Part shown: in pieces, positions 1 through 64,000 of the stretch
Layout: every line of letters starts with the position of its first letter
Numbering within the stretch: position 1 is the stretch's first letter
The notes under the pieces: model-generated
What the model was told of the DNA's origin: nothing
Seen by the model: the letters and a program-made list of their open reading frames with translations, nothing else
The model's database searches: none
DNA from: Escherichia coli
GTDB taxonomy: Bacteria > Pseudomonadota > Gammaproteobacteria > Enterobacterales > Enterobacteriaceae
Assembly: GCF_051903065.1 (NCBI RefSeq)
Contig: NZ_CP178438.1
DNA length: 64,000 nt
Direction: 5' to 3' (one strand)
Translations under genes and position numbers: made by a program

Positions 1-14733: not shown

Positions 14734-15306
14734 TCAGAACTGGCCTGCTACGGGATACCAGGGGTTACCGGCGAGGCAACGGGCTTCCGGATCGCACACA
14801 CCACGACGATCGCGGGCGAAATCACTGAACGCCCAGATCAAATCTTTGAGGATGTCTTCGCAGTCCGGTGAACGACTGTCCAGCACCACATCCCGGGTTA
14901 TCTGTTTCTGGTACGGTGCCGCTTCCCCCGGTGACGCGAAGCCCAGTACGTTGCTCCAGGCATCCAGAATCAGCCGGTCCAGTTCGGGGCCGTCGAAATA
15001 CTCCTGTCTGACGCACAGCACCACGTGGTATTCCGGCTTTTCCGGATGACGGGTCAGGAGCCAGCAAAGGTCGCGTCCGGGTTTCGCATTCATCAGCGCA
15101 CTGACGGTTTCGATAAAATCCATACCAAACCAGGTCTGTCTGCTGTTGAAGGCGTTGTCATGTTCCCACGGCAGACGAAGCAGGATCCGCCGTATCCGTG
15201 AGCCGGACTGCTCACGCAGCGCACGCTCAAGGACGCCGATGACTTTGTTCTGATAAGATGGCCAGAAGGGTGCCAGGCTATAGTCGAAATAAGGGATAGC
15301 ATTCAT
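14734..15306 (-). CDS. YagK/YfjJ-family (inovirus Gp2-like) protein, paralog 1
   Basis: …KPEYHVVLCVRQEYFD… matches the H-x-H core of the other two paralogs; start moved to internal ATG 15306 (MNAIPYFDYSL…) with GGAG RBS. Confidence 0.55.
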   Translation of the reverse strand: MNAIPYFDYSLAPFWPSYQNKVIGVLERALREQSGSRIRRILLRLPWEHDNAFNSRQTWFGMDFIETVSALMNAKPGRDLCWLLTRHPEKPEYHVVLCVRQEYFDGPELDRLILDAWSNVLGFASPGEAAPYQKQITRDVVLDSRSPDCEDILKDLIWAFSDFARDRRGVCDPEARCLAGNPWYPVAGQF

Positions 15307-15553
15307 AAGATATGCTCCATTATGCGCAACCCACAACGCGCCCTGCCCGTGAATGAGCTGACGTGTTATGGCTTGCGGATGAGATTGATGGAATAAGTGA
15401 AGAACTGAAGCAGAACGGGAAGATAAGGGACAGAACACCGGATGCAGGTTCAGGGTGAATGATCTCCGTTGACTTCAGTTCACATCATTAATCATCGAGG
15501 TAAGTTTTTACCGACTAAGTGTTTCCGGGCCAGGAAACTCATGATTCAAACTT

Positions 15554-16120
15554 TCAGAAGTGAGGCTTACGAGGACGCCCTGCTGCAGGACGTTCAGGAA
15601 CTTCATTGCAGCCGTAGGCACACAGCCCGTCTTTTTGCTCTTCTTTCGCCAGATAATGCAGGGCACCGCGAATATTATTGATGCTTTCAGGATCGTTGTG
15701 GCGCACAGGAATGTTGATGTTGTATGTATAATGCGGCTGATATGTACAGCGGTGTGCCGAACCGCTGTTATGCGTAATAGACCGCCAGCATTCCGTAATC
15801 CGCTCCGCAAAGGGATATATTTTTTTAACCCTCTGACGATCGATCCAGAAAACCGCATGCGCATGAAAACCATGATCAACCGTCCATTCAATCACCCAGA
15901 AGAAGCCAACGATATTTTCAAATTGTTCTACCTGCTCCAGCAGCATACGCAACTGCAATTCAAGCCAGCGATGATCAGGTTGTAAGAAATCAGGCGTATC
16001 TTTCCTGTAGAAGAAATCCATGCGTAAGGCCCGCAGGCAGGAATAGCGTGCCATCATTTGATTGATGTGATTGTCAAGTAAAGCGGTAAAAAACCAGTTT
16101 GGTGTATAAGATTTAGGCAT
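15554..16120 (-). CDS. YagK/YfjJ-family (inovirus Gp2-like) protein, paralog 2
   Basis: 188-aa ORF; …DHGFHAHAVFWIDRQRVKK…; preceded by about 1 kb of AT-rich ORF-free DNA. Confidence 0.6.
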   Translation of the reverse strand: MPKSYTPNWFFTALLDNHINQMMARYSCLRALRMDFFYRKDTPDFLQPDHRWLELQLRMLLEQVEQFENIVGFFWVIEWTVDHGFHAHAVFWIDRQRVKKIYPFAERITECWRSITHNSGSAHRCTYQPHYTYNINIPVRHNDPESINNIRGALHYLAKEEQKDGLCAYGCNEVPERPAAGRPRKPHF

Positions 16121-17154
16121 GTTGATGACTCCTGAAAGTTAATGATGTTTTAAGCTCTGTGAGCGAATTAATGCTTTCGCTCATAATCAGATCTAAAACG
16201 GTAATAACTTACAGATGGTATTTATCAGGCATGCTGTAGCAGAATGAATACGACGGGTTATTAACGATACGCAGCATTATGCAGAAAGAAATGGATTATC
16301 TGATGGTATTTGCTAAAGAGATGAGATAAACGAGGAGCGAATAAAATACAGAATCAATAAACATCACGAAATACTGCAAAACACGCGATAAAAACCCACA
16401 ACCAGAAGGTTAAGAAATATATTTCGACCAATCAATCATAAACTACAAACTTGCTCTCAGTGGTTCTAAAAAAACGTGAACAAGGCCAACGCAATAAACT
16501 TATACGCCCTCATCCAATCTGTTCTTAAGGACATGAACGTTAACCGCACACATTACCAGAGTAAAAAATACCACTGGCATGATTTTTACTCTGCATCTTA
16601 AACAATACAACCCGAAACAAACATAATCAGGAATTCACTCTGTTAATTTCATTGTTTATCCTGCACTGTTAAACATGACGAAATCATGGACACCTTATCA
16701 AAGAGTAAACATTCAGTTAATCAGTGATGACAGAAGTATTGATATTTACCGGAATGGTTAAAACATATCAGATAAACAATCATTGTTAAGCAAATACAGC
16801 TCATGATGGATAAAATTAAAATAAATTATTATTTCACTGAAAACAGGAACAGAGAGTGAGTAAAGACAGGAAGTAAATAACAATAGAGATTATATCAAAA
16901 AGGGAGTGAGTATAATAATAGTAATAAACCTAAATTAAAAATATCCATGTTTTATGTAAATACAAATCTGTTTCATAATTATGTACAGAGGTTCGTTATA
17001 ACGAATCTGTAAGTAATTCAGTGTAATTGCTACCATATTAAAGGTGATCGCTCAGGTGTCAGCGCCAGCGATAATAAGACGGTCACCATTTGGATTTTCC
17101 GCTCCACCCAACATGTTGTTTCCTTAAGGTTCTCACACCAGAAATGACATCAAC

Positions 17155-17547
17155 ATGCTGAGCAGAGAGGACTTTTACATGATAAAGCAAATGCGCCAGC
17201 AGGGCGCGTACATTGTCGATATTGCGACTCAGATTGGTTGCTCTGAACGAACGGTCAGGCAATGGGTTATACGGGCGGACGTTCCATGCTGCGTTACTAC
17301 ATCCAGCCCAAACGTAAAATGCGTCCGTCAAAAAGAACAGTTCGCTTCGAAACTCAGCCTGGATACCAGCTCCAGCACGACTAGGGCGAAGTTGAGGTGG
17401 AGGTTGCCGGGCAACGGTGCAAAGTTAACTTTGCGGTTAATACGCTGGGGTTCTCCCGCCGCTTCCATGTCTTCGCCGCACCAAAACAGGATGCTGAGCA
17501 TACACCAGAGCAGGAACATCTGCAGCCGTTACCGAGTTCCGCATTAA
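17155..17547 (+). pseudogene. IS21-family istA fragment
   Basis: N-terminus MLSREDFYMIKQMRQQGAYIVDIATQIGCSERTVRQ matches IS21 IstA, then the frame decays; candidate IS21 left end TGTCAGCGCC at 17057. Confidence 0.6.
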
Positions 17548-17662
17548 GCGCCGTTTCGACAGTTAATTTCGTCAGCATACGGGAAAACTGATTGAGATCG
17601 GCCCCGGTTTTGAGGCCTTTAGCCAGTTCAGCCGCAAGGACTTTAAGCGTCTTTTCGTCCAC
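17534..17662 (-). pseudogene. IS256-family transposase N-terminal fragment
   Basis: MDEKTLKVLAAELAKGLKTGADLNQFSRMLTKLTVETALNAEL is the conserved IS256-family N-terminus; frame lost at the junction with the IS21 fragment. Confidence 0.55.
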
Positions 17663-17930
17663 AATCTACTTGTCTACGTTGTTGGAGTGAACATATCAAA
17701 AAACGGCAATTACACAATTTAAATTACAGTCTCTATGAGAACAGTTCAATTTTTTAACTCTCGTTTTCCTCCCTGGCGTTATATGCATAAGCAACTTGAA
17801 AGACCCGATGATAGTTATAATTTCAGGTTATGTCCATGACGACCAATTTGTAACTAAAACAATAAACGGTAACGCTGCCATATAAGCATCAAAAGCGAGC
17901 ATTACAGCAACATTCAACCGATTAGATGTA

Positions 17931-18371
17931 TCACTCATAATCAGAACAAGATGATGATGTGCCCTGAGATATAAGAAAATCATCAAGAGAACCTCCGGCT
18001 TTTATTGCTTCTGCAATAACAGAAGGCCGACGACCTTGTCCACTCCAGTACATTATTTGACCGTTATACTCATACCTGTACTTATTAGACTCTCCTGAAT
18101 CGTTTTTTCTGCCCGTCTGTAATTTTTTGCCAAATTCACGATACACATCTTCCGCCGTTACACCTGCGTCATCCATGTACTTTTTGATAATTGCCAAAGA
18201 ATCCTTCAACTCATTACGCTGCTCAATGGCCTTTTCAAGGTTATCCTTAACTTGATTGAAGTCTTCATCAGACATTTCCATGATCAACTTCCGGACAAGG
18301 TTGGAATTAAGAAGTGATGTACGAACAGTAGAGAGATCTTCATTCTCAACAGAAAACTTCTTCTTGCTCAT
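17931..18371 (-). CDS. H-NS-family nucleoid-associated protein (horizontally acquired paralog)
   Basis: 146 aa; C-terminal DNA-binding region …KYRYEYNGQIMYWSGQGRRPSVIAEAIKAGGSLDDFLISQ contains the H-NS TWTGQGR-type motif; N-terminal coiled-coil region. Confidence 0.8.
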   Translation of the reverse strand: MSKKKFSVENEDLSTVRTSLLNSNLVRKLIMEMSDEDFNQVKDNLEKAIEQRNELKDSLAIIKKYMDDAGVTAEDVYREFGKKLQTGRKNDSGESNKYRYEYNGQIMYWSGQGRRPSVIAEAIKAGGSLDDFLISQGTSSSCSDYE

Positions 18372-18500
18372 CTATCAATACTCTGCTTATCATTAACTTA
18401 TGATAAATCCTATCAGGTGATTTTTTATAAAAATAATGGCTACATCACAAAATGTGATACTTAATATTTACTTCATTCAAAGTGAGTGAACTTTCCCGGA

Positions 18501-19250
18501 TAGGCTAGCCCCCTGAATCTCCAGTCAACCAATATCACTTAAATAAGTGATAATCTTAATATTAGTTTTTAGACTGGTCATTGGAAAACAGATGATTGAT
18601 GCCTCAGGACCGGAGAAACTCAGACGGCATACTGCACAGGAAAAGATCGCTAATGTTCAGAAGAGCTTTGAACCAGGAATGACGGTCTCCCTCGTTGCCC
18701 GGCAACATGGTGTAGCAGCCAGTTACTTCTCTGGCGCAAGCAATACCAGGAGGGAAGTCTTACTGCGGTGACTGCTGGGGAACAGATCGTTCCTGCCTCT
18801 GAACTTGCTGCTGCCATAAGGCAGATTAAAGAACGCCAGCGCCTGCCCGGAACAAAACGATGGAAAATGAACTCATTAAAGAAGCCGTTGAATATGGACG
18901 TGCAAAAAGTGGATAGCGCACGCTCCCTTATTGCCGGGGTGATGCACTGGGCGGTCACTACCGGCGGCTTCAACAGTGAAACAGTACAGGACGTCATGCC
19001 AGGAGCGGTGGAACGCCGCTTCGGCAACGAGCTTCCGGCGTCTCCAGTGGAGTGGCTGACAGATAATGGTTCATGCTACCGGGCTAATGAAACACGCCAG
19101 TTCGCTCGGATGTTGGGACTTGAATCGAAGAACACGGCGGTGCGGAGTCCGGAGAGTAACAGAATAGCAGAGAGCTTCGTGAAAACGATAAAGCGTGACT
19201 ACATCGTGTTCATGCCCAAGCCAGATGTTAATGACGGCATTGCATAACCA
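18501..19250 (+). mobile_element. IS2 remnant (internally deleted and 3'-truncated)
   Basis: IS2 left end TAGGCTAGCCCCCTGAATCTCCAG; OrfA-like [44 protein letters not shown], frameshift, then OrfB C-terminal segment …[24 protein letters not shown]…KRDYI… with the OrfB N-terminal half missing. Confidence 0.7.
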
Positions 19251-19499
19251 TGCAGTAGCAATCGAACATTACAATGCAGCATAGTTCTAAGTTATCGCTC
19301 GCCGCAGGTATATATGCGGCAGCGGATCAGTAATGGGTTAAATGATAACAGATGTCTGGAAGTATAGGGAGAAATTCCCTGAGGGATTCCCAAAAAATTT
19401 AGTAAACCAATATCATATTGGTATACCGTTGTTGTAAAATGTTCAGCCCTGCGTCAAGTGACAAGGTGTTTAGTATGAGTGGGGAATGTCGGAACCTGT

Positions 19500-20113
19500 T
19501 TAGGATTCTGTGTAAATGCCTTTTTTCAGAAGTGACAGGCAGTCACCGAACTCGATAATAAAGCGGCTCATTGCCATACACCTGTCCTTCAACGACACCG
19601 TCCATTTCTGGGACGCAGACTGGATTGCCAGCCACACCACTTTTTTCACCGAGTCGTCTGTCGGGAACACTTTACGCTTTTTGATCGCATGGCGGATCAC
19701 ACTGTTTAGTGACTCGATGGCATTCGTCGTATAGCGCACTTTGCGAATGTCCGTCAGATAAGCGAAGAACGTGGTAAGATTCGGTCAGTTAGCCTGCCAG
19801 CTCCGACTTATCTAGTGCTTGCTAGCCTGTCTCTTCCGTGGGTGCCTGATTAAATCTCTTTCAGGTCGCGAGTGACGGCTTTGTAGTCCTTCCATGACAC
19901 GAAGCGCAGGCTGTTGCGCACCATATGCACGATGCATAACTGGATGCTGGCCTCCGGATATACTGTGTTGATGGCATCTGGAAAGCCTTTCAGGCTATCT
20001 ACACAGGTGATGAGGATATCGTTCAGACCGCGGTTTTTCAGTTCAGTCAGCACATTGAGCCAGAACTTCGACCCTGTACACGATTCTGTGTGAAACAACG
20101 GGGAGCAGGTCAT
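19500..20113 (-). pseudogene. IS256-family transposase, 5'-truncated and frameshifted
   Basis: Two pieces (…[33 protein letters not shown]…IVHMVRNS… and …RYTTNAIESLNSVIRHAIKKRKVFPTDDSVKK…) in different frames; N-terminal third absent here. Confidence 0.65.
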
Positions 20114-20127
20114 CGCTTCCCAACCCG

Positions 20128-21006
20128 TTATTTCAGCGTGCCGAACTGTTTGTCTTTCAGTGCATATAGTCGGTCGAACTCAGCATAGGGCTCTCCCGTT
20201 TCAGCCGCGTGCCGGGTTTTAGCATCCAGAAGGTCGGGTAAAGGGATCCTATGATTCAGTGAGTGGTAAAGATCATAACCACTGACACAGATAACCCGCT
20301 TCCCTTTACCAAAAGCCGTCAGGCCTTCAGGCGTAAAGCCCATCCAACTGATAAAAACACCGCGTGTCCAGGTTGCCTTGGTACTGAGCTTTCCTTCAAA
20401 TACATGGAGGTCGGCAGCCGACGTTCTTTTCTGATGCCACTTTGCCTCCATCAGGTAAAATTCATCATTCAGTCGGAAACTTCCGTCAATCTGTTCGCCT
20501 GTATTTCGGAAAGACGAACGGGGAGCAAGCTTAAAGATACTGAACAGTTCAGCAAGCCAGGCTTCAAACCGAAAACCACGTGGATGTGGCGGCAGAGATT
20601 TCATCTCGTTCATTTCAGCGATAAGTGAATGCCAGTCAACACCATGCCATGCCTGGACAGGCTTAACGCCTTTGGCTTCATCGGTGTCAGCGTTTTCTAA
20701 GCGGGAAATCAGTGCAAGATAGTCATTACGGCTTTGTTCAGCCTGTTCAGGCATGGATTCCGTTTTATACTGCCAGAGCGCACCAAGAACCCGCAGAGCG
20801 GTCTCACGATCAACCTGTTTCAGCAAGCATCTAACTCGTTTGGCTTTTGACGTCCCCTCTTTCTGATAACGTTCATCATCAATATCAATGTTCAATTCTT
20901 CATCGAAAAAAGCAGACAAGGTGCGGTTAGAGAAATCCAGTATCCAGCCAGGATCGCTCTCGAACACAATATTAAACAGCCTCAAATCCTGCATTTTCAG
21001 TTTCAC
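20128..21006 (-). CDS. Mrr-like restriction endonuclease-fold protein with unknown N-terminal domain
   Basis: 292 aa; C-terminal …[25 protein letters not shown]… is a PD-(D/E)xK (D…E-A-K) core resembling the Mrr catalytic domain; N-terminal 130 aa unassigned. Confidence 0.55.
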
Positions 21007-21333
21007 GCCTACCTCCTTTTTTCACAGTATAACGGGATGAAAGTGGGGGAGGAAATGAGTCAGAACCTGTACACCAGCATTAGGGGATTCCGCGTCTGGT
21101 ACAAAGCAGACTATGAGAAGAGAGACGCTATAACATTTGAGTCCTACCAATCGATCTGTTCATTTCTATGAATGGCAGTAAATGCAAATAACCAGAACAA
21201 CCAAAGGTTTTTCGACTTATGTGTCACGAACGGAAGTAGATGGCAATCCATTGCATTACTTCAGGACGACTTTTCAGAAAGCGAGCTAAGGGCGTTGGCA
21301 TAAACTCAGGCATCGGATGCTGTTTTACAGGGT

Positions 21334-22065
21334 TCACCTGCCATCCAGTAGACGCCCCAGCCCACGACTGCAACCATAATTACGTTGACCAGAACCGTCA
21401 TGCTGCTTCGTCTCATACTTCACGAGATAACGGGCTCTCTCCATGGCTTTCTGCATCGCTTCCACATCACCACGCTTGACCCAGAGAACAGCGGATCCAC
21501 CAGATTTTTTGTCAGAATCCTTCCGGGTATCAGAACATCCACCAGGCACAGGCGTATCATCGGAAGAAGGGCGAGCATCAGATGATGTCGGTTTACGGAA
21601 AGGCGTCCGCCTGGAAAAATGAACCAGTCCATTACCCTGCCAGGGCTCAAGATGCAGAGCACTGCACCATGCCAGCTTGATCAGTGTCGCCAGCGAAGAA
21701 GGAACGGTGAAATCCCCTGGCGAGCACCAGGTATCTTTGTTGAGCAGTAATATCACGTGATAATGTTTCCTGCCTTTTTCCTTGCCAAACTCCCGACACC
21801 AGAAATAACGCAGAGTGGTTGCACGCACACGCTTGTTGGCACGTCGTTTTTTCCGCTGGTAAGCCTGAATTTTTGCTTTCAGGGATGCAAAAAAACGAGA
21901 AATCACCGCTGAATCTAAATCGGTATCCATGATGGTGGCAGGCATATACTCAGGGAAACGTAAATCCACCCGGATTAACGAGACGGCACGGTGTTGCGCC
22001 AGGGCACCGTTGAGAATACTTTCAAAACGGGATAACCAGTAAGCATTGTGTATTGGTTGATTCAT
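21334..22065 (-). CDS. YagK/YfjJ-family (inovirus Gp2-like) protein, paralog 3
   Basis: 243 aa; …KHYHVILLLNKDTW… core; preceded by about 1.5 kb of AT-rich ORF-free DNA. Confidence 0.6.
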   Translation of the reverse strand: MNQPIHNAYWLSRFESILNGALAQHRAVSLIRVDLRFPEYMPATIMDTDLDSAVISRFFASLKAKIQAYQRKKRRANKRVRATTLRYFWCREFGKEKGRKHYHVILLLNKDTWCSPGDFTVPSSLATLIKLAWCSALHLEPWQGNGLVHFSRRTPFRKPTSSDARPSSDDTPVPGGCSDTRKDSDKKSGGSAVLWVKRGDVEAMQKAMERARYLVKYETKQHDGSGQRNYGCSRGLGRLLDGR

Positions 22066-23579
22066 GATGAGAGATCTCCGTTGATTTGGATTGACTTCAC
22101 ATCATTAATCACCGCGGTAAAACTTTACGGCATCCGGCATTGAGCAATGCTACAACTTTCGGATTAAGAGTGATTGAAACGGAACAAACCATCCCGGAAC
22201 AAAAAGATAATTCTACACGCAGGGTAAAAACACTCAAGAACAGCGAATGGATTTAAAAACGACATGGACAACGAGAAAAGTCAGAAGGGAAAAGGATCCA
22301 CAGAACATTCAAACAAAACACCAGAAACGCAACCAGAACGCTTCCTGGTAATGCAAATCAACAACAACCCCAAAACCTACAGCTTAATCACACAACTCAA
22401 TCACGGATGCGAATGACACGTTTAAAACCTGTTTACAGATAACGCCGTTACACGATCATCCCCATCAGAATCGATTTTCCCTTCCTGAAAGCGTTACGTT
22501 TCACTACGCACCATAAAAACGATTAACCATCGATAACGTAAACTTCATCTGAATCAAAACACCAAAACCGTTCATCACACTTTCGCAATGCAAGAAGAGT
22601 CACATCATGACGAAAACAATGACCTTACACGGAAAAGAAAACGTCAGGAATCGTTAATGCCTCAATCTGATTGTTATCAAAACATCCAGAAAGTCGTTTA
22701 ACAGAATCGTCGTAAGCACATCGAAAAGAACGTCAGATTACTTCAGGAAAGTTCGGGTTGATTTAGCGTAAAGATACTTTTCTCATGCTAACGTCGAAAC
22801 TCGAAATATCAGGAAAGGTTAAACGTAACATCAGTAAAATCGAATAGCAGATTGATTGCTGAAGCAGAAAGGTTTTACAGCAGCATTAAACTGATTTTAG
22901 CTAACGTAAAGATTTACTAAACTGGATGTATTTCAGACAAAGCAATGTGTACAGCAATGCTTAACGAAAACACTTGTAGAAGTGTTTATGAAAATACGTG
23001 TATAACACTTACTGAAATGCTTAGTAAAAATACGTGTATATAGTATCATACCGACATTCTCAACTCTTCCAAACATCCATGCAGACTGAATGTTGATTAC
23101 CCGTTTTCACATCAGGCATGGTTCTTTACTGACCAAAAAACAAACTGGTTTACTCTTGAATTATTTTCTCTACCTCAGAAAACATGGTCTCAGGAATCTG
23201 TTATGGCTTCGTAGTTTCTGTTGTTCTTTTCATAAAAGTTATAAGTTATTGTCATAATCATACGATAATCACTTTATGTTAGTTTTTACTGTTACACGCT
23301 ACTGACTTTTTCAGTCATTGCCAGAAAGGGGCTCTTTTTACTTCCATTTCACCACTCAACAAATGCAAAACTCGTCCAGTAAAGCGGACCACCACTTGCT
23401 CACAAGCAACGAATCGTCTCCAGGAACAGCCCTCAAACATTGCAGAAACAAAAACAACAAAACCCTCATTATCACTGATGTTCGGAAAATTTCCATGACC
23501 CAAAAAACGAAATTTAAATGAGACGCATTATCATGCGTGTGATCAAAAAGACGTTATGGTAGCTTTCAGTTAAATGGTG

Positions 23580-24710
23580 CTATTTCTCATAAATCCACTT
23601 AACTTTTTTTACTGATTCATCCCAGAGAACCACTTTATCAGTAAAAAATGAATTATATAGATTGACGAGTTTTTCTGTTTCAGTTATTCCCAATGCATTA
23701 TGTATCAGTTGTAGATATGCTTTTATCCAGATTTCTTTACCCTCCCTCCACTTATCTATAAAAATTTCCAACTTACTTAATCGTTGATTTATAAAAAATG
23801 AATCAATATCATGAAAAAACTCAACAAGAAAACAGCACGAGATAATCTCAACAAAAAACAAATTCTCCTTAAAAGCATTATAAAACTTTATCAACACATA
23901 ACGAAAAACACCTCCTGTTAACCTTTCCTGTTCATAAAACAACAAGCCAAAAATAGGCGGAAATCTTTTAACCACACCACTTTTAATCCAGTAAGGATGA
24001 TGATTAGTCTTTACTGGCAGTGAATAAAAGAACAATTCGGTTTCTCTTTTCCCACCACAAACAGACAAAACAGTCTTATAAAGACTTTTTGAATCACTAT
24101 ATCCTGACACTCCAGACGAATTAGCAGGGTATTTTCTTTTTACTTTTTGCCTTAATGGAGCTGGAAGAATAATAAAACGGGATGGTAGATAACAATCGCT
24201 TTCAGAAGACCTGCATTCGCACACATGAAGATTTATATTTACATCCGGACAATTCAAAAACCACACAGAATAATTATCGCTCCGTTTGCAATATGAAACC
24301 CATGAATAAATTGCATAAAGTTCAGAAAGTACATCTAACTCTGCTTTTGATTTAAATGTGATACCGTTTCTTCGAATTCTCGTTTCCAGCGTTCTCCATG
24401 CCGGAGTTTTCAGTATCTCACGAACTTTTTTATTAAGTTCAACCAGCGATGGTCCCTGCTCCTGTTTATGTTTCTTCCTGCTGTTAATGATTTCTCTTTC
24501 TTTTACTAATTTTTTCTTACTTTTGGGTCCTTTTATCTTTCTTGGCAATGCTTCATTTAATCTGTGAACAGGATTTTGCTCTCTTCTTTTTTTGAGCTCA
24601 CAAAACCTCTCATAATGTTTTCTGCACAGTCTTTTCTCCACTGCCATTTTTACTGAGAAAACCTGATTGTTACAATTTTTTCTGACGCATTTGTTTTTAC
24701 GTCCGGTCAT
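23580..24710 (-). CDS. Hypothetical low-GC protein with N-terminal Cys cluster
   Basis: 376 aa, Lys-rich; N-terminal CVRKNCNNQ…CRKHYERFC suggests a zinc ribbon; no homolog recognised. Confidence 0.5.
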   Translation of the reverse strand: MTGRKNKCVRKNCNNQVFSVKMAVEKRLCRKHYERFCELKKRREQNPVHRLNEALPRKIKGPKSKKKLVKEREIINSRKKHKQEQGPSLVELNKKVREILKTPAWRTLETRIRRNGITFKSKAELDVLSELYAIYSWVSYCKRSDNYSVWFLNCPDVNINLHVCECRSSESDCYLPSRFIILPAPLRQKVKRKYPANSSGVSGYSDSKSLYKTVLSVCGGKRETELFFYSLPVKTNHHPYWIKSGVVKRFPPIFGLLFYEQERLTGGVFRYVLIKFYNAFKENLFFVEIISCCFLVEFFHDIDSFFINQRLSKLEIFIDKWREGKEIWIKAYLQLIHNALGITETEKLVNLYNSFFTDKVVLWDESVKKVKWIYEK

Positions 24711-24894
24711 CCTCTCATCTCCTGAAACCGCAGTATGTCATTAGTTCCCGTTCTGAAAAACTCACTTCATACTCCATTACACTTTAACAATAATATCCGT
24801 AATTCAGACATTCCATCATTTTTCACGTCCATATTACCTGAATGATAAACCGGATTAGTGTGATCCGGTTCAGTGAAATCAACAGGATACCGGT

Positions 24895-25779
24895 ATGTCA
24901 TTCAGCCATTCTTCCCTCTCCGCACAAGTGAAATCATATCTGACGTTTCTTCCTGAAGAAATTCGTCAGAAAATTCTTGAACATCTCCACAGCGTTATTC
25001 ATTACGAACCCGTGATTGGCATTATGGGTAAATCCGGCACCGGCAAAAGTAGCCTGTGTAATGCTATTTTTCAGTCCCATATCTGTGCCACACATCCCCT
25101 GAACGGCTGCACCCGCCAGGCTCATCGTCTTACCCTGCAGATCGGTGAACGCAGAATGACGCTGGTCGATCTGCCCGGCATTGGAGAGACGCCGCAACAT
25201 GATCAGGAATACCGGGCGCTTTACCGTCAGTTACTGCCGGAAGTGGATTTGATTATCTGGATCCTGCGGGCAGATGAACGCGCGTATGCCGCCGACATTA
25301 CCATGCATCAGTTTTTACTGAATGAAGGCGCAGATCCCTCGCGTTTTCTGTTTGTTCTCAGCCATGCCGATCGCGTGTTTCCTGCTGAAGAATGGAATGC
25401 CACAGAAAAATGCCCGTCCCGTCAGCAGGCGCTCTCACTGGCGACGGTGACAGCCCGGGTGGCAACCCTGTTCCCTTCATCATTTCCGGTACTCTCCGTT
25501 GCTGCACCTGTCGGCTGGAACCTTCCGGCGTTTGTGTCGCTGATGATCCACGCACTGCCACCACAGGCAACCAGCGCGGTGTATTCACATATCCGGGGAG
25601 AAAACCGCTCTGAACAGGCCCAGAAACACGCACAACAGACTTTTGGTGAAACCATCGGGAAAAGTTTTGACGTCGCCGTTGCCCGTTTCAGTTTTCCGGC
25701 CTGGATGTTACAGCTTCTGCGTAAAGCCCGGGACCGCATTATCCACCTGCTGATCACACTGTGGGAGCGTCTGTTCTGA
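24895..25779 (+). CDS. YeeP/YkfA/YfjP-family GTPase (CP4-type prophage)
   Basis: P-loop GIMGKSGTGKSSLCNAIF and DLPG motif; N-terminus close to E. coli YeeP/YkfA. Confidence 0.8.
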   Translation: MSFSHSSLSAQVKSYLTFLPEEIRQKILEHLHSVIHYEPVIGIMGKSGTGKSSLCNAIFQSHICATHPLNGCTRQAHRLTLQIGERRMTLVDLPGIGETPQHDQEYRALYRQLLPEVDLIIWILRADERAYAADITMHQFLLNEGADPSRFLFVLSHADRVFPAEEWNATEKCPSRQQALSLATVTARVATLFPSSFPVLSVAAPVGWNLPAFVSLMIHALPPQATSAVYSHIRGENRSEQAQKHAQQTFGETIGKSFDVAVARFSFPAWMLQLLRKARDRIIHLLITLWERLF

Positions 25780-25981
25780 CACACTCACGCCGACAGGATG
25801 TGTCGCTGGATTAACGAGCATTCTTCTTTTTATGAAATCATGCTTAAAAATCAGATAATTAAAAGAATATTTTTTCTGCTGCATTTTATTCCTGATTATC
25901 CGGATGCGACACATCCTTTCAACATCATGATGCATAATAACATCATGAAATAAAAGATGTTTTCTTACGGAGTGCACATCT

Positions 25982-26662
25982 ATGTCTGATAATCGTTCCC
26001 GGCATGATCGCCTGGCGGTTCGCTTATCACTCATTATCAGCCGACTGATGGCCGGAGAATCTCTGTCACTAAAAACACTGTCAGATGAATTTGGCGTTAC
26101 AGAACGTACTTTACAGCGCGATTTTCATCAGCGTCTGGTTCACCTGGATTTAGAGTACAGAAATGGCAGGTACAGCCTCAGACGACAGAGCAGCCCGGGT
26201 GCGATCCCTGAAATGCTTTCTTTTATACAGAATACCGGGATCGCACGGATACTTCCGCTCCGGAACGGACGACTGATAACCTGTCTTACCGACAACCAGG
26301 AGCCCTCTCCCTGCCTTATCTGGCTACCGGCGCCGGATATCACTGCAACGTTCCCCGAGTGTTTCTCGCAACTCATCCTGGCAATAAGACAGTGTATCCA
26401 CATCTCTCTGATGACTGAGCGATGGTATCCGTCACTGGAGCCCTGCCGGCTCATTTATTACAGCGGTAGCTGGTATCTGATCGCGTTACAGAAGGGAAAA
26501 CTGCAGGTCTTTCCTCTGGCAGATATCAAATCAGTCAGCCTGACATCAGAACGGTTTGAACGGAGAGGCCACATCCACAGTCTGGTCGCTGAAGAGCGTT
26601 TTATCTCCGCCCTGCCACATTTCTCTTTCATCCATAAACTTATCAACACCTTTAACCTGTGA
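25982..26662 (+). CDS. Putative HTH/WYL-type transcriptional regulator (YfjR-like)
   Basis: N-terminal HTH-like region (RLSLIISRLMAGESLSLKTLSDEFGVTERTLQRDF); position after the GTPase matches CP4-type islands. Confidence 0.55.
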   Translation: MSDNRSRHDRLAVRLSLIISRLMAGESLSLKTLSDEFGVTERTLQRDFHQRLVHLDLEYRNGRYSLRRQSSPGAIPEMLSFIQNTGIARILPLRNGRLITCLTDNQEPSPCLIWLPAPDITATFPECFSQLILAIRQCIHISLMTERWYPSLEPCRLIYYSGSWYLIALQKGKLQVFPLADIKSVSLTSERFERRGHIHSLVAEERFISALPHFSFIHKLINTFNL

Positions 26663-26809
26663 TTGCCGGCCTGCCAAAGCCGTCCCGACAGGTATGGAGA
26701 CAATATGTTGAACAGAAAACTAAATATACGGCTACGTCATTCCCTGAACAGTCACTGCATACCTTCCATCATTATCAATAACACCGTACGTTCATTTCAG
26801 AGGTCAGTC

Positions 26810-27487
26810 ATGAATACCAGAGCTCTTTTTCCCCTGCTGTTCACTGTGGCATCATTCTCCGCCTCCGCCGGCAACTGGGCTGTCAAAAACGGCTGGTGTC
26901 AGACCATGACGGAAGATGGTCAGGCGCTGGTAATGCTGAAAAATGGCACGATTGGTATTACCGGCCTGATGCAGGGATGCCCGAATGGTGTACAGACGCT
27001 CCTGGGCAGCCGTATCAGTATTAACGGTAACCTGATCCCCACATCACAAATGTGTAATCAGCAGACGGGATTCAGGGCTGTTGAGGTGGAAATCGGACAG
27101 GCGCCGGAAATGGTCAAAAAAGCCGTTCACTCCATAGCAGAGCGTGATGTGTCCGTTTTACAGGCATTTGGTGTACGAATGGAATTCACCCGCGGTGATA
27201 TGCTGAAGGTCTGTCCGAAATTTGTCACATCACTTGCCGGTTTTTCCCCGAAACAGACGACCACTATTAATAAAGATTCCGTCCTGCAGGCTGCCCGGCA
27301 GGCATACGCCCGGGAATATGACGAGGAAACAACAGAAACCGCTGATTTTGGCTCTTACGAAGTAAAAGGCAATAAGGTTGAGTTTGAAGTATTCAATCCT
27401 GAAGACCGTGCGTACGACAAAGTGACCGTCACGGTTGGTGCTGACGGTAATGCCACCGGCGCCAGCGTTGAATTTATCGGAAAATAG
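26810..27487 (+). CDS. Secreted hypothetical protein
   Basis: GAGG RBS then ATG 26810; signal peptide MNTRALFPLLFTVASFSASA; track ORF from 26663 rejected as a 5' over-extension. Confidence 0.55.
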   Translation: MNTRALFPLLFTVASFSASAGNWAVKNGWCQTMTEDGQALVMLKNGTIGITGLMQGCPNGVQTLLGSRISINGNLIPTSQMCNQQTGFRAVEVEIGQAPEMVKKAVHSIAERDVSVLQAFGVRMEFTRGDMLKVCPKFVTSLAGFSPKQTTTINKDSVLQAARQAYAREYDEETTETADFGSYEVKGNKVEFEVFNPEDRAYDKVTVTVGADGNATGASVEFIGK

Positions 27488-27516
27488 CCGGTATGTAGGA
27501 CTGCCACCCTGTTTTA

Positions 27517-27726
27517 TTGCCCGAAGGCCCTTTCTCACGCGAACAGGCGGTTGCCGTCACAACAGCTTACCGCAATGTGCTTATTGAAGATGACCAGGGA
27601 ACGCATTTCCGGCTGGTTATCCGCAATGCCGAAGGGCAGCTACGCTGGCGGTGCTGGAATTTTGAACCTGATGCCGGAAAACAGCTAAATTCGTATCTCG
27701 CCAGTGAGGGAATTCTCAGGCAATAA
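27517..27726 (+). CDS. DUF905-family protein (YkfF-like)
   Basis: …[53 protein letters not shown]… closely matches YkfF; only a TTG start is available because ATG-TAG sits immediately upstream (27493-27498). Confidence 0.55.
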
Positions 27727-27815
27727 ACGTCTTCATTTCATCCATCAGGCCGCGTCTTCTCCGGGAGACGCGGCCTTTTCGTTTATACCGCTAATTCATT
27801 CATAAGGAGCAAAGT

Positions 27816-28634
27816 ATGCAATTAGCCAGTCGTTTTGGTTATGCGAATCAGATACGCCGTGACCGTCCGCTGACACACGAAGAACTGATGCACTATGTAC
27901 CCGGTATTTTTGGGGAAGACCGGCATACCTCCCGCAGTGAACGCTATACGTATATCCCCACCATCACCGTGCTGGAAAGTCTGCAGCGGGAAGGCTTTCA
28001 GCCGTTCTTCGCCTGCCAGACCCGTGTGCGCGACCCGGGCCGCCGGGGATACACCAAACATATGCTGCGTCTGCGGCGGGCCGGAGAGATAAACGGAGAA
28101 CATGTCCCTGAAATTATTCTGCTCAACTCTCATGACGGTACCTCCAGCTACCAGATGCTGCCGGGTTACTTCAGGTTCGTCTGCCAGAACGGATGCGTCT
28201 GTGGTCAGTCTCTGGGGGAAGTGCGTGTTCCGCACCGGGGAAATGTGGTGGAGAAAGTTATTGAAGGGGCTTACGAGGTGGTGGGGGTTTTTGACCGGAT
28301 AGAGGAGAAGCGTGATGCCATGCAGTCGCTGGTCCTGCCGCCACCGGCACGCCAGGCGCTGGCACAGGCGGCACTGACTTACCGTTATGGTGACAAACAT
28401 CAGCCAGTCACCACTGCCGACATTCTGACACCACGACGCCGGGAGGATTACGGTAAGGACCTGTGGAGTGCTTATCAGACCATCCAGGAGAATATGCTGA
28501 AAGGCGGAATTTCCGGTCGCAGTGCCAGAGGAAAACGTATCCACACCCGTGCCATTCACAGCATCGACACCGATATTAAGCTCAACCGCGCATTGTGGGT
28601 GATGGCAGAAACGCTGCTGGAGAGCATGCGCTGA
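27816..28634 (+). CDS. DUF932-family protein (YfjQ/YafZ-like)
   Basis: 272-aa ORF with the conserved CP4-island DUF932 pattern as recalled. Confidence 0.65.
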   Translation: MQLASRFGYANQIRRDRPLTHEELMHYVPGIFGEDRHTSRSERYTYIPTITVLESLQREGFQPFFACQTRVRDPGRRGYTKHMLRLRRAGEINGEHVPEIILLNSHDGTSSYQMLPGYFRFVCQNGCVCGQSLGEVRVPHRGNVVEKVIEGAYEVVGVFDRIEEKRDAMQSLVLPPPARQALAQAALTYRYGDKHQPVTTADILTPRRREDYGKDLWSAYQTIQENMLKGGISGRSARGKRIHTRAIHSIDTDIKLNRALWVMAETLLESMR

Positions 28635-28725
28635 TGCTGTTTCCCTGAAAGTGCAGCCCTGACTCACGTCTGTACCAGTCCCCAGGCATTCTTCCATTCA
28701 TTTGCTTTTTATAAGGAATAATCTC

Positions 28726-29211
28726 ATGACAACCTCTTCGCATAATTCCACCACACCTTCTGTTTCCGTAACTACTGCATCAGGGAATAACCAGTCTCAA
28801 CTGGTTGCCACTCCCGTCCCTGATGAACAGCGCATCAGCTTCTGGCCGCAGCACTTTGGCCTCATTCCACAGTGGGTGACCCTGGAGCCCCGTGTCTTCG
28901 GCTGGATGGACCGTCTGTGTGAAGACTACTGCGGTGGTATCTGGAATCTGTACACCCTGAATAACGGCGGCGCATTTATGGCGCCCGAACCGGATGAAGA
29001 TGATGGAGAAACCTGGGTACTGTTCAATGCCATGAACGGTAACCGCGCTGAAATGAGCCCGGAAGCCGCCGGCATTGCTGCCTGTCTGATGACGTACAGT
29101 CATCATGCCTGTCGTACGGAGTGTTATGCCATGACGGTCCATTATTATCGGTTGCGGGATTACGCCCTGCAACATCCGGAATGCAACGCCATTATGCGCA
29201 TCATTGACTGA
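28726..29211 (+). CDS. Antirestriction protein (KlcA/ArdB family, YfjX/YafX-like)
   Basis: AAGGA RBS then ATG 28726; …RISFWPQHFGLIPQWVTLEPRVFGWMDRLCEDYCGGIWNLY… is typical of the family. Confidence 0.7.
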   Translation: MTTSSHNSTTPSVSVTTASGNNQSQLVATPVPDEQRISFWPQHFGLIPQWVTLEPRVFGWMDRLCEDYCGGIWNLYTLNNGGAFMAPEPDEDDGETWVLFNAMNGNRAEMSPEAAGIAACLMTYSHHACRTECYAMTVHYYRLRDYALQHPECNAIMRIID

Positions 29212-29225
29212 AAGGGGCCGGAACA

Positions 29226-29702
29226 ATGCAACAGCTTTCCTTTCTGCCCGGAGAGATGACGCCCGGCGAGCGCAGCCTCATTCAGCGGGCCCTGAAAACC
29301 CTGGACCGCCATCTTCATGAACCCGGCGTGGCCTTCACCTCCACGCATGCGGCACGGGAATGGCTGATTCTGAACATGGCAGGACTGGAGCGGGAAGAGT
29401 TCCGGGTGCTGTATCTGAACAACCAGAATCAGCTGATTGCGGGTGAAACCCTCTTCACAGGCACCATCAACCGCACAGAAGTCCATCCCCGGGAGGTGAT
29501 TAAACGTGCCCTGTACCACAATGCCGCTGCCGTGGTGCTGGCGCACAATCACCCGTCCGGTGAAGTCACCCCCAGTAAGGCAGACCGGCTTATCACTGAA
29601 CGTCTGGTACAGGCGCTGGCCCTGGTGGATATCCGGGTGCCGGACCATCTGATAGTCGGTGGCAGCCAGGTATTCTCCTTTGCCGAACACGGTCTGCTTT
29701 AA
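29226..29702 (+). CDS. RadC-like JAB-domain protein (YeeS/YkfG family)
   Basis: JAMM-like HNHPSGEVTPSKAD motif. Confidence 0.8.
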   Translation: MQQLSFLPGEMTPGERSLIQRALKTLDRHLHEPGVAFTSTHAAREWLILNMAGLEREEFRVLYLNNQNQLIAGETLFTGTINRTEVHPREVIKRALYHNAAAVVLAHNHPSGEVTPSKADRLITERLVQALALVDIRVPDHLIVGGSQVFSFAEHGLL

Positions 29703-29788
29703 CCCGTCACCGTCACAATCACCTTCATATCACTTCAGTTTCTCTTTCTCAGCTGTTTCTTACTTTCACATTCAGGAGGACTATTCTC

Positions 29789-30010
29789 ATGAAAATCATC
29801 ACCCGTGGTGAAGCCATGCGTATTCACCGTCAGCATCCTGCATCCCGTCTTTTTCCGTTCTGTACCGGTAAATACCGCTGGCACGGTAGCACGGATACAT
29901 ATACCGGCCGTGAAGTACAGGATATTCCCGGTGTGCTGGCTGTGTTTGCAGAACGCCGTAAGGACAGTTTTGGTCCGTATGTCCGGCTGATGAGCGTCAC
30001 CCTGAACTGA
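29789..30010 (+). CDS. DUF987-family protein (YeeT-like)
   Basis: MKIITRGEAMRIHRQHPASRLFPFCTGKYRWHGS…, near-identical to YeeT as recalled. Confidence 0.7.
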   Translation: MKIITRGEAMRIHRQHPASRLFPFCTGKYRWHGSTDTYTGREVQDIPGVLAVFAERRKDSFGPYVRLMSVTLN

Positions 30011-30089
30011 GTCTGGAAGGGCATTCAGAAGAGCAGAATTATCGCCACCACCGGACCATTCTTAACCAATTTTCTGTGAGGATTTTATC

Positions 30090-30458
30090 GTGTCAGACAC
30101 ACTCCCCGGGACAACGCTTCCCGACGACAATAACGACCGCACCTGGTGGGGACTGCCCTGCACCGTGACGCCCTGTTTTGGGGCACGTCTGGTGCAGGAG
30201 GGTAACCGGTTGCATTACCTTGCAGACCGCGCCGGTATCAGAGGCCGGTTCAGCGACGCGGATGCGTACCATCTGGACCAGGCCTTTCCGCTGCTGATGA
30301 AACAACTGGAACTCATGCTCACCAGCGGTGAACTGAATCCCCGCCATCAGCATACCGTCACGCTGTATGCAAAAAGGCTGACCTGCGAAGCCGACACCCT
30401 CGGCAGTTGTGGCTACGTTTATATGGCTGTTTATCCGACGCCCGAAACGAAAAAGTAA
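30090..30458 (+). CDS. cbeA: CbeA/YeeU-family antitoxin (type IV TA)
   Basis: MSDTLPGTTLPDDNNDRTWWGLPCTVTPCFGARLVQEGNRLHYLADRAGI… matches YeeU. Confidence 0.8.
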   Translation: MSDTLPGTTLPDDNNDRTWWGLPCTVTPCFGARLVQEGNRLHYLADRAGIRGRFSDADAYHLDQAFPLLMKQLELMLTSGELNPRHQHTVTLYAKRLTCEADTLGSCGYVYMAVYPTPETKK

Positions 30459-30547
30459 CTCTCCAGAATAACCTTCTTCTCCGGCCTGGTGCTTTCACCA
30501 CGCCACTTTTCCATTTTTCATCTCTGCATATCAGGAAAATCTTCAGT

Positions 30548-30925
30548 ATGAACACATTACCCGATACACACGTACGGGAGGCATCGCATTGCCAGTCTCC
30601 CGTCACCATCTGGCAGACACTGCTCACCCGACTGCTGGACCAGCATTACGGCCTCACACTGAATGACACACCGTTCGCTGATGAACGTGTGATTGAGCAG
30701 CATATTGAGGCAGGCATTTCACTGTGTGATGCGGTGAACTTTCTCGTTGAAAAATACGCACTGGTGCGTACCGACCAGCCGGGATTCAGCGTCTGTACTC
30801 GTTCTCAGTTAATAAACAGTATTGATATCCTCCGGGCCCGCCGGGCAACCGGCCTGATGGCCCGCGACAATTACAGAACGGTAAATAACATTACCCTGGG
30901 TAAACATCCGGGGGCGAAACAATGA
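30548..30925 (+). CDS. cbtA: CbtA/YeeV-family toxin (cytoskeleton-binding)
   Basis: Internal ATG 30548 (MNTLPDTHVREASHCQSPVTIWQTLLTRLLDQHYGLTLNDTPF…); track ORF from 30407 is an over-extension. Confidence 0.8.
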   Translation: MNTLPDTHVREASHCQSPVTIWQTLLTRLLDQHYGLTLNDTPFADERVIEQHIEAGISLCDAVNFLVEKYALVRTDQPGFSVCTRSQLINSIDILRARRATGLMARDNYRTVNNITLGKHPGAKQ

Positions 30926-31410
30926 AACTGGCCCTGACGCTGGAAGCCGACAGCATTAACGTGCAGGCACTGAACATGGGGCGCATTGTCGTTGACGTCG
31001 ATGGTGTTACTCTCGCTGAACTGATTAACGTGGTCTGCGATAACGGTTACTCCCTTCGTGTTGTTGATGAATCTGACCGGACATCAGCAGAGCGCACGCC
31101 ACCATCTGCGGCCCTTACCGGCATACGCTGCAGTACCGCACATATCACGGAAACGGACAATGCCTGGTTGTACTCGCTGTCAAATCAGACGAATGACACC
31201 GGCGAATCAGAATGGATTCATTTCACAGGTAGCGGATATCTGTTACGTACCGATGCGTGGTCATACCCGGTTCTGCGGCTTAAACGCCTGGGGCTGTCCA
31301 GAACGTTCCGCCGTCTGGTTGTCACACTCATCCGGCGTTATGGCGTCAGTCTCATTCATCTGGATGCCGGTGCTGAATGTCTGCAGGATTTACCCACTTT
31401 CAACTGGTAA
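30922..31410 (+). CDS. YeeW-like protein
   Basis: ATG overlaps the cbtA stop (ATGA); 162 aa; position and sequence consistent with YeeW. Confidence 0.55.
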   Translation: MKLALTLEADSINVQALNMGRIVVDVDGVTLAELINVVCDNGYSLRVVDESDRTSAERTPPSAALTGIRCSTAHITETDNAWLYSLSNQTNDTGESEWIHFTGSGYLLRTDAWSYPVLRLKRLGLSRTFRRLVVTLIRRYGVSLIHLDAGAECLQDLPTFNW

Positions 31411-31429
31411 CCAGGACAAAAGACACAGG

Positions 31430-31627
31430 ATGAAATCATTAACCACAGAAACGGCGCTGGATATTCTGATTGTGTGGCTGCAGGACAATATCGACTGCGA
31501 ATCGGGAATTATCTTTGACAACGATGAGGATAAAACGGATTCGGCAGCACTGTTGCCCTGTATCGAACAGGCCAGGGAGGGTATCCGTACCCTGCGCCAA
31601 CTGCAGCTTCTGCACCAGAACCGATAA
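31430..31627 (+). CDS. Small hypothetical protein (65 aa)
   Basis: ATG 31430 (MKSLTTETALDILIVWLQDNIDCESGIIFDNDEDK…); the longer track ORF 31058-31627 overlapping yeeW is rejected. Confidence 0.4.
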   Translation: MKSLTTETALDILIVWLQDNIDCESGIIFDNDEDKTDSAALLPCIEQAREGIRTLRQLQLLHQNR

Positions 31628-32098
31628 ATATTACTCACCATACTTCATTCCACTGACGCCAGCCTGAACAGGGCTGGCGTTTTCATTTATCTGCAAAAAG
31701 GAATATCAATTATGTCTGAAATCACAGCCTCCCGTCCGGAAGTGGTCAACGGGGACATTATCTGCTCCACCTCAGTCAGCCACATTCTGGCTGTACAAAA
31801 GAGTACACAGCTGCAAATCGACACACTTATCCGGCATCAAGTGAGCGATATCAGTTAACAGATATAGATGGAGAAGATGCTTTTATCCGGATTGGTTCTA
31901 TCGCGATGGTGCGAGTACTACTTGATGCAATGAAGCCTGTCGAGGAAGATGACGAGTAACAGAGCTCGGTATCTCAATCAGGAGCTGATTGTCCTGGTTC
32001 GATGCCGAAAACCAGTGATTTTTCGTGTTGGTATCTGTGTTGGTATAAGATGATATTGTTTATTATTAACAATTTTAAATCATGAGGTTAAGTCACAT

Positions 32099-32122
32099 GT
32101 TCGAGTCCGGCCTTCGGCACCA
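32099..32122 (+). repeat. 24-bp copy of the tRNA-Leu (leuX) 3' end: island boundary direct repeat
   Basis: GTTCGAGTCCGGCCTTCGGCACCA equals the leuX T-arm/acceptor 3' end (from memory); no D-arm or anticodon arm upstream, so it is an att fragment, not a tRNA gene. Confidence 0.65.
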
Positions 32123-32346
32123 CATCGTATGCAAATCGAGTCGCTCAAGGGCGGCTTTTTTTGTGTCTGGAATCCGTTAGTTACCTATCTTTCTCGCTAT
32201 TTTAACTCTCTCAGAGCCAGCCAATTTCAACCCATCGCAAACGAAAAATGTTGGTACAGGCGTTGGTATTTTCGGTTCGACATTAATTTGTATTAGCTCA
32301 GTCCTGATCTGACAGCTATCTGCCAGATCAGGTTCGGATTAATACA

Positions 32347-35300
32347 TTATATCTGCCCGCCTACACCTTTAAACTTCTCAATAAACGCGACGATCTTCTG
32401 GAAAACCGTCTGTTTTTTCGTCTTATATTGCGGATTTAACGGACTGAGTTTTGGCAATGTCTCGTTTAATTCCGTGCCATTTTCGGTTGCGTATTCGCGT
32501 TTTAAAGACGTGCGAATATAGCGTTTCGCCGCCTCTTCATTGAGATTTTCTTCTTTGATCAATGCTGCTGCTTCACGTTGCTGTTCGCGTTGAGCAAAGG
32601 TAAAAAACGCGTCAATGATGCTGGCTTTATCCGGCAAATCATCCAGGTTCGTTTGCTGAATAAAATCGACCACCAATCCTTCTTTGGCACGGTTCCCAAG
32701 GCTTGAACGAATTAAGCGTTTGACCTCTTCGGTCATTTCGCCCTTACCTTTGTTTTGTCTGTTGTGTTCGAAAATCAGTCCAAGGATATAATCCAGGTTT
32801 ATTTCCTGAGACTTCAGCAAATCGACCTCAAAAACCACGTCATCCCAGTCGGTGGTTGATTTTTCTTTTTTGTCAGCTTCTTTCTCACGGCGCTGCCAGT
32901 CACGAATATCGTTATAGGCTGAACGGTAATCCTGAATCTTGCGATCAGCAGGGAGACGAATCGTTTGTAATTCAGCGAACTTTTCATCATCCACATAATG
33001 TTCTGCTTTGAATTTTTCTACCGCAACAGGATCGCTAAGATCGATTTGTTGCAGGGCTTTCAGCATGGCAAATTCATCATAGTTTTGCAGGATGTTCTCG
33101 GCACGCAGGTATTCACCAAACAGTTTTACGAAGTCTTTCTTCTCTTTTTCACTTTCAATATTGGCAGGGTCAGGGAACCGTTGTTCCAGTTCTGAAACTA
33201 CTGCCATAAAGCCGCGTTTAGCTTCACCAGTGGCAGCATCAGTAAAGCCTTCCATATACTCTGCATAACTCTTTTCTAACACCACATTTTTGGTATTTTT
33301 ATCACCAAACAGCGTTATGGCATCAATGGTTGAGCGTTCCAGATCCCGGAAAGTGACGATGTTACCGAAGGTTTTAGTGGCGTTATAAATGCGGTTGGTG
33401 CGGGAAAATGCCTGCATCAGGCCGTGAAAACGCAAGTTTTTATCGACGAATAGCGTGTTCAATGTTGGAGCATCGAAGCCGGTTAAAAACATCCCCACGA
33501 CAATTAACAGATCGATATCTTGATTTTTAACCCGTTGGGCTAAATCACGATAGTAGTTCTGAAAACCGTTACTGTCGGTGCTGAAGTTAGTTTTAAAATA
33601 GCTGTTATACTCACGAATTGCAGCGTCAAGAAACTCTTTAGCACTGCTGTCCATTGCGCTGGTATCAAAAGTTTCATCGGAAATTTCACCAATGGCATTT
33701 TGCTCTTCATTGGCGGCAAAGGAGAAGATTGTCGCAACACGCAGCGGTTTATAAGTAGCCGATTTATTAGCTGCTTCCTCTTGTAACCGTTTAAACGTAG
33801 CGTAATAGGCTTTCGCGGCATCCACGCTACTCACTGCCAGCATGGCATTAAAGCCTTTGGAACTTGGGAAAGTACGGTGGGTCTTCTGGCGGAAGTTATT
33901 CAGAATATATTGCGTAATTTCCTGTATACGCATGGGATGAAGAAACGCCTGCTGATTTTCAGCCGCACTCAGTTTTTTCTCGTCGGTTTCTGTCTCTAAA
34001 GACTTAAACTGTGGCCGCACATCGTTGTAGTCCACCTTGAATTTGAGCACTTTTTCATCACGAATCGCATCGGTAATCACATATGAATGCAATTCACGAC
34101 CAAATACGCTGGCGGTCGTTTCTGAGCCTAAAGCGTTTTCCGGGAAAATAGGGGTACCGGTAAAACCAAACTGATAATAGCGTTTGAATTTCTTCTTCAG
34201 ATTTTTCTGCGCTTCTCCAAACTGGCTGCGGTGACATTCATCAAATATAAACACCACTTGCTGATTGTATACAGGCAGGTCGCTTTCTGCTTTCATCAGG
34301 TTATTAAGTTTCTGAATAGTGGTGACGATAATTTTGTTATCGTCCTTATCCAGATTTCGTTTAAGACCTGCTGTATTTTCCGAGCCGTTAACACTATCTG
34401 GCGAAAAACGCTGATATTCCTTCATGGTCTGGTAATCGAGGTCTTTCCTGTCGACCACAAAGAAGACTTTATCAATAAAGTCCAGTTCTGTTGCCAGACG
34501 TGCGGCTTTAAAGCTGGTCAGGGTTTTACCAGAACCGGTTGTGTGCCAGATAAAGCCACCGCTTTCGGGGGTAGACCAGTTTTTCGCTTTATAGGAGCTG
34601 TTGATTTTCCATAAGATACGCTCAGTGGCGGCAATCTGGTACGGTCGCATCACTAGTAGCGTTTGGCTAATATCGAACACGCTGTAGTTCACTAAGACAT
34701 TAAGCAGAGTATGTTTCTGGAAAAAGGTAGCGGTAAAGTCTTTGAGGTCTTTAATCAGCGTGTTGTCTGATTTCGCCCAATTCATGGTGAAATCAAAACT
34801 GTTTTTATCGCGCTTTGTGGTGTTGGCAAAATAACGGGTATCGGTGCCGTTAGAAATGACAAACAGTTGCAGATACTTAAACAGGGAATTTTCGCTGTTA
34901 AAACTCTCTTTACTGTAACGATGTATTTGGTTGAAAGCCTCACGAATCGCCACGCCGCGCTTTTTCAGTTCGATTTGTACCAGTGGTAAGCCATTAACCA
35001 GGATCGTGACGTCATAACGGTTAGCATGAGAACCCGCCTGTTCAAACTGCTGGATAATCTGCACCTTATTGCGCATGAGATTCTTTTTATCTATCAGATA
35101 GATATTTTCAAGACGCCCGTCATCAAAAATAAAGTCGCAGATATAGTCGATATGAATTTTACGGGTTTTATCCAGGATGCCATCGCTGGGGTTGTCCAGA
35201 TACTGCTCCGTGAAACGCCGCCACTCGCTGTCATTAAACACCACACCATTGAGGTTCTGAAGCTGTTCCCGAACATTGGACAGCATCGCCGACTGTGATT

Positions 35301-35463
35301 TTACCGAAATAAATTCATAGCCCTGATTCCGCAGGTCCTGAATCAGTTCCCGTTCCAGGTCCGATTCGCTCTGGTAGCTGTCGCCTGTTTGCTCAGCTTT
35401 GATGTACTTATCAAGGACGATAAAGTTATTGGATTCAGCAATGGTGTGTGTTTGATGAGTCAT
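32347..35463 (-). CDS. hsdR: Type I restriction enzyme R subunit (Type IC, EcoR124-like HsdR)
   Basis: 1038 aa (same length as EcoR124I HsdR as recalled); helicase motifs TGSGKT and DECHRSQ. Confidence 0.95.
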
Positions 35464-35584
35464 AGCGCATCCTTTGTGCCGCCTGGCAAGGGCCGGAAGG
35501 GCGTTAAGAGTGACTTCCGGCGCGTAAAAAATAGTCTATATACAGACCGGGTGTTAAGGTGGCCCGGTCGGTAGCAATGGTCAA

Positions 35585-36865
35585 TTAGTTACTGATAGTT
35601 TCAGGTTTGGGAAAACTGAACAGTAAATCACGATAGTACTCGTATTGTTTCTGGCGCAACTCGATTTCACGCGGGAGGCCTTCGGTGATGGAGTTTGTCA
35701 GAGTGTCGAATTTATCGAGTATTGCGACGATACGAGCTTGTTCCTTAAGTGATTTTTCGTGATCTTTAGGATATGGAACCGGAATCATAATTTTTGAAAA
35801 ACCATTAATGAGTAGTGTATTAACTTTTGTTCTGGCTACATACTTTGCTTTTTCAGAAATAAACGAATCGGTTTGCATGTAATAGGAAATAAATTTTGGA
35901 TTCAAAGAATGTCGAAAAGCATAACAGTGATCATGAATAGCGATATCGTCATCCCCAAGCCATGCCACTGCTTTACCAACGTCTTCTACAGTCTCCCCCA
36001 CGTCAGTTATCACGACATCTCCATGTTTGGCATAGCGTAATGACGCTGCCATATCAGCTCTAACCTGTGATAACGAATGAGTTGTGTAAACACCATATCG
36101 TGTATATATCTCACCATAATGGATTACACTGATACCACCATCTTCTACATAATCTGCTTTAGTAAAACGTTTTCCACGAATAAACTCACCAATTTCCCCC
36201 AAAGTCTTCCACTCAACCTCACCCTCTTTAAAACTCAACAACTGGTCGCGATAGTAGTTGTACTGTTTTTTACGCATGGTAAGCTCTGCTGTAAGCTCTG
36301 CTGTAAGCTCAGTAAATTTATCCAGAATCCGAACGATTTCAGACTGGATGGCAAGGGATTTTTCCGGATTGCCCGGGCAGGGGATGGGGATGAGTAGTTT
36401 TGACATCAATGCATTTGAGCTTAGATTCGGCTGTGCTCCGCCCCCTGCAAGGATATAAATAGTCTCTGTATTTAACAATAAAAAATGGTATAAATAATTA
36501 TTGTTTAGAATATTTTCTTTGGGTATAAATTTCCCAACACGTTGGTTAAGATAACATTTTATTCCTTTTTTATAAATTCCCACTTTTCCTGTAGTGGCAC
36601 CTGACATTGCAATCAATATATTTCCCATAGATACCTCAAAGGAGGATAAATCTTCCTTGTAATCATTTAGTGAAAAGTATTTCACCTCATCTAAGTCAAC
36701 ATTAAACCCATCTATATTTGTGATTCTAACTATCGGTAACCCAGTTTCTTTAAATAAGCTGCTTTTAAATGCAAATCCATTTTTAAAATCACAAACATCC
36801 TTCAGGGTTTTCCACTCAACCTCAACCCCATCCAGCAATTTTTCCAGATAACTCAACTCGCTCAT
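35585..36865 (-). CDS. hsdS: Type I specificity subunit HsdS (Type IC)
   Basis: Two target-recognition domains separated by the conserved …[23 protein letters not shown]… region with the TAEL repeat; ATG overlaps the hsdM stop. Confidence 0.9.
36279..36310. repeat. 12-bp tandem repeat in hsdS (TAEL repeat, 2 copies plus a partial)
   Basis: GTAAGCTCTGCT x2 then GTAAGCTC on the plus strand, encoding TAEL-TAEL in the HsdS central region. Confidence 0.7.
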
Positions 36866-38416
36866 TTCTGCACCCCGCAGCCTTCAATTTCAGCCACAAT
36901 CGCATCAATATCTTTGCGCAACTGGTCGATTTTGCTGACCGTGGTTTTCAGCTCAGCATTCAGCTCACCGATATCGATAATTTCGCGAGTATCTTTCGCT
37001 TCAACATAGCTGCTCACCGACAGGTTATAGTCATTCGCTACAACGGCTTCAAACGCGACAGATTTCGCCAGATGAGCAACATCTTCCTTGCTGGCAAATA
37101 CCTGCATAATCTGTTCGATATGGGCATCGGTCAGGATATTGTTGTTGGTCTCTTTTTTGAACAGTTCGCTGGCGTCAATAAACTGAACTTTGGTATCGGT
37201 TTTATGTTTAGACAGCACCAGAATATTGACGGCAATAGTGGTGCCAAAGAACAGGTTCGGTGCCAGTGAAATCACGGTTTCGACATAGTTATTATCGACC
37301 AGATACTGACGGATTTTCTGCTCCGCGCCGCCACGGTAAAAAATACCCGGGAAGCAAACAATCGCAGCGCGACCTTTGGCCGAAAGATAGTTCAGCGCAT
37401 GTAGTACAAAGGCGAAGTCAGCTTTGGATTTGGGGGCCAGGACGCCAGCCGGGGCAAAACGTTCATCGTTAATCAGCGTCGGGTCATCGCTGCCAATCCA
37501 TTTCACCGAATACGGCGGGTTAGAAACGATGGCATCAAACGGTTTTTCATCTCTGAAGTGCGGCTCAGTCAGTGTATTGCCCAACTTGATATCAAACTTG
37601 TCGTAGTTGATGTTGTGCAAAAACATGTTCATACGCGCCAGGTTATAGGTCGTATGGTTGATCTCCTGACCAAAAAAGCCTTCTTCGATGATATGGTCAT
37701 CAAACTGCTTTTTCGCCTGCAACAACAGCGAACCGGAACCTGCGGCCGGGTCGTAGATTTTGTTAACGTGGGTCTGCCCGTGCATAGCCAGTTGTGCAAT
37801 CAGCTTAGAGACGTGCTGCGGTGTAAAGAACTCGCCGCCTGACTTACCAGCATTCGCGGCATAGTTAGAAATCAGGAACTCATAGGCATCGCCGAACAGG
37901 TCAATCTGATGTTCGTTAAAGTCGCCAAGCTTTAACCCTTCAACCCCTTTCAGAACCGCAGCCAGGCGGGCATTTTTATCCTTAACGGTGTTACCCAGGC
38001 GGTTACTGGTGGTATCGAAATCAGCAAACAAACCTTTGATGTCAGCTTCTGAAGGGTAACCGTAAGCAGAACTTTCGATAGCAACGAAGATGCTGTTTAA
38101 ATCTGCATTCAGTCTGTCATTGGTATTTGCTTTCGCAGCTACGTTGCAGAAAAGCTGACTTGGGTAGATGAAGTAGCCTTTGGTTTTGATGGCATCGTCT
38201 TTAATGTCATCAGTTATTACGCTGTCATCCAGTTTCGCATAACAGATACTGTCATCACCGGCTTCAATATAGCTGGAAAAATTTTCGCTGATAAAACGGT
38301 AGAAAAGCGCGCCCAGAACGTATTGCTTAAAGTCCCATCCATCGACCGAACCTCTGACATCGTTAGCAATTTGCCAGATCTGGCGATGAAGCTCCGCGCT
38401 GCTGAAGACTGGTCAT
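36862..38416 (-). CDS. hsdM: Type I methyltransferase HsdM (Type IC), apparent frameshift near codon 8
   Basis: C-terminal 389 aa intact (NPPY motif, …[11 protein letters not shown]…). ATG 38416-38414 with AAGGA RBS reads MTSLQQR, but the conserved …[23 protein letters not shown]… continues in another frame. Confidence 0.8.
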
Positions 38417-38722
38417 TTTTTATCCTTTGAATGTGTTTTTAACGTCGGCTTTTGCCGGGATTTTACCGGAAGTTGTTTGGTTTTTCAGATTTGTATGACG
38501 GTGAGGAGGGGATTCAGTACCAGATTGTTAGTGCATCTTACTCAGCATTCACCGCTTGAGTCAGGAGGCTACTTTATATGCCCATCGCCCATCCGTAGGT
38601 GATCAGATAATTTATTGCGAGTCACCTTCCCGATTTTCAATCTCATTATTTACCCAATCTTTCACCAGTGGATAATTCGTCTGCTACTAACGGCGAGTGT
38701 ATTTTTTTACGGATGAAAGATT

Positions 38723-39556
38723 ATGCAAACAGAAGCTGAAGTCTTAACCGATCATAACGAACTAATTTGCTCGACCAGTATTGAGCGTATCGTCACAGGA
38801 CGTGATAGTGCACTGAACCAGATAGCGGCGTTAATCCAAAAGCTTGATGATATCTCCAGCCTGACATCCAGTATTGGCGGTGATGTGGCTGGAACCTGGG
38901 CAATGCGTAATGGATATGCCTTTGATTGCTGGCTGATGCAGCCAACCGACAAAGCGATGCCGGTGATCACCCGAAATATCGATCGCAGTATCTGGCGCGA
39001 TCTCATGCTGAAGTCCGGTATGTTGACTCTGATGGATGCCGAAGCTCGCAGTCAGTGGGCAAAGAATCTGGAGGAGGGCGATCTCCCGGCGATTAGCGAA
39101 GCCAACATCCTGAGTACCTTTGAACAACTTCACCACAATAAGCAGGATGTTTTCGAACGTGGGATTATCAATGTATTTAAGGGATTGAGCTGGGATTACA
39201 AAACCAATAATCCCTGTTATTTCGGTAAGAAGATTATCGTTAACAATCTGGTGAAGCATGACCGATGGGGCTACAGCCTGCACTGGGGCTGGCGGCGAGA
39301 TCAGCTTGCCGATCTGGAACGGATGTTCTATCTGCTGGATGGGAAGGTCATTCCCGATAACCGGCATGATGTTGCGATTCGGTTTATGGACTTCGTTAGT
39401 GCTCACCCGCATGAGCAGGTATTTAATGACGATTTATTTGTCATCCGCTATTACCAGAAAGGCAGTGGGCATATCACATTCAAGCGACTGGATCTGGTGG
39501 ATAAGATGAATGACATTGTGGCGAAGCACTATCCGTCAGCGTTATCAGCAAAATGA
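38723..39556 (+). CDS. Hypothetical protein (277 aa) upstream of the McrBC-like pair
   Basis: ORF with ATG start, same strand as the McrBC-like genes, separated from them by about 360 bp; no catalytic motif recognised. Confidence 0.5.
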   Translation: MQTEAEVLTDHNELICSTSIERIVTGRDSALNQIAALIQKLDDISSLTSSIGGDVAGTWAMRNGYAFDCWLMQPTDKAMPVITRNIDRSIWRDLMLKSGMLTLMDAEARSQWAKNLEEGDLPAISEANILSTFEQLHHNKQDVFERGIINVFKGLSWDYKTNNPCYFGKKIIVNNLVKHDRWGYSLHWGWRRDQLADLERMFYLLDGKVIPDNRHDVAIRFMDFVSAHPHEQVFNDDLFVIRYYQKGSGHITFKRLDLVDKMNDIVAKHYPSALSAK

Positions 39557-39914
39557 ATGTCGTATGTTTGCTGTCAATAATGTCGTTACTGGAACCCTCT
39601 GAATTTCGGCATATCCATTTACTGGAAACGATGTTTACCTAAAAACAGTTGATTCCCTATGCAACTAGAAACCTCACACAGGTTGAAAAACGAGTAGCGA
39701 TTTTACGTATGAAAGAATGCTATAGCCTTCTCTGAGAGCCATCAACATCATGCGTTTTGCAGTTAAGTCATCAGATAAATGTGGTGGCTCCAGGGCAGAA
39801 GGTAATTTCAGGATGAAAGTTATTTTTTTTATCACAAAATTTAACATTTTTGAGATTAATCCGATAAGATAAGGCTATCCCAATTTCCCTCCCCCCTACA
39901 TATTGGATTAAGAG

Positions 39915-41969
39915 ATGGTTCAGGATTCATCAGCATTAGCCCCCTTCTTTCGTGCTCAAATTGAAAAAAATAATCAATACAATTCAGTTTGGGGCAAACA
40001 CTACCGCCAGCTTGTAGAACAGATTCAGGCCGAAAAACCAAACTTTTCTGAAGCCACGATTCGGCAGGTATGGTATGAACGTGACAATGGTGTCTCCAGC
40101 CTGATGCAAGGAGGGATGTCATTGGTTGAATTTGAAAATGCACAAAAAGACCTTCTAACGCTCACCCGTCAGATAGCAGAAGAGTGTACACAAGAAAATT
40201 ATAATCGGGTCATTGAACGCCTTATCAAACTTAAAGCGGACGGAGTATTAAATAAGGTATATAGGGCTCTTTGTAATCGTGCTTTTGCAGCAATATACCC
40301 ATCAAAAATTAGCAGTGTCGTGAATGTTAATAATTTTTTTAGTTGCTACAATTATTGCAACAACCATTTCCAGCTAGGTCTTTCCGGAGAACGGGAGTGG
40401 CTGGCTCGCAATGTTGATCTTAAAGAAACGCTAAATCGTGCGCTGGGTGATGATATCGACCCTATTGAGCTGAATATGTCACTTTGGCATCTCTATGCGT
40501 ATGAAATTCAGGATAAAAATGCTATCGGTTTAGTTGGAAGCGAAAGTGCTTTACAAGAAAATGAGCAAGAAGATGATGTTATAAGTTCGCCATTGCCTAA
40601 AAACACAATTCTCTATGGCCCGCCAGGTACAGGTAAAACATATCGTACTATTGAGCTTGCTGTACAAATTTGTGATCCGATCGCTTACTCCCTGCAGGAG
40701 GGTAAGGATGAGAGTGAAAAACGTCGCGAGTTGAAAAAGATTTATGATCAGCTTATCAAAGAAAATCGAGTGCGTTTTATCACCTTTCATCAGAGCTTTG
40801 GTTATGAAGAGTTTATTGAAGGTTTAAGAGCTGAGACTACTGATGACGGTAATGTAAAATACGAAATAAAGGCAGGTATTTTTAAGCAGATATGCGAGGA
40901 TGCCGCCTTTGGTCATGCTGGTGCGCAGGAAATGTTAGATAGCGCACTTACTCGCCTACAAGAACGTTTATCTGAAGGTGAAAATATCACGCTGGAAACA
41001 CAACAGGGTAAGGCCTTCCAGCTGACGTATAAAAGTCAAACCAACTTTGGAATTTTCCCGTCACAATCGAAAAAAGAGGATTTAGGACAGGGTTACAATG
41101 CCTATTTGAAGGATATTCGGCAAGTTTATCAGGATCCACGAGCAAAAGTACATAATCCATCTTATGTACGCAGTATCCTTAACTATTTAATTAATCAACG
41201 TTATCTGCCTCTGAATACTCAGAGCGTAGCTTCAGAAAAAAAGGAAAACTATGTTCTCATTATTGATGAAATAAATCGGGGTAATATTTCAAAAATTTTC
41301 GGTGAACTAATTACCCTTATTGAGCCATCTAAACGGGCTGGTGAGCCAGAATCGCTTAGCGTATTGCTGCCATACTCTTCCACTCCATTTAGTGTGCCGA
41401 ATAACCTTTATTTAATTGGTACCATGAACACTGCTGATCATTCGCTTACTGCACTTGATACTGCACTACGTCGCAGATTTGATTTTGAAGCGATGCTGCC
41501 AGATATTACTGTTCTGAAAGATACTGTCATTAAAGGTATTGATCTGCCTCGTCTATTGCAGACGCTTAACGATCGCATCCAGGTTTTATACGATAGAGAA
41601 CATATGCTGGGGCATGCTTTTTTTATCCCTGTTGTGCAGGCAAAAGAAGACGAAGCTCTGGCATTTGAAAGATTCAAACGGATTATGCGAAATAAGATAC
41701 TACCATTGCTGGAAGAATATTTTTACAATGACTGGCAAAAAATTCGCATGGTACTGGCTGATAACCAAAAAGAGGAAGCACCAGATCTTCAATTTGTACG
41801 TGAGGTGAAATACCAGAAAAAGTATGCCGATCTCTTTGGTGATAACGGAACAGATGACTTGGGAACCAGTTTTCACCTGGCAGCAGAGGATGACAACGTT
41901 TGGGACAATCCAATCGCCTGGCAGCAAATTTATGCACCTCAAAAAGAAAAACGCAGGAGTGCGGAATGA
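39915..41969 (+). CDS. McrB-family AAA+ GTPase with non-canonical N-terminal domain
   Basis: 684 aa; Walker A LYGPPGTGKT, Walker B LIIDEINRGN, McrB-type GTMNTAD motif; the first ~230 aa is a helical region of unknown type. Confidence 0.85.
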   Translation: MVQDSSALAPFFRAQIEKNNQYNSVWGKHYRQLVEQIQAEKPNFSEATIRQVWYERDNGVSSLMQGGMSLVEFENAQKDLLTLTRQIAEECTQENYNRVIERLIKLKADGVLNKVYRALCNRAFAAIYPSKISSVVNVNNFFSCYNYCNNHFQLGLSGEREWLARNVDLKETLNRALGDDIDPIELNMSLWHLYAYEIQDKNAIGLVGSESALQENEQEDDVISSPLPKNTILYGPPGTGKTYRTIELAVQICDPIAYSLQEGKDESEKRRELKKIYDQLIKENRVRFITFHQSFGYEEFIEGLRAETTDDGNVKYEIKAGIFKQICEDAAFGHAGAQEMLDSALTRLQERLSEGENITLETQQGKAFQLTYKSQTNFGIFPSQSKKEDLGQGYNAYLKDIRQVYQDPRAKVHNPSYVRSILNYLINQRYLPLNTQSVASEKKENYVLIIDEINRGNISKIFGELITLIEPSKRAGEPESLSVLLPYSSTPFSVPNNLYLIGTMNTADHSLTALDTALRRRFDFEAMLPDITVLKDTVIKGIDLPRLLQTLNDRIQVLYDREHMLGHAFFIPVVQAKEDEALAFERFKRIMRNKILPLLEEYFYNDWQKIRMVLADNQKEEAPDLQFVREVKYQKKYADLFGDNGTDDLGTSFHLAAEDDNVWDNPIAWQQIYAPQKEKRRSAE

Positions 41970-43276
41970 AATCTTCCAGTCATTTCACTGTGTTCGAATA
42001 CGGGCATTTAGTGAGTGAGGAAGGTGATGCCCGTATAAATAATGCGGTAGTGCTACCTGCAGACCTATTTAAATGGCTTGAGCTGCGCTGTCTGAAAGAC
42101 GATGCTGATAATACTCATCGTTTGCTCACCCTTAGCAGCCGGAATGGAGTAAAAACGCTGCAGGTAAAAAACTATGCAGGAGTAATCTCACTGCCAGGGG
42201 GGCGATTTCTCGAAATCCTGCCTAAAACAGGTCAGGATAATGAGGATACTGTTCGTCAACAAATACTGATGATGTTACGTACGTTAAAATCATTTCGTCA
42301 TATTGCCTCCTCTGAATCTGGCGTCAAAATATCTAAAATGCCTCTGATGGACATCTTTATTCAACAATTTATAGAGAGCGTGCGTAAGATTGTGCAGAGA
42401 GGGTTAAAACGTGACTATTTACGTCAGGAAGATAATCTTCCATGGATAAAAGGAAGATTACGGATCTCTGCACAATTAAGCAAAAACTGTATTAGGCGGG
42501 ATCTTTTTCAGGTGGAGTATGACGAGTACAGCGTCAATCGTCTGGAAAACCGGATACTCAAAACTGCAATCAATAAGATTAGTCGCCAGACCAGTAATCC
42601 ACAATTATTACAGCAGATAACACAGCTGCAGTTTCACTTTGAAAATATCACGTCAGTTCATGATGCTTATATAGCTTTCGAGCAGTTACACTTTGATAGA
42701 CACATGCATCACTATGAGCAAGCATTAGCGTGGGCGAAGATGATTTTATTGGGCGATTCTCCACACTGTATGTATGGGGATGTTAATGCTTTTTCACTGC
42801 TTTTCCCGATGGAGGCTGTTTTTGAATCTTTTGTGACGACATGGATGCGTTATCGTTATTATGATAAATGGCGAGTGGACGCACAGGTAAGTTCAAAAAA
42901 TCTGATTAGTTATAACGGTAAAGCTTTATTTAAGCTGCGGCCTGATATTTGTTTACGGCCTCGTAAAAGTACTACTGGTTCAGTTATTACCTGTGATATT
43001 AAATGGAAGATAGTAAATGGCAGAAAGGACAGTCTTGAACAATCTCAAGCCGATCTCTACCAAATGCTTGCCTATGGATTGAATTACCAGGAGGGGGAAG
43101 GTGATATGATTTTGATATACCCCTATCATAACGGATTTAATCAGCCATCTCCTCATCCTTATGAATTTAGCCATCAGAAGGAAAATAGGTTACGTTTATG
43201 GGTTGTACCTTTCTTTATTGGCGAGAGTTTACAGACATCAGAGTTGCATTTTCCTAGTGGGGCTGAATTTATTTAG
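41966..43276 (+). CDS. McrC-family nuclease partner
   Basis: ATG overlaps the mcrB-like stop (ATGA); C-terminal PD-(D/E)xK-like …RPDICL…CDIKWK…; size and linkage typical of McrC. Confidence 0.75.
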   Translation: MKSSSHFTVFEYGHLVSEEGDARINNAVVLPADLFKWLELRCLKDDADNTHRLLTLSSRNGVKTLQVKNYAGVISLPGGRFLEILPKTGQDNEDTVRQQILMMLRTLKSFRHIASSESGVKISKMPLMDIFIQQFIESVRKIVQRGLKRDYLRQEDNLPWIKGRLRISAQLSKNCIRRDLFQVEYDEYSVNRLENRILKTAINKISRQTSNPQLLQQITQLQFHFENITSVHDAYIAFEQLHFDRHMHHYEQALAWAKMILLGDSPHCMYGDVNAFSLLFPMEAVFESFVTTWMRYRYYDKWRVDAQVSSKNLISYNGKALFKLRPDICLRPRKSTTGSVITCDIKWKIVNGRKDSLEQSQADLYQMLAYGLNYQEGEGDMILIYPYHNGFNQPSPHPYEFSHQKENRLRLWVVPFFIGESLQTSELHFPSGAEFI

Positions 43277-43338
43277 TATTTGTAGGCTATCTCTTTATAC
43301 AATTTATTTGTCTATTTGTATGCACAAGATAGCCTACC

Positions 43339-44268
43339 TCACCCCCTAAAAACCTCTTTCCGATGCCACTCCACAAACCCCTCAAAAGGGTAATTTTTAC
43401 GCACCTGTGGCAACGCAATAGTTTTCCCGTCAAAATCCCAGAATAATCTCTCAACGATCCCTCCGCCGTTTACCGCATCCGAGACCAGTATCCGCATATT
43501 TTCATCCAGGCCAATCGATCCTTTATCAAAGGCTTTATGGTGTATTGCGCAAAGTGCCAGACCATTGGGGATTTCACAAGGGCCGCCGTGCTGTTTCCAT
43601 TTTATATGCGCCGCTTCCAGCGCGACGGTGGTGTCGTCGTGGCGCATATTAAAGCCACATATCGCGCACTGGTATTTATAAGCGCGTAATACATTTTTGC
43701 GAAATAACGGGTCGCGCTGTTTACGGATTTGCTGGAGATCAAAACCCAGCTCGTCAGCAATTTCTTCCTGAATACTCTCGGTGAAGTGCGCTTCGAGTAT
43801 CTGTTGCGCCAGAGTATTGATGAGTTTTTTATTGCCGGTTACCAGGGCGTAGTGCTGTTCATCGAAACCGCCTGCAACGTGGTATTCGTTCAGTTCCTTC
43901 ACTGGCGGTTGTCGGCTGCTCCCTGCTGTTGAGCAACGCTCGGCATTGTGTAATTGCCAGAATCCGTCGCCTTGTAATCGCCAGAACGGCATATCAGGTC
44001 GGTACTGTGAACGCTGTGGCCCAAAACGTTCCAGTAAACTGTGCAGAGGTTCGTAGATTTCCGAGCCATAATCGAAAAGGCGCGGATGTCCATGCAGGTA
44101 TCCCGCTAATACGTATAGCAATAACAATGGCTTATGCGGCGCGCGCTGTTCACCCTTATGCCAGATTTTTATATTGGCAATTGCCTGCTGTAGCGATTTA
44201 CTGGAAGCCATTGATATCCCTGGCAGTGAAATAATTGCGATCATGCTCGCAAATTTTCTGCTGTTCAA
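43339..44268 (-). CDS. HNH endonuclease (HNH_2-type, putative restriction enzyme)
   Basis: C-terminal …YKYQCAICGF…AAHIKWKQHGGP…NGLALCAIHHKAFDKG…; about 190-aa N-terminal domain of unknown function; start may be an internal Met. Confidence 0.65.
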   Translation of the reverse strand: MNSRKFASMIAIISLPGISMASSKSLQQAIANIKIWHKGEQRAPHKPLLLLYVLAGYLHGHPRLFDYGSEIYEPLHSLLERFGPQRSQYRPDMPFWRLQGDGFWQLHNAERCSTAGSSRQPPVKELNEYHVAGGFDEQHYALVTGNKKLINTLAQQILEAHFTESIQEEIADELGFDLQQIRKQRDPLFRKNVLRAYKYQCAICGFNMRHDDTTVALEAAHIKWKQHGGPCEIPNGLALCAIHHKAFDKGSIGLDENMRILVSDAVNGGGIVERLFWDFDGKTIALPQVRKNYPFEGFVEWHRKEVFRG

Positions 44269-44347
44269 GCCTGCAAGTGAAGATATATTACTTTGATCTC
44301 ATTTGTTTTTTTGCTGCTTGTTCTGAGAACGTATAAGGACATTCTCT

Positions 44348-44998
44348 ATGAATAAACTCCCCGATCATCTTCCGCGGCGGTATATTATCGAAGCTATTCA
44401 TTTATGGGATGCGGGAGAAACTCATCAGTTCCAGCCTGCACGGTTGTATGAGATTGAATATCATGGCCGACGTTACCCCTCGAAGGCGATTGCTGGCATC
44501 GCAGCGACATTGATGACGGGGACGCAATTTACCCCTGCGGATTTCACCGGCGGAATAAAATCTAAATGCGTCAAGCTACTTATAGATCAGGGATTTCATA
44601 TTCATCAGGATAAAGCCGCTGCGGCTCCCATAGCCGATGTTCTGTTCCCGGATGAGTTGCCGTCGCAGGGGACCTACGTTGAAGGTGCGGCGATAAAGGT
44701 GACGGTAAACAGCTATGAACGCGATAAAAACGCTCGCGAGAAAGCAGTCGAATATCACGGATGCCAGTGCAACGTATGCGGCGTTGATCTGGTGAAGATC
44801 TATGGCGATATCGCTGAGGGCTTTATCCATATGCATCACCTGGTGCCGCTTTCAGCCATTAAAGAGGATTACCTGCTGGATCCAGTTAATGATTTACTTC
44901 CTGTGTGCCCTAATTGCCATGCGATGTTGCACCGACGCAAACCACCGTTTACGCCGGAGGAGTTAAAAGCGTTGATGGATGCGAATAAATCAAATTAA
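44348..44998 (+). CDS. HNH endonuclease with N-terminal putative DNA-recognition domain
   Basis: …CQCNVCGVDL…HMHHLVPLS…PVCPNCHAMLHR… is a classic HNH; about 110-aa N-terminal domain unassigned. Confidence 0.7.
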   Translation: MNKLPDHLPRRYIIEAIHLWDAGETHQFQPARLYEIEYHGRRYPSKAIAGIAATLMTGTQFTPADFTGGIKSKCVKLLIDQGFHIHQDKAAAAPIADVLFPDELPSQGTYVEGAAIKVTVNSYERDKNAREKAVEYHGCQCNVCGVDLVKIYGDIAEGFIHMHHLVPLSAIKEDYLLDPVNDLLPVCPNCHAMLHRRKPPFTPEELKALMDANKSN

Positions 44999-45005
44999 TG
45001 AACGC

Positions 45006-45986
45006 TCACCTTTCGCGCCAAAACTGCAAAATTGCTTCTACAAACTTGTCAGAAATAATCCCCCGACGGGCTGCCGCGCTGAAATGACTGCTTCGCAGTG
45101 CCGTCGTCCAGTTCTCCGGTGACCGGTACGCTGAACCGTAATATCCCGTGCTTAAATCGTCCGGATCTTCATCAGGCGCGTTCGTCAGTCCTCTTTCACC
45201 TTGTTGCTGGAAGTCGACGAAAATAATATTGGCTAAAACATTATTTTGATAATTGCCATAAATAGCTTCATACGCATGAGGGAAATTTTCTTTCCAGTAC
45301 CAGGTGGTATCGCCGCAAAACCAGGGCGCATCAGTAATATTATTAAGCTGAGAATGGTATTGTTTTAGATCCCTACGAAAGGCTTCAACCATATGATTAA
45401 AGTGTTGAGGGTGTGACGCGTAGTCACTGGTCATTAAGTCAAATTCGCCTTGCATCCAGCATACGCCGAGGAATTTGTTCTGCGGATTTTTTGCCAATGC
45501 GGCTCGCGTTCTGCTGACTAAATCCTGGTATAGCGGAGTATCCGTTCCCCAACGACAAGCATCATGGCTGGCTCCGTGCCGTTCTGAATATGTCCCCTCG
45601 CTGCCCGCGGTAAAAGCCGATCCGCCACGGCAACATGGAACGATGAGAACCCCTGCGTTATCAGGAATAAAGGGCAGTAATTTCCGTGCAATATGCAGTG
45701 CCTGGCCAATGGTGCCGTACTGTGTTTGATGATTCGTTGCCAGAGGATGGTGATAACCCTGCATATCCTGAACATCGTGTGGGCAGTGAGTCAGTGGAAT
45801 AATGTCGTTAAAGTGACATGACGGGCCTCCGGGATGCGTATGCGCAAATCTCGCTAATTGTTTAATTCTGGGATGAGGCGCATCTTCCCTGTCCGGTAAT
45901 GGCAGTCCTTCGCCATACGCCATGGCATTAGACTGACCAGCAACGGTAAGAACATAGTAATAATCGGGCGATATTATTGCGTCCAT
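45006..45986 (-). CDS. nanS: 9-O-acetyl-N-acetylneuraminate esterase
   Basis: 326 aa; sequence and synteny with nanM-nanC as in E. coli K-12. Confidence 0.9.
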   Translation of the reverse strand: MDAIISPDYYYVLTVAGQSNAMAYGEGLPLPDREDAPHPRIKQLARFAHTHPGGPSCHFNDIIPLTHCPHDVQDMQGYHHPLATNHQTQYGTIGQALHIARKLLPFIPDNAGVLIVPCCRGGSAFTAGSEGTYSERHGASHDACRWGTDTPLYQDLVSRTRAALAKNPQNKFLGVCWMQGEFDLMTSDYASHPQHFNHMVEAFRRDLKQYHSQLNNITDAPWFCGDTTWYWKENFPHAYEAIYGNYQNNVLANIIFVDFQQQGERGLTNAPDEDPDDLSTGYYGSAYRSPENWTTALRSSHFSAAARRGIISDKFVEAILQFWRER

Positions 45987-46049
45987 ATAATTTTCGCGTA
46001 ATTGAAATGATAAATTGATAGCAGGGCCCTTTACTGGGGCCCTGAAGCG

Positions 46050-47156
46050 TTAGTTTTGTACTGTAACTTTATTATCCTTCACAGAGATCAAAACTGAATC
46101 CGTCACCGCTTTGCCGCCTGCAGATTCACCGCCAATAATCAATAGACTATTATTCCAGGGCAATGATACTCCGTAGGCCCGACCTTGCGATAATTCACCA
46201 GATTTATCCCATTTCCCGTTATGCCAAAGATGAATATCAGTGCTATATGATTTTTTCAGGCCTTCATGCGCATAGTTCTTACCGTTCTGGTAATTTTCTC
46301 GTGAACCTTTGAATCCGGCCCCTCCGGCAAATATAAGAGAATCATTGCTTATCCCCGCAAAACCGCCAGCGACGCCATCTGGTGATGAGACGGGAGCAAG
46401 CTTATTCCATTTTAAATTATTACCGGTGAAATCAAGTTCAAATACGGCATCCGTTCGCAATCCGGGTTTGGCTTCGCCATTAATAAGCCAGGTTTTATCA
46501 CCTTTATTCACAACCGCCGCACCAGCCGTTCCGTACCAGGGAGATTCGCCAGCGTAACTCCATTGCTGTGTTGAGGGATCAAAAGACAACAGAAACTTAT
46601 TGAAGAAATAATCTTCTGCTTTTTTGTCAAAATAATGGGCATTGATCTTGTCTATAGTTGCTGAATCTTTTCCAGCCTCGTTGAGATCTTCAAAATAGCC
46701 ATTGAAGATATTCTGGTTAACACCGCCAGTAACATAAGCCTTGCCGTTGTGTACAAAAGTCACATGACCCGCCATGCCCATCGGTGCATGCGACATCAAT
46801 TTAACCCAGCTATTGGTTTTGGGGTTGTATTTGTGTACGTCATTAAATACCTGAGTCAAGCCCTTGCTATTTTTGCCAATGCCGCCAAACACATACAGAT
46901 TGCCATCAATAAATGCAGAGGTTGCTTGATCTCTTGGTCCGCCAGGGAATGCAGCTAACGCTGTCCATTTTTTATCTTTGGCCTGTGTATCCAGCTTGTA
47001 CCATGCCGTACCTGCGCTACCTAAACCAATGTAGACAGTGTCGTTATCAATTGCTCCGGTACCACTTTTAAATGGCACAGGAGTTTCCGGTAATACAGAC
47101 GCGTTTGCGGCAAATGAAGCCATCATGATAGCAAGCGCCGTTATTGTTTTATTCAT
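46050..47156 (-). CDS. nanM: N-acetylneuraminate mutarotase
   Basis: Start at ATG 47156 (MNKTITALAIMMASFAANA…, AGGAGA RBS), 368 aa; Kelch-repeat protein. Confidence 0.9.
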   Translation of the reverse strand: MNKTITALAIMMASFAANASVLPETPVPFKSGTGAIDNDTVYIGLGSAGTAWYKLDTQAKDKKWTALAAFPGGPRDQATSAFIDGNLYVFGGIGKNSKGLTQVFNDVHKYNPKTNSWVKLMSHAPMGMAGHVTFVHNGKAYVTGGVNQNIFNGYFEDLNEAGKDSATIDKINAHYFDKKAEDYFFNKFLLSFDPSTQQWSYAGESPWYGTAGAAVVNKGDKTWLINGEAKPGLRTDAVFELDFTGNNLKWNKLAPVSSPDGVAGGFAGISNDSLIFAGGAGFKGSRENYQNGKNYAHEGLKKSYSTDIHLWHNGKWDKSGELSQGRAYGVSLPWNNSLLIIGGESAGGKAVTDSVLISVKDNKVTVQN

Positions 47157-47175
47157 TGTGACTGTCTCCTGTCTA

Positions 47176-47892
47176 CTACAGTTTAAATGACACACCAATG
47201 CGATAACTGTTTTCCGATAAATTATCTCTGCCGTTGTAAACACCCTGACGGTCAAGGTAGTCATATTCTATGTATGGCGTAATATCCGGCGTCATATGGT
47301 ATTGTAGAACAAATGCATTTTCCGTCGCCCATTTCTTATGGTTTGCATAGCGATAATCGTTCTGTTTGCTGTATAGCGTCGTTTGCCATGCGAAGGTGAA
47401 ATCACTATTAATATGGTAAGTGACATATCCATCCCAACGATGAACGTTATCACGAGACATATCACCGGATAAGTCTTGTTGTCGGTAAGCTTTCCAGTCG
47501 TAACGATAGCGAATGCCAAAATTAAGATCTTTTGTCGCGTCCCAGGACAGTTTTACGTAGGGTCCGTAGCGTGTGCCGTTGCTGCTAAAATGCGTTAACA
47601 TTCCCGGGCGCACCGTCCATTGATCATCAAGTTTAATTGCGTAATTAACTTCAACCTGAACATCATTGAGTGCGGCATTTTCCTTTTTATTATCATGAAT
47701 GGTATTCCAGGTATTACTTTCCATACTTGCCCACCATCCATTTTGCCATCCCTCACTGACTTTGAGTCGAGTCTCATAGGCGTGGCTTCCACTACGATAT
47801 CCACCACGTACGTCCAGTGTCGCAGCCTGAGAAATTAATGGGGACGAAAAGCACAGTAATAATACGCCAGAAAGTATTTTAGCCTTTTTCAT
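47176..47892 (-). CDS. nanC: N-acetylneuraminic acid outer-membrane channel
   Basis: Start at ATG 47892 (MKKAKILSGVLLLCFSSPLISQA…), 238 aa. Confidence 0.9.
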   Translation of the reverse strand: MKKAKILSGVLLLCFSSPLISQAATLDVRGGYRSGSHAYETRLKVSEGWQNGWWASMESNTWNTIHDNKKENAALNDVQVEVNYAIKLDDQWTVRPGMLTHFSSNGTRYGPYVKLSWDATKDLNFGIRYRYDWKAYRQQDLSGDMSRDNVHRWDGYVTYHINSDFTFAWQTTLYSKQNDYRYANHKKWATENAFVLQYHMTPDITPYIEYDYLDRQGVYNGRDNLSENSYRIGVSFKL

Positions 47893-49348
47893 AAATTTCA
47901 CTCATTTGTAGGATACAGAAAGCAATACAAAGCCCGCATAAACAATTAGCATTTATGTTGTGTAATATTTTTTTGCCAGGCTTATAGTGTCTTTGGCAAC
48001 CGGTAGCTGTATTTTATATTTTTTTGTATAAGGTCTCCTGTGAAAAATCTCTTTTCACATTATTTAAATAAACAGAGATCCAGATTAAATACCTGAGTAT
48101 AAAATCTCTTCTGATGTTTAATTGATTTGAATGTTCGTAAGCTATATCACTTACTCAATCCATTTTACCCAGAGTCATAAAATAGAGTGTCTGTTGATCT
48201 CATTTTCATATTCCTTTCAGACTGAAGTGCGTTTTCATCACCCGATGAGAAAGAACTGAAGCGATGTTTGCCATAGATTGCAAGATGCCCTGTCTCATTG
48301 TCTATCGTGGTGCACCTTTATACCTGTTATACCAGATCAAAAATCACGCAATCCATACAACAAAACCAGATTTGCAATTCGTGTCACAAAATATGTCGAT
48401 CTTTTTCTAAGAAGAAGATGCCATGTGAAGCCAGACGAACACTTGCGGTGGTCTTCAAAAACTAAAGATCTTCTTTTAACTATATGTTTTATAAATAATT
48501 TATTTAGAGTCTAAACAAGGGAAGCTTTGCAAGCTAACTCAGTGAGCTTGGTGAAAATAAGTGTTTACCCGCCATCAGGCTGAGCATAATTCTCATCATG
48601 AAATATGTTTCCTGGTTTGTGGCTTGTAACTGGTCACTTCTGAAGTCGATCTGGAGAGGCTTGTTGATGTTGGTGTTTTCAGGATGATGTTTCACTTAGT
48701 TTGTTTGCCGTATCGCCCGGCGAATGGCTGTGATTGAGGAAGGTTTAAGTCGCAGTGACCAAAGCCATATTTACCAGCGAATGTAGATGAAAAAATCGTC
48801 TCCTGCGTTCCCCCATATCTCCAGGATAAAAAGGAATGTAACAATCTCATGGCTTAAACTGACGAACCAGCCAGGAATAATCGCTAGGGACCTAAGAATT
48901 AGCTTGATAATAGCCACTAAGAAATTACTGTGTTCCATGAAATAGCCATTTTGTGGCAAATGGAGTTGACTAATAATGTCATATGTGAGACGGCTAGTTG
49001 AACGAATATTAAATTTTGCTGAATTTTTTATGTTGATTTTACTTGTTACAGAACATATCACATGATATATAGATAAGATTAGTTGCATTAATGATGAGGG
49101 TTATTATTAGATTCGTATCAGATTGATAAATATATAAAAGTATATAGCATGCAAGAGCATAGCGTTTGTATGGCAACGTTATTATAATTAACTGTTGCTA
49201 CCCCATTTAAGTTCACTCAGAAGAACTGGTCCACTTACGTTAGTTATTAAGCAAACGTTCGCTTTTATAAACATAATCAGGATAAAAATGTTGGATTATT
49301 GCTAACCCAGCACAGCTAGTGCGCGTCTGTAATTATAAGGGAAAAACG
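47893..49348. promoter_or_regulatory. nanC-fimB divergent intergenic regulatory region
   Basis: About 1.45 kb AT-rich non-coding region between divergent nanC and fimB; in K-12 it carries the nanC and fimB promoters and distal NanR/NagC/IHF sites (established knowledge, sites not mapped here). Confidence 0.45.
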
Positions 49349-49951
49349 ATGAAGAATAAGGCTGATAACAAAAAAAGGAACTTCCTGACCCATAGTGAAA
49401 TCGAATCACTCCTTAAAGCAGCAAATACCGGGCCTCATGCAGCACGTAATTATTGTCTGACTTTGCTTTGTTTTATTCATGGTTTCCGGGCGAGTGAAAT
49501 TTGTCGATTGAGGATTTCGGATATTGATCTTAAGGCAAAGTGTATATATATCCATCGATTAAAAAAAGGCTTTTCAACAACGCACCCGCTATTGAACAAA
49601 GAAGTTCAGGCTTTAAAAAACTGGTTAAGTATCCGTACTTCGTACCCGCATGCTGAGAGCGAATGGGTATTTTTATCGCGTAAGGGGAATCCGCTTTCTC
49701 GGCAACAGTTTTACCATATTATCTCGACTTCCGGTGGTAATGCCGGGTTGTCACTGGAGATTCATCCGCACATGTTACGCCATTCGTGTGGTTTTGCTTT
49801 GGCGAATATGGGAATAGATACGCGGCTTATCCAGGATTATCTTGGGCATCGCAATATTCGTCATACTGTCTGGTATACCGCCAGCAATGCAGGGCGTTTT
49901 TACGGCATCTGGGATAGGGCCAGAGGACGACAGCGTCACGCTGTTTTATAG
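49349..49951 (+). CDS. fimB: Type 1 fimbriae recombinase FimB
   Basis: 200 aa from ATG 49349 (MKNKADNKKRNFLTHSEIESLL…); tyrosine recombinase. Confidence 0.95.
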   Translation: MKNKADNKKRNFLTHSEIESLLKAANTGPHAARNYCLTLLCFIHGFRASEICRLRISDIDLKAKCIYIHRLKKGFSTTHPLLNKEVQALKNWLSIRTSYPHAESEWVFLSRKGNPLSRQQFYHIISTSGGNAGLSLEIHPHMLRHSCGFALANMGIDTRLIQDYLGHRNIRHTVWYTASNAGRFYGIWDRARGRQRHAVL

Positions 49952-50428
49952 AGATAGTTGAGATACCAGGGATGGTGTTAAAAACTACATTATTCTTACG
50001 ATATATCAAAAATGATTAACCATTTATTAATTGATGTTATTGTGAGTGTGATTCTTAATTATCATAATAAACATTAATTTAACCATATCCATACAAAATA
50101 CAATGGTTTATGTTCTTCAAAATAAATAAACAAAATCATTCATAAATTTACACATCACTTAAATTCTCCTGTTTTCGCACTTTTTTCTTTATTTTTTAAG
50201 CAACTGGAAGTTAATCCACTGCAATCTATTGTTATATTGAATCAAATCAATGAAAATAGATGTTATCACATCAGTGATATTTTATTTTTGTATGATATTT
50301 AATGTAATTGACTGATAGCCACATCACTTCGTGTGTGGTTATCTTTTTATCTATTGGGCTAATTTTGACCGATTGAGGTTTCCTATAGGTATTCATTCAA
50401 ATATATCTCAGTTAGGAGTACTACTATT

Positions 50429-51025
50429 GTGAGTAAACGTCGTTATCTTACCGGTAAAGAAGTTCAGGCCATGATGCAGGCGGTTTGTTACGGGGCAACG
50501 GGAGCCAGAGATTATTGTCTTATTCTGTTGGCATATCGGCATGGGATGCGTATTAGTGAACTGCTTGATCTGCATTATCAGGATCTTGACCTTAATGAAG
50601 GTCGAATAAATATTCGCCGACTGAAGAACGGATTTTCTACCGTTCACCCGTTACGTTTTGATGAGCGTGAAGCTGTGGAACGCTGGACCCTGGAACGTGC
50701 TAACTGGAAAGGCGCTGATCGGACCGACGCCATATTTATTTCTCGCCGCGGGAGTCGGCTTTCTCGCCAGCAGGCCTATCGCATTATTCGTGATGCCGGT
50801 ATTGAAGCTGGAACCGTAACGCAGACTCATCCTCATATGTTAAGGCATGCTTGCGGTTATGAACTGGCGGAGCGTGGTGCCGATACCCGTTTAATTCAGG
50901 ATTATCTCGGGCATCGAAATATTCGCCATACTGTGCGTTATACCGCCAGTAATGCTGCTCGTTTTGCCGGATTATGGGAAAGAAATAATCTCATAAACGA
51001 AAAATTAAAAAGAGAAGAGGTTTGA
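50429..51025 (+). CDS. fimE: Type 1 fimbriae recombinase FimE
   Basis: 198 aa with GTG start (VSKRRYLTGKEVQAMMQ…), as in K-12. Confidence 0.95.
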   Translation: MSKRRYLTGKEVQAMMQAVCYGATGARDYCLILLAYRHGMRISELLDLHYQDLDLNEGRINIRRLKNGFSTVHPLRFDEREAVERWTLERANWKGADRTDAIFISRRGSRLSRQQAYRIIRDAGIEAGTVTQTHPHMLRHACGYELAERGADTRLIQDYLGHRNIRHTVRYTASNAARFAGLWERNNLINEKLKREEV

Positions 51026-51072
51026 TTTAACTTATTGATAATAAAGTTAAAAAACAAATAAATACAAGACAA

Positions 51073-51386
51073 TTGGGGCCAAACTGTCCATATCATAAAT
51101 AAGTTACGTATTTTTTCTCAAGCATAAAAATATTAAAAAACGACAAAAAGCACCTAACTGTTTGATATGTAAATTATTTCTCTTGTAAATTAATTTCACA
51201 TCACCTCCGCTATATGTAAAGCTAACGTTTCTGTGGCTCGACGCATCTTCCTCATTCTTCTCTCCAAAAACCACCTCATGCAATATAAAAATCTATAAAT
51301 AAAGATAACAATAGAATATTAAGCCAACAAATAAACTGAAAAAGTTTGTGCGCGATGCTTTCCTCTATGAGTCAAAATGGCCCCAA
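51073..51386. promoter_or_regulatory. fimS invertible element (fim switch), 314 bp
   Basis: 9-bp inverted repeats TTGGGGCCA (51073-51081) and TGGCCCCAA (51378-51386). Confidence 0.85.
51092..51121 (-). promoter_or_regulatory. fimA sigma-70 promoter inside fimS, pointing toward fimE (phase OFF)
   Basis: On the minus strand TTGAGA-N18-TATGAT lies next to the fimE-proximal repeat; no comparable promoter faces fimA at the other end. Confidence 0.5.
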
Positions 51387-51505
51387 ATGTTTCATCTTTT
51401 GGGGGAAAACTGTGCAGTGTTGGCAGTCAAACTCGTTGACAAAACAAAGTGTACAGAACGACTGCCCATGTCGATTTAGAAATAGTTTTTTTAAAGGAAA
51501 GCAGC

Positions 51506-52054
51506 ATGAAAATTAAAACTCTGGCAATCGTTGTTCTGTCGGCTCTGTCCCTCAGTTCCGCAGCGGCTCTGGCCGATACTACGACGGTAAATGGTGGGAC
51601 CGTTCACTTTAAAGGGGAAGTTGTTAATGCCGCTTGCGCAGTTGATGCAGGCTCTGTTGATCAAACCGTTCAGTTAGGACAGGTTCGTACCGCATCGCTG
51701 GCACAAGAAGGAGCAACCAGTTCTGCTGTCGGTTTTAACATTCAACTGAACGATTGTGACACTACTGTTGCAGACAAAGCAGCTATTGCCTTCCTTGGTA
51801 CCGCAATTGATGGCACTCATCCTAACGTATTAGCTTTGCAGAGTTCAGCTGCGGGTAGCGCAACAAAAGTTGGTGTGCAGATCCTGGACAGAACGGGCGC
51901 TGCGCTGGCGCTGGACGGTGCGACATTTAGTGCACAAACAACCCTGAATAACGGAACCAACACCATTCCGTTCCAGGCGCGTTATTTTGCAACCGGTGCC
52001 GCAACCCCTGGCGCAGCTAATGCGGATGCGACCTTCAAGGTTCAGTATCAATAA
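51506..52054 (+). CDS. fimA: Type 1 fimbrial major subunit FimA
   Basis: ATG 51506 ([23 protein letters not shown]…), 182 aa. Confidence 0.95.
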
Positions 52055-52118
52055 CCTACCCAGGTTCAGGGACGTCATTACGGGCAGGGATGCCCACCCT
52101 TGTGCGATAAAAATAACG

Positions 52119-52658
52119 ATGAAAAGGAAGAGATTATTTCTATTAGCGTCGTTGCTGCCAATGTTTGCTCTGGCCGGAAATAAATGGAATACCACGCTGC
52201 CCGGCGGAAATATGCAATTTCAGGGCGTCATTATTGCGGAAACTTGCCGGATTGAAGCCGGTGATAAACAAATGACGGTCAATATGGGGCAAATCAGCAG
52301 TAACCGGTTTCATGCGGTTGGGGAAGATAGCGCACCGGTGCCTTTTGTTATTCATTTACGGGAATGTAGCACGGTGGTGAGTGAACGTGTAGGTGTGGCG
52401 TTTCACGGTGTCGCGGATGGTAAAAATCCGGATGTGCTTTCCGTGGGAGAGGGGCCAGGGATAGCCACCAATATTGGCGTAGCGTTGTTTGATGATGAAG
52501 GAAACCTCGTACCGATTAATCGTCCTCCAGCAAACTGGAAACGGCTTTACTCAGGCTCTACTTCGCTACATTTCATCGCCAAATATCGTGCTACCGGGCG
52601 TCGGGTTACTGGCGGCATCGCCAATGCCCAGGCCTGGTTCTCTTTAACCTATCAGTAA
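52119..52658 (+). CDS. fimI: Fimbrial protein FimI
   Basis: ATG 52119 ([21 protein letters not shown]…), 179 aa. Confidence 0.9.
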
Positions 52659-52694
52659 TTGTTCAGCAGATAATGTGATAACAGGAACAGGACA

Positions 52695-53420
52695 GTGAGT
52701 AATAAAAACGTCAATGTAAGGAAATCGCAGGAAATAACATTCTGCTTGCTGGCAGGTATCCTGATGTTCATGGCAATGATGGTTGCCGGACGCGCTGAAG
52801 CGGGAGTGGCCTTAGGTGCGACTCGCGTAATTTATCCGGCAGGGCAAAAACAAGTGCAACTTGCCGTGACAAATAATGATGAAAATAGCACCTATTTAAT
52901 TCAATCATGGGTGGAAAATGCCGATGGTGTAAAGGATGGTCGTTTTATCGTGACGCCTCCTCTGTTTGCGATGAAGGGAAAAAAAGAGAATACCTTGCGT
53001 ATTCTTGATGCAACAAATAACCAATTGCCACAGGACCGGGAAAGTTTATTCTGGATGAACGTTAAAGCGATTCCGTCAATGGATAAATCAAAATTGACTG
53101 AGAATATGCTACAGCTCGCAATTATCAGCCGCATTAAACTGTACTATCGTCCGGCTAAATTAGCGTTGCCACCCGATCAGGCCGCAGAAAAATTAAGATT
53201 TCGTCGTAGCGCGAATTCTCTGACGCTGATTAACCCGACACCCTATTACCTGACGGTAACAGAGTTGAATGCCGGAGCCCGGGTTCTTGAAAATGCCTTG
53301 GTGCCTCCAATGGGCGAAAGCACGGTTAAATTGCCTTCTGATGCAGGAAGCAATATTACTTACCGAACAATAAATGATTATGGCGCACTTACCCCCAAAA
53401 TGACGGGCGTAATGGAATAA
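52695..53420 (+). CDS. fimC: Periplasmic chaperone FimC
   Basis: 241 aa, GTG start; PapD-like chaperone. Confidence 0.95.
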   Translation: MSNKNVNVRKSQEITFCLLAGILMFMAMMVAGRAEAGVALGATRVIYPAGQKQVQLAVTNNDENSTYLIQSWVENADGVKDGRFIVTPPLFAMKGKKENTLRILDATNNQLPQDRESLFWMNVKAIPSMDKSKLTENMLQLAIISRIKLYYRPAKLALPPDQAAEKLRFRRSANSLTLINPTPYYLTVTELNAGARVLENALVPPMGESTVKLPSDAGSNITYRTINDYGALTPKMTGVME

Positions 53421-53486
53421 CGCAGGGGGAATTTTTCGCCTGAATAAAAAGAATTGACTGCCGGGTGATTTTAAACCGGAGGAATA

Positions 53487-56123
53487 ATGTCATATCTGAA
53501 TTTAAGACTTTACCAGCGAAACACACAATGCTTGCATATTCGTAAGCATCGTTTGGCTGGTTTTTTTGTCCGGCTCTTTGTCGCCTGTGCTTTTGCCGCA
53601 CAGGCACCTTTGTCATCTGCCGAACTCTATTTTAATCCGCGCTTTTTAGCGGATGATCCCCAGGCTGTGGCCGATTTATCGCGTTTTGAAAATGGGCAAG
53701 AATTACCGCCAGGGACGTATCGTGTCGATATCTATTTGAATAATGGTTATATGGCAACGCGTGATGTCACATTTAATACGGGCGACAGCGAACAAGGGAT
53801 TGTTCCCTGCCTGACACGCGCGCAACTTGCCAGTATGGGGCTGAATACGGCTTCTGTCTCCGGTATGAATCTGCTGGCGGATGATGCCTGCGTGCCATTA
53901 ACCTCCATGATCCATGACGCTACTGCGCATTTAGATGTTGGTCAGCAGCGACTCAACCTGACGATCCCTCAGGCATTTATGAGTAATCGCGCGCGTGGTT
54001 ATATTCCTCCTGAGTTATGGGATCCCGGTATTAATGCCGGATTGCTCAATTATAATTTCAGCGGAAATAGTGTACAGAATCGGATTGGGGGTAACAGCCA
54101 TTATGCATATTTAAACCTACAGAGTGGGTTAAATATTGGTGCGTGGCGTTTACGCGACAATACCAGCTGGAGTTATAACAGTAGCGACAGATCATCAGGT
54201 AGCAAAAATAAATGGCAGCATATCAATACCTGGCTTGAGCGAGACATAATACCGTTACGTTCCCGGCTGACGCTGGGTGATGGTTATACTCAGGGCGATA
54301 TTTTCGATGGTATTAACTTTCGCGGCGCACAATTGGCCTCAGATGACAATATGTTACCCGATAGCCAAAGAGGATTTGCCCCGGTGATCCACGGTATTGC
54401 TCGTGGTACTGCACAGGTCACTATTAAACAAAATGGGTATGACATTTATAATAGTACGGTGCCGCCGGGGCCTTTTACCATCAACGATATCTATGCCGCA
54501 GGTAATAGTGGTGACTTGCAGGTAACGATTAAAGAGGCTGACGGCAGCACGCAGATTTTTACCGTACCCTATTCGTCAGTCCCGCTTTTGCAACGTGAAG
54601 GGCATACTCGTTATTCCATTACGGCAGGAGAATACCGTAGTGGAAATGCGCAACAGGAAAAACCCCGCTTTTTCCAAAGTACATTACTCCACGGCCTTCC
54701 GGCTGGCTGGACAATATATGGTGGAACGCAACTGGCAGATCGTTATCGTGCTTTTAATTTCGGTATCGGGAAAAACATGGGGGCACTGGGCGCTCTGTCT
54801 GTGGATATGACGCAGGCTAATTCCACACTTCCCGATGACAGTCAGCATGACGGACAATCGGTGCGTTTTCTCTATAACAAATCGCTCAATGAGTCAGGCA
54901 CGAATATTCAGTTAGTGGGTTACCGTTATTCGACCAGCGGATATTTAAATTTCGCTGATACAACATACAGTCGAATGAATGGCTACAACATCGAAACACA
55001 GGATGGAGTTATTCAGGTTAAGCCGAAATTCACCGACTATTACAACCTCGCTTATAACAAACGCGGGAAATTACAGCTCACCGTTACTCAGCAACTCGGG
55101 CGCACATCAACACTGTATTTGAGTGGTAGCCATCAAACTTATTGGGGAACGAGTAATGTCGATGAGCAATTCCAGGCTGGTTTAAATACTGCGTTCGAAG
55201 ATATCAACTGGACGCTCAGCTATAGCCTGACGAAAAACGCCTGGCAAAAAGGACGGGATCAGATGTTAGCGCTTAACGTCAATATTCCTTTCAGCCACTG
55301 GCTGCGTTCTGACAGTAAATCTCAGTGGCGACATGCCAGTGCCAGCTACAGCATGTCACACGATCTCAACGGTCGGATGACCAATCTGGCTGGTGTATAC
55401 GGTACGTTGCTGGAAGACAACAACCTCAGTTATAGCGTGCAAACCGGCTATGCCGGGGGAGGCGATGGTAATAGCGGAAGTACAGGCTACGCCACGCTGA
55501 ATTATCGCGGTGGTTACGGCAATGCCAATATCGGTTACAGCCATAGCGATGATATTAAGCAGCTCTATTACGGAGTCAGCGGTGGGGTACTGGCTCATGC
55601 TAATGGCGTAACGCTGGGGCAGCCGTTAAACGATACGGTGGTGCTTGTTAAAGCGCCTGGCGCAAAAGATGCAAAAGTCGAAAACCAGACGGGGGTGCGT
55701 ACCGACTGGCGCGGTTATGCCGTGCTGCCTTATGCCACCGAATATCGGGAAAACAGAGTGGCGCTGGATACCAATACCCTGGCTGATAACGTCGATTTAG
55801 ATAACGCGGTCGCTAACGTTGTTCCCACTCGTGGGGCGATCGTGCGAGCAGAGTTTAAAGCGCGCGTTGGGATAAAACTGCTCATGACGCTAACCCACAA
55901 TAATAAGCCGCTGCCGTTTGGGGCGATGGTGACATCAGAGAGTAGCCAGAGTAGCGGCATTGTTGCGGATAATGGTCAGGTTTACCTCAGCGGAATGCCT
56001 TTAGCGGGAAAAGTTCAGGTGAAATGGGGAGAAGAGGAAAATGCTCACTGTGTCGCCAATTATCAACTGCCACCAGAGAGTCAGCAGCAGTTATTAACCC
56101 AGCTATCAGCTGAATGTCGTTAA
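53487..56123 (+). CDS. fimD: Outer-membrane usher FimD
   Basis: 878 aa. Confidence 0.95.
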   Translation: MSYLNLRLYQRNTQCLHIRKHRLAGFFVRLFVACAFAAQAPLSSAELYFNPRFLADDPQAVADLSRFENGQELPPGTYRVDIYLNNGYMATRDVTFNTGDSEQGIVPCLTRAQLASMGLNTASVSGMNLLADDACVPLTSMIHDATAHLDVGQQRLNLTIPQAFMSNRARGYIPPELWDPGINAGLLNYNFSGNSVQNRIGGNSHYAYLNLQSGLNIGAWRLRDNTSWSYNSSDRSSGSKNKWQHINTWLERDIIPLRSRLTLGDGYTQGDIFDGINFRGAQLASDDNMLPDSQRGFAPVIHGIARGTAQVTIKQNGYDIYNSTVPPGPFTINDIYAAGNSGDLQVTIKEADGSTQIFTVPYSSVPLLQREGHTRYSITAGEYRSGNAQQEKPRFFQSTLLHGLPAGWTIYGGTQLADRYRAFNFGIGKNMGALGALSVDMTQANSTLPDDSQHDGQSVRFLYNKSLNESGTNIQLVGYRYSTSGYLNFADTTYSRMNGYNIETQDGVIQVKPKFTDYYNLAYNKRGKLQLTVTQQLGRTSTLYLSGSHQTYWGTSNVDEQFQAGLNTAFEDINWTLSYSLTKNAWQKGRDQMLALNVNIPFSHWLRSDSKSQWRHASASYSMSHDLNGRMTNLAGVYGTLLEDNNLSYSVQTGYAGGGDGNSGSTGYATLNYRGGYGNANIGYSHSDDIKQLYYGVSGGVLAHANGVTLGQPLNDTVVLVKAPGAKDAKVENQTGVRTDWRGYAVLPYATEYRENRVALDTNTLADNVDLDNAVANVVPTRGAIVRAEFKARVGIKLLMTLTHNNKPLPFGAMVTSESSQSSGIVADNGQVYLSGMPLAGKVQVKWGEEENAHCVANYQLPPESQQQLLTQLSAECR

Positions 56124-56132
56124 GGGGGCGTG

Positions 56133-56663
56133 ATGAGAAACAAACCTTTTTATCTTCTGTGCGCTTTTTTGTGGCTGGCGGTGAGTCACGCTTTGGCTGC
56201 GGATAGCACGATTACTATCCGCGGCTATGTCAGAGATAACGGCTGTAGTGTGGCCGCTGAATCAACCAATTTTACTGTTGATTTGATGGAAAACGCGGCG
56301 AAGCAATTTAACAACATTGGCGCGACGACTCCTGTCGTTCCATTTCGTATTTTGCTGTCACCCTGTGGTAATGCCGTTTCTGCCGTAAAAGTTGGGTTTA
56401 CCGGTGTTGCAGATAGCCACAATGCCAACCTGCTTGCACTTGAAAATACGGTGTCAGCGGCTTCGGGACTGGGAATACAGCTTCTGAATGAGCAGCAAAA
56501 TCAGATACCCCTTAATGCTCCATCGTCCGCGCTTTCGTGGACGACCCTGACGCCGGGTAAACCAAATACGCTGAATTTTTACGCCCGGCTAATGGCGACA
56601 CAGGTGCCTGTCACTGCGGGGCATATCAATGCCACGGCTACCTTCACTCTTGAATATCAGTAA
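56133..56663 (+). CDS. fimF: Fimbrial minor subunit FimF
   Basis: ATG 56133 ([22 protein letters not shown]…), 176 aa. Confidence 0.9.
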
Positions 56664-56675
56664 CTGGAGATGCTC

Positions 56676-57179
56676 ATGAAATGGCGCAAACGTGGGTATT
56701 TATTGGCGGCAATATTGGCGCTCGCAAGTGCGACGATACAGGCAGCCGATGTCACCATCACGGTGAACGGTAAGGTCGTCGCCAAACCGTGCACAGTTTC
56801 CACCACCAATGCCACGGTTGATCTCGGCGATCTTTATTCTTTCAGTCTGATGTCTGCCGGGGCGGCATCGGCCTGGCATGATGTTGCGCTTGAGTTGACT
56901 AATTGTCCGGTGGGAACGTCGAGGGTCACTGCCAGCTTCAGCGGGGCAGCCGACAGTACCGGATATTATAAAAACCAGGGGACCGCGCAAAACATCCAGT
57001 TAGAGCTACAGGATGACAGTGGCAACACATTGAATACTGGCGCAACCAAAACAGTTCAGGTGGATGATTCCTCACAATCAGCGCACTTCCCGTTACAGGT
57101 CAGAGCATTGACGGTAAATGGCGGAGCCACTCAGGGAACCATTCAGGCAGTGATTAGCATCACCTATACCTACAGCTGA
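56676..57179 (+). CDS. fimG: Fimbrial minor subunit FimG
   Basis: ATG 56676 (MKWRKRGYLLAAILALASATIQA…), 167 aa. Confidence 0.9.
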   Translation: MKWRKRGYLLAAILALASATIQAADVTITVNGKVVAKPCTVSTTNATVDLGDLYSFSLMSAGAASAWHDVALELTNCPVGTSRVTASFSGAADSTGYYKNQGTAQNIQLELQDDSGNTLNTGATKTVQVDDSSQSAHFPLQVRALTVNGGATQGTIQAVISITYTYS

Positions 57180-57198
57180 ACCCGAAGAGATGATTGTA

Positions 57199-58101
57199 AT
57201 GAAACGAGTTATTACCCTGTTTGCTGTACTGCTGATGGGCTGGTCGGTAAATGCCTGGTCATTCGCCTGTAAAACCGCCAATGGTACCGCTATCCCTATT
57301 GGCGGTGGCAGCGCCAATGTTTATGTAAATCTTGCGCCCGCCGTGAATGTGGGGCAAAACCTGGTCGTAGATCTTTCGACGCAAATCTTTTGCCATAACG
57401 ATTATCCGGAAACCATTACAGACTATGTCACACTGCAACGAGGCTCGGCTTATGGCGGCGTGTTATCTAATTTTTCCGGGACCGTAAAATATAGTGGCAG
57501 TAGCTATCCATTTCCGACCACCAGCGAAACGCCGCGGGTTGTTTATAATTCGAGAACGGATAAGCCGTGGCCGGTGGCGCTTTATTTGACGCCTGTGAGC
57601 AGTGCGGGCGGGGTGGCGATTAAAGCTGGCTCATTAATTGCCGTGCTTATTTTGCGACAGACCAACAACTATAACAGCGATGATTTCCAGTTTGTGTGGA
57701 ATATTTACGCCAATAATGATGTGGTGGTGCCTACTGGCGGCTGCGATGTTTCTGCTCGTGATGTCACCGTTACTCTGCCGGACTACCCTGGTTCAGTGCC
57801 AATTCCTCTTACCGTTTATTGTGCGAAAAGCCAAAACCTGGGGTATTACCTCTCCGGCACAACCGCAGATGCGGGCAACTCGATTTTCACCAATACCGCG
57901 TCGTTTTCACCAGCGCAGGGCGTCGGCGTACAGTTGACGCGCAACGGTACGATTATTCCAGCGAATAACACGGTATCGTTAGGAGCAGTAGGGACTTCGG
58001 CGGTAAGTCTGGGATTAACGGCAAATTACGCACGTACCGGCGGGCAGGTGACTGCAGGGAATGTGCAATCGATTATTGGCGTGACTTTTGTTTATCAATA
58101 A
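57199..58101 (+). CDS. fimH: Mannose-specific adhesin FimH
   Basis: ATG 57199 (MKRVITLFAVLLMGWSVNAWS…), 300 aa. Confidence 0.95.
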   Translation: MKRVITLFAVLLMGWSVNAWSFACKTANGTAIPIGGGSANVYVNLAPAVNVGQNLVVDLSTQIFCHNDYPETITDYVTLQRGSAYGGVLSNFSGTVKYSGSSYPFPTTSETPRVVYNSRTDKPWPVALYLTPVSSAGGVAIKAGSLIAVLILRQTNNYNSDDFQFVWNIYANNDVVVPTGGCDVSARDVTVTLPDYPGSVPIPLTVYCAKSQNLGYYLSGTTADAGNSIFTNTASFSPAQGVGVQLTRNGTIIPANNTVSLGAVGTSAVSLGLTANYARTGGQVTAGNVQSIIGVTFVYQ

Positions 58102-58167
58102 AGAAATCACAGGGCATTGCTAATGCAGGTACGCAAATATTACCTGAAGCTAAAAACCTGCACGTTA

Positions 58168-58210
58168 GCCCTTTGTAGGCCAGATAAGACGCGTCAGCGT
58201 CGCATCTGGC
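58168..58210. repeat. REP (repetitive extragenic palindromic) element
   Basis: GCCCTTTGTAGGCCAGATAAGACGCGTCAGCGTCGCATCTGGC between the convergent fimH and gntP. Confidence 0.5.
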
Positions 58211-58275
58211 ATAAACAAAGCGCACTTTGCCGACAATCCGAACTGAGCCTGCCATTGGCAGGCTCTGGTGTTCTT

Positions 58276-59619
58276 TTACGCTACCATGCTAATAATCAAC
58301 ACAATAATCAGCCCAACCACGGAGTTGACCAGCTCCAGCAGTCCCCAGGTTTTCAACGTGTCTTTTACTGACAGGTCAAAGTAACCTTTGAACAGCCAGA
58401 ATGAGGCATCATTAATGTGGGTGAGGGTGTTGGAACCCGCAGCCGTCGCCAGCACCAGCAGCGCCGGATTCACGCCAATCAGCTGACCAGTTGCTGGATC
58501 AAGGATTGCAGCACTGATAATCCCGGCGGCGGTCATCGCCGAAACGACACCCTGACCCGTCGCCAGACGAATTAGCACAGTGATCAGCCATGCCATAATG
58601 TAGGGCGAGATATTGCCGTGGGACATCAACATGCCGATGGTGTCGCCAATGCCGGTGTCGATGATAGTTTGCTTCAGCACGCCACCCGCACCGATGATCA
58701 GAATCACCATTGCAATGCTTTTCACCGCACTTTCAAAAGCGTTCATCACCCATTGCATGTCATGACCACGTGCGGTGCCAAAGAGTACGAATGCAACCAC
58801 CATCGCAATAAACATTGCAATCGGCGAGGAACCGATAAAGTTAACCACTTCCCAGGCAGGGGTATCTTTTACCAGCCAGATATTGGCGATGGTGGTAGAG
58901 ATCATAATGATCGCCGGGATCAGCGGCACCAGAATCGAAACGCCGAAAGAGGGCAGATTGTTCATATCTACCGGTTGATCTGCTTTCAGGAATGATGGCG
59001 TTGGGCGCTCAAGATTGCCGAGGAACTTCGGCAGGATCAGACCTGCGCAGATTACACTTGGGATCGTCACCAGTACGCCATAGATATAAACCATCCCCAT
59101 ATCTGCGCCATAAGCATTCACCAGCGCCACCGGACCCGGCTGCGGTGGGAACAGTGAATGTGCGGTAGTGGCAGCTGCTACTGCCGGGATCGCCAGTTTC
59201 AGGAACGGAATTTTAGCTTCGGCGGCAATAACAATAACCAGCGGCGCTAACATGATAAAGGCCACTTCATAGAACATCGCCAGACCAAAAATCAGGCCGA
59301 TGATAATCACTGACAGCTGTACATAGCGCAGACCGAGACGCGCCAGCAACGTATGCGCTATCTGGTGAGCCGCGCCGGAGTCGACCATCAATTTACCGAT
59401 GACCGCACCGAACACCACGATGATAGCCAGTTCCCCCAGCGTGTTGCCGAAGCCCGCTTTCATGGTGTGCAGCAGCGACATCAAATCCATGCCCGCCAGC
59501 ATCCCGACGGACAGCGCCGCCACCAACAAAGCCACCATTGAATTGATTTTGAACTTCAAATTCAGTACCAGCATCAGACCAATGCCGAATACCACCCAGA
59601 GAATGTTAAGCACATGCAT
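58276..59619 (-). CDS. gntP: Gluconate/fructuronate transporter GntP
   Basis: 447-aa multi-pass membrane protein; synteny with uxuAB. Confidence 0.95.
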
Positions 59620-59958
59620 AACGTTTTACCTTACCTGGTTGAACCGTTGTTATTTTGGGCGACATGTTATGTAAATTGGTCAACCATTGTTGCGATGAAT
59701 GTCACATCCTCTGATCAATAACCATCGATTACCCTTTGCTGCAATTTGCAGCAACAACCAGGAGAGTGAAATTCTTGTGATGTGGTTAACCAATTTTAGA
59801 ATTCGGGTTGACATGTCTTACCAAAAGGTAGAACTTATACGCCATCTCATCCGATGCAACGCCACGGCTGCGGTCTGGTTGTTCATCCGGATACCTAAAC
59901 AACTCCAGGGTTCCGCGTCTCTTTGCTGTGGAACCCACTATGTGAAAGAGGAAAAATC

Positions 59959-61143
59959 ATGGAACAGACCTGGCGCTGGTACGGCCCAAACGATCCGGTT
60001 TCTTTAGCTGATGTCCGTCAGGCGGGCGCAACTGGCGTGGTTACCGCGCTGCACCATATCCCGAACGGCGAAGTATGGTCCGTAGAAGAGATCCTCAAAC
60101 GCAAGGCGATCGTTGAAGACGCAGGCCTGGTGTGGTCTGTCGTAGAAAGCGTGCCAATTCATGAAGATATCAAAACCCATACCGGCAACTATGAGCAGTG
60201 GATCGCTAACTATCAGCAGACTCTGCGCAACCTGGCGCAGTGCGGCATTCGCACCGTGTGCTACAACTTCATGCCGGTGCTCGACTGGACCCGTACTGAC
60301 CTCGAATACGTGCTGCCAGACGGCTCCAAAGCTCTGCGCTTCGACCAGATCGAATTCGCTGCATTCGAAATGCATATCCTGAAACGTCCAGGCGCGGAAG
60401 CGGATTACACCGAAGAAGAAATTGCTCAGGCAGCTGAACGCTTCGCCACTATGAGCGACGAAGACAAAGCGCGTCTGACGCGTAACATCATTGCCGGTCT
60501 GCCGGGCGCGGAAGAAGGGTATACCCTCGACCAGTTCCGTAAGCACCTGGAGCTGTACAAAGATATCGATAAAGCGAAGCTGCGCGAAAACTTTGCCGTC
60601 TTCCTGAAAGCGATTATTCCAGTTGCTGAAGAAGTTGGCGTGCGTATGGCGGTTCACCCGGACGATCCGCCGCGCCCGATCCTTGGCCTGCCGCGCATTG
60701 TTTCCACCATTGAAGATATGCAGTGGATGGTTGATACCGTAAACAGCATGGCGAACGGTTTCACCATGTGCACCGGTTCCTACGGCGTGCGTGCTGACAA
60801 CGATCTGGTTGATATGATCAAGCAGTTCGGTCCGCGTATTTACTTCACCCATCTGCGCTCCACCATGCGTGAAGATAACCCGAAAACCTTCCACGAAGCG
60901 GCGCACCTGAACGGTGACGTTGATATGTACGAAGTGGTGAAAGCGATTGTTGAAGAAGAACACCGTCGTAAAGCGGAAGGCAAAGAAGACCTGATCCCGA
61001 TGCGTCCGGACCACGGTCATCAGATGCTGGACGACCTGAAGAAGAAAACCAACCCAGGTTACTCCGCAATTGGTCGTCTGAAAGGCCTGGCCGAAGTTCG
61101 CGGTGTCGAACTGGCGATCCAGCGCGCTTTCTTTAGCCGTTAA
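59959..61143 (+). CDS. uxuA: Mannonate dehydratase UxuA
   Basis: ATG 59959 ([23 protein letters not shown]…), 394 aa. Confidence 0.95.
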
Positions 61144-61223
61144 TATCCACCGGCATGGCTGCGCGCCGTGCCGGTTCCTTCTTCCTTGCCGTCACTCTCT
61201 GAAGACGGATTCTGGAGTTTACG

Positions 61224-62684
61224 ATGACTACTATTGTTGACAGCAATCTGCCGGTTGCCCGCCCGTCATGGGATCATTCTCGTCTGGAATCACGCATTGT
61301 GCATCTCGGTTGCGGGGCGTTTCACCGCGCGCACCAGGCGCTGTATACCCATCATCTGCTGGAAAGCACCGACAGCGACTGGGGCATCTGCGAAGTTAAC
61401 CTGATGCCAGGCAACGACCGCGTGCTGATCGAAAACCTGAAAAAACAGCAACTGCTGTACACCGTAGCGGAAAAAGGCGCAGAAAGCACCGAGCTGAAAA
61501 TTATCGGTTCGATGAAAGAAGCGCTGCATCCGGAAATCGACGGCTGCGAAGGTATTCTCAACGCGATGGCGCGTCCGCAAACGGCGATTGTCTCTCTAAC
61601 GGTCACGGAAAAAGGCTACTGCGCTGATGCGGCAAGCGGTCAACTGGATCTCAATAACTCGCTGATCAAGCACGATCTGGAAAACCCGACTGCGCCGAAG
61701 TCCGCGATTGGTTACATCGTCGAAGCCTTGCGTCTGCGTCGTGAAAAAGGGCTGAAAGCATTTACGGTGATGTCCTGCGATAACGTGCGTGAAAACGGTC
61801 ATGTGGCGAAGGTCGCGGTACTGGGGCTGGCTCAGGCGCGTGACCCGCAGCTAGCGGCATGGATTGAAGAGAACGTCACCTTCCCGTGCACCATGGTTGA
61901 CCGCATCGTTCCGGCGGCGACGCCAGAAACCTTACAGGAAATTGCTGACCAGCTGGGTGTTTACGACCCGTGCGCCATTGCCTGCGAACCGTTCCGTCAG
62001 TGGGTGATTGAAGATAACTTCGTTAATGGTCGTCCGGACTGGGATAAAGTGGGAGCACAGTTCGTTGCAGACGTTGTGCCGTTCGAAATGATGAAGCTGC
62101 GTATGCTGAACGGCAGCCACTCTTTCCTGGCATACCTCGGTTACCTCGGCGGCTATGAAACTATTGCCGACACCATGACTAACCCGGATTATCGCAAAGC
62201 GGCCTTCTCCCTGATGATGCAGGAACAAGCGCCAACGCTGTCGATGCCGGAAGGTACGGACCTGAACGCCTATGCGACGCTGCTGATCGAGCGTTTCAGC
62301 AACCCGTCTCTGCGTCACCGTACCTGGCAGATTGCGATGGACGGCAGCCAGAAGTTACCGCAGCGTCTGCTGGACCCGGTGCGTCTGCACCTGCAAAACG
62401 GCGGCAGCTGGCGTCACCTGGCGCTGGGCGTGGCTGGCTGGATGCGTTACACCCAGGGCGTGGATGAGCAGGGTAATGCCATTGACGTGGTCGACCCGAT
62501 GCTGGCCGAGTTCCAGAAGATTAACGCGCAGTATCAGGGCGCAGACCGCGTGAAAGCGCTGCTGGGCCTGAGCGGTATTTTTGCCGATGATCTGCCGCAA
62601 AATGCGGACTTTGTTGGCGCGGTGACTGCGGCATATCAGCAGCTGTGCGAACGCGGTGCGCGCGAGTGTGTGGCTGCGCTGTAA
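61224..62684 (+). CDS. uxuB: D-mannonate oxidoreductase UxuB
   Basis: 486 aa. Confidence 0.95.
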   Translation: MTTIVDSNLPVARPSWDHSRLESRIVHLGCGAFHRAHQALYTHHLLESTDSDWGICEVNLMPGNDRVLIENLKKQQLLYTVAEKGAESTELKIIGSMKEALHPEIDGCEGILNAMARPQTAIVSLTVTEKGYCADAASGQLDLNNSLIKHDLENPTAPKSAIGYIVEALRLRREKGLKAFTVMSCDNVRENGHVAKVAVLGLAQARDPQLAAWIEENVTFPCTMVDRIVPAATPETLQEIADQLGVYDPCAIACEPFRQWVIEDNFVNGRPDWDKVGAQFVADVVPFEMMKLRMLNGSHSFLAYLGYLGGYETIADTMTNPDYRKAAFSLMMQEQAPTLSMPEGTDLNAYATLLIERFSNPSLRHRTWQIAMDGSQKLPQRLLDPVRLHLQNGGSWRHLALGVAGWMRYTQGVDEQGNAIDVVDPMLAEFQKINAQYQGADRVKALLGLSGIFADDLPQNADFVGAVTAAYQQLCERGARECVAAL

Positions 62685-62708
62685 CTAACTGATTACCCTA
62701 CAGACTTA

Positions 62709-62753
62709 CTGGTCAATCAAACTGATATTTGGTTGACCAGTTTTCGTTTTTTT
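62709..62753 (+). terminator. Rho-independent terminator after uxuB
   Basis: CTGGTCAA…TTGACCAG hairpin followed by TTTTCGTTTTTTT. Confidence 0.65.
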
Positions 62754-62810
62754 GCCCACCTGTACGTGCCAACTTCCAGTGCTAATGGTATAGTTTGAGA
62801 TTAACGGGGG

Positions 62811-62851
62811 CCGTAAAATTGCCCGTTGTAGGCCGGATAAGGCGTTCACGC
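62811..62851. repeat. REP element
   Basis: GCCCGTTGTAGGCCGGATAAGGCGTTCACGCCGCATCCGGC between uxuB and uxuR. Confidence 0.5.
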
Positions 62852-62898
62852 CGCATCCGGCAAAAATTTGATTAACCGCACCTAACGGACACAACACC

Positions 62899-63672
62899 AT
62901 GAAATCTGTCACCTCTGCGCAAAGACCTTACCAGGAAGTCGGGGCGATGATCCGCGATCTGATCATAAAGACGCCGTACAATCCTGGCGAACGGCTGCCG
63001 CCGGAGCGTGAAATTGCAGAAATGCTTGATGTCACGCGGACGGTGGTACGTGAAGCGCTGATCATGCTGGAGATCAAAGGGCTGGTGGAAGTGCGCCGGG
63101 GTGCCGGTATCTATGTTCTTGATAGCTCAGGCAGCCACAACACAGACAGTCCGGATGCCAACGTCTGCAATGATGCGGGTCCTTTTGAGCTGTTACAGGC
63201 GCGTCAGTTACTGGAAAGTAACATCGCCGAGTTTGCCGCCCTGCAGGCTACCCGCGAAGATATCGTCAAAATGCGTCAGGCATTGCAACTGGAAGAGCGT
63301 GAACTGGCTTCCAGTGCGCCGGGCAGCAGCGAAAGCGGTGACATGCAGTTCCATCTCGCTATTGCCGAAGCAACGCATAACAGCATGCTGGTGGAGCTGT
63401 TTCGTCAGTCCTGGCAGTGGCGGGAAAACAACCCAATGTGGATCCAGTTGCACAGCCATCTGGATGACAGCCTGTATCGCAAAGAGTGGTTGGGCGATCA
63501 CAAACAGATCCTCGCCGCGTTAATCAAAAAAGATGCCCGAGCGGCGAAGCTGGCAATGTGGCAGCATCTGGAAAACGTTAAGCAACGTCTGCTGGAATTC
63601 TCGAACGTTGACGATATTTATTTTGACGGCTATCTGTTTGATTCATGGCCGCTGGATAAAGTCGACGCCTGA
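62899..63672 (+). CDS. uxuR: GntR-family repressor UxuR
   Basis: 257 aa (MKSVTSAQRPYQEVGAMIRDLIIK…). Confidence 0.95.
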   Translation: MKSVTSAQRPYQEVGAMIRDLIIKTPYNPGERLPPEREIAEMLDVTRTVVREALIMLEIKGLVEVRRGAGIYVLDSSGSHNTDSPDANVCNDAGPFELLQARQLLESNIAEFAALQATREDIVKMRQALQLEERELASSAPGSSESGDMQFHLAIAEATHNSMLVELFRQSWQWRENNPMWIQLHSHLDDSLYRKEWLGDHKQILAALIKKDARAAKLAMWQHLENVKQRLLEFSNVDDIYFDGYLFDSWPLDKVDA

Positions 63673-63683
63673 CTTATTATAAT

Positions 63684-63716
63684 AAGCGCAAGGGTAAACG
63701 TTCCTTGCGCTTTCTT
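63684..63716. terminator. Hairpin terminator between the convergent uxuR and downstream gene
   Basis: AAGCGCAAGG-gtaaacgtt-CCTTGCGCTT followed by TTCTT. Confidence 0.5.
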
Positions 63717-63812
63717 AAATTAAGAAGTCGCAATGAGTATTACTTTGTAAATTGCAGGGTATTGTTTAAATATCTGTATAACCTGAATATTAGTACTCAT
63801 TCTTCTCAGTGG

Positions 63813-64000
63813 CTATTTACCAATATAATTCCATTCACCATTTTTTAATTCAAACAGTTCTGGAAGAGATGACGGTTGCAGAGTCATGCGTTTGAGTGGC
63901 GCATCTTCATCACCGGGGATAACTTTATATCCCATTTTTGCATGGATCTCCGCGGTACCAGGATAGGCTTCTATACCAATGATTGGGTCATTTCCCATCT
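63813..64000 (-). CDS. 3' end of a minus-strand CDS continuing past the window edge (yjiC-like by synteny, not verified)
   Basis: Open frame on the minus strand to stop at 63813-63815 (…ELKNGEWNYIGK*); the Met at 63998 is probably internal. Confidence 0.6.
   Translation of the reverse strand, partial: MGNDPIIGIEAYPGTAEIHAKMGYKVIPGDEDAPLKRMTLQPSSLPELFELKNGEWNYIGK

Follow-up and report, generated by a model that had tools for sequence, protein, structure and literature searches.

Unit-number variation in the TAEL ruler of a chromosomal Type IC hsdS gene beside leuX of Escherichia coli, probably silent in a background with a defective hsdM

The recognition sites of the Type IC restriction-modification systems EcoR124I and EcoR124II differ in the length of their spacer: EcoR124I, with two units of a 12-bp repeat in hsdS, recognises GAAN6RTCG and EcoR124II, with three units, recognises GAAN7RTCG, the two being related by unequal crossing-over at this repeat, which lies in helix D1 (PMC3874165). 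One TAEL unit, the four residues encoded by the repeat, corresponds to about one helical turn and places the target-recognition domains (TRDs) 0.34 nm further apart with a rotation of 36 degrees (PMC3874165), and removal of one TAEL from EcoR124II yields EcoR124I and changes the set of phages that is restricted (PMC10644984). The DNA analysed here is a 64-kb stretch of an E. coli chromosome (the window) in which an earlier note had pointed out a repeat of this kind within an hsdS gene. The note had pointed to the EcoR124I/II precedent (2 versus 3 copies, spacer length, unequal crossing-over), in agreement with PMC3874165 and PMC10644984, and had suggested that this locus may switch specificity in the same way. 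The question is whether the unit number varies at this locus and whether such variation would have a phenotype.

The repeat and the locus that carries it

The repeat and the intact genes of the operon are located as follows (identities are to EcoR124I HsdS):

36279-36310, minus-strand reading: 12-bp TAEL repeat, 2 full units (ACAGCAGAGCTT), the homology extending over 8 nt of the TEL codons in front of them (Tandem Repeats Finder and codon reading)
35585-36865, minus strand: hsdS, 426 aa, intact (ORF; match to PDB 7bst_A, EcoR124 HsdS, E 1e-73, end to end)
HsdS aa 1-18: N-conserved region, 94% identity
HsdS aa 19-158 (36392-36811), minus strand: N-TRD, 17% identity
HsdS aa 159-226 (36188-36391), minus strand: central conserved helix, 96% identity
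HsdS aa 227-374 (35744-36187), minus strand: C-TRD, 17% identity
HsdS aa 375-426: C-conserved region, 94% identity
32347-35463, minus strand: hsdR, 1038 aa, intact, EcoR124-type (2w00_A match, PADLOC REase_I)

Tandem Repeats Finder reported the repeat with a period of 12, 2.7 copies, 100% matches and the consensus GTAAGCTCTGCT, and it is the sole tandem repeat with a score of at least 50 in the 64-kb window. By chance, 20 bases would match themselves perfectly at an offset of 12 about 64000 x 4^-20 times, or roughly 6e-8 (our own arithmetic). The hsdS codons across the repeat read ACT GAG CTT / ACA GCA GAG CTT / ACA GCA GAG CTT / ACC, so that both the two copies plus a partial one and the encoded string are exactly as the earlier note had described them; its placement of the repeat in the spacer between the two TRDs agrees with the 7bst_A match and with the layout of the regions, which puts the repeat inside the central conserved helix. 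The units within any one allele are identical at synonymous sites, ACAGCAGAGCTT in the window and ACCGCTGAGCTT both in the EcoR124-type allele of ECO8855 (L002) and in the published EcoR124 primers, as turnover by duplication and loss predicts. The repeat is the length-variable 'ruler' of HsdS. The N-terminal conserved region contains a second micro-tandem repeat (36815-36826, hsdS codons 14-17; GTTGAG GTTGAG, 6 bp x2, encoding VEVE), of which one VE unit is lost in a public hsdS allele (P0012; 420 aa, 5 contigs).

The assignment to the EcoR124 family, implied in the earlier note, was borne out by the comparison with the solved structures and with EcoR124I HsdS. Residues 1-1038 of HsdR align with residues 1-1038 of EcoR124I HsdR (2w00_A; full length, 2253 bits), and an intact allele of HsdM aligns with the EcoR124 HsdM chain 7bst_D over 1-518 (1150 bits); the hsdM of the window is 99.4% identical to this intact allele over residues 8-518, downstream of the frameshift that is discussed below. 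The operon order is hsdM-hsdS-hsdR on the minus strand (38416-36862, 36865-35585 and 35463-32347), with an overlap of the hsdM stop and the hsdS start (ATGA). The context of the repeat, including MRKKQ, is the same in the HsdS of the window and in EcoR124I HsdS, and shuffling of TRDs among the HsdS relatives is visible in the alignment. Type I families are classically defined by subunit exchange, and the classical criterion for a family is genetic complementation or antibody cross-reaction (PMC3874165); by every sequence criterion (HsdR/HsdM similarity, HsdS architecture, TAEL repeat and gene order) the locus is a Type IC system. The earlier note had held that TRDs and a spacer unrelated to the EcoR124 family on alignment would speak against its suggestion: the spacer is 96% identical and the TRDs are indeed unrelated (17%), but within the family it is the TRDs that vary, and their divergence does not provide a valid test. 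The exact HsdS of the window is present in NCBI (P0001).

The locus lies at a tRNA gene that has served as an insertion site, and its surroundings contain:

32099-32122, plus strand: 3' remnant of leuX (tRNA-Leu), an att-type repeat of 24 nt (flank comparison)
1-32098: island inserted at leuX, absent from the chromosome of strain 23CRST027
1160-1927 and 5368-6142: IS1, two copies in opposite orientation (left island)
6258-7580: YadA-like trimeric autotransporter (left island)
10691-12214: group II intron reverse transcriptase/maturase (left island)
24895-25779: GTPase-like ORF (left island)

From 32099 rightwards the window is collinear with 23CRST027, in the order hsdRSM, DUF4942, McrBC-like genes, a phosphorothioate-DNA-binding endonuclease and HNH, followed by nan and fim. 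The hsd operon of 23CRST027 adjoins an intact tRNA-Leu (leuX), ahr and yjgR; in the window the hsd locus lies immediately to the right of the leuX remnant with the other, inserted island to its left, and a tRNA scan detected no tRNA gene in the window. Other genomes carry yet another island at the leuX/hsd junction, which bears a primase. The region that comprises hsd, McrBC, the phosphorothioated-DNA-binding restriction endonuclease and HNH is a defence island. Its McrB-family (684 aa) and McrC-family genes are intact in the window (39915-43276); in 23CRST027 an IS903B interrupts the McrB gene, and another copy of this element is located further to the right. The DUF4942 gene (38723-39556), which is divergent from hsdM and gave no PADLOC match, accompanies the IC operon in all the chromosomal loci that we examined (L001-L014, L019 and L020).

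A frameshift at the start of hsdM

hsdS and hsdR are intact, the third subunit gene is not:

36862-38416, minus strand: hsdM pseudogene, 2-nt deletion at about 38395-38398, codon 8, in a (CG)3 run (three-frame translation, comparison with intact alleles)

Where intact hsdM alleles read CAGCAGCGCGCGGAGC, the window reads CAGCAGCGCGGAGC. Translation from the true start (ATG at 38416) gives MTSLQQR, then goes out of frame and stops after 17 codons (38363-38416), the remainder of HsdM lying in another frame. We looked for a rescue start and found no in-frame ATG, GTG or TTG between the frameshift and 38031; at best a 389-aa HsdM remnant would be made from 38031, without HsdM_N, and the 389-aa calls indeed carry N6_Mtase only. 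The same gene is annotated by PGAP as 'frameshifted' in 23CRST027 (NZ_AP045789.1). The identical 2-nt deletion was recovered from 11 independent assemblies, which rules out an assembly artefact. No second hsdM is present in the 64-kb window.

Both the methyltransferase (M2S) and the restriction complex require HsdM and cannot assemble in its absence. The suggestion that this locus may switch specificity thus holds in part: the unit number does vary in nature, as set out below, and with a broken hsdM the switching is seen at the level of the DNA only and probably has no phenotype. We consider it likely that the variation in unit number of this chromosomal TAEL ruler beside leuX is silent. The mechanism itself is already known; the family member in which it is encountered here is uncharacterised and pseudogenised. 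The system of the window should be annotated as inactive (hsdM pseudogene) and its motif is not expected in the methylome. A separate, 1-nt hsdM deletion (alignment column 1289) occurs in one locus of the related haplotype in which hsdM is otherwise intact (L014).

Variation in unit number at this locus and in other IC systems

We compared 14 loci over 6.5 kb (12 loci fetched for the HsdS forms given below, the window and 23CRST027); the variation in unit number recorded in this way is variation between isolates. Over 6201 bases of hsdRMS the sole difference between the window and the chromosome of 23CRST027 (NZ_AP045789.1) is one extra GTAAGCTCTGCT unit in the latter, the HsdS of which has 430 aa and three TAEL units. 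The haplotype with the hsdM deletion comprises 11 loci (the window, 23CRST027 and nine others) that are identical over 6.5 kb apart from a singleton SNP and the number of units, which is 1, 2 or 3. In the protein database the exact 426-aa HsdS of the window was found on 14 contigs, a 426-aa variant with E15K on 49 contigs and a one-TAEL form of 422 aa on 47 contigs (95 index blocks). The earlier note's expectation that the repeat number can vary at this locus is thereby confirmed, with 1, 2 or 3 units in otherwise identical loci, and the haplotype offers a natural example of the EcoR124I/II length switch in which the unit count is nearly the sole polymorphism in 6.5 kb.

These differences could be read as assembly or sequencing artefacts around a repeat that is in fact a fixed feature of the coiled coil, and short repeats can in principle be mis-assembled; moreover, the 3-unit form was found in two genomes only, both from one study. 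Any read, however, is much longer than the array of 32 nt, the 1-unit allele (47 contigs) and the 2-unit alleles (14 and 49 contigs) come from NCBI, ENA and Logan assemblies, a plasmid-borne pair with two and three units (see below) recurs in hundreds of finished plasmids, and the experimental precedent is solid (PMC3874165, PMC10644984). We regard the artefact reading as very improbable.

Also at odds with the data is the notion that the repeat is a simple-sequence tract for ON/OFF phase variation, like the simple-sequence repeats (SSRs) in hsdS and hsdM of host-adapted pathogens. It is a tandem repeat inside hsdS, such tracts have been catalogued (PMC7383803), and the SSR phasevarions (Atack et al. 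2019, PMC7383803) have in common with the present case that a tandem repeat in a Type I gene gives rise to heritable, reversible diversity. Their tracts, however, frameshift the gene ON or OFF, whereas a unit of 12 bp is a multiple of three and keeps the frame at every copy number, so that a change in the window repeat would affect the spacer length only; the 1-, 2- and 3-unit forms all encode a full-length HsdS, and with 1-3 units there is no long tract. An ON/OFF function can practically be dismissed, and the repeat is better regarded as a ruler that changes in length.

The order of events within the haplotype can be reconstructed from a sister haplotype with an intact hsdM, the E15K form of HsdS and two units (for example GCA_038017015.1 and GCA_047663355.1), which is separated from the window haplotype by about 55 substitutions that are concentrated in hsdM and upstream of it. 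Since this sister has two units, it was a 2-unit locus that suffered the hsdM deletion, and the steps to one and to three units followed later, in a system that was already unable to methylate or restrict. The haplotype occurs in three flank states (tRNA intact, island A as in the window, and island B), and we considered whether homoplasy of the unit number with respect to the flanking island would point to recurrent switching; two events (2->1 and 2->3) suffice to explain the three flank states, and we do not infer repeated switching from them. With two events in the repeat and a single SNP in 6.5 kb, the mutation rate of the repeat appears to exceed that of a single base by several orders of magnitude, a rough figure that ignores the tree. 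In hsdS and hsdR the sister haplotype (loci L012-L014) is almost identical to that of the window; the pair represents a recombination mosaic, the breakpoint of which lies close to the boundary of hsdM and hsdS.

Unit-number variants are not confined to this locus. DNA of the IC-type hsdRMS was found in 1613 of the 5426 complete E. coli genomes (chromosomes and plasmids), at 1942 places, 775 of which are on plasmids, so that some genomes hold more than one IC system. In a pattern survey of the 120 best homologues, the unit number was polymorphic in 4 of the 12 TRD-pair groups with multiple members. The pair mentioned above consists of two HsdS proteins of IncF plasmids (423 and 427 aa), which differ by one TAEL and nothing else and are both accompanied by an intact hsdM and an annotated hsdR; we estimate from an even sampling of the ranking that PLSDB holds roughly 120 plasmids with the 423-aa form and 150 with the 427-aa form. 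One-unit alleles with an intact 518-aa HsdM and other N-TRDs occur at the same chromosomal site as the window locus. Pairs that differ in unit number are therefore common in the IC systems of E. coli, including those on hundreds of IncF resistance plasmids, and they bear on the sequence-based prediction of restriction barriers to the spread of plasmids and phages.

Predicted recognition and possible routes to a phenotype

[quoted passage not shown] In the background with a dead hsdM the length variation would be a neutral by-product of a mutable repeat, unless an IC-family HsdM acts in trans.

Part of the site can be predicted. The C-TRD of the window HsdS is identical (148/148) to that of the HsdS encoded on plasmid CP032258, the system of which, Eco067II, is reported to methylate CC(6mA)GN6RTTG (bioRxiv 10.1101/2020.06.07.138552), and because of this identity the 3' half-site of the window HsdS is predicted to be RTTG. 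There is a small mismatch in tying Eco067II to that HsdS: the residue given as 'Y204H' in the preprint is residue 203 in our own count of the 427-aa protein. Eco067II HsdS has three units and, by our count, 8 nt between the methylated positions, like the 3-unit EcoR124II and EcoDXXI. By analogy, the number of nucleotides between the methylated adenines is predicted to be 7 for the 2-unit form of the window, 6 for the 1-unit form and 8 for the 3-unit form; we infer this change per unit by extrapolation from EcoR124I/II, the EcoDXXI hybrids and the gonococcal system NgoAV, in which strains with N6 and N7 motifs differ correspondingly in their count of LEAT repeats (PMC6789123). For the half-site of the N-TRD, PDB yielded weak TRD matches only (1yf2, 7vru and EcoKI), and the ST131 methylome paper deals with other families. 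Two uncharacterised proteins, P0019 and one from Morganella, have this N-TRD in common with the window HsdS.

If a change in TAEL number had a phenotype at all, it would arise only through provision of an IC-family HsdM in trans, a route that is plausible in principle, or through reversion of the CG run. One could go further and propose that a specificity switch is operating in this strain, with HsdM derived from a co-resident plasmid or restored by a (CG)2->(CG)3 reversion, so that a TAEL change alters methylation and restriction. In support of this, hsdS and hsdR have remained intact throughout the 11 loci of the frameshift haplotype, subunit exchange inside a family is the classical definition of the Type I families (PMC3874165), and plasmids of E. 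coli often carry IC systems, with more than one system in some genomes. In a haplotype with one SNP only, however, the intact state of hsdS and hsdR indicates recency and not selection, and, with the lesion identical in all deleted loci, nothing points to repeated on/off slippage at the CG run. Apart from the lack of a second hsdM within the window, a plasmid of 108 kb in the 3-unit strain showed no Type I genes over its first 50 kb, and early termination of hsdM should lower the translation of hsdS, the start of which overlaps the hsdM stop (ATGA). We therefore consider an operating switch unlikely and retain the reading that the variation is silent. It would be a further, improbable step to suppose that the HsdM of an IC system on a newly arrived IncF plasmid can make use of the intact hsdS and hsdR of chromosomal IC loci with a dead hsdM, and that the silent TAEL variants of these loci constitute a latent reservoir of specificities; if this were true, variants would build up free of the cost of self-restriction and become active upon acquisition of the plasmid.

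The probably silent ruler of the window compares with the characterised systems as follows. It resembles EcoR124I/II (plasmid R124, the Type IC prototype) in the order hsdM-hsdS-hsdR, in an HsdR and HsdM that are near-identical to the solved EcoR124 chains, in the presence of the 12-bp TAEL repeat at the same position of HsdS, with two units as in EcoR124I, and in natural variants that differ by one unit, as the I/II pair do. It differs in that: i) both TRDs are unrelated (17%), so that the half-sites are not expected to be GAA and RTCG; ii) the synonymous unit is ACAGCAGAGCTT, against ACCGCTGAGCTT in the EcoR124-type allele; iii) the repeat is flanked by TEL and T, against TAL and N in EcoR124; and iv) the locus is chromosomal, beside leuX, and not plasmid-borne, exists in a 1-unit form as well and has an hsdM pseudogene. 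With the IncF-plasmid system RM.Eco067II / RM.EcoST101IX and its 2-unit sibling it shares the C-TRD (148/148) and the IC framework, and the 3-unit (427 aa) and 2-unit (423 aa) forms of that system parallel the allelic series of the window; unlike the window locus, the system has another N-TRD, is plasmid-borne, has an intact hsdM and has a reported methylation motif. NgoAV (Neisseria gonorrhoeae, Type IC, repeat LEAT/EATL) is similar in that the number of a four-residue repeat in the centre of HsdS varies between natural strains (PMC6789123), and dissimilar in species and repeat sequence and in that its specificity is also affected by a homopolymer frameshift that truncates HsdS, a kind of tract that is absent here. 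Insertions were observed elsewhere in the family (E. coli records H5 and H7-H11): related IC hsdS genes are disrupted by IS3 (chromosomal, strain ET201) or by IS1 (several IncF plasmids), and insertional inactivation of hsdS appears to be common in the IC family.

Follow-up and report, generated by a model that had tools for sequence, protein, structure and literature searches.

The chromosomal hsdM gene in the window, which is the whole stretch of 64,000 nucleotides of Escherichia coli DNA analysed here, lacks one GC unit at codon 8. With high confidence, we regard this as a genuine, recent and vertically inherited loss-of-function mutation by deletion of a single GC unit, which would leave the strain without functional HsdM and its Type IC restriction-modification system without restriction or modification (r-m-). 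Judged from its sequence, the frameshifted hsdM reads as an ordinary pseudogene and not as a switch.

A chromosomal Type IC system of the EcoR124 family

The original prediction had assigned hsdM to Type IC (EcoR124 family) and described hsdS and hsdR as intact. Both statements agree with the comparisons made here. When two bases are inserted into the window sequence, rebuilding CAGCAGCGCGCGGAG, the repaired hsdM encodes 518 aa, of which 511 are identical to EcoR124II HsdM (PDB 7bst, 7bst_D) in an alignment covering residues 1-518 with seven substitutions; the alignment with EcoR124 HsdM that had been proposed as a check is, after the two-base repair, end-to-end. HsdR aligns over residues 1-1038 to EcoR124I HsdR (PDB 2w00, 2w00_A; 2253 bits) and has a Pfam EcoR124_C match, and the exact protein is found on 157 contigs in a public protein collection. 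Both HsdM and HsdR are therefore closely related to the EcoR124I/II subunits. The open reading frames of hsdS and hsdR, of 426 aa and 1038 aa, are uninterrupted. On the genes alone, the arrangement is that of Type IC, with hsdM and hsdS together, overlapping by 4 nt (36862-36865), and hsdR apart from them, after a 121-nt gap downstream of hsdS. The central region of HsdS contains the tandem 12-bp (4-aa) repeats of this type, in the form KFTEL(TAEL)nTMRKK with n=2.

The hsdM lesion and its reading frames

Alignment with seven related loci shows CAGCAGCGCGCGGAG in the intact alleles and CAGCAGCGCGGAG in the window, one GC/CG unit being gone. The frameshift at codon 8 that had been claimed is thus seen directly as two bases missing from a short GC repeat, and the plus-strand string quoted for it, GCTCCGCGCTGC, matches the window sequence. 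In the intact gene the codons CAG CAG CGC GCG GAG encode Q Q R A E, which places the deletion at codons 7-9. The minus strand of the window reads ...TTCAAAGGATAAAAA ATG ACC AGT CTT CAG CAG CGC GGA GCT TCA TCG CCA GAT CTG GCA AAT TGC TAA, so that the peptide from the hsdM ATG consists of MTSLQQR followed by 10 out-of-frame residues, 17 in all. The HsdM frame opens after a TGA (38415-38413) that overlaps this ATG, and contains no stop until the TGA at 36864-36862. A shift of +1 or -2 leads from the frame of the ATG into that of HsdM; the intact relatives are exactly two bases longer.

According to the ORF listing, the first ATG, GTG or TTG in the HsdM frame is the TTG at 38031, codon 130 of the intact gene, as expected from the earlier statement that the frame has no start codon before about residue 130; only near-cognate codons precede it. 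An AAAGG motif directly abuts this TTG, which is a poor spacing for a ribosome-binding site. The 389-aa product that gene callers predict from it matches PF02384 only, whereas the intact 518-aa HsdM matches PF12161 and PF02384. Upstream, the good AAGGA site and the ATG described earlier are both present on the minus strand; the interval 38416-38414 quoted for them is that of the ATG, while the ribosome-binding site lies at 38427-38423. The putative promoter-like site has the same sequence in intact loci, and the 5′ region of hsdM is identical to that of an intact locus (L011; loci that we read are numbered with an L) over at least 1286 nt. The features of the locus and of its surroundings are collected in Table 1.

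Table 1. Positions of the hsd genes, the hsdM lesion and neighbouring features in the window
Feature	Position	Strand	Remarks
hsdM pseudogene, chromosomal Type IC (EcoR124-family) R-M system	36862..38416	-	1555 nt, against 1557 nt when intact
hsdM start codon ATG	38414..38416	-	same start in the annotated intact 518-aa HsdM of L003, L004 and L007
hsdM ribosome-binding site AAGGA	38423..38427	-	6 nt 5′ of the ATG, read directly
Promoter-like site CTGAAA-17-TAAAAT 5′ of hsdM	38460..38488	-	consensus match only
GCGCG left over from the tract GCGCGCG; place of the 2-bp deletion at codon 8	38395..38399	-	aligned with L001-L007
Out-of-frame 17-codon ORF plus TAA (38365-38363)	38363..38416	-	sole product now possible from the hsdM start
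Residual 389-aa ORF from TTG 38031	36862..38031	-	lacks the HsdM_N domain
hsdS, intact, 426 aa	35585..36865	-	exact protein in public collection; 23 contigs read
hsdS repeat GAGCTTACAGCA x2 (+GAGCTTAC), TAEL units, central conserved region	36279..36310	-	1, 2 or 3 units in relatives
hsdR, intact, 1038 aa, EcoR124I-type	32347..35463	-	full-length match to 2w00
DUF4942 gene, 277 aa	38723-39556	+	divergent from hsdM
Rest of defence island: McrB-like, McrC-like, phosphorothioated-DNA restriction endonuclease, HNH	39915-43276, 43339-44268, 44348-44998	+, -, +	
tRNA-Leu 3′ remnant, 24 nt	32099-32122		just left of hsdR; full gene in relatives

Predicted loss of HsdM and possible residual sources

Ribosomes initiating at the normal ATG would make the 17-residue peptide and then terminate and, with no usable start before codon 130 in the HsdM frame, no functional HsdM would be produced. 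The methyltransferase of these systems is M2S1 and the nuclease R2M2S1 (PMC2691833); loss of both modification and restriction, as had been claimed, is what this stoichiometry leads one to expect. The system is most likely r-m-, because HsdS and HsdR without HsdM cannot assemble on DNA. Its loss would be safe for the cell, since restriction goes together with modification.

We consider it unlikely that HsdM is still supplied, whether by +1 frameshifting, by near-cognate re-initiation (ATC 38379 or ATT 38370), as the 389-aa product, or by a plasmid Type IC HsdM acting in trans. The frame does remain open for 510 codons after the shift, but this is expected anyway with 0 substitutions since the event. 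The in-frame ATC and ATT are located inside the 17-codon upstream ORF or immediately ahead of its end; on the other hand, positions 38363-38416, read directly, contain in these 17 codons no slippery or stop-codon-stimulated +1 motif, and the frameshifted arrangement is derived and rare rather than conserved, since hsdM is read in one continuous frame in at least 290 complete genomes. The 389-aa product, for its part, is devoid of HsdM_N and has a badly placed Shine-Dalgarno sequence. Rescue of translation by +1 frameshifting, transcriptional slippage, re-initiation or the 389-aa ORF was rejected on the sequence and on the rare, derived state of the allele. As for complementation, subunits are interchangeable within one Type I family, and many E. 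coli plasmids carry R124-like hsdM genes of about 95% identity, with matches at 746 plasmid places. An HsdM from such a plasmid could in principle complement the chromosomal system in trans, but no second hsdM is evident within the 64-kb window.

Distribution and age of the deletion

Allele frequencies were obtained by megablast, using 38- and 40-nt queries for (GC)2 and (GC)3 and a 34-nt query for (GC)4. Among 5426 complete E. coli genomes, (GC)2 occurs in 3, (GC)3 in at least 290 and (GC)4 in none. Tract queries of 30-34 nt proved too strict, given a CAG/CAA SNP 14 nt downstream, and returned only 2 and 16 matches; the first 28-mer of the 34-nt (GC)4 query avoids this SNP. The (GC)2 and (GC)3 strings had no match in 100,044 species-representative genomes, a result that says nothing on recurrence in other species.

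The loci read individually belong to draft assemblies at NCBI and to SRA runs assembled in Logan, Illumina-based contigs among them. The (GC)2 allele is present in all three loci (L008-L010) that stand for the 23 contigs with the exact 426-aa HsdS and in all nine (L029-L037) shown of the 24 contigs with the 389-aa product. It is also found in L041-L043, which belong to the four places shown of the 24 contigs with a 422-aa HsdS; the fourth, L044, does not include the hsdM 5′ end. The truncated 389-aa product is indexed in 103 blocks of the public protein collection. The lesion is already on public record through RefSeq/PGAP annotation of identical sequences: PGAP labels the same DNA in NZ_AP045789.1 and NZ_AP045800.1 as 'type I restriction-modification system subunit M, frameshifted', and hsdM of NZ_CP076272.1 is likewise annotated as frameshifted in RefSeq. 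No study of this locus was found in the literature on hsdM frameshifts and methylomes in E. coli or on strain E21845.

The deletion is very recent, because locus L011 (GCA_053739595.1), whose hsdM is intact, can be aligned to the window for 9557 nt without a substitution and with two gaps, which total 14 nt and correspond to the 2-bp GC unit and one 12-bp hsdS repeat unit, and because the repaired 518-aa HsdM exists as an exact protein (P0001) in other E. coli isolates. The same zero-substitution match of 9.5 kb and the extant repaired protein bear out the recent event that had been proposed.

The second of these gaps lies in the hsdS repeat, whose number of 12-bp units sets the length of HsdS in this zero-SNP haplotype: 430 aa with three units, 426 aa with two and 422 aa with one. 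Four combinations of the two markers describe the loci. The (GC)3 allele is accompanied by three hsdS units in L011 and probably also in L016 and L017. The (GC)2 allele is accompanied by three units in two Ecuador genomes, which share the 430-aa HsdS with the intact L011, by two units in the window, L008-L010 and L031, and by one unit in L029, L030, L032, L033 and L041-L043. Among the loci read in the zero-SNP haplotype, (GC)3 was never found together with one or two hsdS units. Several of the Logan contigs L016, L017 and L034-L037 end within the 12-bp repeat. For L016 and L017, such ends are expected of a k=31 assembler on a 45-nt tract of period 12, so that these loci probably carry three units; an assembler break at three units would also account for the missing 430-aa HsdS in the protein collection. 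A comparable 12-bp difference in hsdS (401 against 397 aa) occurs in the E21845 lineage.

The simplest history that these combinations suggest begins with a single deletion, after which the hsdS repeat shortened step by step. The ancestral haplotype would have carried (GC)3 and three 12-bp hsdS units; one GC deletion would have been followed by clonal spread and, after the loss of hsdM, the hsdS repeat would have contracted from 3 to 2 to 1. We infer that hsdS was freed in this way, a dead system no longer imposing a cost on changes of specificity. The 12-bp variation is the classic EcoR124I/II spacer-length switch, which would now be drifting in a dead system.

A second occurrence and other lesions in hsdM

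Strain E21845/O/A, from Thailand, carries the same 2-bp deletion on an hsdM allele 39 positions away from that of the window. Except for the 2-bp gap, its hsdM has 0 mismatches to the intact hsdM of PM4-5, and the diagnostic CAG/CAA SNP 14 nt from the GC tract separates the two (GC)2 haplotypes. The deletion in E21845/O/A is probably a second, independent event. Around the site, from -218 to +35, the two (GC)2 haplotypes do not differ, which makes a trace-free interval of 254 bp, and a short recombination patch could therefore have carried the deletion across haplotypes; of the two, a second mutation was judged more probable than such recombinational transfer.

Runs of alternating CG are well-known hotspots of -2 frameshifts, as in the CG-dinucleotide deletion at hisD3052 CGCGCGCG (PMC8284014). 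By analogy, a modest -2 mutational hotspot at the GC tract would be a sufficient explanation, and the GC unit was most likely lost by strand slippage at the alternating G/C run.

Further, independent lesions affect the same chromosomal hsdM in relatives (L019-L028, L039 and L040). Two are nonsense codons (Q6 to TAG and E124 to TAA); the others are insertions, by an IS3 (nt 103-105), by an IS (nt 262) and by IS3/IS2-family elements (about nt 195 and 400). The look-ups in which many of these lesions were seen were selected through the 389-aa product, so that they give no measure of whether hsdM is lost more often than hsdR or hsdS. Of 30 rows sampled across the (GC)3 genomes, 3 had a split hsdM annotation, and both of those opened were IS-disrupted. 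In strain 58-3, hsdS is split as well, by IS1. Such common and mechanistically varied loss of hsdM points to relaxed or negative selection on the system and not to a dedicated switch. The GC tract would be one of several routes, together with nonsense codons and IS insertions, to the repeated loss of hsdM.

Reversible switching and sequencing error as unlikely alternatives

It is very unlikely, in our view, that hsdM is a low-rate contingency locus in which reversible expansion and contraction of the GC tract turn the Type IC system OFF and ON, possibly as a phasevarion. As with SSR-controlled hsd genes (PMC7383803), the lesion does fall in a dinucleotide repeat, located close to the 5′ end of hsdM; moreover, the change from 3 to 2 units is seen on two hsdM alleles, and hsdS and hsdR are intact. 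However, a survey of Type I genes required at least 5 units for dinucleotide SSRs and regarded short tracts without length variation among strains as probably not phase-variable (PMC7383803), whereas the present tract has 3 units when intact and 2 in the window. The main text of that paper contains the word 'Escherichia' 0 times, and E. coli is not among the species for which switching is described. Variation was observed in one direction only, from 3 to 2 units: with no (GC)4 in the 5426 complete genomes, (GC)2 accounts for 3 of the 293 with the tract. The (GC)2 allele also persisted through two hsdS contractions and IS1/IS903B insertions nearby. It is kept in six of the seven places shown with one or two hsdS units, which represent 47 contigs, the remaining one being L044 with its missing hsdM 5′ end, and none of the contigs read with one or two units has a restored hsdM. 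Furthermore, the GC tract is not conserved, the plasmid (R124-like) alleles encoding the same residues as CAACAACGTGCAGAG, without any GC tract, and irreversible lesions also inactivate hsdM. The reversible, phase-variable option of the original prediction is disfavoured by the 3-unit tract, the lack of (GC)4 and the lack of revertants among the contigs read.

We attach just as little weight to two further proposals, namely that the GC tract, found only in the chromosomal allele, is a selected 'soft' contingency site for shedding and regaining the Type I barrier, or that the orphan HsdS and HsdR are kept for re-arming by the Type IC HsdM of an incoming IncF plasmid. If the former were true, E. 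coli lineages would lose their Type I barrier more often than otherwise and now and then recover it; if the latter were true, a plasmid HsdM would reactivate the chromosomal specificity.

A sequencing or assembly error in a strain that really carries GCGCGCG, the other option raised originally, is excluded for practical purposes and would be the least credible explanation of all: although the two closest complete assemblies show single-base indel noise, with IS903B copies of 967, 968 or 969 nt, some of them flagged 'frameshifted', the loss of 2 bp outside a homopolymer is atypical of read errors, the same allele is reproduced by several laboratories and platforms in three complete genomes and in all loci read (up to 19) from three look-ups of 23-24 contigs each, and (GC)2 co-segregates with the hsdS repeat states like an inherited marker.

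The near-identical Ecuador assemblies L001 (NZ_AP045789.1) and L005 (NZ_AP045800.1) show single-base differences in their IS903B copies, which suggests that the length differences of IS903B are residual long-read indel errors. These leave the hsdM call untouched, because short-read assemblies reproduce the hsdM allele.

Genomic neighbourhood

To the right of the hsd locus lie the DUF4942 gene, an mcrB/mcrC-like pair, a gene for a phosphorothioate-DNA-dependent endonuclease and an HNH gene, followed by nanS-nanM-nanC and fim. All chromosomal loci examined (L001-L005 and L007-L015) have the DUF4942 gene beside this Type IC hsdM, and the DUF4942 protein has no match in NCBIfam or PADLOC. The McrB-like GTPase (684 aa) is intact; it and its McrC-like partner (436 aa) score far below the NCBIfam equivalog cut-offs, and for this reason we read the pair as a divergent McrBC. 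In the Ecuador strains an IS903B interrupts the mcrB-like gene, which is whole in the window. The phosphorothioated-DNA-binding restriction endonuclease matches NF045808 with 439 bits.

The sequence to the left of the tRNA-Leu remnant (1-32098) is a mobile island and not core genome. It contains a group II intron, IS110, IS3 and IS256 remnants, a YeeU/CbtA toxin-antitoxin pair, a DUF932 gene and a GTPase gene, and positions 7000-31900 have a counterpart of 100% identity in strain GDSC2BY4G, from which the hsd locus is absent. No tRNA genes were found in the 64-kb window with ARAGORN. By coordinate transfer from GDSC2BY4G, the island, which adjoins the dead Type I system, includes a putative 'antirestriction protein' (WP_000213722.1) at 28726-29211 on the plus strand; this protein has no NCBIfam match at 1e-5.

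Implications

The frameshift is a known kind of event and leaves current understanding unchanged. Its value lies mainly in annotation: predictions of the clone's methylome, of its transformability or of the barrier that it presents to plasmids and phages should treat the system as inactive (r-m-). Taken together, the locus offers a tidy natural case of Type I decay, with a repeated 2-bp deletion, nonsense codons, several IS insertions and an apparent drift of the hsdS spacer from 3 to 2 to 1 units.

Comparison with known systems

The closest known systems are EcoR124I and EcoR124II of plasmid R124, the Type IC prototype. They have the same gene order, with overlapping hsdM and hsdS, a gap, and hsdR, and likewise contain 12-bp (4-aa) repeats in HsdS, whose copy number sets the spacer length and distinguishes R124I from R124II (PMC9159934). 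Unlike these plasmid-borne systems, that of the window is chromosomal, located by leuX in a defence island, and the target-recognition domains of its HsdS differ from those of EcoR124. The hsdM ATG of the window is positioned two codons downstream of the R124 start, the upstream ATG of R124 being ATA in the window. R-A-E is encoded by CGCGCGGAG in the chromosomal allele, which creates the GC tract, and by CGTGCAGAG in the plasmid EcoR124 allele, which has no tract. Finally, hsdM is frameshifted in the window, in contrast to EcoR124.

With the SSR-controlled phase-variable hsd genes (Atack et al., PMC7383803), the window shares a repeat in an hsd frame whose unit length is not divisible by three, so that the gene is turned off when the number of units changes; however, the accepted examples have far longer tracts, and the hsdM tract exhibits neither bidirectional variation nor reversion. 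At the DNA level, a parallel is found in the Salmonella hisD3052 CGCGCGCG and NarI GGCGCC sites, which also lose one CG/GC dinucleotide (PMC8284014, PMC4787813), although those hotspots were defined in reversion assays, with 4 units or with bulky-adduct mutagens, whereas the hsdM tract has 3.5 units and the loss is spontaneous and occurs in natural populations. Restriction-modification systems also undergo ordinary decay through IS insertions and nonsense mutations, which have struck this same hsdM in relatives, with IS3/IS2-family elements at four positions and two different nonsense codons; the lesion in the window shows no essential difference from these and is simply the smallest of them.

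Follow-up and report, generated by a model that had tools for sequence, protein, structure and literature searches.

Two divergently transcribed HNH nuclease genes, here called A and B, stand side by side in an Escherichia coli defence island, within a 64-kb stretch of DNA that was analysed as a whole (the window). We consider it probable that they encode two independent, single-chain restriction nucleases, each able to work alone. Judged by its sequence, A belongs to the characterised EcoWI/SBD-HNH family of phosphorothioate (PT)-dependent restriction endonucleases and thus to enzymes that have been described before. B, as yet uncharacterised, is of a recognised protein type, a ScoMcrA head domain joined to an HNH nuclease domain, for which a Type IV-like enzyme is the most plausible reading. 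The sequence data show the domain identities, the intactness of the catalytic residues, the conservation and genomic distribution of the genes and their independence of each other; we infer the exact specificity of A, any nuclease activity of B and the target of B from homology and domain architecture.

The locus and its surroundings

The gene order of the island is hsdRSM, DUF4942, McrB/McrC-like, A, B and nanS, with the McrB- and McrC-family genes directly upstream of A and the type I hsdRSM and DUF4942 genes farther out. The following genes and reading frames were located in the window:

32347..38416, minus strand: type I hsdR, hsdS and hsdM genes, hsdM being frameshifted near codon 8
39915-41969, plus strand: McrB-family gene, 684 aa (partial NCBIfam match; RefSeq name)
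41966-43276, plus strand: McrC-family gene, 436 aa (partial NCBIfam match; RefSeq name)
43339-44268, minus strand: longest open reading frame of gene A, 309 aa counted from a TTG codon
43339..44211, minus strand: gene A, SBD-HNH phosphorothioate-dependent restriction endonuclease of the EcoWI family, 290 aa
44348..44998, plus strand: gene B, ScoMcrA_N(head)-HNH nuclease, 216 aa

An earlier note on this DNA had described a divergent HNH pair at 43339-44998, set in a restriction island beside McrBC-like genes and without an adjoining methyltransferase, and this description holds. Both reading frames are present, face away from each other and contain complete HNH motifs; the McrB/McrC-family, hsdRSM and DUF4942 genes are in place; and the methyltransferase gene closest to the pair, which is also the only one seen near it in the window, is the frameshifted hsdM about 5 kb away. 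The annotation of two RefSeq records overlapping the window lists no dnd or ssp genes; direct comparison with these records covered the A/B region and the initial 25 kb of the window. The family matches are strong, and on this basis A and B are judged to be real family members and not chance reading frames. The same note had raised the possibility of inactive fragments of a longer gene; both A and B proved to span the full length expected of their families. The A/B region is absent from GDSC2BY4G, the complete genome nearest to the left part of the window.

Gene A is a member of the EcoWI family

The lengths of 309 and 216 aa proposed earlier were correct for B and needed revision for A. Translation of A almost certainly begins with the ATG at 44211, which corresponds to M20 of the 309-aa reading frame and gives a protein of 290 aa. 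This assignment follows from the RefSeq annotation of related genomes, where A has 290 aa, from the conservation among homologues of other genera, which begins only at 'M[A/T/P]SSK...', and from the Shine-Dalgarno-like AGGGA that precedes this ATG. The remaining features of A are as follows:

43504..43668, minus strand: HNH_2 catalytic core, residues 182-236 (Pfam PF13391, E 1.3e-9)
43786..44202, minus strand: sulfur-binding domain (SBD), residues 4-142 of the 290 aa, by homology to the ScoMcrA SBD
44212..44268, minus strand: 19-codon in-frame extension of the 309-aa reading frame, not conserved as protein in homologues and probably an untranslated leader

The match of A to the NCBIfam family NF045808 scored 438.9 bits (cutoff 180), covering profile positions 2-284 of 284 and residues 25-308 of the 309-aa reading frame, and RefSeq names the product 'phosphorothioated DNA-binding restriction endonuclease'. 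The SBD aligned with residues 95-233 of ScoMcrA (5zmm/5zmo, E 1.9e-8), and homologues of A carry Pfam PF26340 (DNA-SBD_ScoMcrA). In this alignment, the H-K of 'PHKPLLLL' falls on ScoMcrA H116-R117 and 'MPFW' on the ScoMcrA 'YPFW'. Among the sulfur-contact positions, H-K is thus present and the Y-P position reads M-P; since M-P is shared by both gene A copies of E. coli W, it is probably normal for the enterobacterial clade. The HNH_2 match spans the full 66-position model with the motif CAICG...EAAHI...NGLALCAIHH intact. Membership of the SBD-HNH family (NF045808) gives the N-terminal domain of A a known function. The earlier description of both N-terminal domains as being of unknown function consequently stands for the head of B (PF26345) and falls for A, whose sulfur-binding domain has been solved in ScoMcrA.

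A resembles EcoWI and the other SBD-HNH enzymes in its two-domain architecture, length, KPLLLL...PFW SBD motifs and HNH_2 core, with no structural difference. EcoWI has been reported to cleave PT-DNA in vitro and to restrict in vivo as the enzyme alone (Lutz et al. 2020, PMC7461809). Its accession and sequence were not found in the EcoWI papers or their supplement, and the E. coli W genome was used as a stand-in. The two copies in E. coli W, WP_000168572 and WP_000199891, share 97% and 76% identity with A, respectively, and one of the two is found at the chromosomal site that A occupies, so that its identity to the EcoWI that was studied is either 97% or 76%; the published mass of 33.4 kDa fits the 76%-identical copy slightly better.

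By homology, the SBD of A would dock on Rp-phosphorothioate DNA. Relatives that have been characterised recognise the GpsAAC/GpsTTC context, a specificity that A presumably shares. The HNH domains of an A dimer would then cut a few bases from the phosphorothioate site. We propose that such docking would lead to the destruction of DNA from dnd+ donors while the PT-free host genome is spared. A can be regarded as a natural allele of an enzyme family that already serves as a phosphorothioate-mapping reagent (EcoWI-seq).

Gene B joins the ScoMcrA head to a McrA-like HNH domain

RefSeq names the product of B simply 'HNH endonuclease', the local Pfam scan returned only a weak HNH match, and no NCBIfam family was assigned. 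The head was recognised solely through a PDB sequence search, PADLOC and precomputed PF26345 labels. The AF2 model consists of two folded domains with a disordered linker between them:

44348..44617, plus strand: head domain, residues 1-90, homologous to ScoMcrA residues 4-93
44618..44716, plus strand: low-confidence linker, residues 91-123 (pLDDT below 50 over residues 92-123)
44717..44995, plus strand: McrA-like zinc-finger HNH domain, residues 124-216, from the 6ghc and PADLOC alignments

Homologues of B carry PF26345 (ScoMcrA head) together with PF01844. The HNH domain aligned with that of EcoKMcrA (6ghc residues 201-269, E 0.0023) and with PADLOC model PDLC03656, and it follows the pattern CxxC...HH...CPNCH...H. 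B has the catalytic His-Asn-His and the two Cys pairs, and it keeps all the family-invariant residues, namely C141, C144, H163, H164, C187, N189, C190, H191 and H195, which are invariant or nearly so in 43 homologues down to 38% identity. The head has a mean column identity of 54% in the homologue alignment, is basic (pI 8.8) and contains the conserved patches RRYPxK and GGxKSKC. None of the SRA, YTH, EVE and winged-helix families suggested earlier matches the N-terminal domain of B, which is instead the ScoMcrA head. An ordinary phage homing endonuclease, the other origin considered at that stage, is not indicated: among 50,697 phage records none covers at least 80% of B, and the eight that match reach at most 64% of it and never include the first 74 residues.

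Several known systems can be compared with the pair. ScoMcrA (PDB 5zmm, 2018 structure) contains homologues of both N-terminal domains, its SBD corresponding to that of A and its head to that of B. However, ScoMcrA is one 561-aa chain with the order head-SBD-SRA-HNH, whereas here the head and the SBD lie on separate proteins with an HNH domain each, and no SRA match was found in A (SBD and HNH only) or B (head and HNH only). EcoKMcrA (the McrA of the K-12 e14 element, PDB 6ghc) shares with B a small N-terminal domain followed by a zinc-finger HNH domain, but its N-terminal domain reads 5mC/5hmC and showed no detectable similarity to the head, the alignment of B with 6ghc being limited to the HNH region. 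The winged-helix-HNH or Mrr_N-HNH Type IV enzymes (PMC11037411) are about 220 aa long, like B, and differ from it in carrying Mrr_N (a winged helix) in place of the head. Genes of this type flank SBD-HNH on its other side in the same clusters of K. aerogenes, Enterobacter MGH24 and C. portucalensis, and the linker and HNH module of B is 53-55% identical to those of these neighbours. This closeness suggests that the head fills the slot of a known DNA reader. The SRA-HNH and EVE-HNH modification-dependent endonucleases (TagI, VcaM4I) follow the same reader-plus-HNH logic; head relatives have EVE or SRA in the same polypeptide, whereas B has a small alpha/beta head and no PUA-like beta-barrel reader. 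No experiments on head-HNH proteins, B included, were found in the literature.

The head family comprises 4,245 representative clusters at 50% identity. Searching the head profile against a 90%-clustered protein collection returned mostly contig-end fragments, which were of little use for architectures, and these were therefore taken from the representative search and a batch Pfam scan. The partner domains in 107 sampled head-containing proteins were HNH (36), HNH_2 (22), EVE (12), NOV_C (7), McrB-type AAA_5 (6), DUF3427 (3), SRA (2), MrcB_N (2) and AspBHI_N (1). These partners are the Type IV toolkit, and the head occurs almost exclusively in Type IV-style architectures, among them head-EVE-McrB GTPase and X-head-EVE-HNH_2. 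In such multi-domain relatives the head adjoins an established reader. In ScoMcrA it is flexible and is not needed to explain PT binding (PMC6224610). Taken together, the flexibility and the position beside a reader mean that the head could be an accessory domain and not a reader itself.

We favour the view that in B the flexible linker connects the McrA-like zinc-finger HNH domain to the head as a putative DNA-targeting module, and that B would act in a Type IV-like manner on a DNA feature that the host lacks. The lack of this feature in the host would explain why B needs neither a methyltransferase nor an immunity gene. The earlier suggestion that both proteins are modification-dependent nucleases is thus borne out for A by its EcoWI/SBD-HNH family, and for B its architecture makes this the most plausible reading.

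Distribution of A and B and alternative explanations

The full A/B pair was found in 325 of 5,426 complete E. coli genomes, B in 1,237 (approximately 23%) and A in approximately 1,706, of which approximately 1,400 are without B. In approximately 900 E. coli genomes B seems to be retained next to a truncated A; B was intact in the one inspected, and a 50-codon stump of A lies next to intact B in some B-bearing genomes. A stands alone in Salmonella and E. hormaechei, and B in Pantoea, Sulfurovum and others. B is often lost or truncated, as in E. coli W (which keeps A and has B deleted), in K-12, through an IS903B insertion in the nearest complete genomes and as 173-aa forms in C. amalonaticus. 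The divergent cassette recurs in differing chromosomal settings in Escherichia, Klebsiella aerogenes, three Citrobacter lineages and Enterobacter; in C. amalonaticus the two genes by themselves form an insert beside prpR, and no further defence gene was called in the vicinity.

The conservation of the cassette across genera of Enterobacteriaceae in different settings could suggest that A and B form one two-gene system, a split ScoMcrA that jointly targets phosphorothioate DNA as a hetero-complex or with complementary specificities. ScoMcrA itself has the head and the SBD fused in one chain, one E. coli conjugative element carries a 57%-identical head-HNH and an SBD-HNH 4 kb apart, and in four of six contexts a C. 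freundii head-HNH has a PT-modification-like gene cluster at a distance of 0.5-3 kb. We nevertheless regard a joint system as distinctly unlikely. EcoWI acts alone both in vitro and in vivo, E. coli W manages without B, and the genomes with B beside a truncated A, like the solitary A of Salmonella and E. hormaechei, separate the two genes. Moreover, an SBD lies within 10 kb at only 3 of 13 species-level head-HNH loci, all three in Enterobacteriaceae, and none of the 107 sampled head-containing proteins matched the enterobacterial SBD profile. The HNH domains of A and B also belong to different subfamilies, and any argument from neighbourhood is confounded by clustering within defence islands. 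A toxin/immunity or addiction module, which the earlier note had also offered, draws on the tight divergent arrangement and nothing else, and is hardly credible: both genes encode full-length nucleases whose catalytic residues are intact, each gene occurs alone in many genomes, the cassette contains no conserved small immunity-like ORF, and EcoWI is tolerated and active alone (PMC7461809).

Two further explanations concern B only. The head might be a protein-interaction or regulatory adaptor and B a nuclease that is not modification-dependent, being of low activity, conditionally activated or drifting toward loss. The flexible attachment of the head in ScoMcrA, where it has no known function, its position beside and not in place of reader domains in larger proteins, and the frequent loss or truncation of B all fit this possibility. 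We consider it unlikely, as the catalytic and zinc ligands are invariant in distant homologues, the basic head is conserved together with its RRYPxK and GGxKSKC patches, and B is still intact in approximately 23% of complete E. coli genomes. A role of the head as an effector-associated adaptor was rejected, since the 64-kb window holds no second head-containing gene as a partner and the apparent nSTAND3 fusions are probably not real STAND fusions, the nSTAND3 hit overlapping the P-loop region of the McrB-type AAA_5 domain in the one protein examined. It is very unlikely that B is a sequence- or structure-specific nuclease from which a methyltransferase gene at another locus (Type II-like) or a very low level of expression shields the host. 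A 47%-identical head-HNH located two genes from a C5 DNA methyltransferase on metagenomic contigs, and the lack of a detected promoter-like site for B, point in that direction; against it, the enterobacterial, Pantoea, Sulfurovum and conjugative-element contexts share no conserved methyltransferase neighbour, and near the pair in the window only the frameshifted hsdM was seen.

Two independent nucleases therefore remain our preferred reading. A bolder reading is conceivable, although we think it less likely than not: B may be the founding example of a new Type IV class, with the ScoMcrA head as a compact reader of a DNA modification, perhaps a PT-linked one, and the A/B cassette as a module of two enzymes that allows an enterobacterium to reject more kinds of modified DNA. 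Four separate associations suggest the possible PT link: the head is fused with the SBD in ScoMcrA, A and B share a cassette, a head-HNH and an SBD-HNH ride one conjugative element, and the C. freundii head-HNH has a PT-modification-like cluster as a neighbour. As a representative of the large head-domain family, gene B has the advantage of being intact, short and simple to clone. Once the DNA that it cuts is identified, the ScoMcrA head would gain an assigned function and the E. coli restriction inventory would be more complete, and a new reagent specific for a modification could result.

A conserved palindrome upstream of gene A

A sigma-70 promoter scan of the locus returned zero sites, and nothing promoter-like was detected for B. 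The leader of A contains one further conserved element:

44229..44253, no strand assigned: invariant 25-bp block with the inverted repeat TTGCGA-N6-TCGCAA at 44235-44252

The repeat lies 24-41 nt upstream of the start codon of A. The leader RNA folds no better than shuffled sequence (z -0.46), and an RNA hairpin or terminator was rejected. No exact copy of the block is present in the E. hormaechei loci L097-L099. It was found upstream of most of the SBD-HNH copies fetched, whether or not B adjoins them, and 24 of its 25 positions are identical across six taxa, in intergenic regions that average 66% identity. The palindrome is not expected by chance in the window. It is a candidate operator, and it offers a handle on the control of potentially self-damaging nucleases.

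Organisation of the divergent nuclease genes

The studied segment of the Escherichia coli chromosome carries two HNH nuclease genes, referred to here as A and B, which lie on opposite strands with their start ends facing each other. Both open reading frames claimed at 43339-44998 in the earlier note were present, and the length of 216 aa held for B, whereas the 309 aa assigned to A describes the longest possible ORF only. The adopted extent of A (43339-44211) was chosen because RefSeq annotates the homologue in related genomes as 290 aa, the conservation of the Klebsiella, Citrobacter and Enterobacter proteins begins only at 'M[A/T/P]SSK', and a ribosome-binding sequence, AGGGA, stands ahead of the ATG at 44211. 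Counted from this ATG, the A-B intergenic region is 136 bp long.

Features of the locus (window positions)
39915-41969, McrB-family gene, directly upstream of A/B together with the McrC-family gene
41966-43276, McrC-family gene, directly upstream of A/B
43339-44268, minus strand, longest ORF of A, 309 aa counted from TTG
43339-44211, minus strand, adopted extent of A, 290 aa, 33.3 kDa, ATG at 44211
44348-44998, plus strand, B, 216 aa

Gene A belongs to the EcoWI family

The N-terminal domain of A had been regarded as one of unknown function, and this did not hold. Residues 4-142 (290-aa numbering) align with the sulfur-binding domain (SBD) of ScoMcrA (5zmo/5zmm, E 1.9e-8), and a complete HNH_2 domain is present at the C-terminus. 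The protein matched the NCBIfam model NF045808 ('phosphorothioated DNA-binding restriction endonuclease') end-to-end with 438.9 bits, against a curated cutoff of 180 bits. The EcoWI/SBD-HNH family was characterised by Lutz et al. 2020 (PMC7461809). EcoWI is a Mg-dependent dimer that recognises GpsAAC/GpsTTC and cuts at N7/N6, and its expression alone sufficed for the restriction of dnd+ plasmids in E. coli; another four SBD-HNH enzymes, with only ~28% identity to EcoWI each, share its recognition sequence (PMC7461809).

The name EcoWI presumably derives from E. coli W, whose leuX island contains two SBD-HNH genes (L100, NC_017635.1; positions 6158-7033 and 47973-49049). The copy at the position equivalent to A, beside McrBC-like genes and nanS, shares 97% identity with A, while the copy beside an integrase shares 76%. 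The published mass of EcoWI (33.4 kDa) is slightly closer to that of the 76% copy (33.41 versus 33.31 kDa). Whichever of the two is EcoWI, A is already known, as a member of a characterised family.

Gene B carries the ScoMcrA head

The local Pfam scan returned only a weak HNH match for B, and no NCBIfam family was assigned. Residues 24-87 align with the N-terminal head of ScoMcrA (E 1e-4), and a profile built from 33 head domains had a single match in the PDB, ScoMcrA residues 4-93 (E 4.9e-10). The B homologues carry PF26345 (ScoMcrA_N), a recent Pfam family. No SRA, EVE or YTH match and no convincing winged-helix match was obtained for the N-terminal domain of B. The claim that this domain is of unknown function was thus borne out in a more specific form: it is the ScoMcrA head, described by the structure authors as small, flexibly attached and of function not known (PMC6224610).

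Domains of B in the full-length model
Residues 1-90, head
Residues 92-123, disordered linker
Residues 124-216, HNH domain

The head is basic (pI 8.8), contains the conserved patches RRYPxK and GGxKSKC, and is the sole non-catalytic domain of B. The HNH domain aligns with that of EcoKMcrA. Compared with 43 homologues, down to 38% identity, it retains all the invariant residues (C141, C144, H163, H164, N189, C190, H191 and H195) as well as the nearly invariant C187. The 50,697 phage records contained no full-length relative of B, so that an ordinary phage homing-endonuclease architecture can be ruled out. B is a member of a catalogued but uncharacterised family, PF26345 + HNH; our literature search found no paper testing such a protein. 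The main value of B is the simple access that it gives to the function of the ScoMcrA head and to a putative restriction activity encoded in about a quarter of E. coli genomes.

Searched with a head profile, 1.84 billion representatives yielded 4,245 clusters containing the head (1,619 with E of 1e-10 or better); the proteins are ~100 to 1,567 aa long, and in ~60% of them the head is N-terminal. A batch Pfam scan of 107 head-containing proteins of at least 200 aa identified as partners HNH (PF01844; 36 proteins), HNH_2 (22), EVE (12), NOV_C (7), McrB-type AAA_5 (6), DUF3427 (3), SAD/SRA (2), MrcB_N (2) and AspBHI_N (1). The architectures included head-EVE-McrB GTPase and X-head-EVE-HNH_2. The nSTAND3 count was discounted, since in the head-EVE-McrB GTPase protein this match sits on the AAA_5 P-loop. 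These partners place the head among the modules from which Type IV-style restriction proteins are built. In addition, the linker and HNH domain of B are 53-55% identical to those of Mrr_N(winged helix)-HNH proteins of ~219 aa; in K. aerogenes, Enterobacter MGH24 and C. portucalensis these are encoded in tandem with SBD-HNH, on its other flank (comparison loci L006, 4260-4919; L028, 3159-3905; L050, 9536-10375). The head therefore fills the slot of a known DNA reader. The shared linker-HNH module of this tandem nuclease suggests arrays of HNH nucleases with exchanged sensor domains.

A and B as independent enzymes

Some linkage between A and B is suggested by the recurrence of the same divergent cassette in Klebsiella, Citrobacter and Enterobacter (K. 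aerogenes, Citrobacter sp. Cu233 and FP75, Enterobacter JUb54). In C. amalonaticus the two genes form a bare insert beside prpR, around which no further defence gene was called. One E. coli conjugative element carries a more distant pair (57% head-HNH), 4 kb apart, and in ScoMcrA the head and SBD are fused. However, purified EcoWI is active alone, and none of the 107 sampled head proteins contained an SBD. Among 5,426 complete E. coli genomes, of which ~4,860 retain remnants of the locus, full-length A was found in ~1,706 and B in 1,237, but the whole pair in only 325. One inspected B-bearing genome lacking the full pair had an intact 216-aa B beside a 50-codon stump of A. Conversely, E. coli W kept A and lost ~580 bp, including the start and first ~180 codons of B; this deletion begins inside the shared intergenic region and leaves a 35-codon 3' remnant of the head-HNH gene. 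K-12 has no B and only a fossil of A, a frameshifted SBD-HNH pseudogene of ~70 codons between yjhR and nanS (MG1655 locus L102, 4025-4230). Furthermore, A stands alone in Salmonella and E. hormaechei, as do B-type genes in Pantoea, Sulfurovum, Raoultella, Pseudescherichia and others.

The case for independence outweighs that for linkage, and we conclude that the cassette consists of two independent enzymes that travelled together rather than an obligate pair. A and B certainly do not form the toxin/immunity arrangement considered in the earlier note.

A conserved inverted repeat upstream of A

A 25-bp block (44229-44253) contains the inverted repeat TTGCGA-N6-TCGCAA (44235-44252), located 24-41 nt upstream of the A start codon; none is expected by chance within the window. 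In six taxa, 24 of the 25 positions are identical, against an average identity of 66% in the rest of the intergenic regions. The conservation spans Escherichia, Klebsiella, Citrobacter, Enterobacter and Salmonella. With or without a neighbouring B, almost all of the retrieved SBD-HNH copies have the block upstream, among them both copies of E. coli W and those of Salmonella, the E. coli conjugative element and the tandem Mrr_N-HNH loci; no exact copy was present in the E. hormaechei loci. A stable RNA hairpin was rejected, as the A leader folds no better than shuffled sequence. Given this fold and the conservation, the block most likely acts as an operator overlapping a weak minus-strand promoter (TTGAAC-17-CATGAT).

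Proposed mechanism

By homology, the SBDs of an A dimer would bind Rp-phosphorothioate (PT) links, after which both strands would be cut by the HNH domains at a distance of a few bases, most probably in GAAC/GTTC contexts. DNA from dnd+ donors would be destroyed, and the host would be spared because it lacks PT; no PT-modification (dnd/ssp) genes are annotated in two RefSeq records overlapping parts of the window. The head of B may tether the protein to DNA bearing some feature absent from E. coli DNA, after which the McrA-like HNH would nick or cut nearby. Absence of the target from the host would explain how intact catalytic residues are kept without a methyltransferase or an inhibitor.

In C. 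freundii, a 55%-identical head-HNH gene lies 0.5-3 kb from a PT-modification-like cluster in four of six contexts (L111-L114, 10001-20651: cysteine desulfurase, DNA_S_mod_dnd_assoc_4, SMC-like ATPase, Sp-CxC, helicase and GmrSD_N protein), with an unannotated 675-aa protein between them. This nuclease evidently tolerates the sulfur modification of its host, and as a hint to the head target the neighbourhood cuts both ways.

Surroundings of the locus

Farther upstream, past the McrB- and McrC-family genes, the segment contains a DUF4942 gene followed by type I hsdRSM genes; nanS, nanM, nanC and fimB follow downstream. As the earlier note stated, no methyltransferase adjoins A or B. The nearest, hsdM (36862-38416, minus strand), is frameshifted near codon 8, with 'MTSLQQR' in one frame and the remaining protein in another. 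The RefSeq annotation of strain 23CRST027, which is identical to the window over A/B, likewise gives hsdM as frameshifted, and the type I system may be inactive. The McrB-family protein (684 aa) matches the GTPase only from about residue 220 or later; its long N-terminal region has no family match, and neither head nor SBD is present. IS903B copies interrupt the McrB-family gene and also, at its 3' end, the head-HNH gene in both complete genomes with 100% identical A/B sequence (L090, E. coli 23CRST027, 15651-22763), unlike in the window, where both genes are intact.

A 29-aa ORF (44998-45087, plus strand), annotated by RefSeq in related genomes, begins on the B stop codon (TAATG), antisense to the 3' end of nanS (45006-45986, minus strand); the equivalent K-12 site encodes the RefSeq-annotated protein YthB. 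The stop codons of B and nanS are 8 nt apart, thus leaving no space for a terminator.

No tRNA gene was found inside the window; in related strains the island begins at leuX tRNA-Leu. Positions 1-32000 form a mosaic mobile island, with a PDDEXK-like protein, several IS remnants, an H-NS paralogue, a GTPase, DUF932, an antirestriction protein, a YeeU/CbtA toxin-antitoxin pair and the following genes.

Further genes in the left half of the window
6258-7580, YadA-like trimeric autotransporter
10691-12214, group II intron reverse transcriptase
20128-21006, 'restriction endonuclease', 292 aa

Follow-up and report, generated by a model that had tools for sequence, protein, structure and literature searches.

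A 314-bp fim invertible element from Escherichia coli recorded in the phase-OFF orientation

[quoted passage not shown] The 64,000-nucleotide stretch of an E. coli genome analysed here, referred to as the window, carries such an element between fimE and fimA. The locus raises the question of which phase was recorded, whether the element is still able to invert, and what the recorded orientation says about the sequenced culture. A previous sequence-only reading had delimited a 314-bp element at 51073-51386 and called it phase OFF, based on a sigma-70 promoter taken to be that of fimA. Our analysis indicates that this segment is almost certainly fimS, the invertible promoter element for type 1 fimbriae phase variation, in the phase-OFF orientation.

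The borders of the element are given by the 9-bp sequence TTGGGGCCA, which is present in exactly two copies in the 64-kb window, one on each strand, so that the copies are inverted and span 314 bp from end to end (Table 1). The number of copies alone is not significant, as at least two matches were found in 18 of 100 shuffles. The significance of fimS therefore lies in the placement of the two copies as inverted repeats between fimE and fimA and in the identity to MG1655 fimS at 310 of 314 positions, not in the count of the 9-mer. Repeats, location and identity to MG1655 together bear out the element as it had been delimited from the sequence. The spacer between fimE and fimA is 480 nt long and AT-rich.

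In MG1655, fimS (NC_000913.3, between fimE b4313 and fimA b4314) likewise comprises 314 bp with identical 9-bp repeats in the same orientation, and the gene order fimB-fimE-fimS-fimAICDFGH is that of the window. Compared with MG1655, the window has four substitutions within the switch (51153 T>C, 51182 A>C, 51290 C>A and 51350 C>G), two substitutions between the fimA-proximal repeat (IRR) and fimA, and a different fimA allele with 13 amino-acid changes from the K-12 protein. Cleavage and religation take place at the fimE-proximal repeat (IRL) (PMC2647292, PMC9993118), and of the two described binding sites for IHF, IHF-1 adjoins IRL and IHF-2 lies inside fimS (PMC9993118). Matches to the pattern WATCAANNNNTTR at 51028-51040 and 51155-51167 are predicted to be IHF-1 and IHF-2, respectively, and their positions are consistent with that description. 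An Rfam scan of the window returned no annotated RNA in or near fimS.

The recombinase genes and the structural genes are intact. FimB and FimE match the NCBIfam models of tyrosine-type DNA invertases at full length; FimB is identical to that of K-12 (MG1655), and the full-length FimE shows the single difference Q88L. The names fimB, fimE and fimA agree with the RefSeq annotation of matching genomes.

Table 1. Features of the fim region, with positions in the 64-kb window and the basis of each assignment
Feature	Position	Strand	Basis
fimB, tyrosine-type DNA invertase, both directions	49349..49951	+	NCBIfam NF007370, 458 bits, cutoff 221; 200 aa
fimE, tyrosine-type DNA invertase, ON to OFF	50429..51025	+	NCBIfam NF007371, 450 bits, cutoff 222; 198 aa
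IHF-consensus match just outside IRL, candidate IHF-1	51028..51040	-	TATCAATAAGTTA, pattern match to WATCAANNNNTTR
fimS, 314-bp invertible element, OFF	51073..51386	.	repeats, MG1655 colinearity, in-silico BstUI and SnaBI patterns
IRL, fimE-proximal 9-bp inverted repeat, recombination site	51073..51081	+	exact TTGGGGCCA
Predicted PfimA	51092..51121	-	-35 TTGAGA 51121-51116, 18-nt spacer, -10 TATGAT 51097-51092; faces fimE
SnaBI site TACGTA, used in the classical orientation assay	51105..51110	.	sequence match, in-silico digest
IHF-consensus match within the switch, candidate IHF-2	51155..51167	-	TATCAAACAGTTA, pattern match to WATCAANNNNTTR
BstUI site CGCG, used in the Dorman laboratory orientation assay (PMC9993118)	51351..51354	.	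in-silico digest
IRR, fimA-proximal 9-bp inverted repeat	51378..51386	-	exact TTGGGGCCA
fimA, major type 1 fimbrial subunit	51506..52054	+	NCBIfam NF011741, 183 bits, cutoff 140; ATG 51506, 182 aa
fimI, between fimA and fimC	inside ORF 51987..52658		
fimC, fimD, fimF, fimG, fimH	52695..58101	+	all open reading frames, no internal stops

To determine the orientation, we ran in silico the experimentally calibrated assays of the literature, which are independent of the promoter assignment. In the published BstUI assay, the 726-bp amplicon of primers OL20 and OL4 is cut into 539 and 187 bp in the OFF phase and into 433 and 293 bp in the ON phase (PMC9993118). The window gave fragments of 539 and 188 bp, which is the OFF pattern, and the window with the switch inverted gave 293 and 434 bp. 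At 727 bp, the amplicon of the window exceeds the published one by 1 bp. The length of this region varies slightly between strains, and the A-run to the left of IRL is one A shorter in the window than in MG1655. In the SnaBI assay, the 601-bp amplicon of the Inv primers yields 440 and 161 bp in OFF and 403 and 198 bp in ON (PMC11724981, PMC4374849). Digestion in silico produced 161 and 440 bp from the window, again the OFF pattern, and 405 and 196 bp from the inverted window. A SnaBI digest of the culture had been proposed from the sequence; carried out in silico on the window instead, it returned the OFF fragments, with the TACGTA site located one base downstream of the 51104-51109 given in that proposal.

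Comparison with reference genomes led to the same orientation. The fimS of the UPEC strain UTI89 (NC_007946.1) has 314 bp with the same repeats and orientation, and its reference genome is stated to be OFF (bioRxiv 10.1101/494401). The window fimS is identical to it at 304 of 314 positions as sequenced, that is, with ten substitutions, and at 99 of 314 if inverted. UTI89 differs in having unlinked accessory recombinases such as FimX (bioRxiv 10.1101/494401). The window fimS is also colinear with that of MG1655. The two restriction assays, together with the colinearity with UTI89 and MG1655, thus support the phase-OFF call of the sequence-only reading.

That call had been drawn from the motif TTGAGA-N18-TATGAT, of which the window holds one copy, on the minus strand, against a chance expectation of 0.03. 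With 10 of 12 consensus bases, this sigma-70-like motif, located 11 nt from IRL, is the top promoter-like site of the 50900-51600 region, so both its uniqueness and its placement beside the fimE-proximal repeat proved correct. Within the element, two weaker promoter-like sites match at 9 of 12 bases, 51162..51191 (+) and 51311..51282 (-), and the scan of 50900-51600 agreed with the view that the fimA-proximal end holds no comparable promoter. Considering that the three promoter-like sites of this region are no enrichment over shuffled sequences (2.4 +/- 1.9), the call of a promoter is based on homology to the element already characterised. The TTGAGA and TATGAT hexamers are presumably those of the fimA promoter reportedly mapped by Olsen and Klemm 1994; a literature search for the hexamers together with fimA returned nothing relevant.

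Judging from the hexamers, transcription from the predicted promoter in the OFF state would begin near 51085 on the minus strand and converge on fimE, whose stop codon is about 60 nt away. With the switch inverted, the -10 hexamer would occupy 51362-51367, and the fimA ATG would follow about 130 nt downstream. We also considered an orientation-independent fimA promoter at 51437-51442, between IRR and fimA, where G in place of the T of MG1655 (TTTACA) creates the perfect -35 hexamer TTGACA; the same change is present in strain ws5-3. This candidate was rejected, as no acceptable -10 is found 16-18 nt downstream and the promoter scan did not report it, and the hexamer is probably not a promoter.

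Both orientations are found in natural genomes. As a survey probe we used 714 bp, made up of the switch with 200 bp of flank on either side, and a complete E. coli genome was counted when it matched at least 80% of the probe in one place; 4,721 genomes have the locus. The window orientation was found in 4,459 of them (about 95%), a count in which some genomes from lineages known to be locked OFF are pooled with the rest, and the opposite orientation, probed with the switch inverted in silico, in 249 of the 4,721. No genome was counted twice, since one of the opposite orientation can cover no more than about 58% of either probe in a single place, and the two counts add up to 4,708 of the 4,721 genomes. 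Deposited E. coli genomes ordinarily show the OFF orientation, the K-12 and UTI89 references among them, and there is nothing unusual in this respect about the window. As a natural ON record, 23CRST029 (NZ_AP045796.1) has the same element and flanks, with 99.9% identity to the inverted window over 714 bp. It differs from the window in that the segment between the repeats is inverted, so that TTGAGA-N18-TATGAT stands on the fimA strand and adjoins IRR, as it does in natural ON genomes. An ON reference with the orientation of the window would have contradicted the OFF call; the natural ON genomes match only the inverted window.

Three other explanations of the recorded orientation were weighed. 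One is that the window is really ON and that the promoter was misassigned in the sequence-only reading, given that the weak site at 51162..51191 faces fimA. We give this a negligible chance, because both restriction assays, which do not depend on the promoter call, produced OFF sizes and the UTI89 reference, described as OFF, aligns colinearly with the window. Another is that the switch is genetically locked OFF rather than a phase-variable element caught in that phase. Its orientation is what a locked switch would show, and locked lineages are known: EHEC O157:H7 has a 16-bp fimS deletion, ST131 an insertion in fimB and Shigella a fimB nonsense mutation (bioRxiv 10.1101/494401, PMC4374849, PMC9096935). 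Furthermore, position 51153, next to an IHF-like core, has a minority T>C allele in the window that O145:H28 genomes share. However, while these locked switches are OFF like that of the window, the window lacks any fimS deletion, and fimB and fimE are both undisrupted. Exactly 314 bp long, its element has two perfect repeats and only the four substitutions relative to MG1655, FimB is identical to that of K-12, and FimE is full length. The closest complete genomes over 24 kb, 23CRST027 (99.7% identity) and 23CRST031 (99.9%), both carry the minority 51153 allele, and their switch ends are OFF-type in 23CRST027 and ON-type in 23CRST031. A genetically locked switch is therefore very unlikely, and locking by fimS deletion or by fimB inactivation in particular was rejected on account of the intact repeats, length and recombinases. 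Locking by trans factors, for example Fis-dependent locking as in EPEC E2348/69, may be compatible with the sequence. Taken together, the intact repeats, the 314-bp length, the intact FimB and FimE, the IHF-consensus matches and the relatives with OFF-type and ON-type ends suggest that the switch is able to invert and that inversion occurs in the lineage of the window.

The remaining explanation is that the recorded orientation arose as an artefact of assembly, or was picked arbitrarily from mixed ON and OFF reads, and is therefore hardly informative about the culture. Sequenced DNA with mixed orientations has been described (bioRxiv 10.1101/494401), and the same two closely related complete genomes have fimS elements of 345 and 333 bp with scrambled interiors. 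In contrast, the fimS of the window is clean, with 314 bp, no chimeric interior and the identity to MG1655 (310 of 314) extending over its full length, which argues for a clear majority of OFF reads. We consider an artefactual orientation of the window extremely improbable, and the phase-OFF reading is retained. The assembly represents the majority orientation of the culture, not the state of a single cell.

The altered elements of the two relatives are an observation in their own right. The fimS of 23CRST027 measures 345 bp (L004, 21617-21961) and that of 23CRST031 measures 333 bp (L005, 21617-21949). In both, the ends are clean and the interiors are scrambled and indel-rich, resembling a consensus that was polished with ON and OFF reads, and they are probably assembly artefacts at the invertible element. 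Found in two related long-read assemblies, they indicate that consensus polishing can corrupt invertible elements.

For promoter activity, the recombination mechanism and the terminator, we follow the published work on fim. In the OFF state, the fimA promoter beside the fimE-proximal repeat would fire away from fimA, and the fimAICDFGH operon would thereby be left without a promoter. Most cells of a wild-type culture are OFF owing to the dominance of FimE (PMC2647292, PMC9993118, PMC9096935). With an intact FimE, the OFF orientation of the window would be the expected default and would reflect the majority of the sequenced culture. In the ON phase, fimE transcription reads across the switch, and in the OFF phase the fimE transcript is shorter and less stable owing to a Rho-dependent terminator in fimS (PMC2647292). 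A terminator scan of 50900-51600 found no intrinsic terminator, which fits the published Rho-dependent one (PMC2647292).

The one slightly unusual detail of the switch is the substitution at 51153 (T>C), which distinguishes the window from MG1655 and from the near-identical strain ws5-3 and is two bases away from the IHF-like core (51155-51167). Of 3,500 matching complete genomes, 65 contain the exact 58-mer with this allele (51124-51181), O145:H28 and O157:H16 strains among them. Judged by position, the allele could alter IHF binding and thereby shift the switching bias or the strength of the fimA promoter; separately, the OFF-state promoter, which is convergent on the 3' end of fimE, could have a regulatory antisense role. 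We regard these effects as very unlikely, and a literature search for antisense action of this promoter on fimE returned nothing pertinent.

The finding is correct and already known, since this is the textbook fim switch in its commonest recorded orientation. DNA inversion at fimS is a textbook case of phase variation, and the present example has little importance apart from correct annotation: the annotation of fimS should name the invertible element together with its orientation, and predictions of fimAICDFGH expression from one assembly are a snapshot of the population majority. The survey counts of 4,459 against 249 complete genomes, which show that fimS occurs in both orientations in nature, provide a baseline for judging the orientation of fimS.

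Several other features of the window were observed upstream of the fim region. The sequence GTTCGAGTCCGGCCTTCGGCACCA at 32100-32123 is only the 3' end of a tRNA-Leu gene (leuX), and ARAGORN found no complete tRNA in the window. In 23CRST027, a complete tRNA-Leu lies between ahr and the same hsdR gene as in the window. Based on the 3'-only leuX fragment and this complete tRNA-Leu at ahr-hsdR, the window from position 1 to about 32099 looks like a genomic island integrated in leuX, with the fragment at 32100-32123 as its right-end direct repeat. Inside this putative island, the Hfq-binding sRNA isrC has a full-length match at 9332-9454 (+) (Rfam RF01387, 150 bits). A match to the catalytic domain of group II introns at 12218-12304 (+) (Rfam RF00029, 65 bits) directly follows a 507-aa open reading frame (10691-12214), and the two together suggest a group II intron along with the protein it encodes. 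The stretch 32347-47901 between the leuX fragment and nanC appears from ORF sizes and the annotation of related genomes to be a restriction and defence cluster, with a type I restriction-modification system (hsdR/S/M), McrB/McrC, a phosphorothioated-DNA-binding restriction endonuclease and an HNH endonuclease. Within this cluster, mcrB is split by IS903B in 23CRST027 and 23CRST031, and the corresponding open reading frame of the window (39915-41969, 684 aa) appears uninterrupted.
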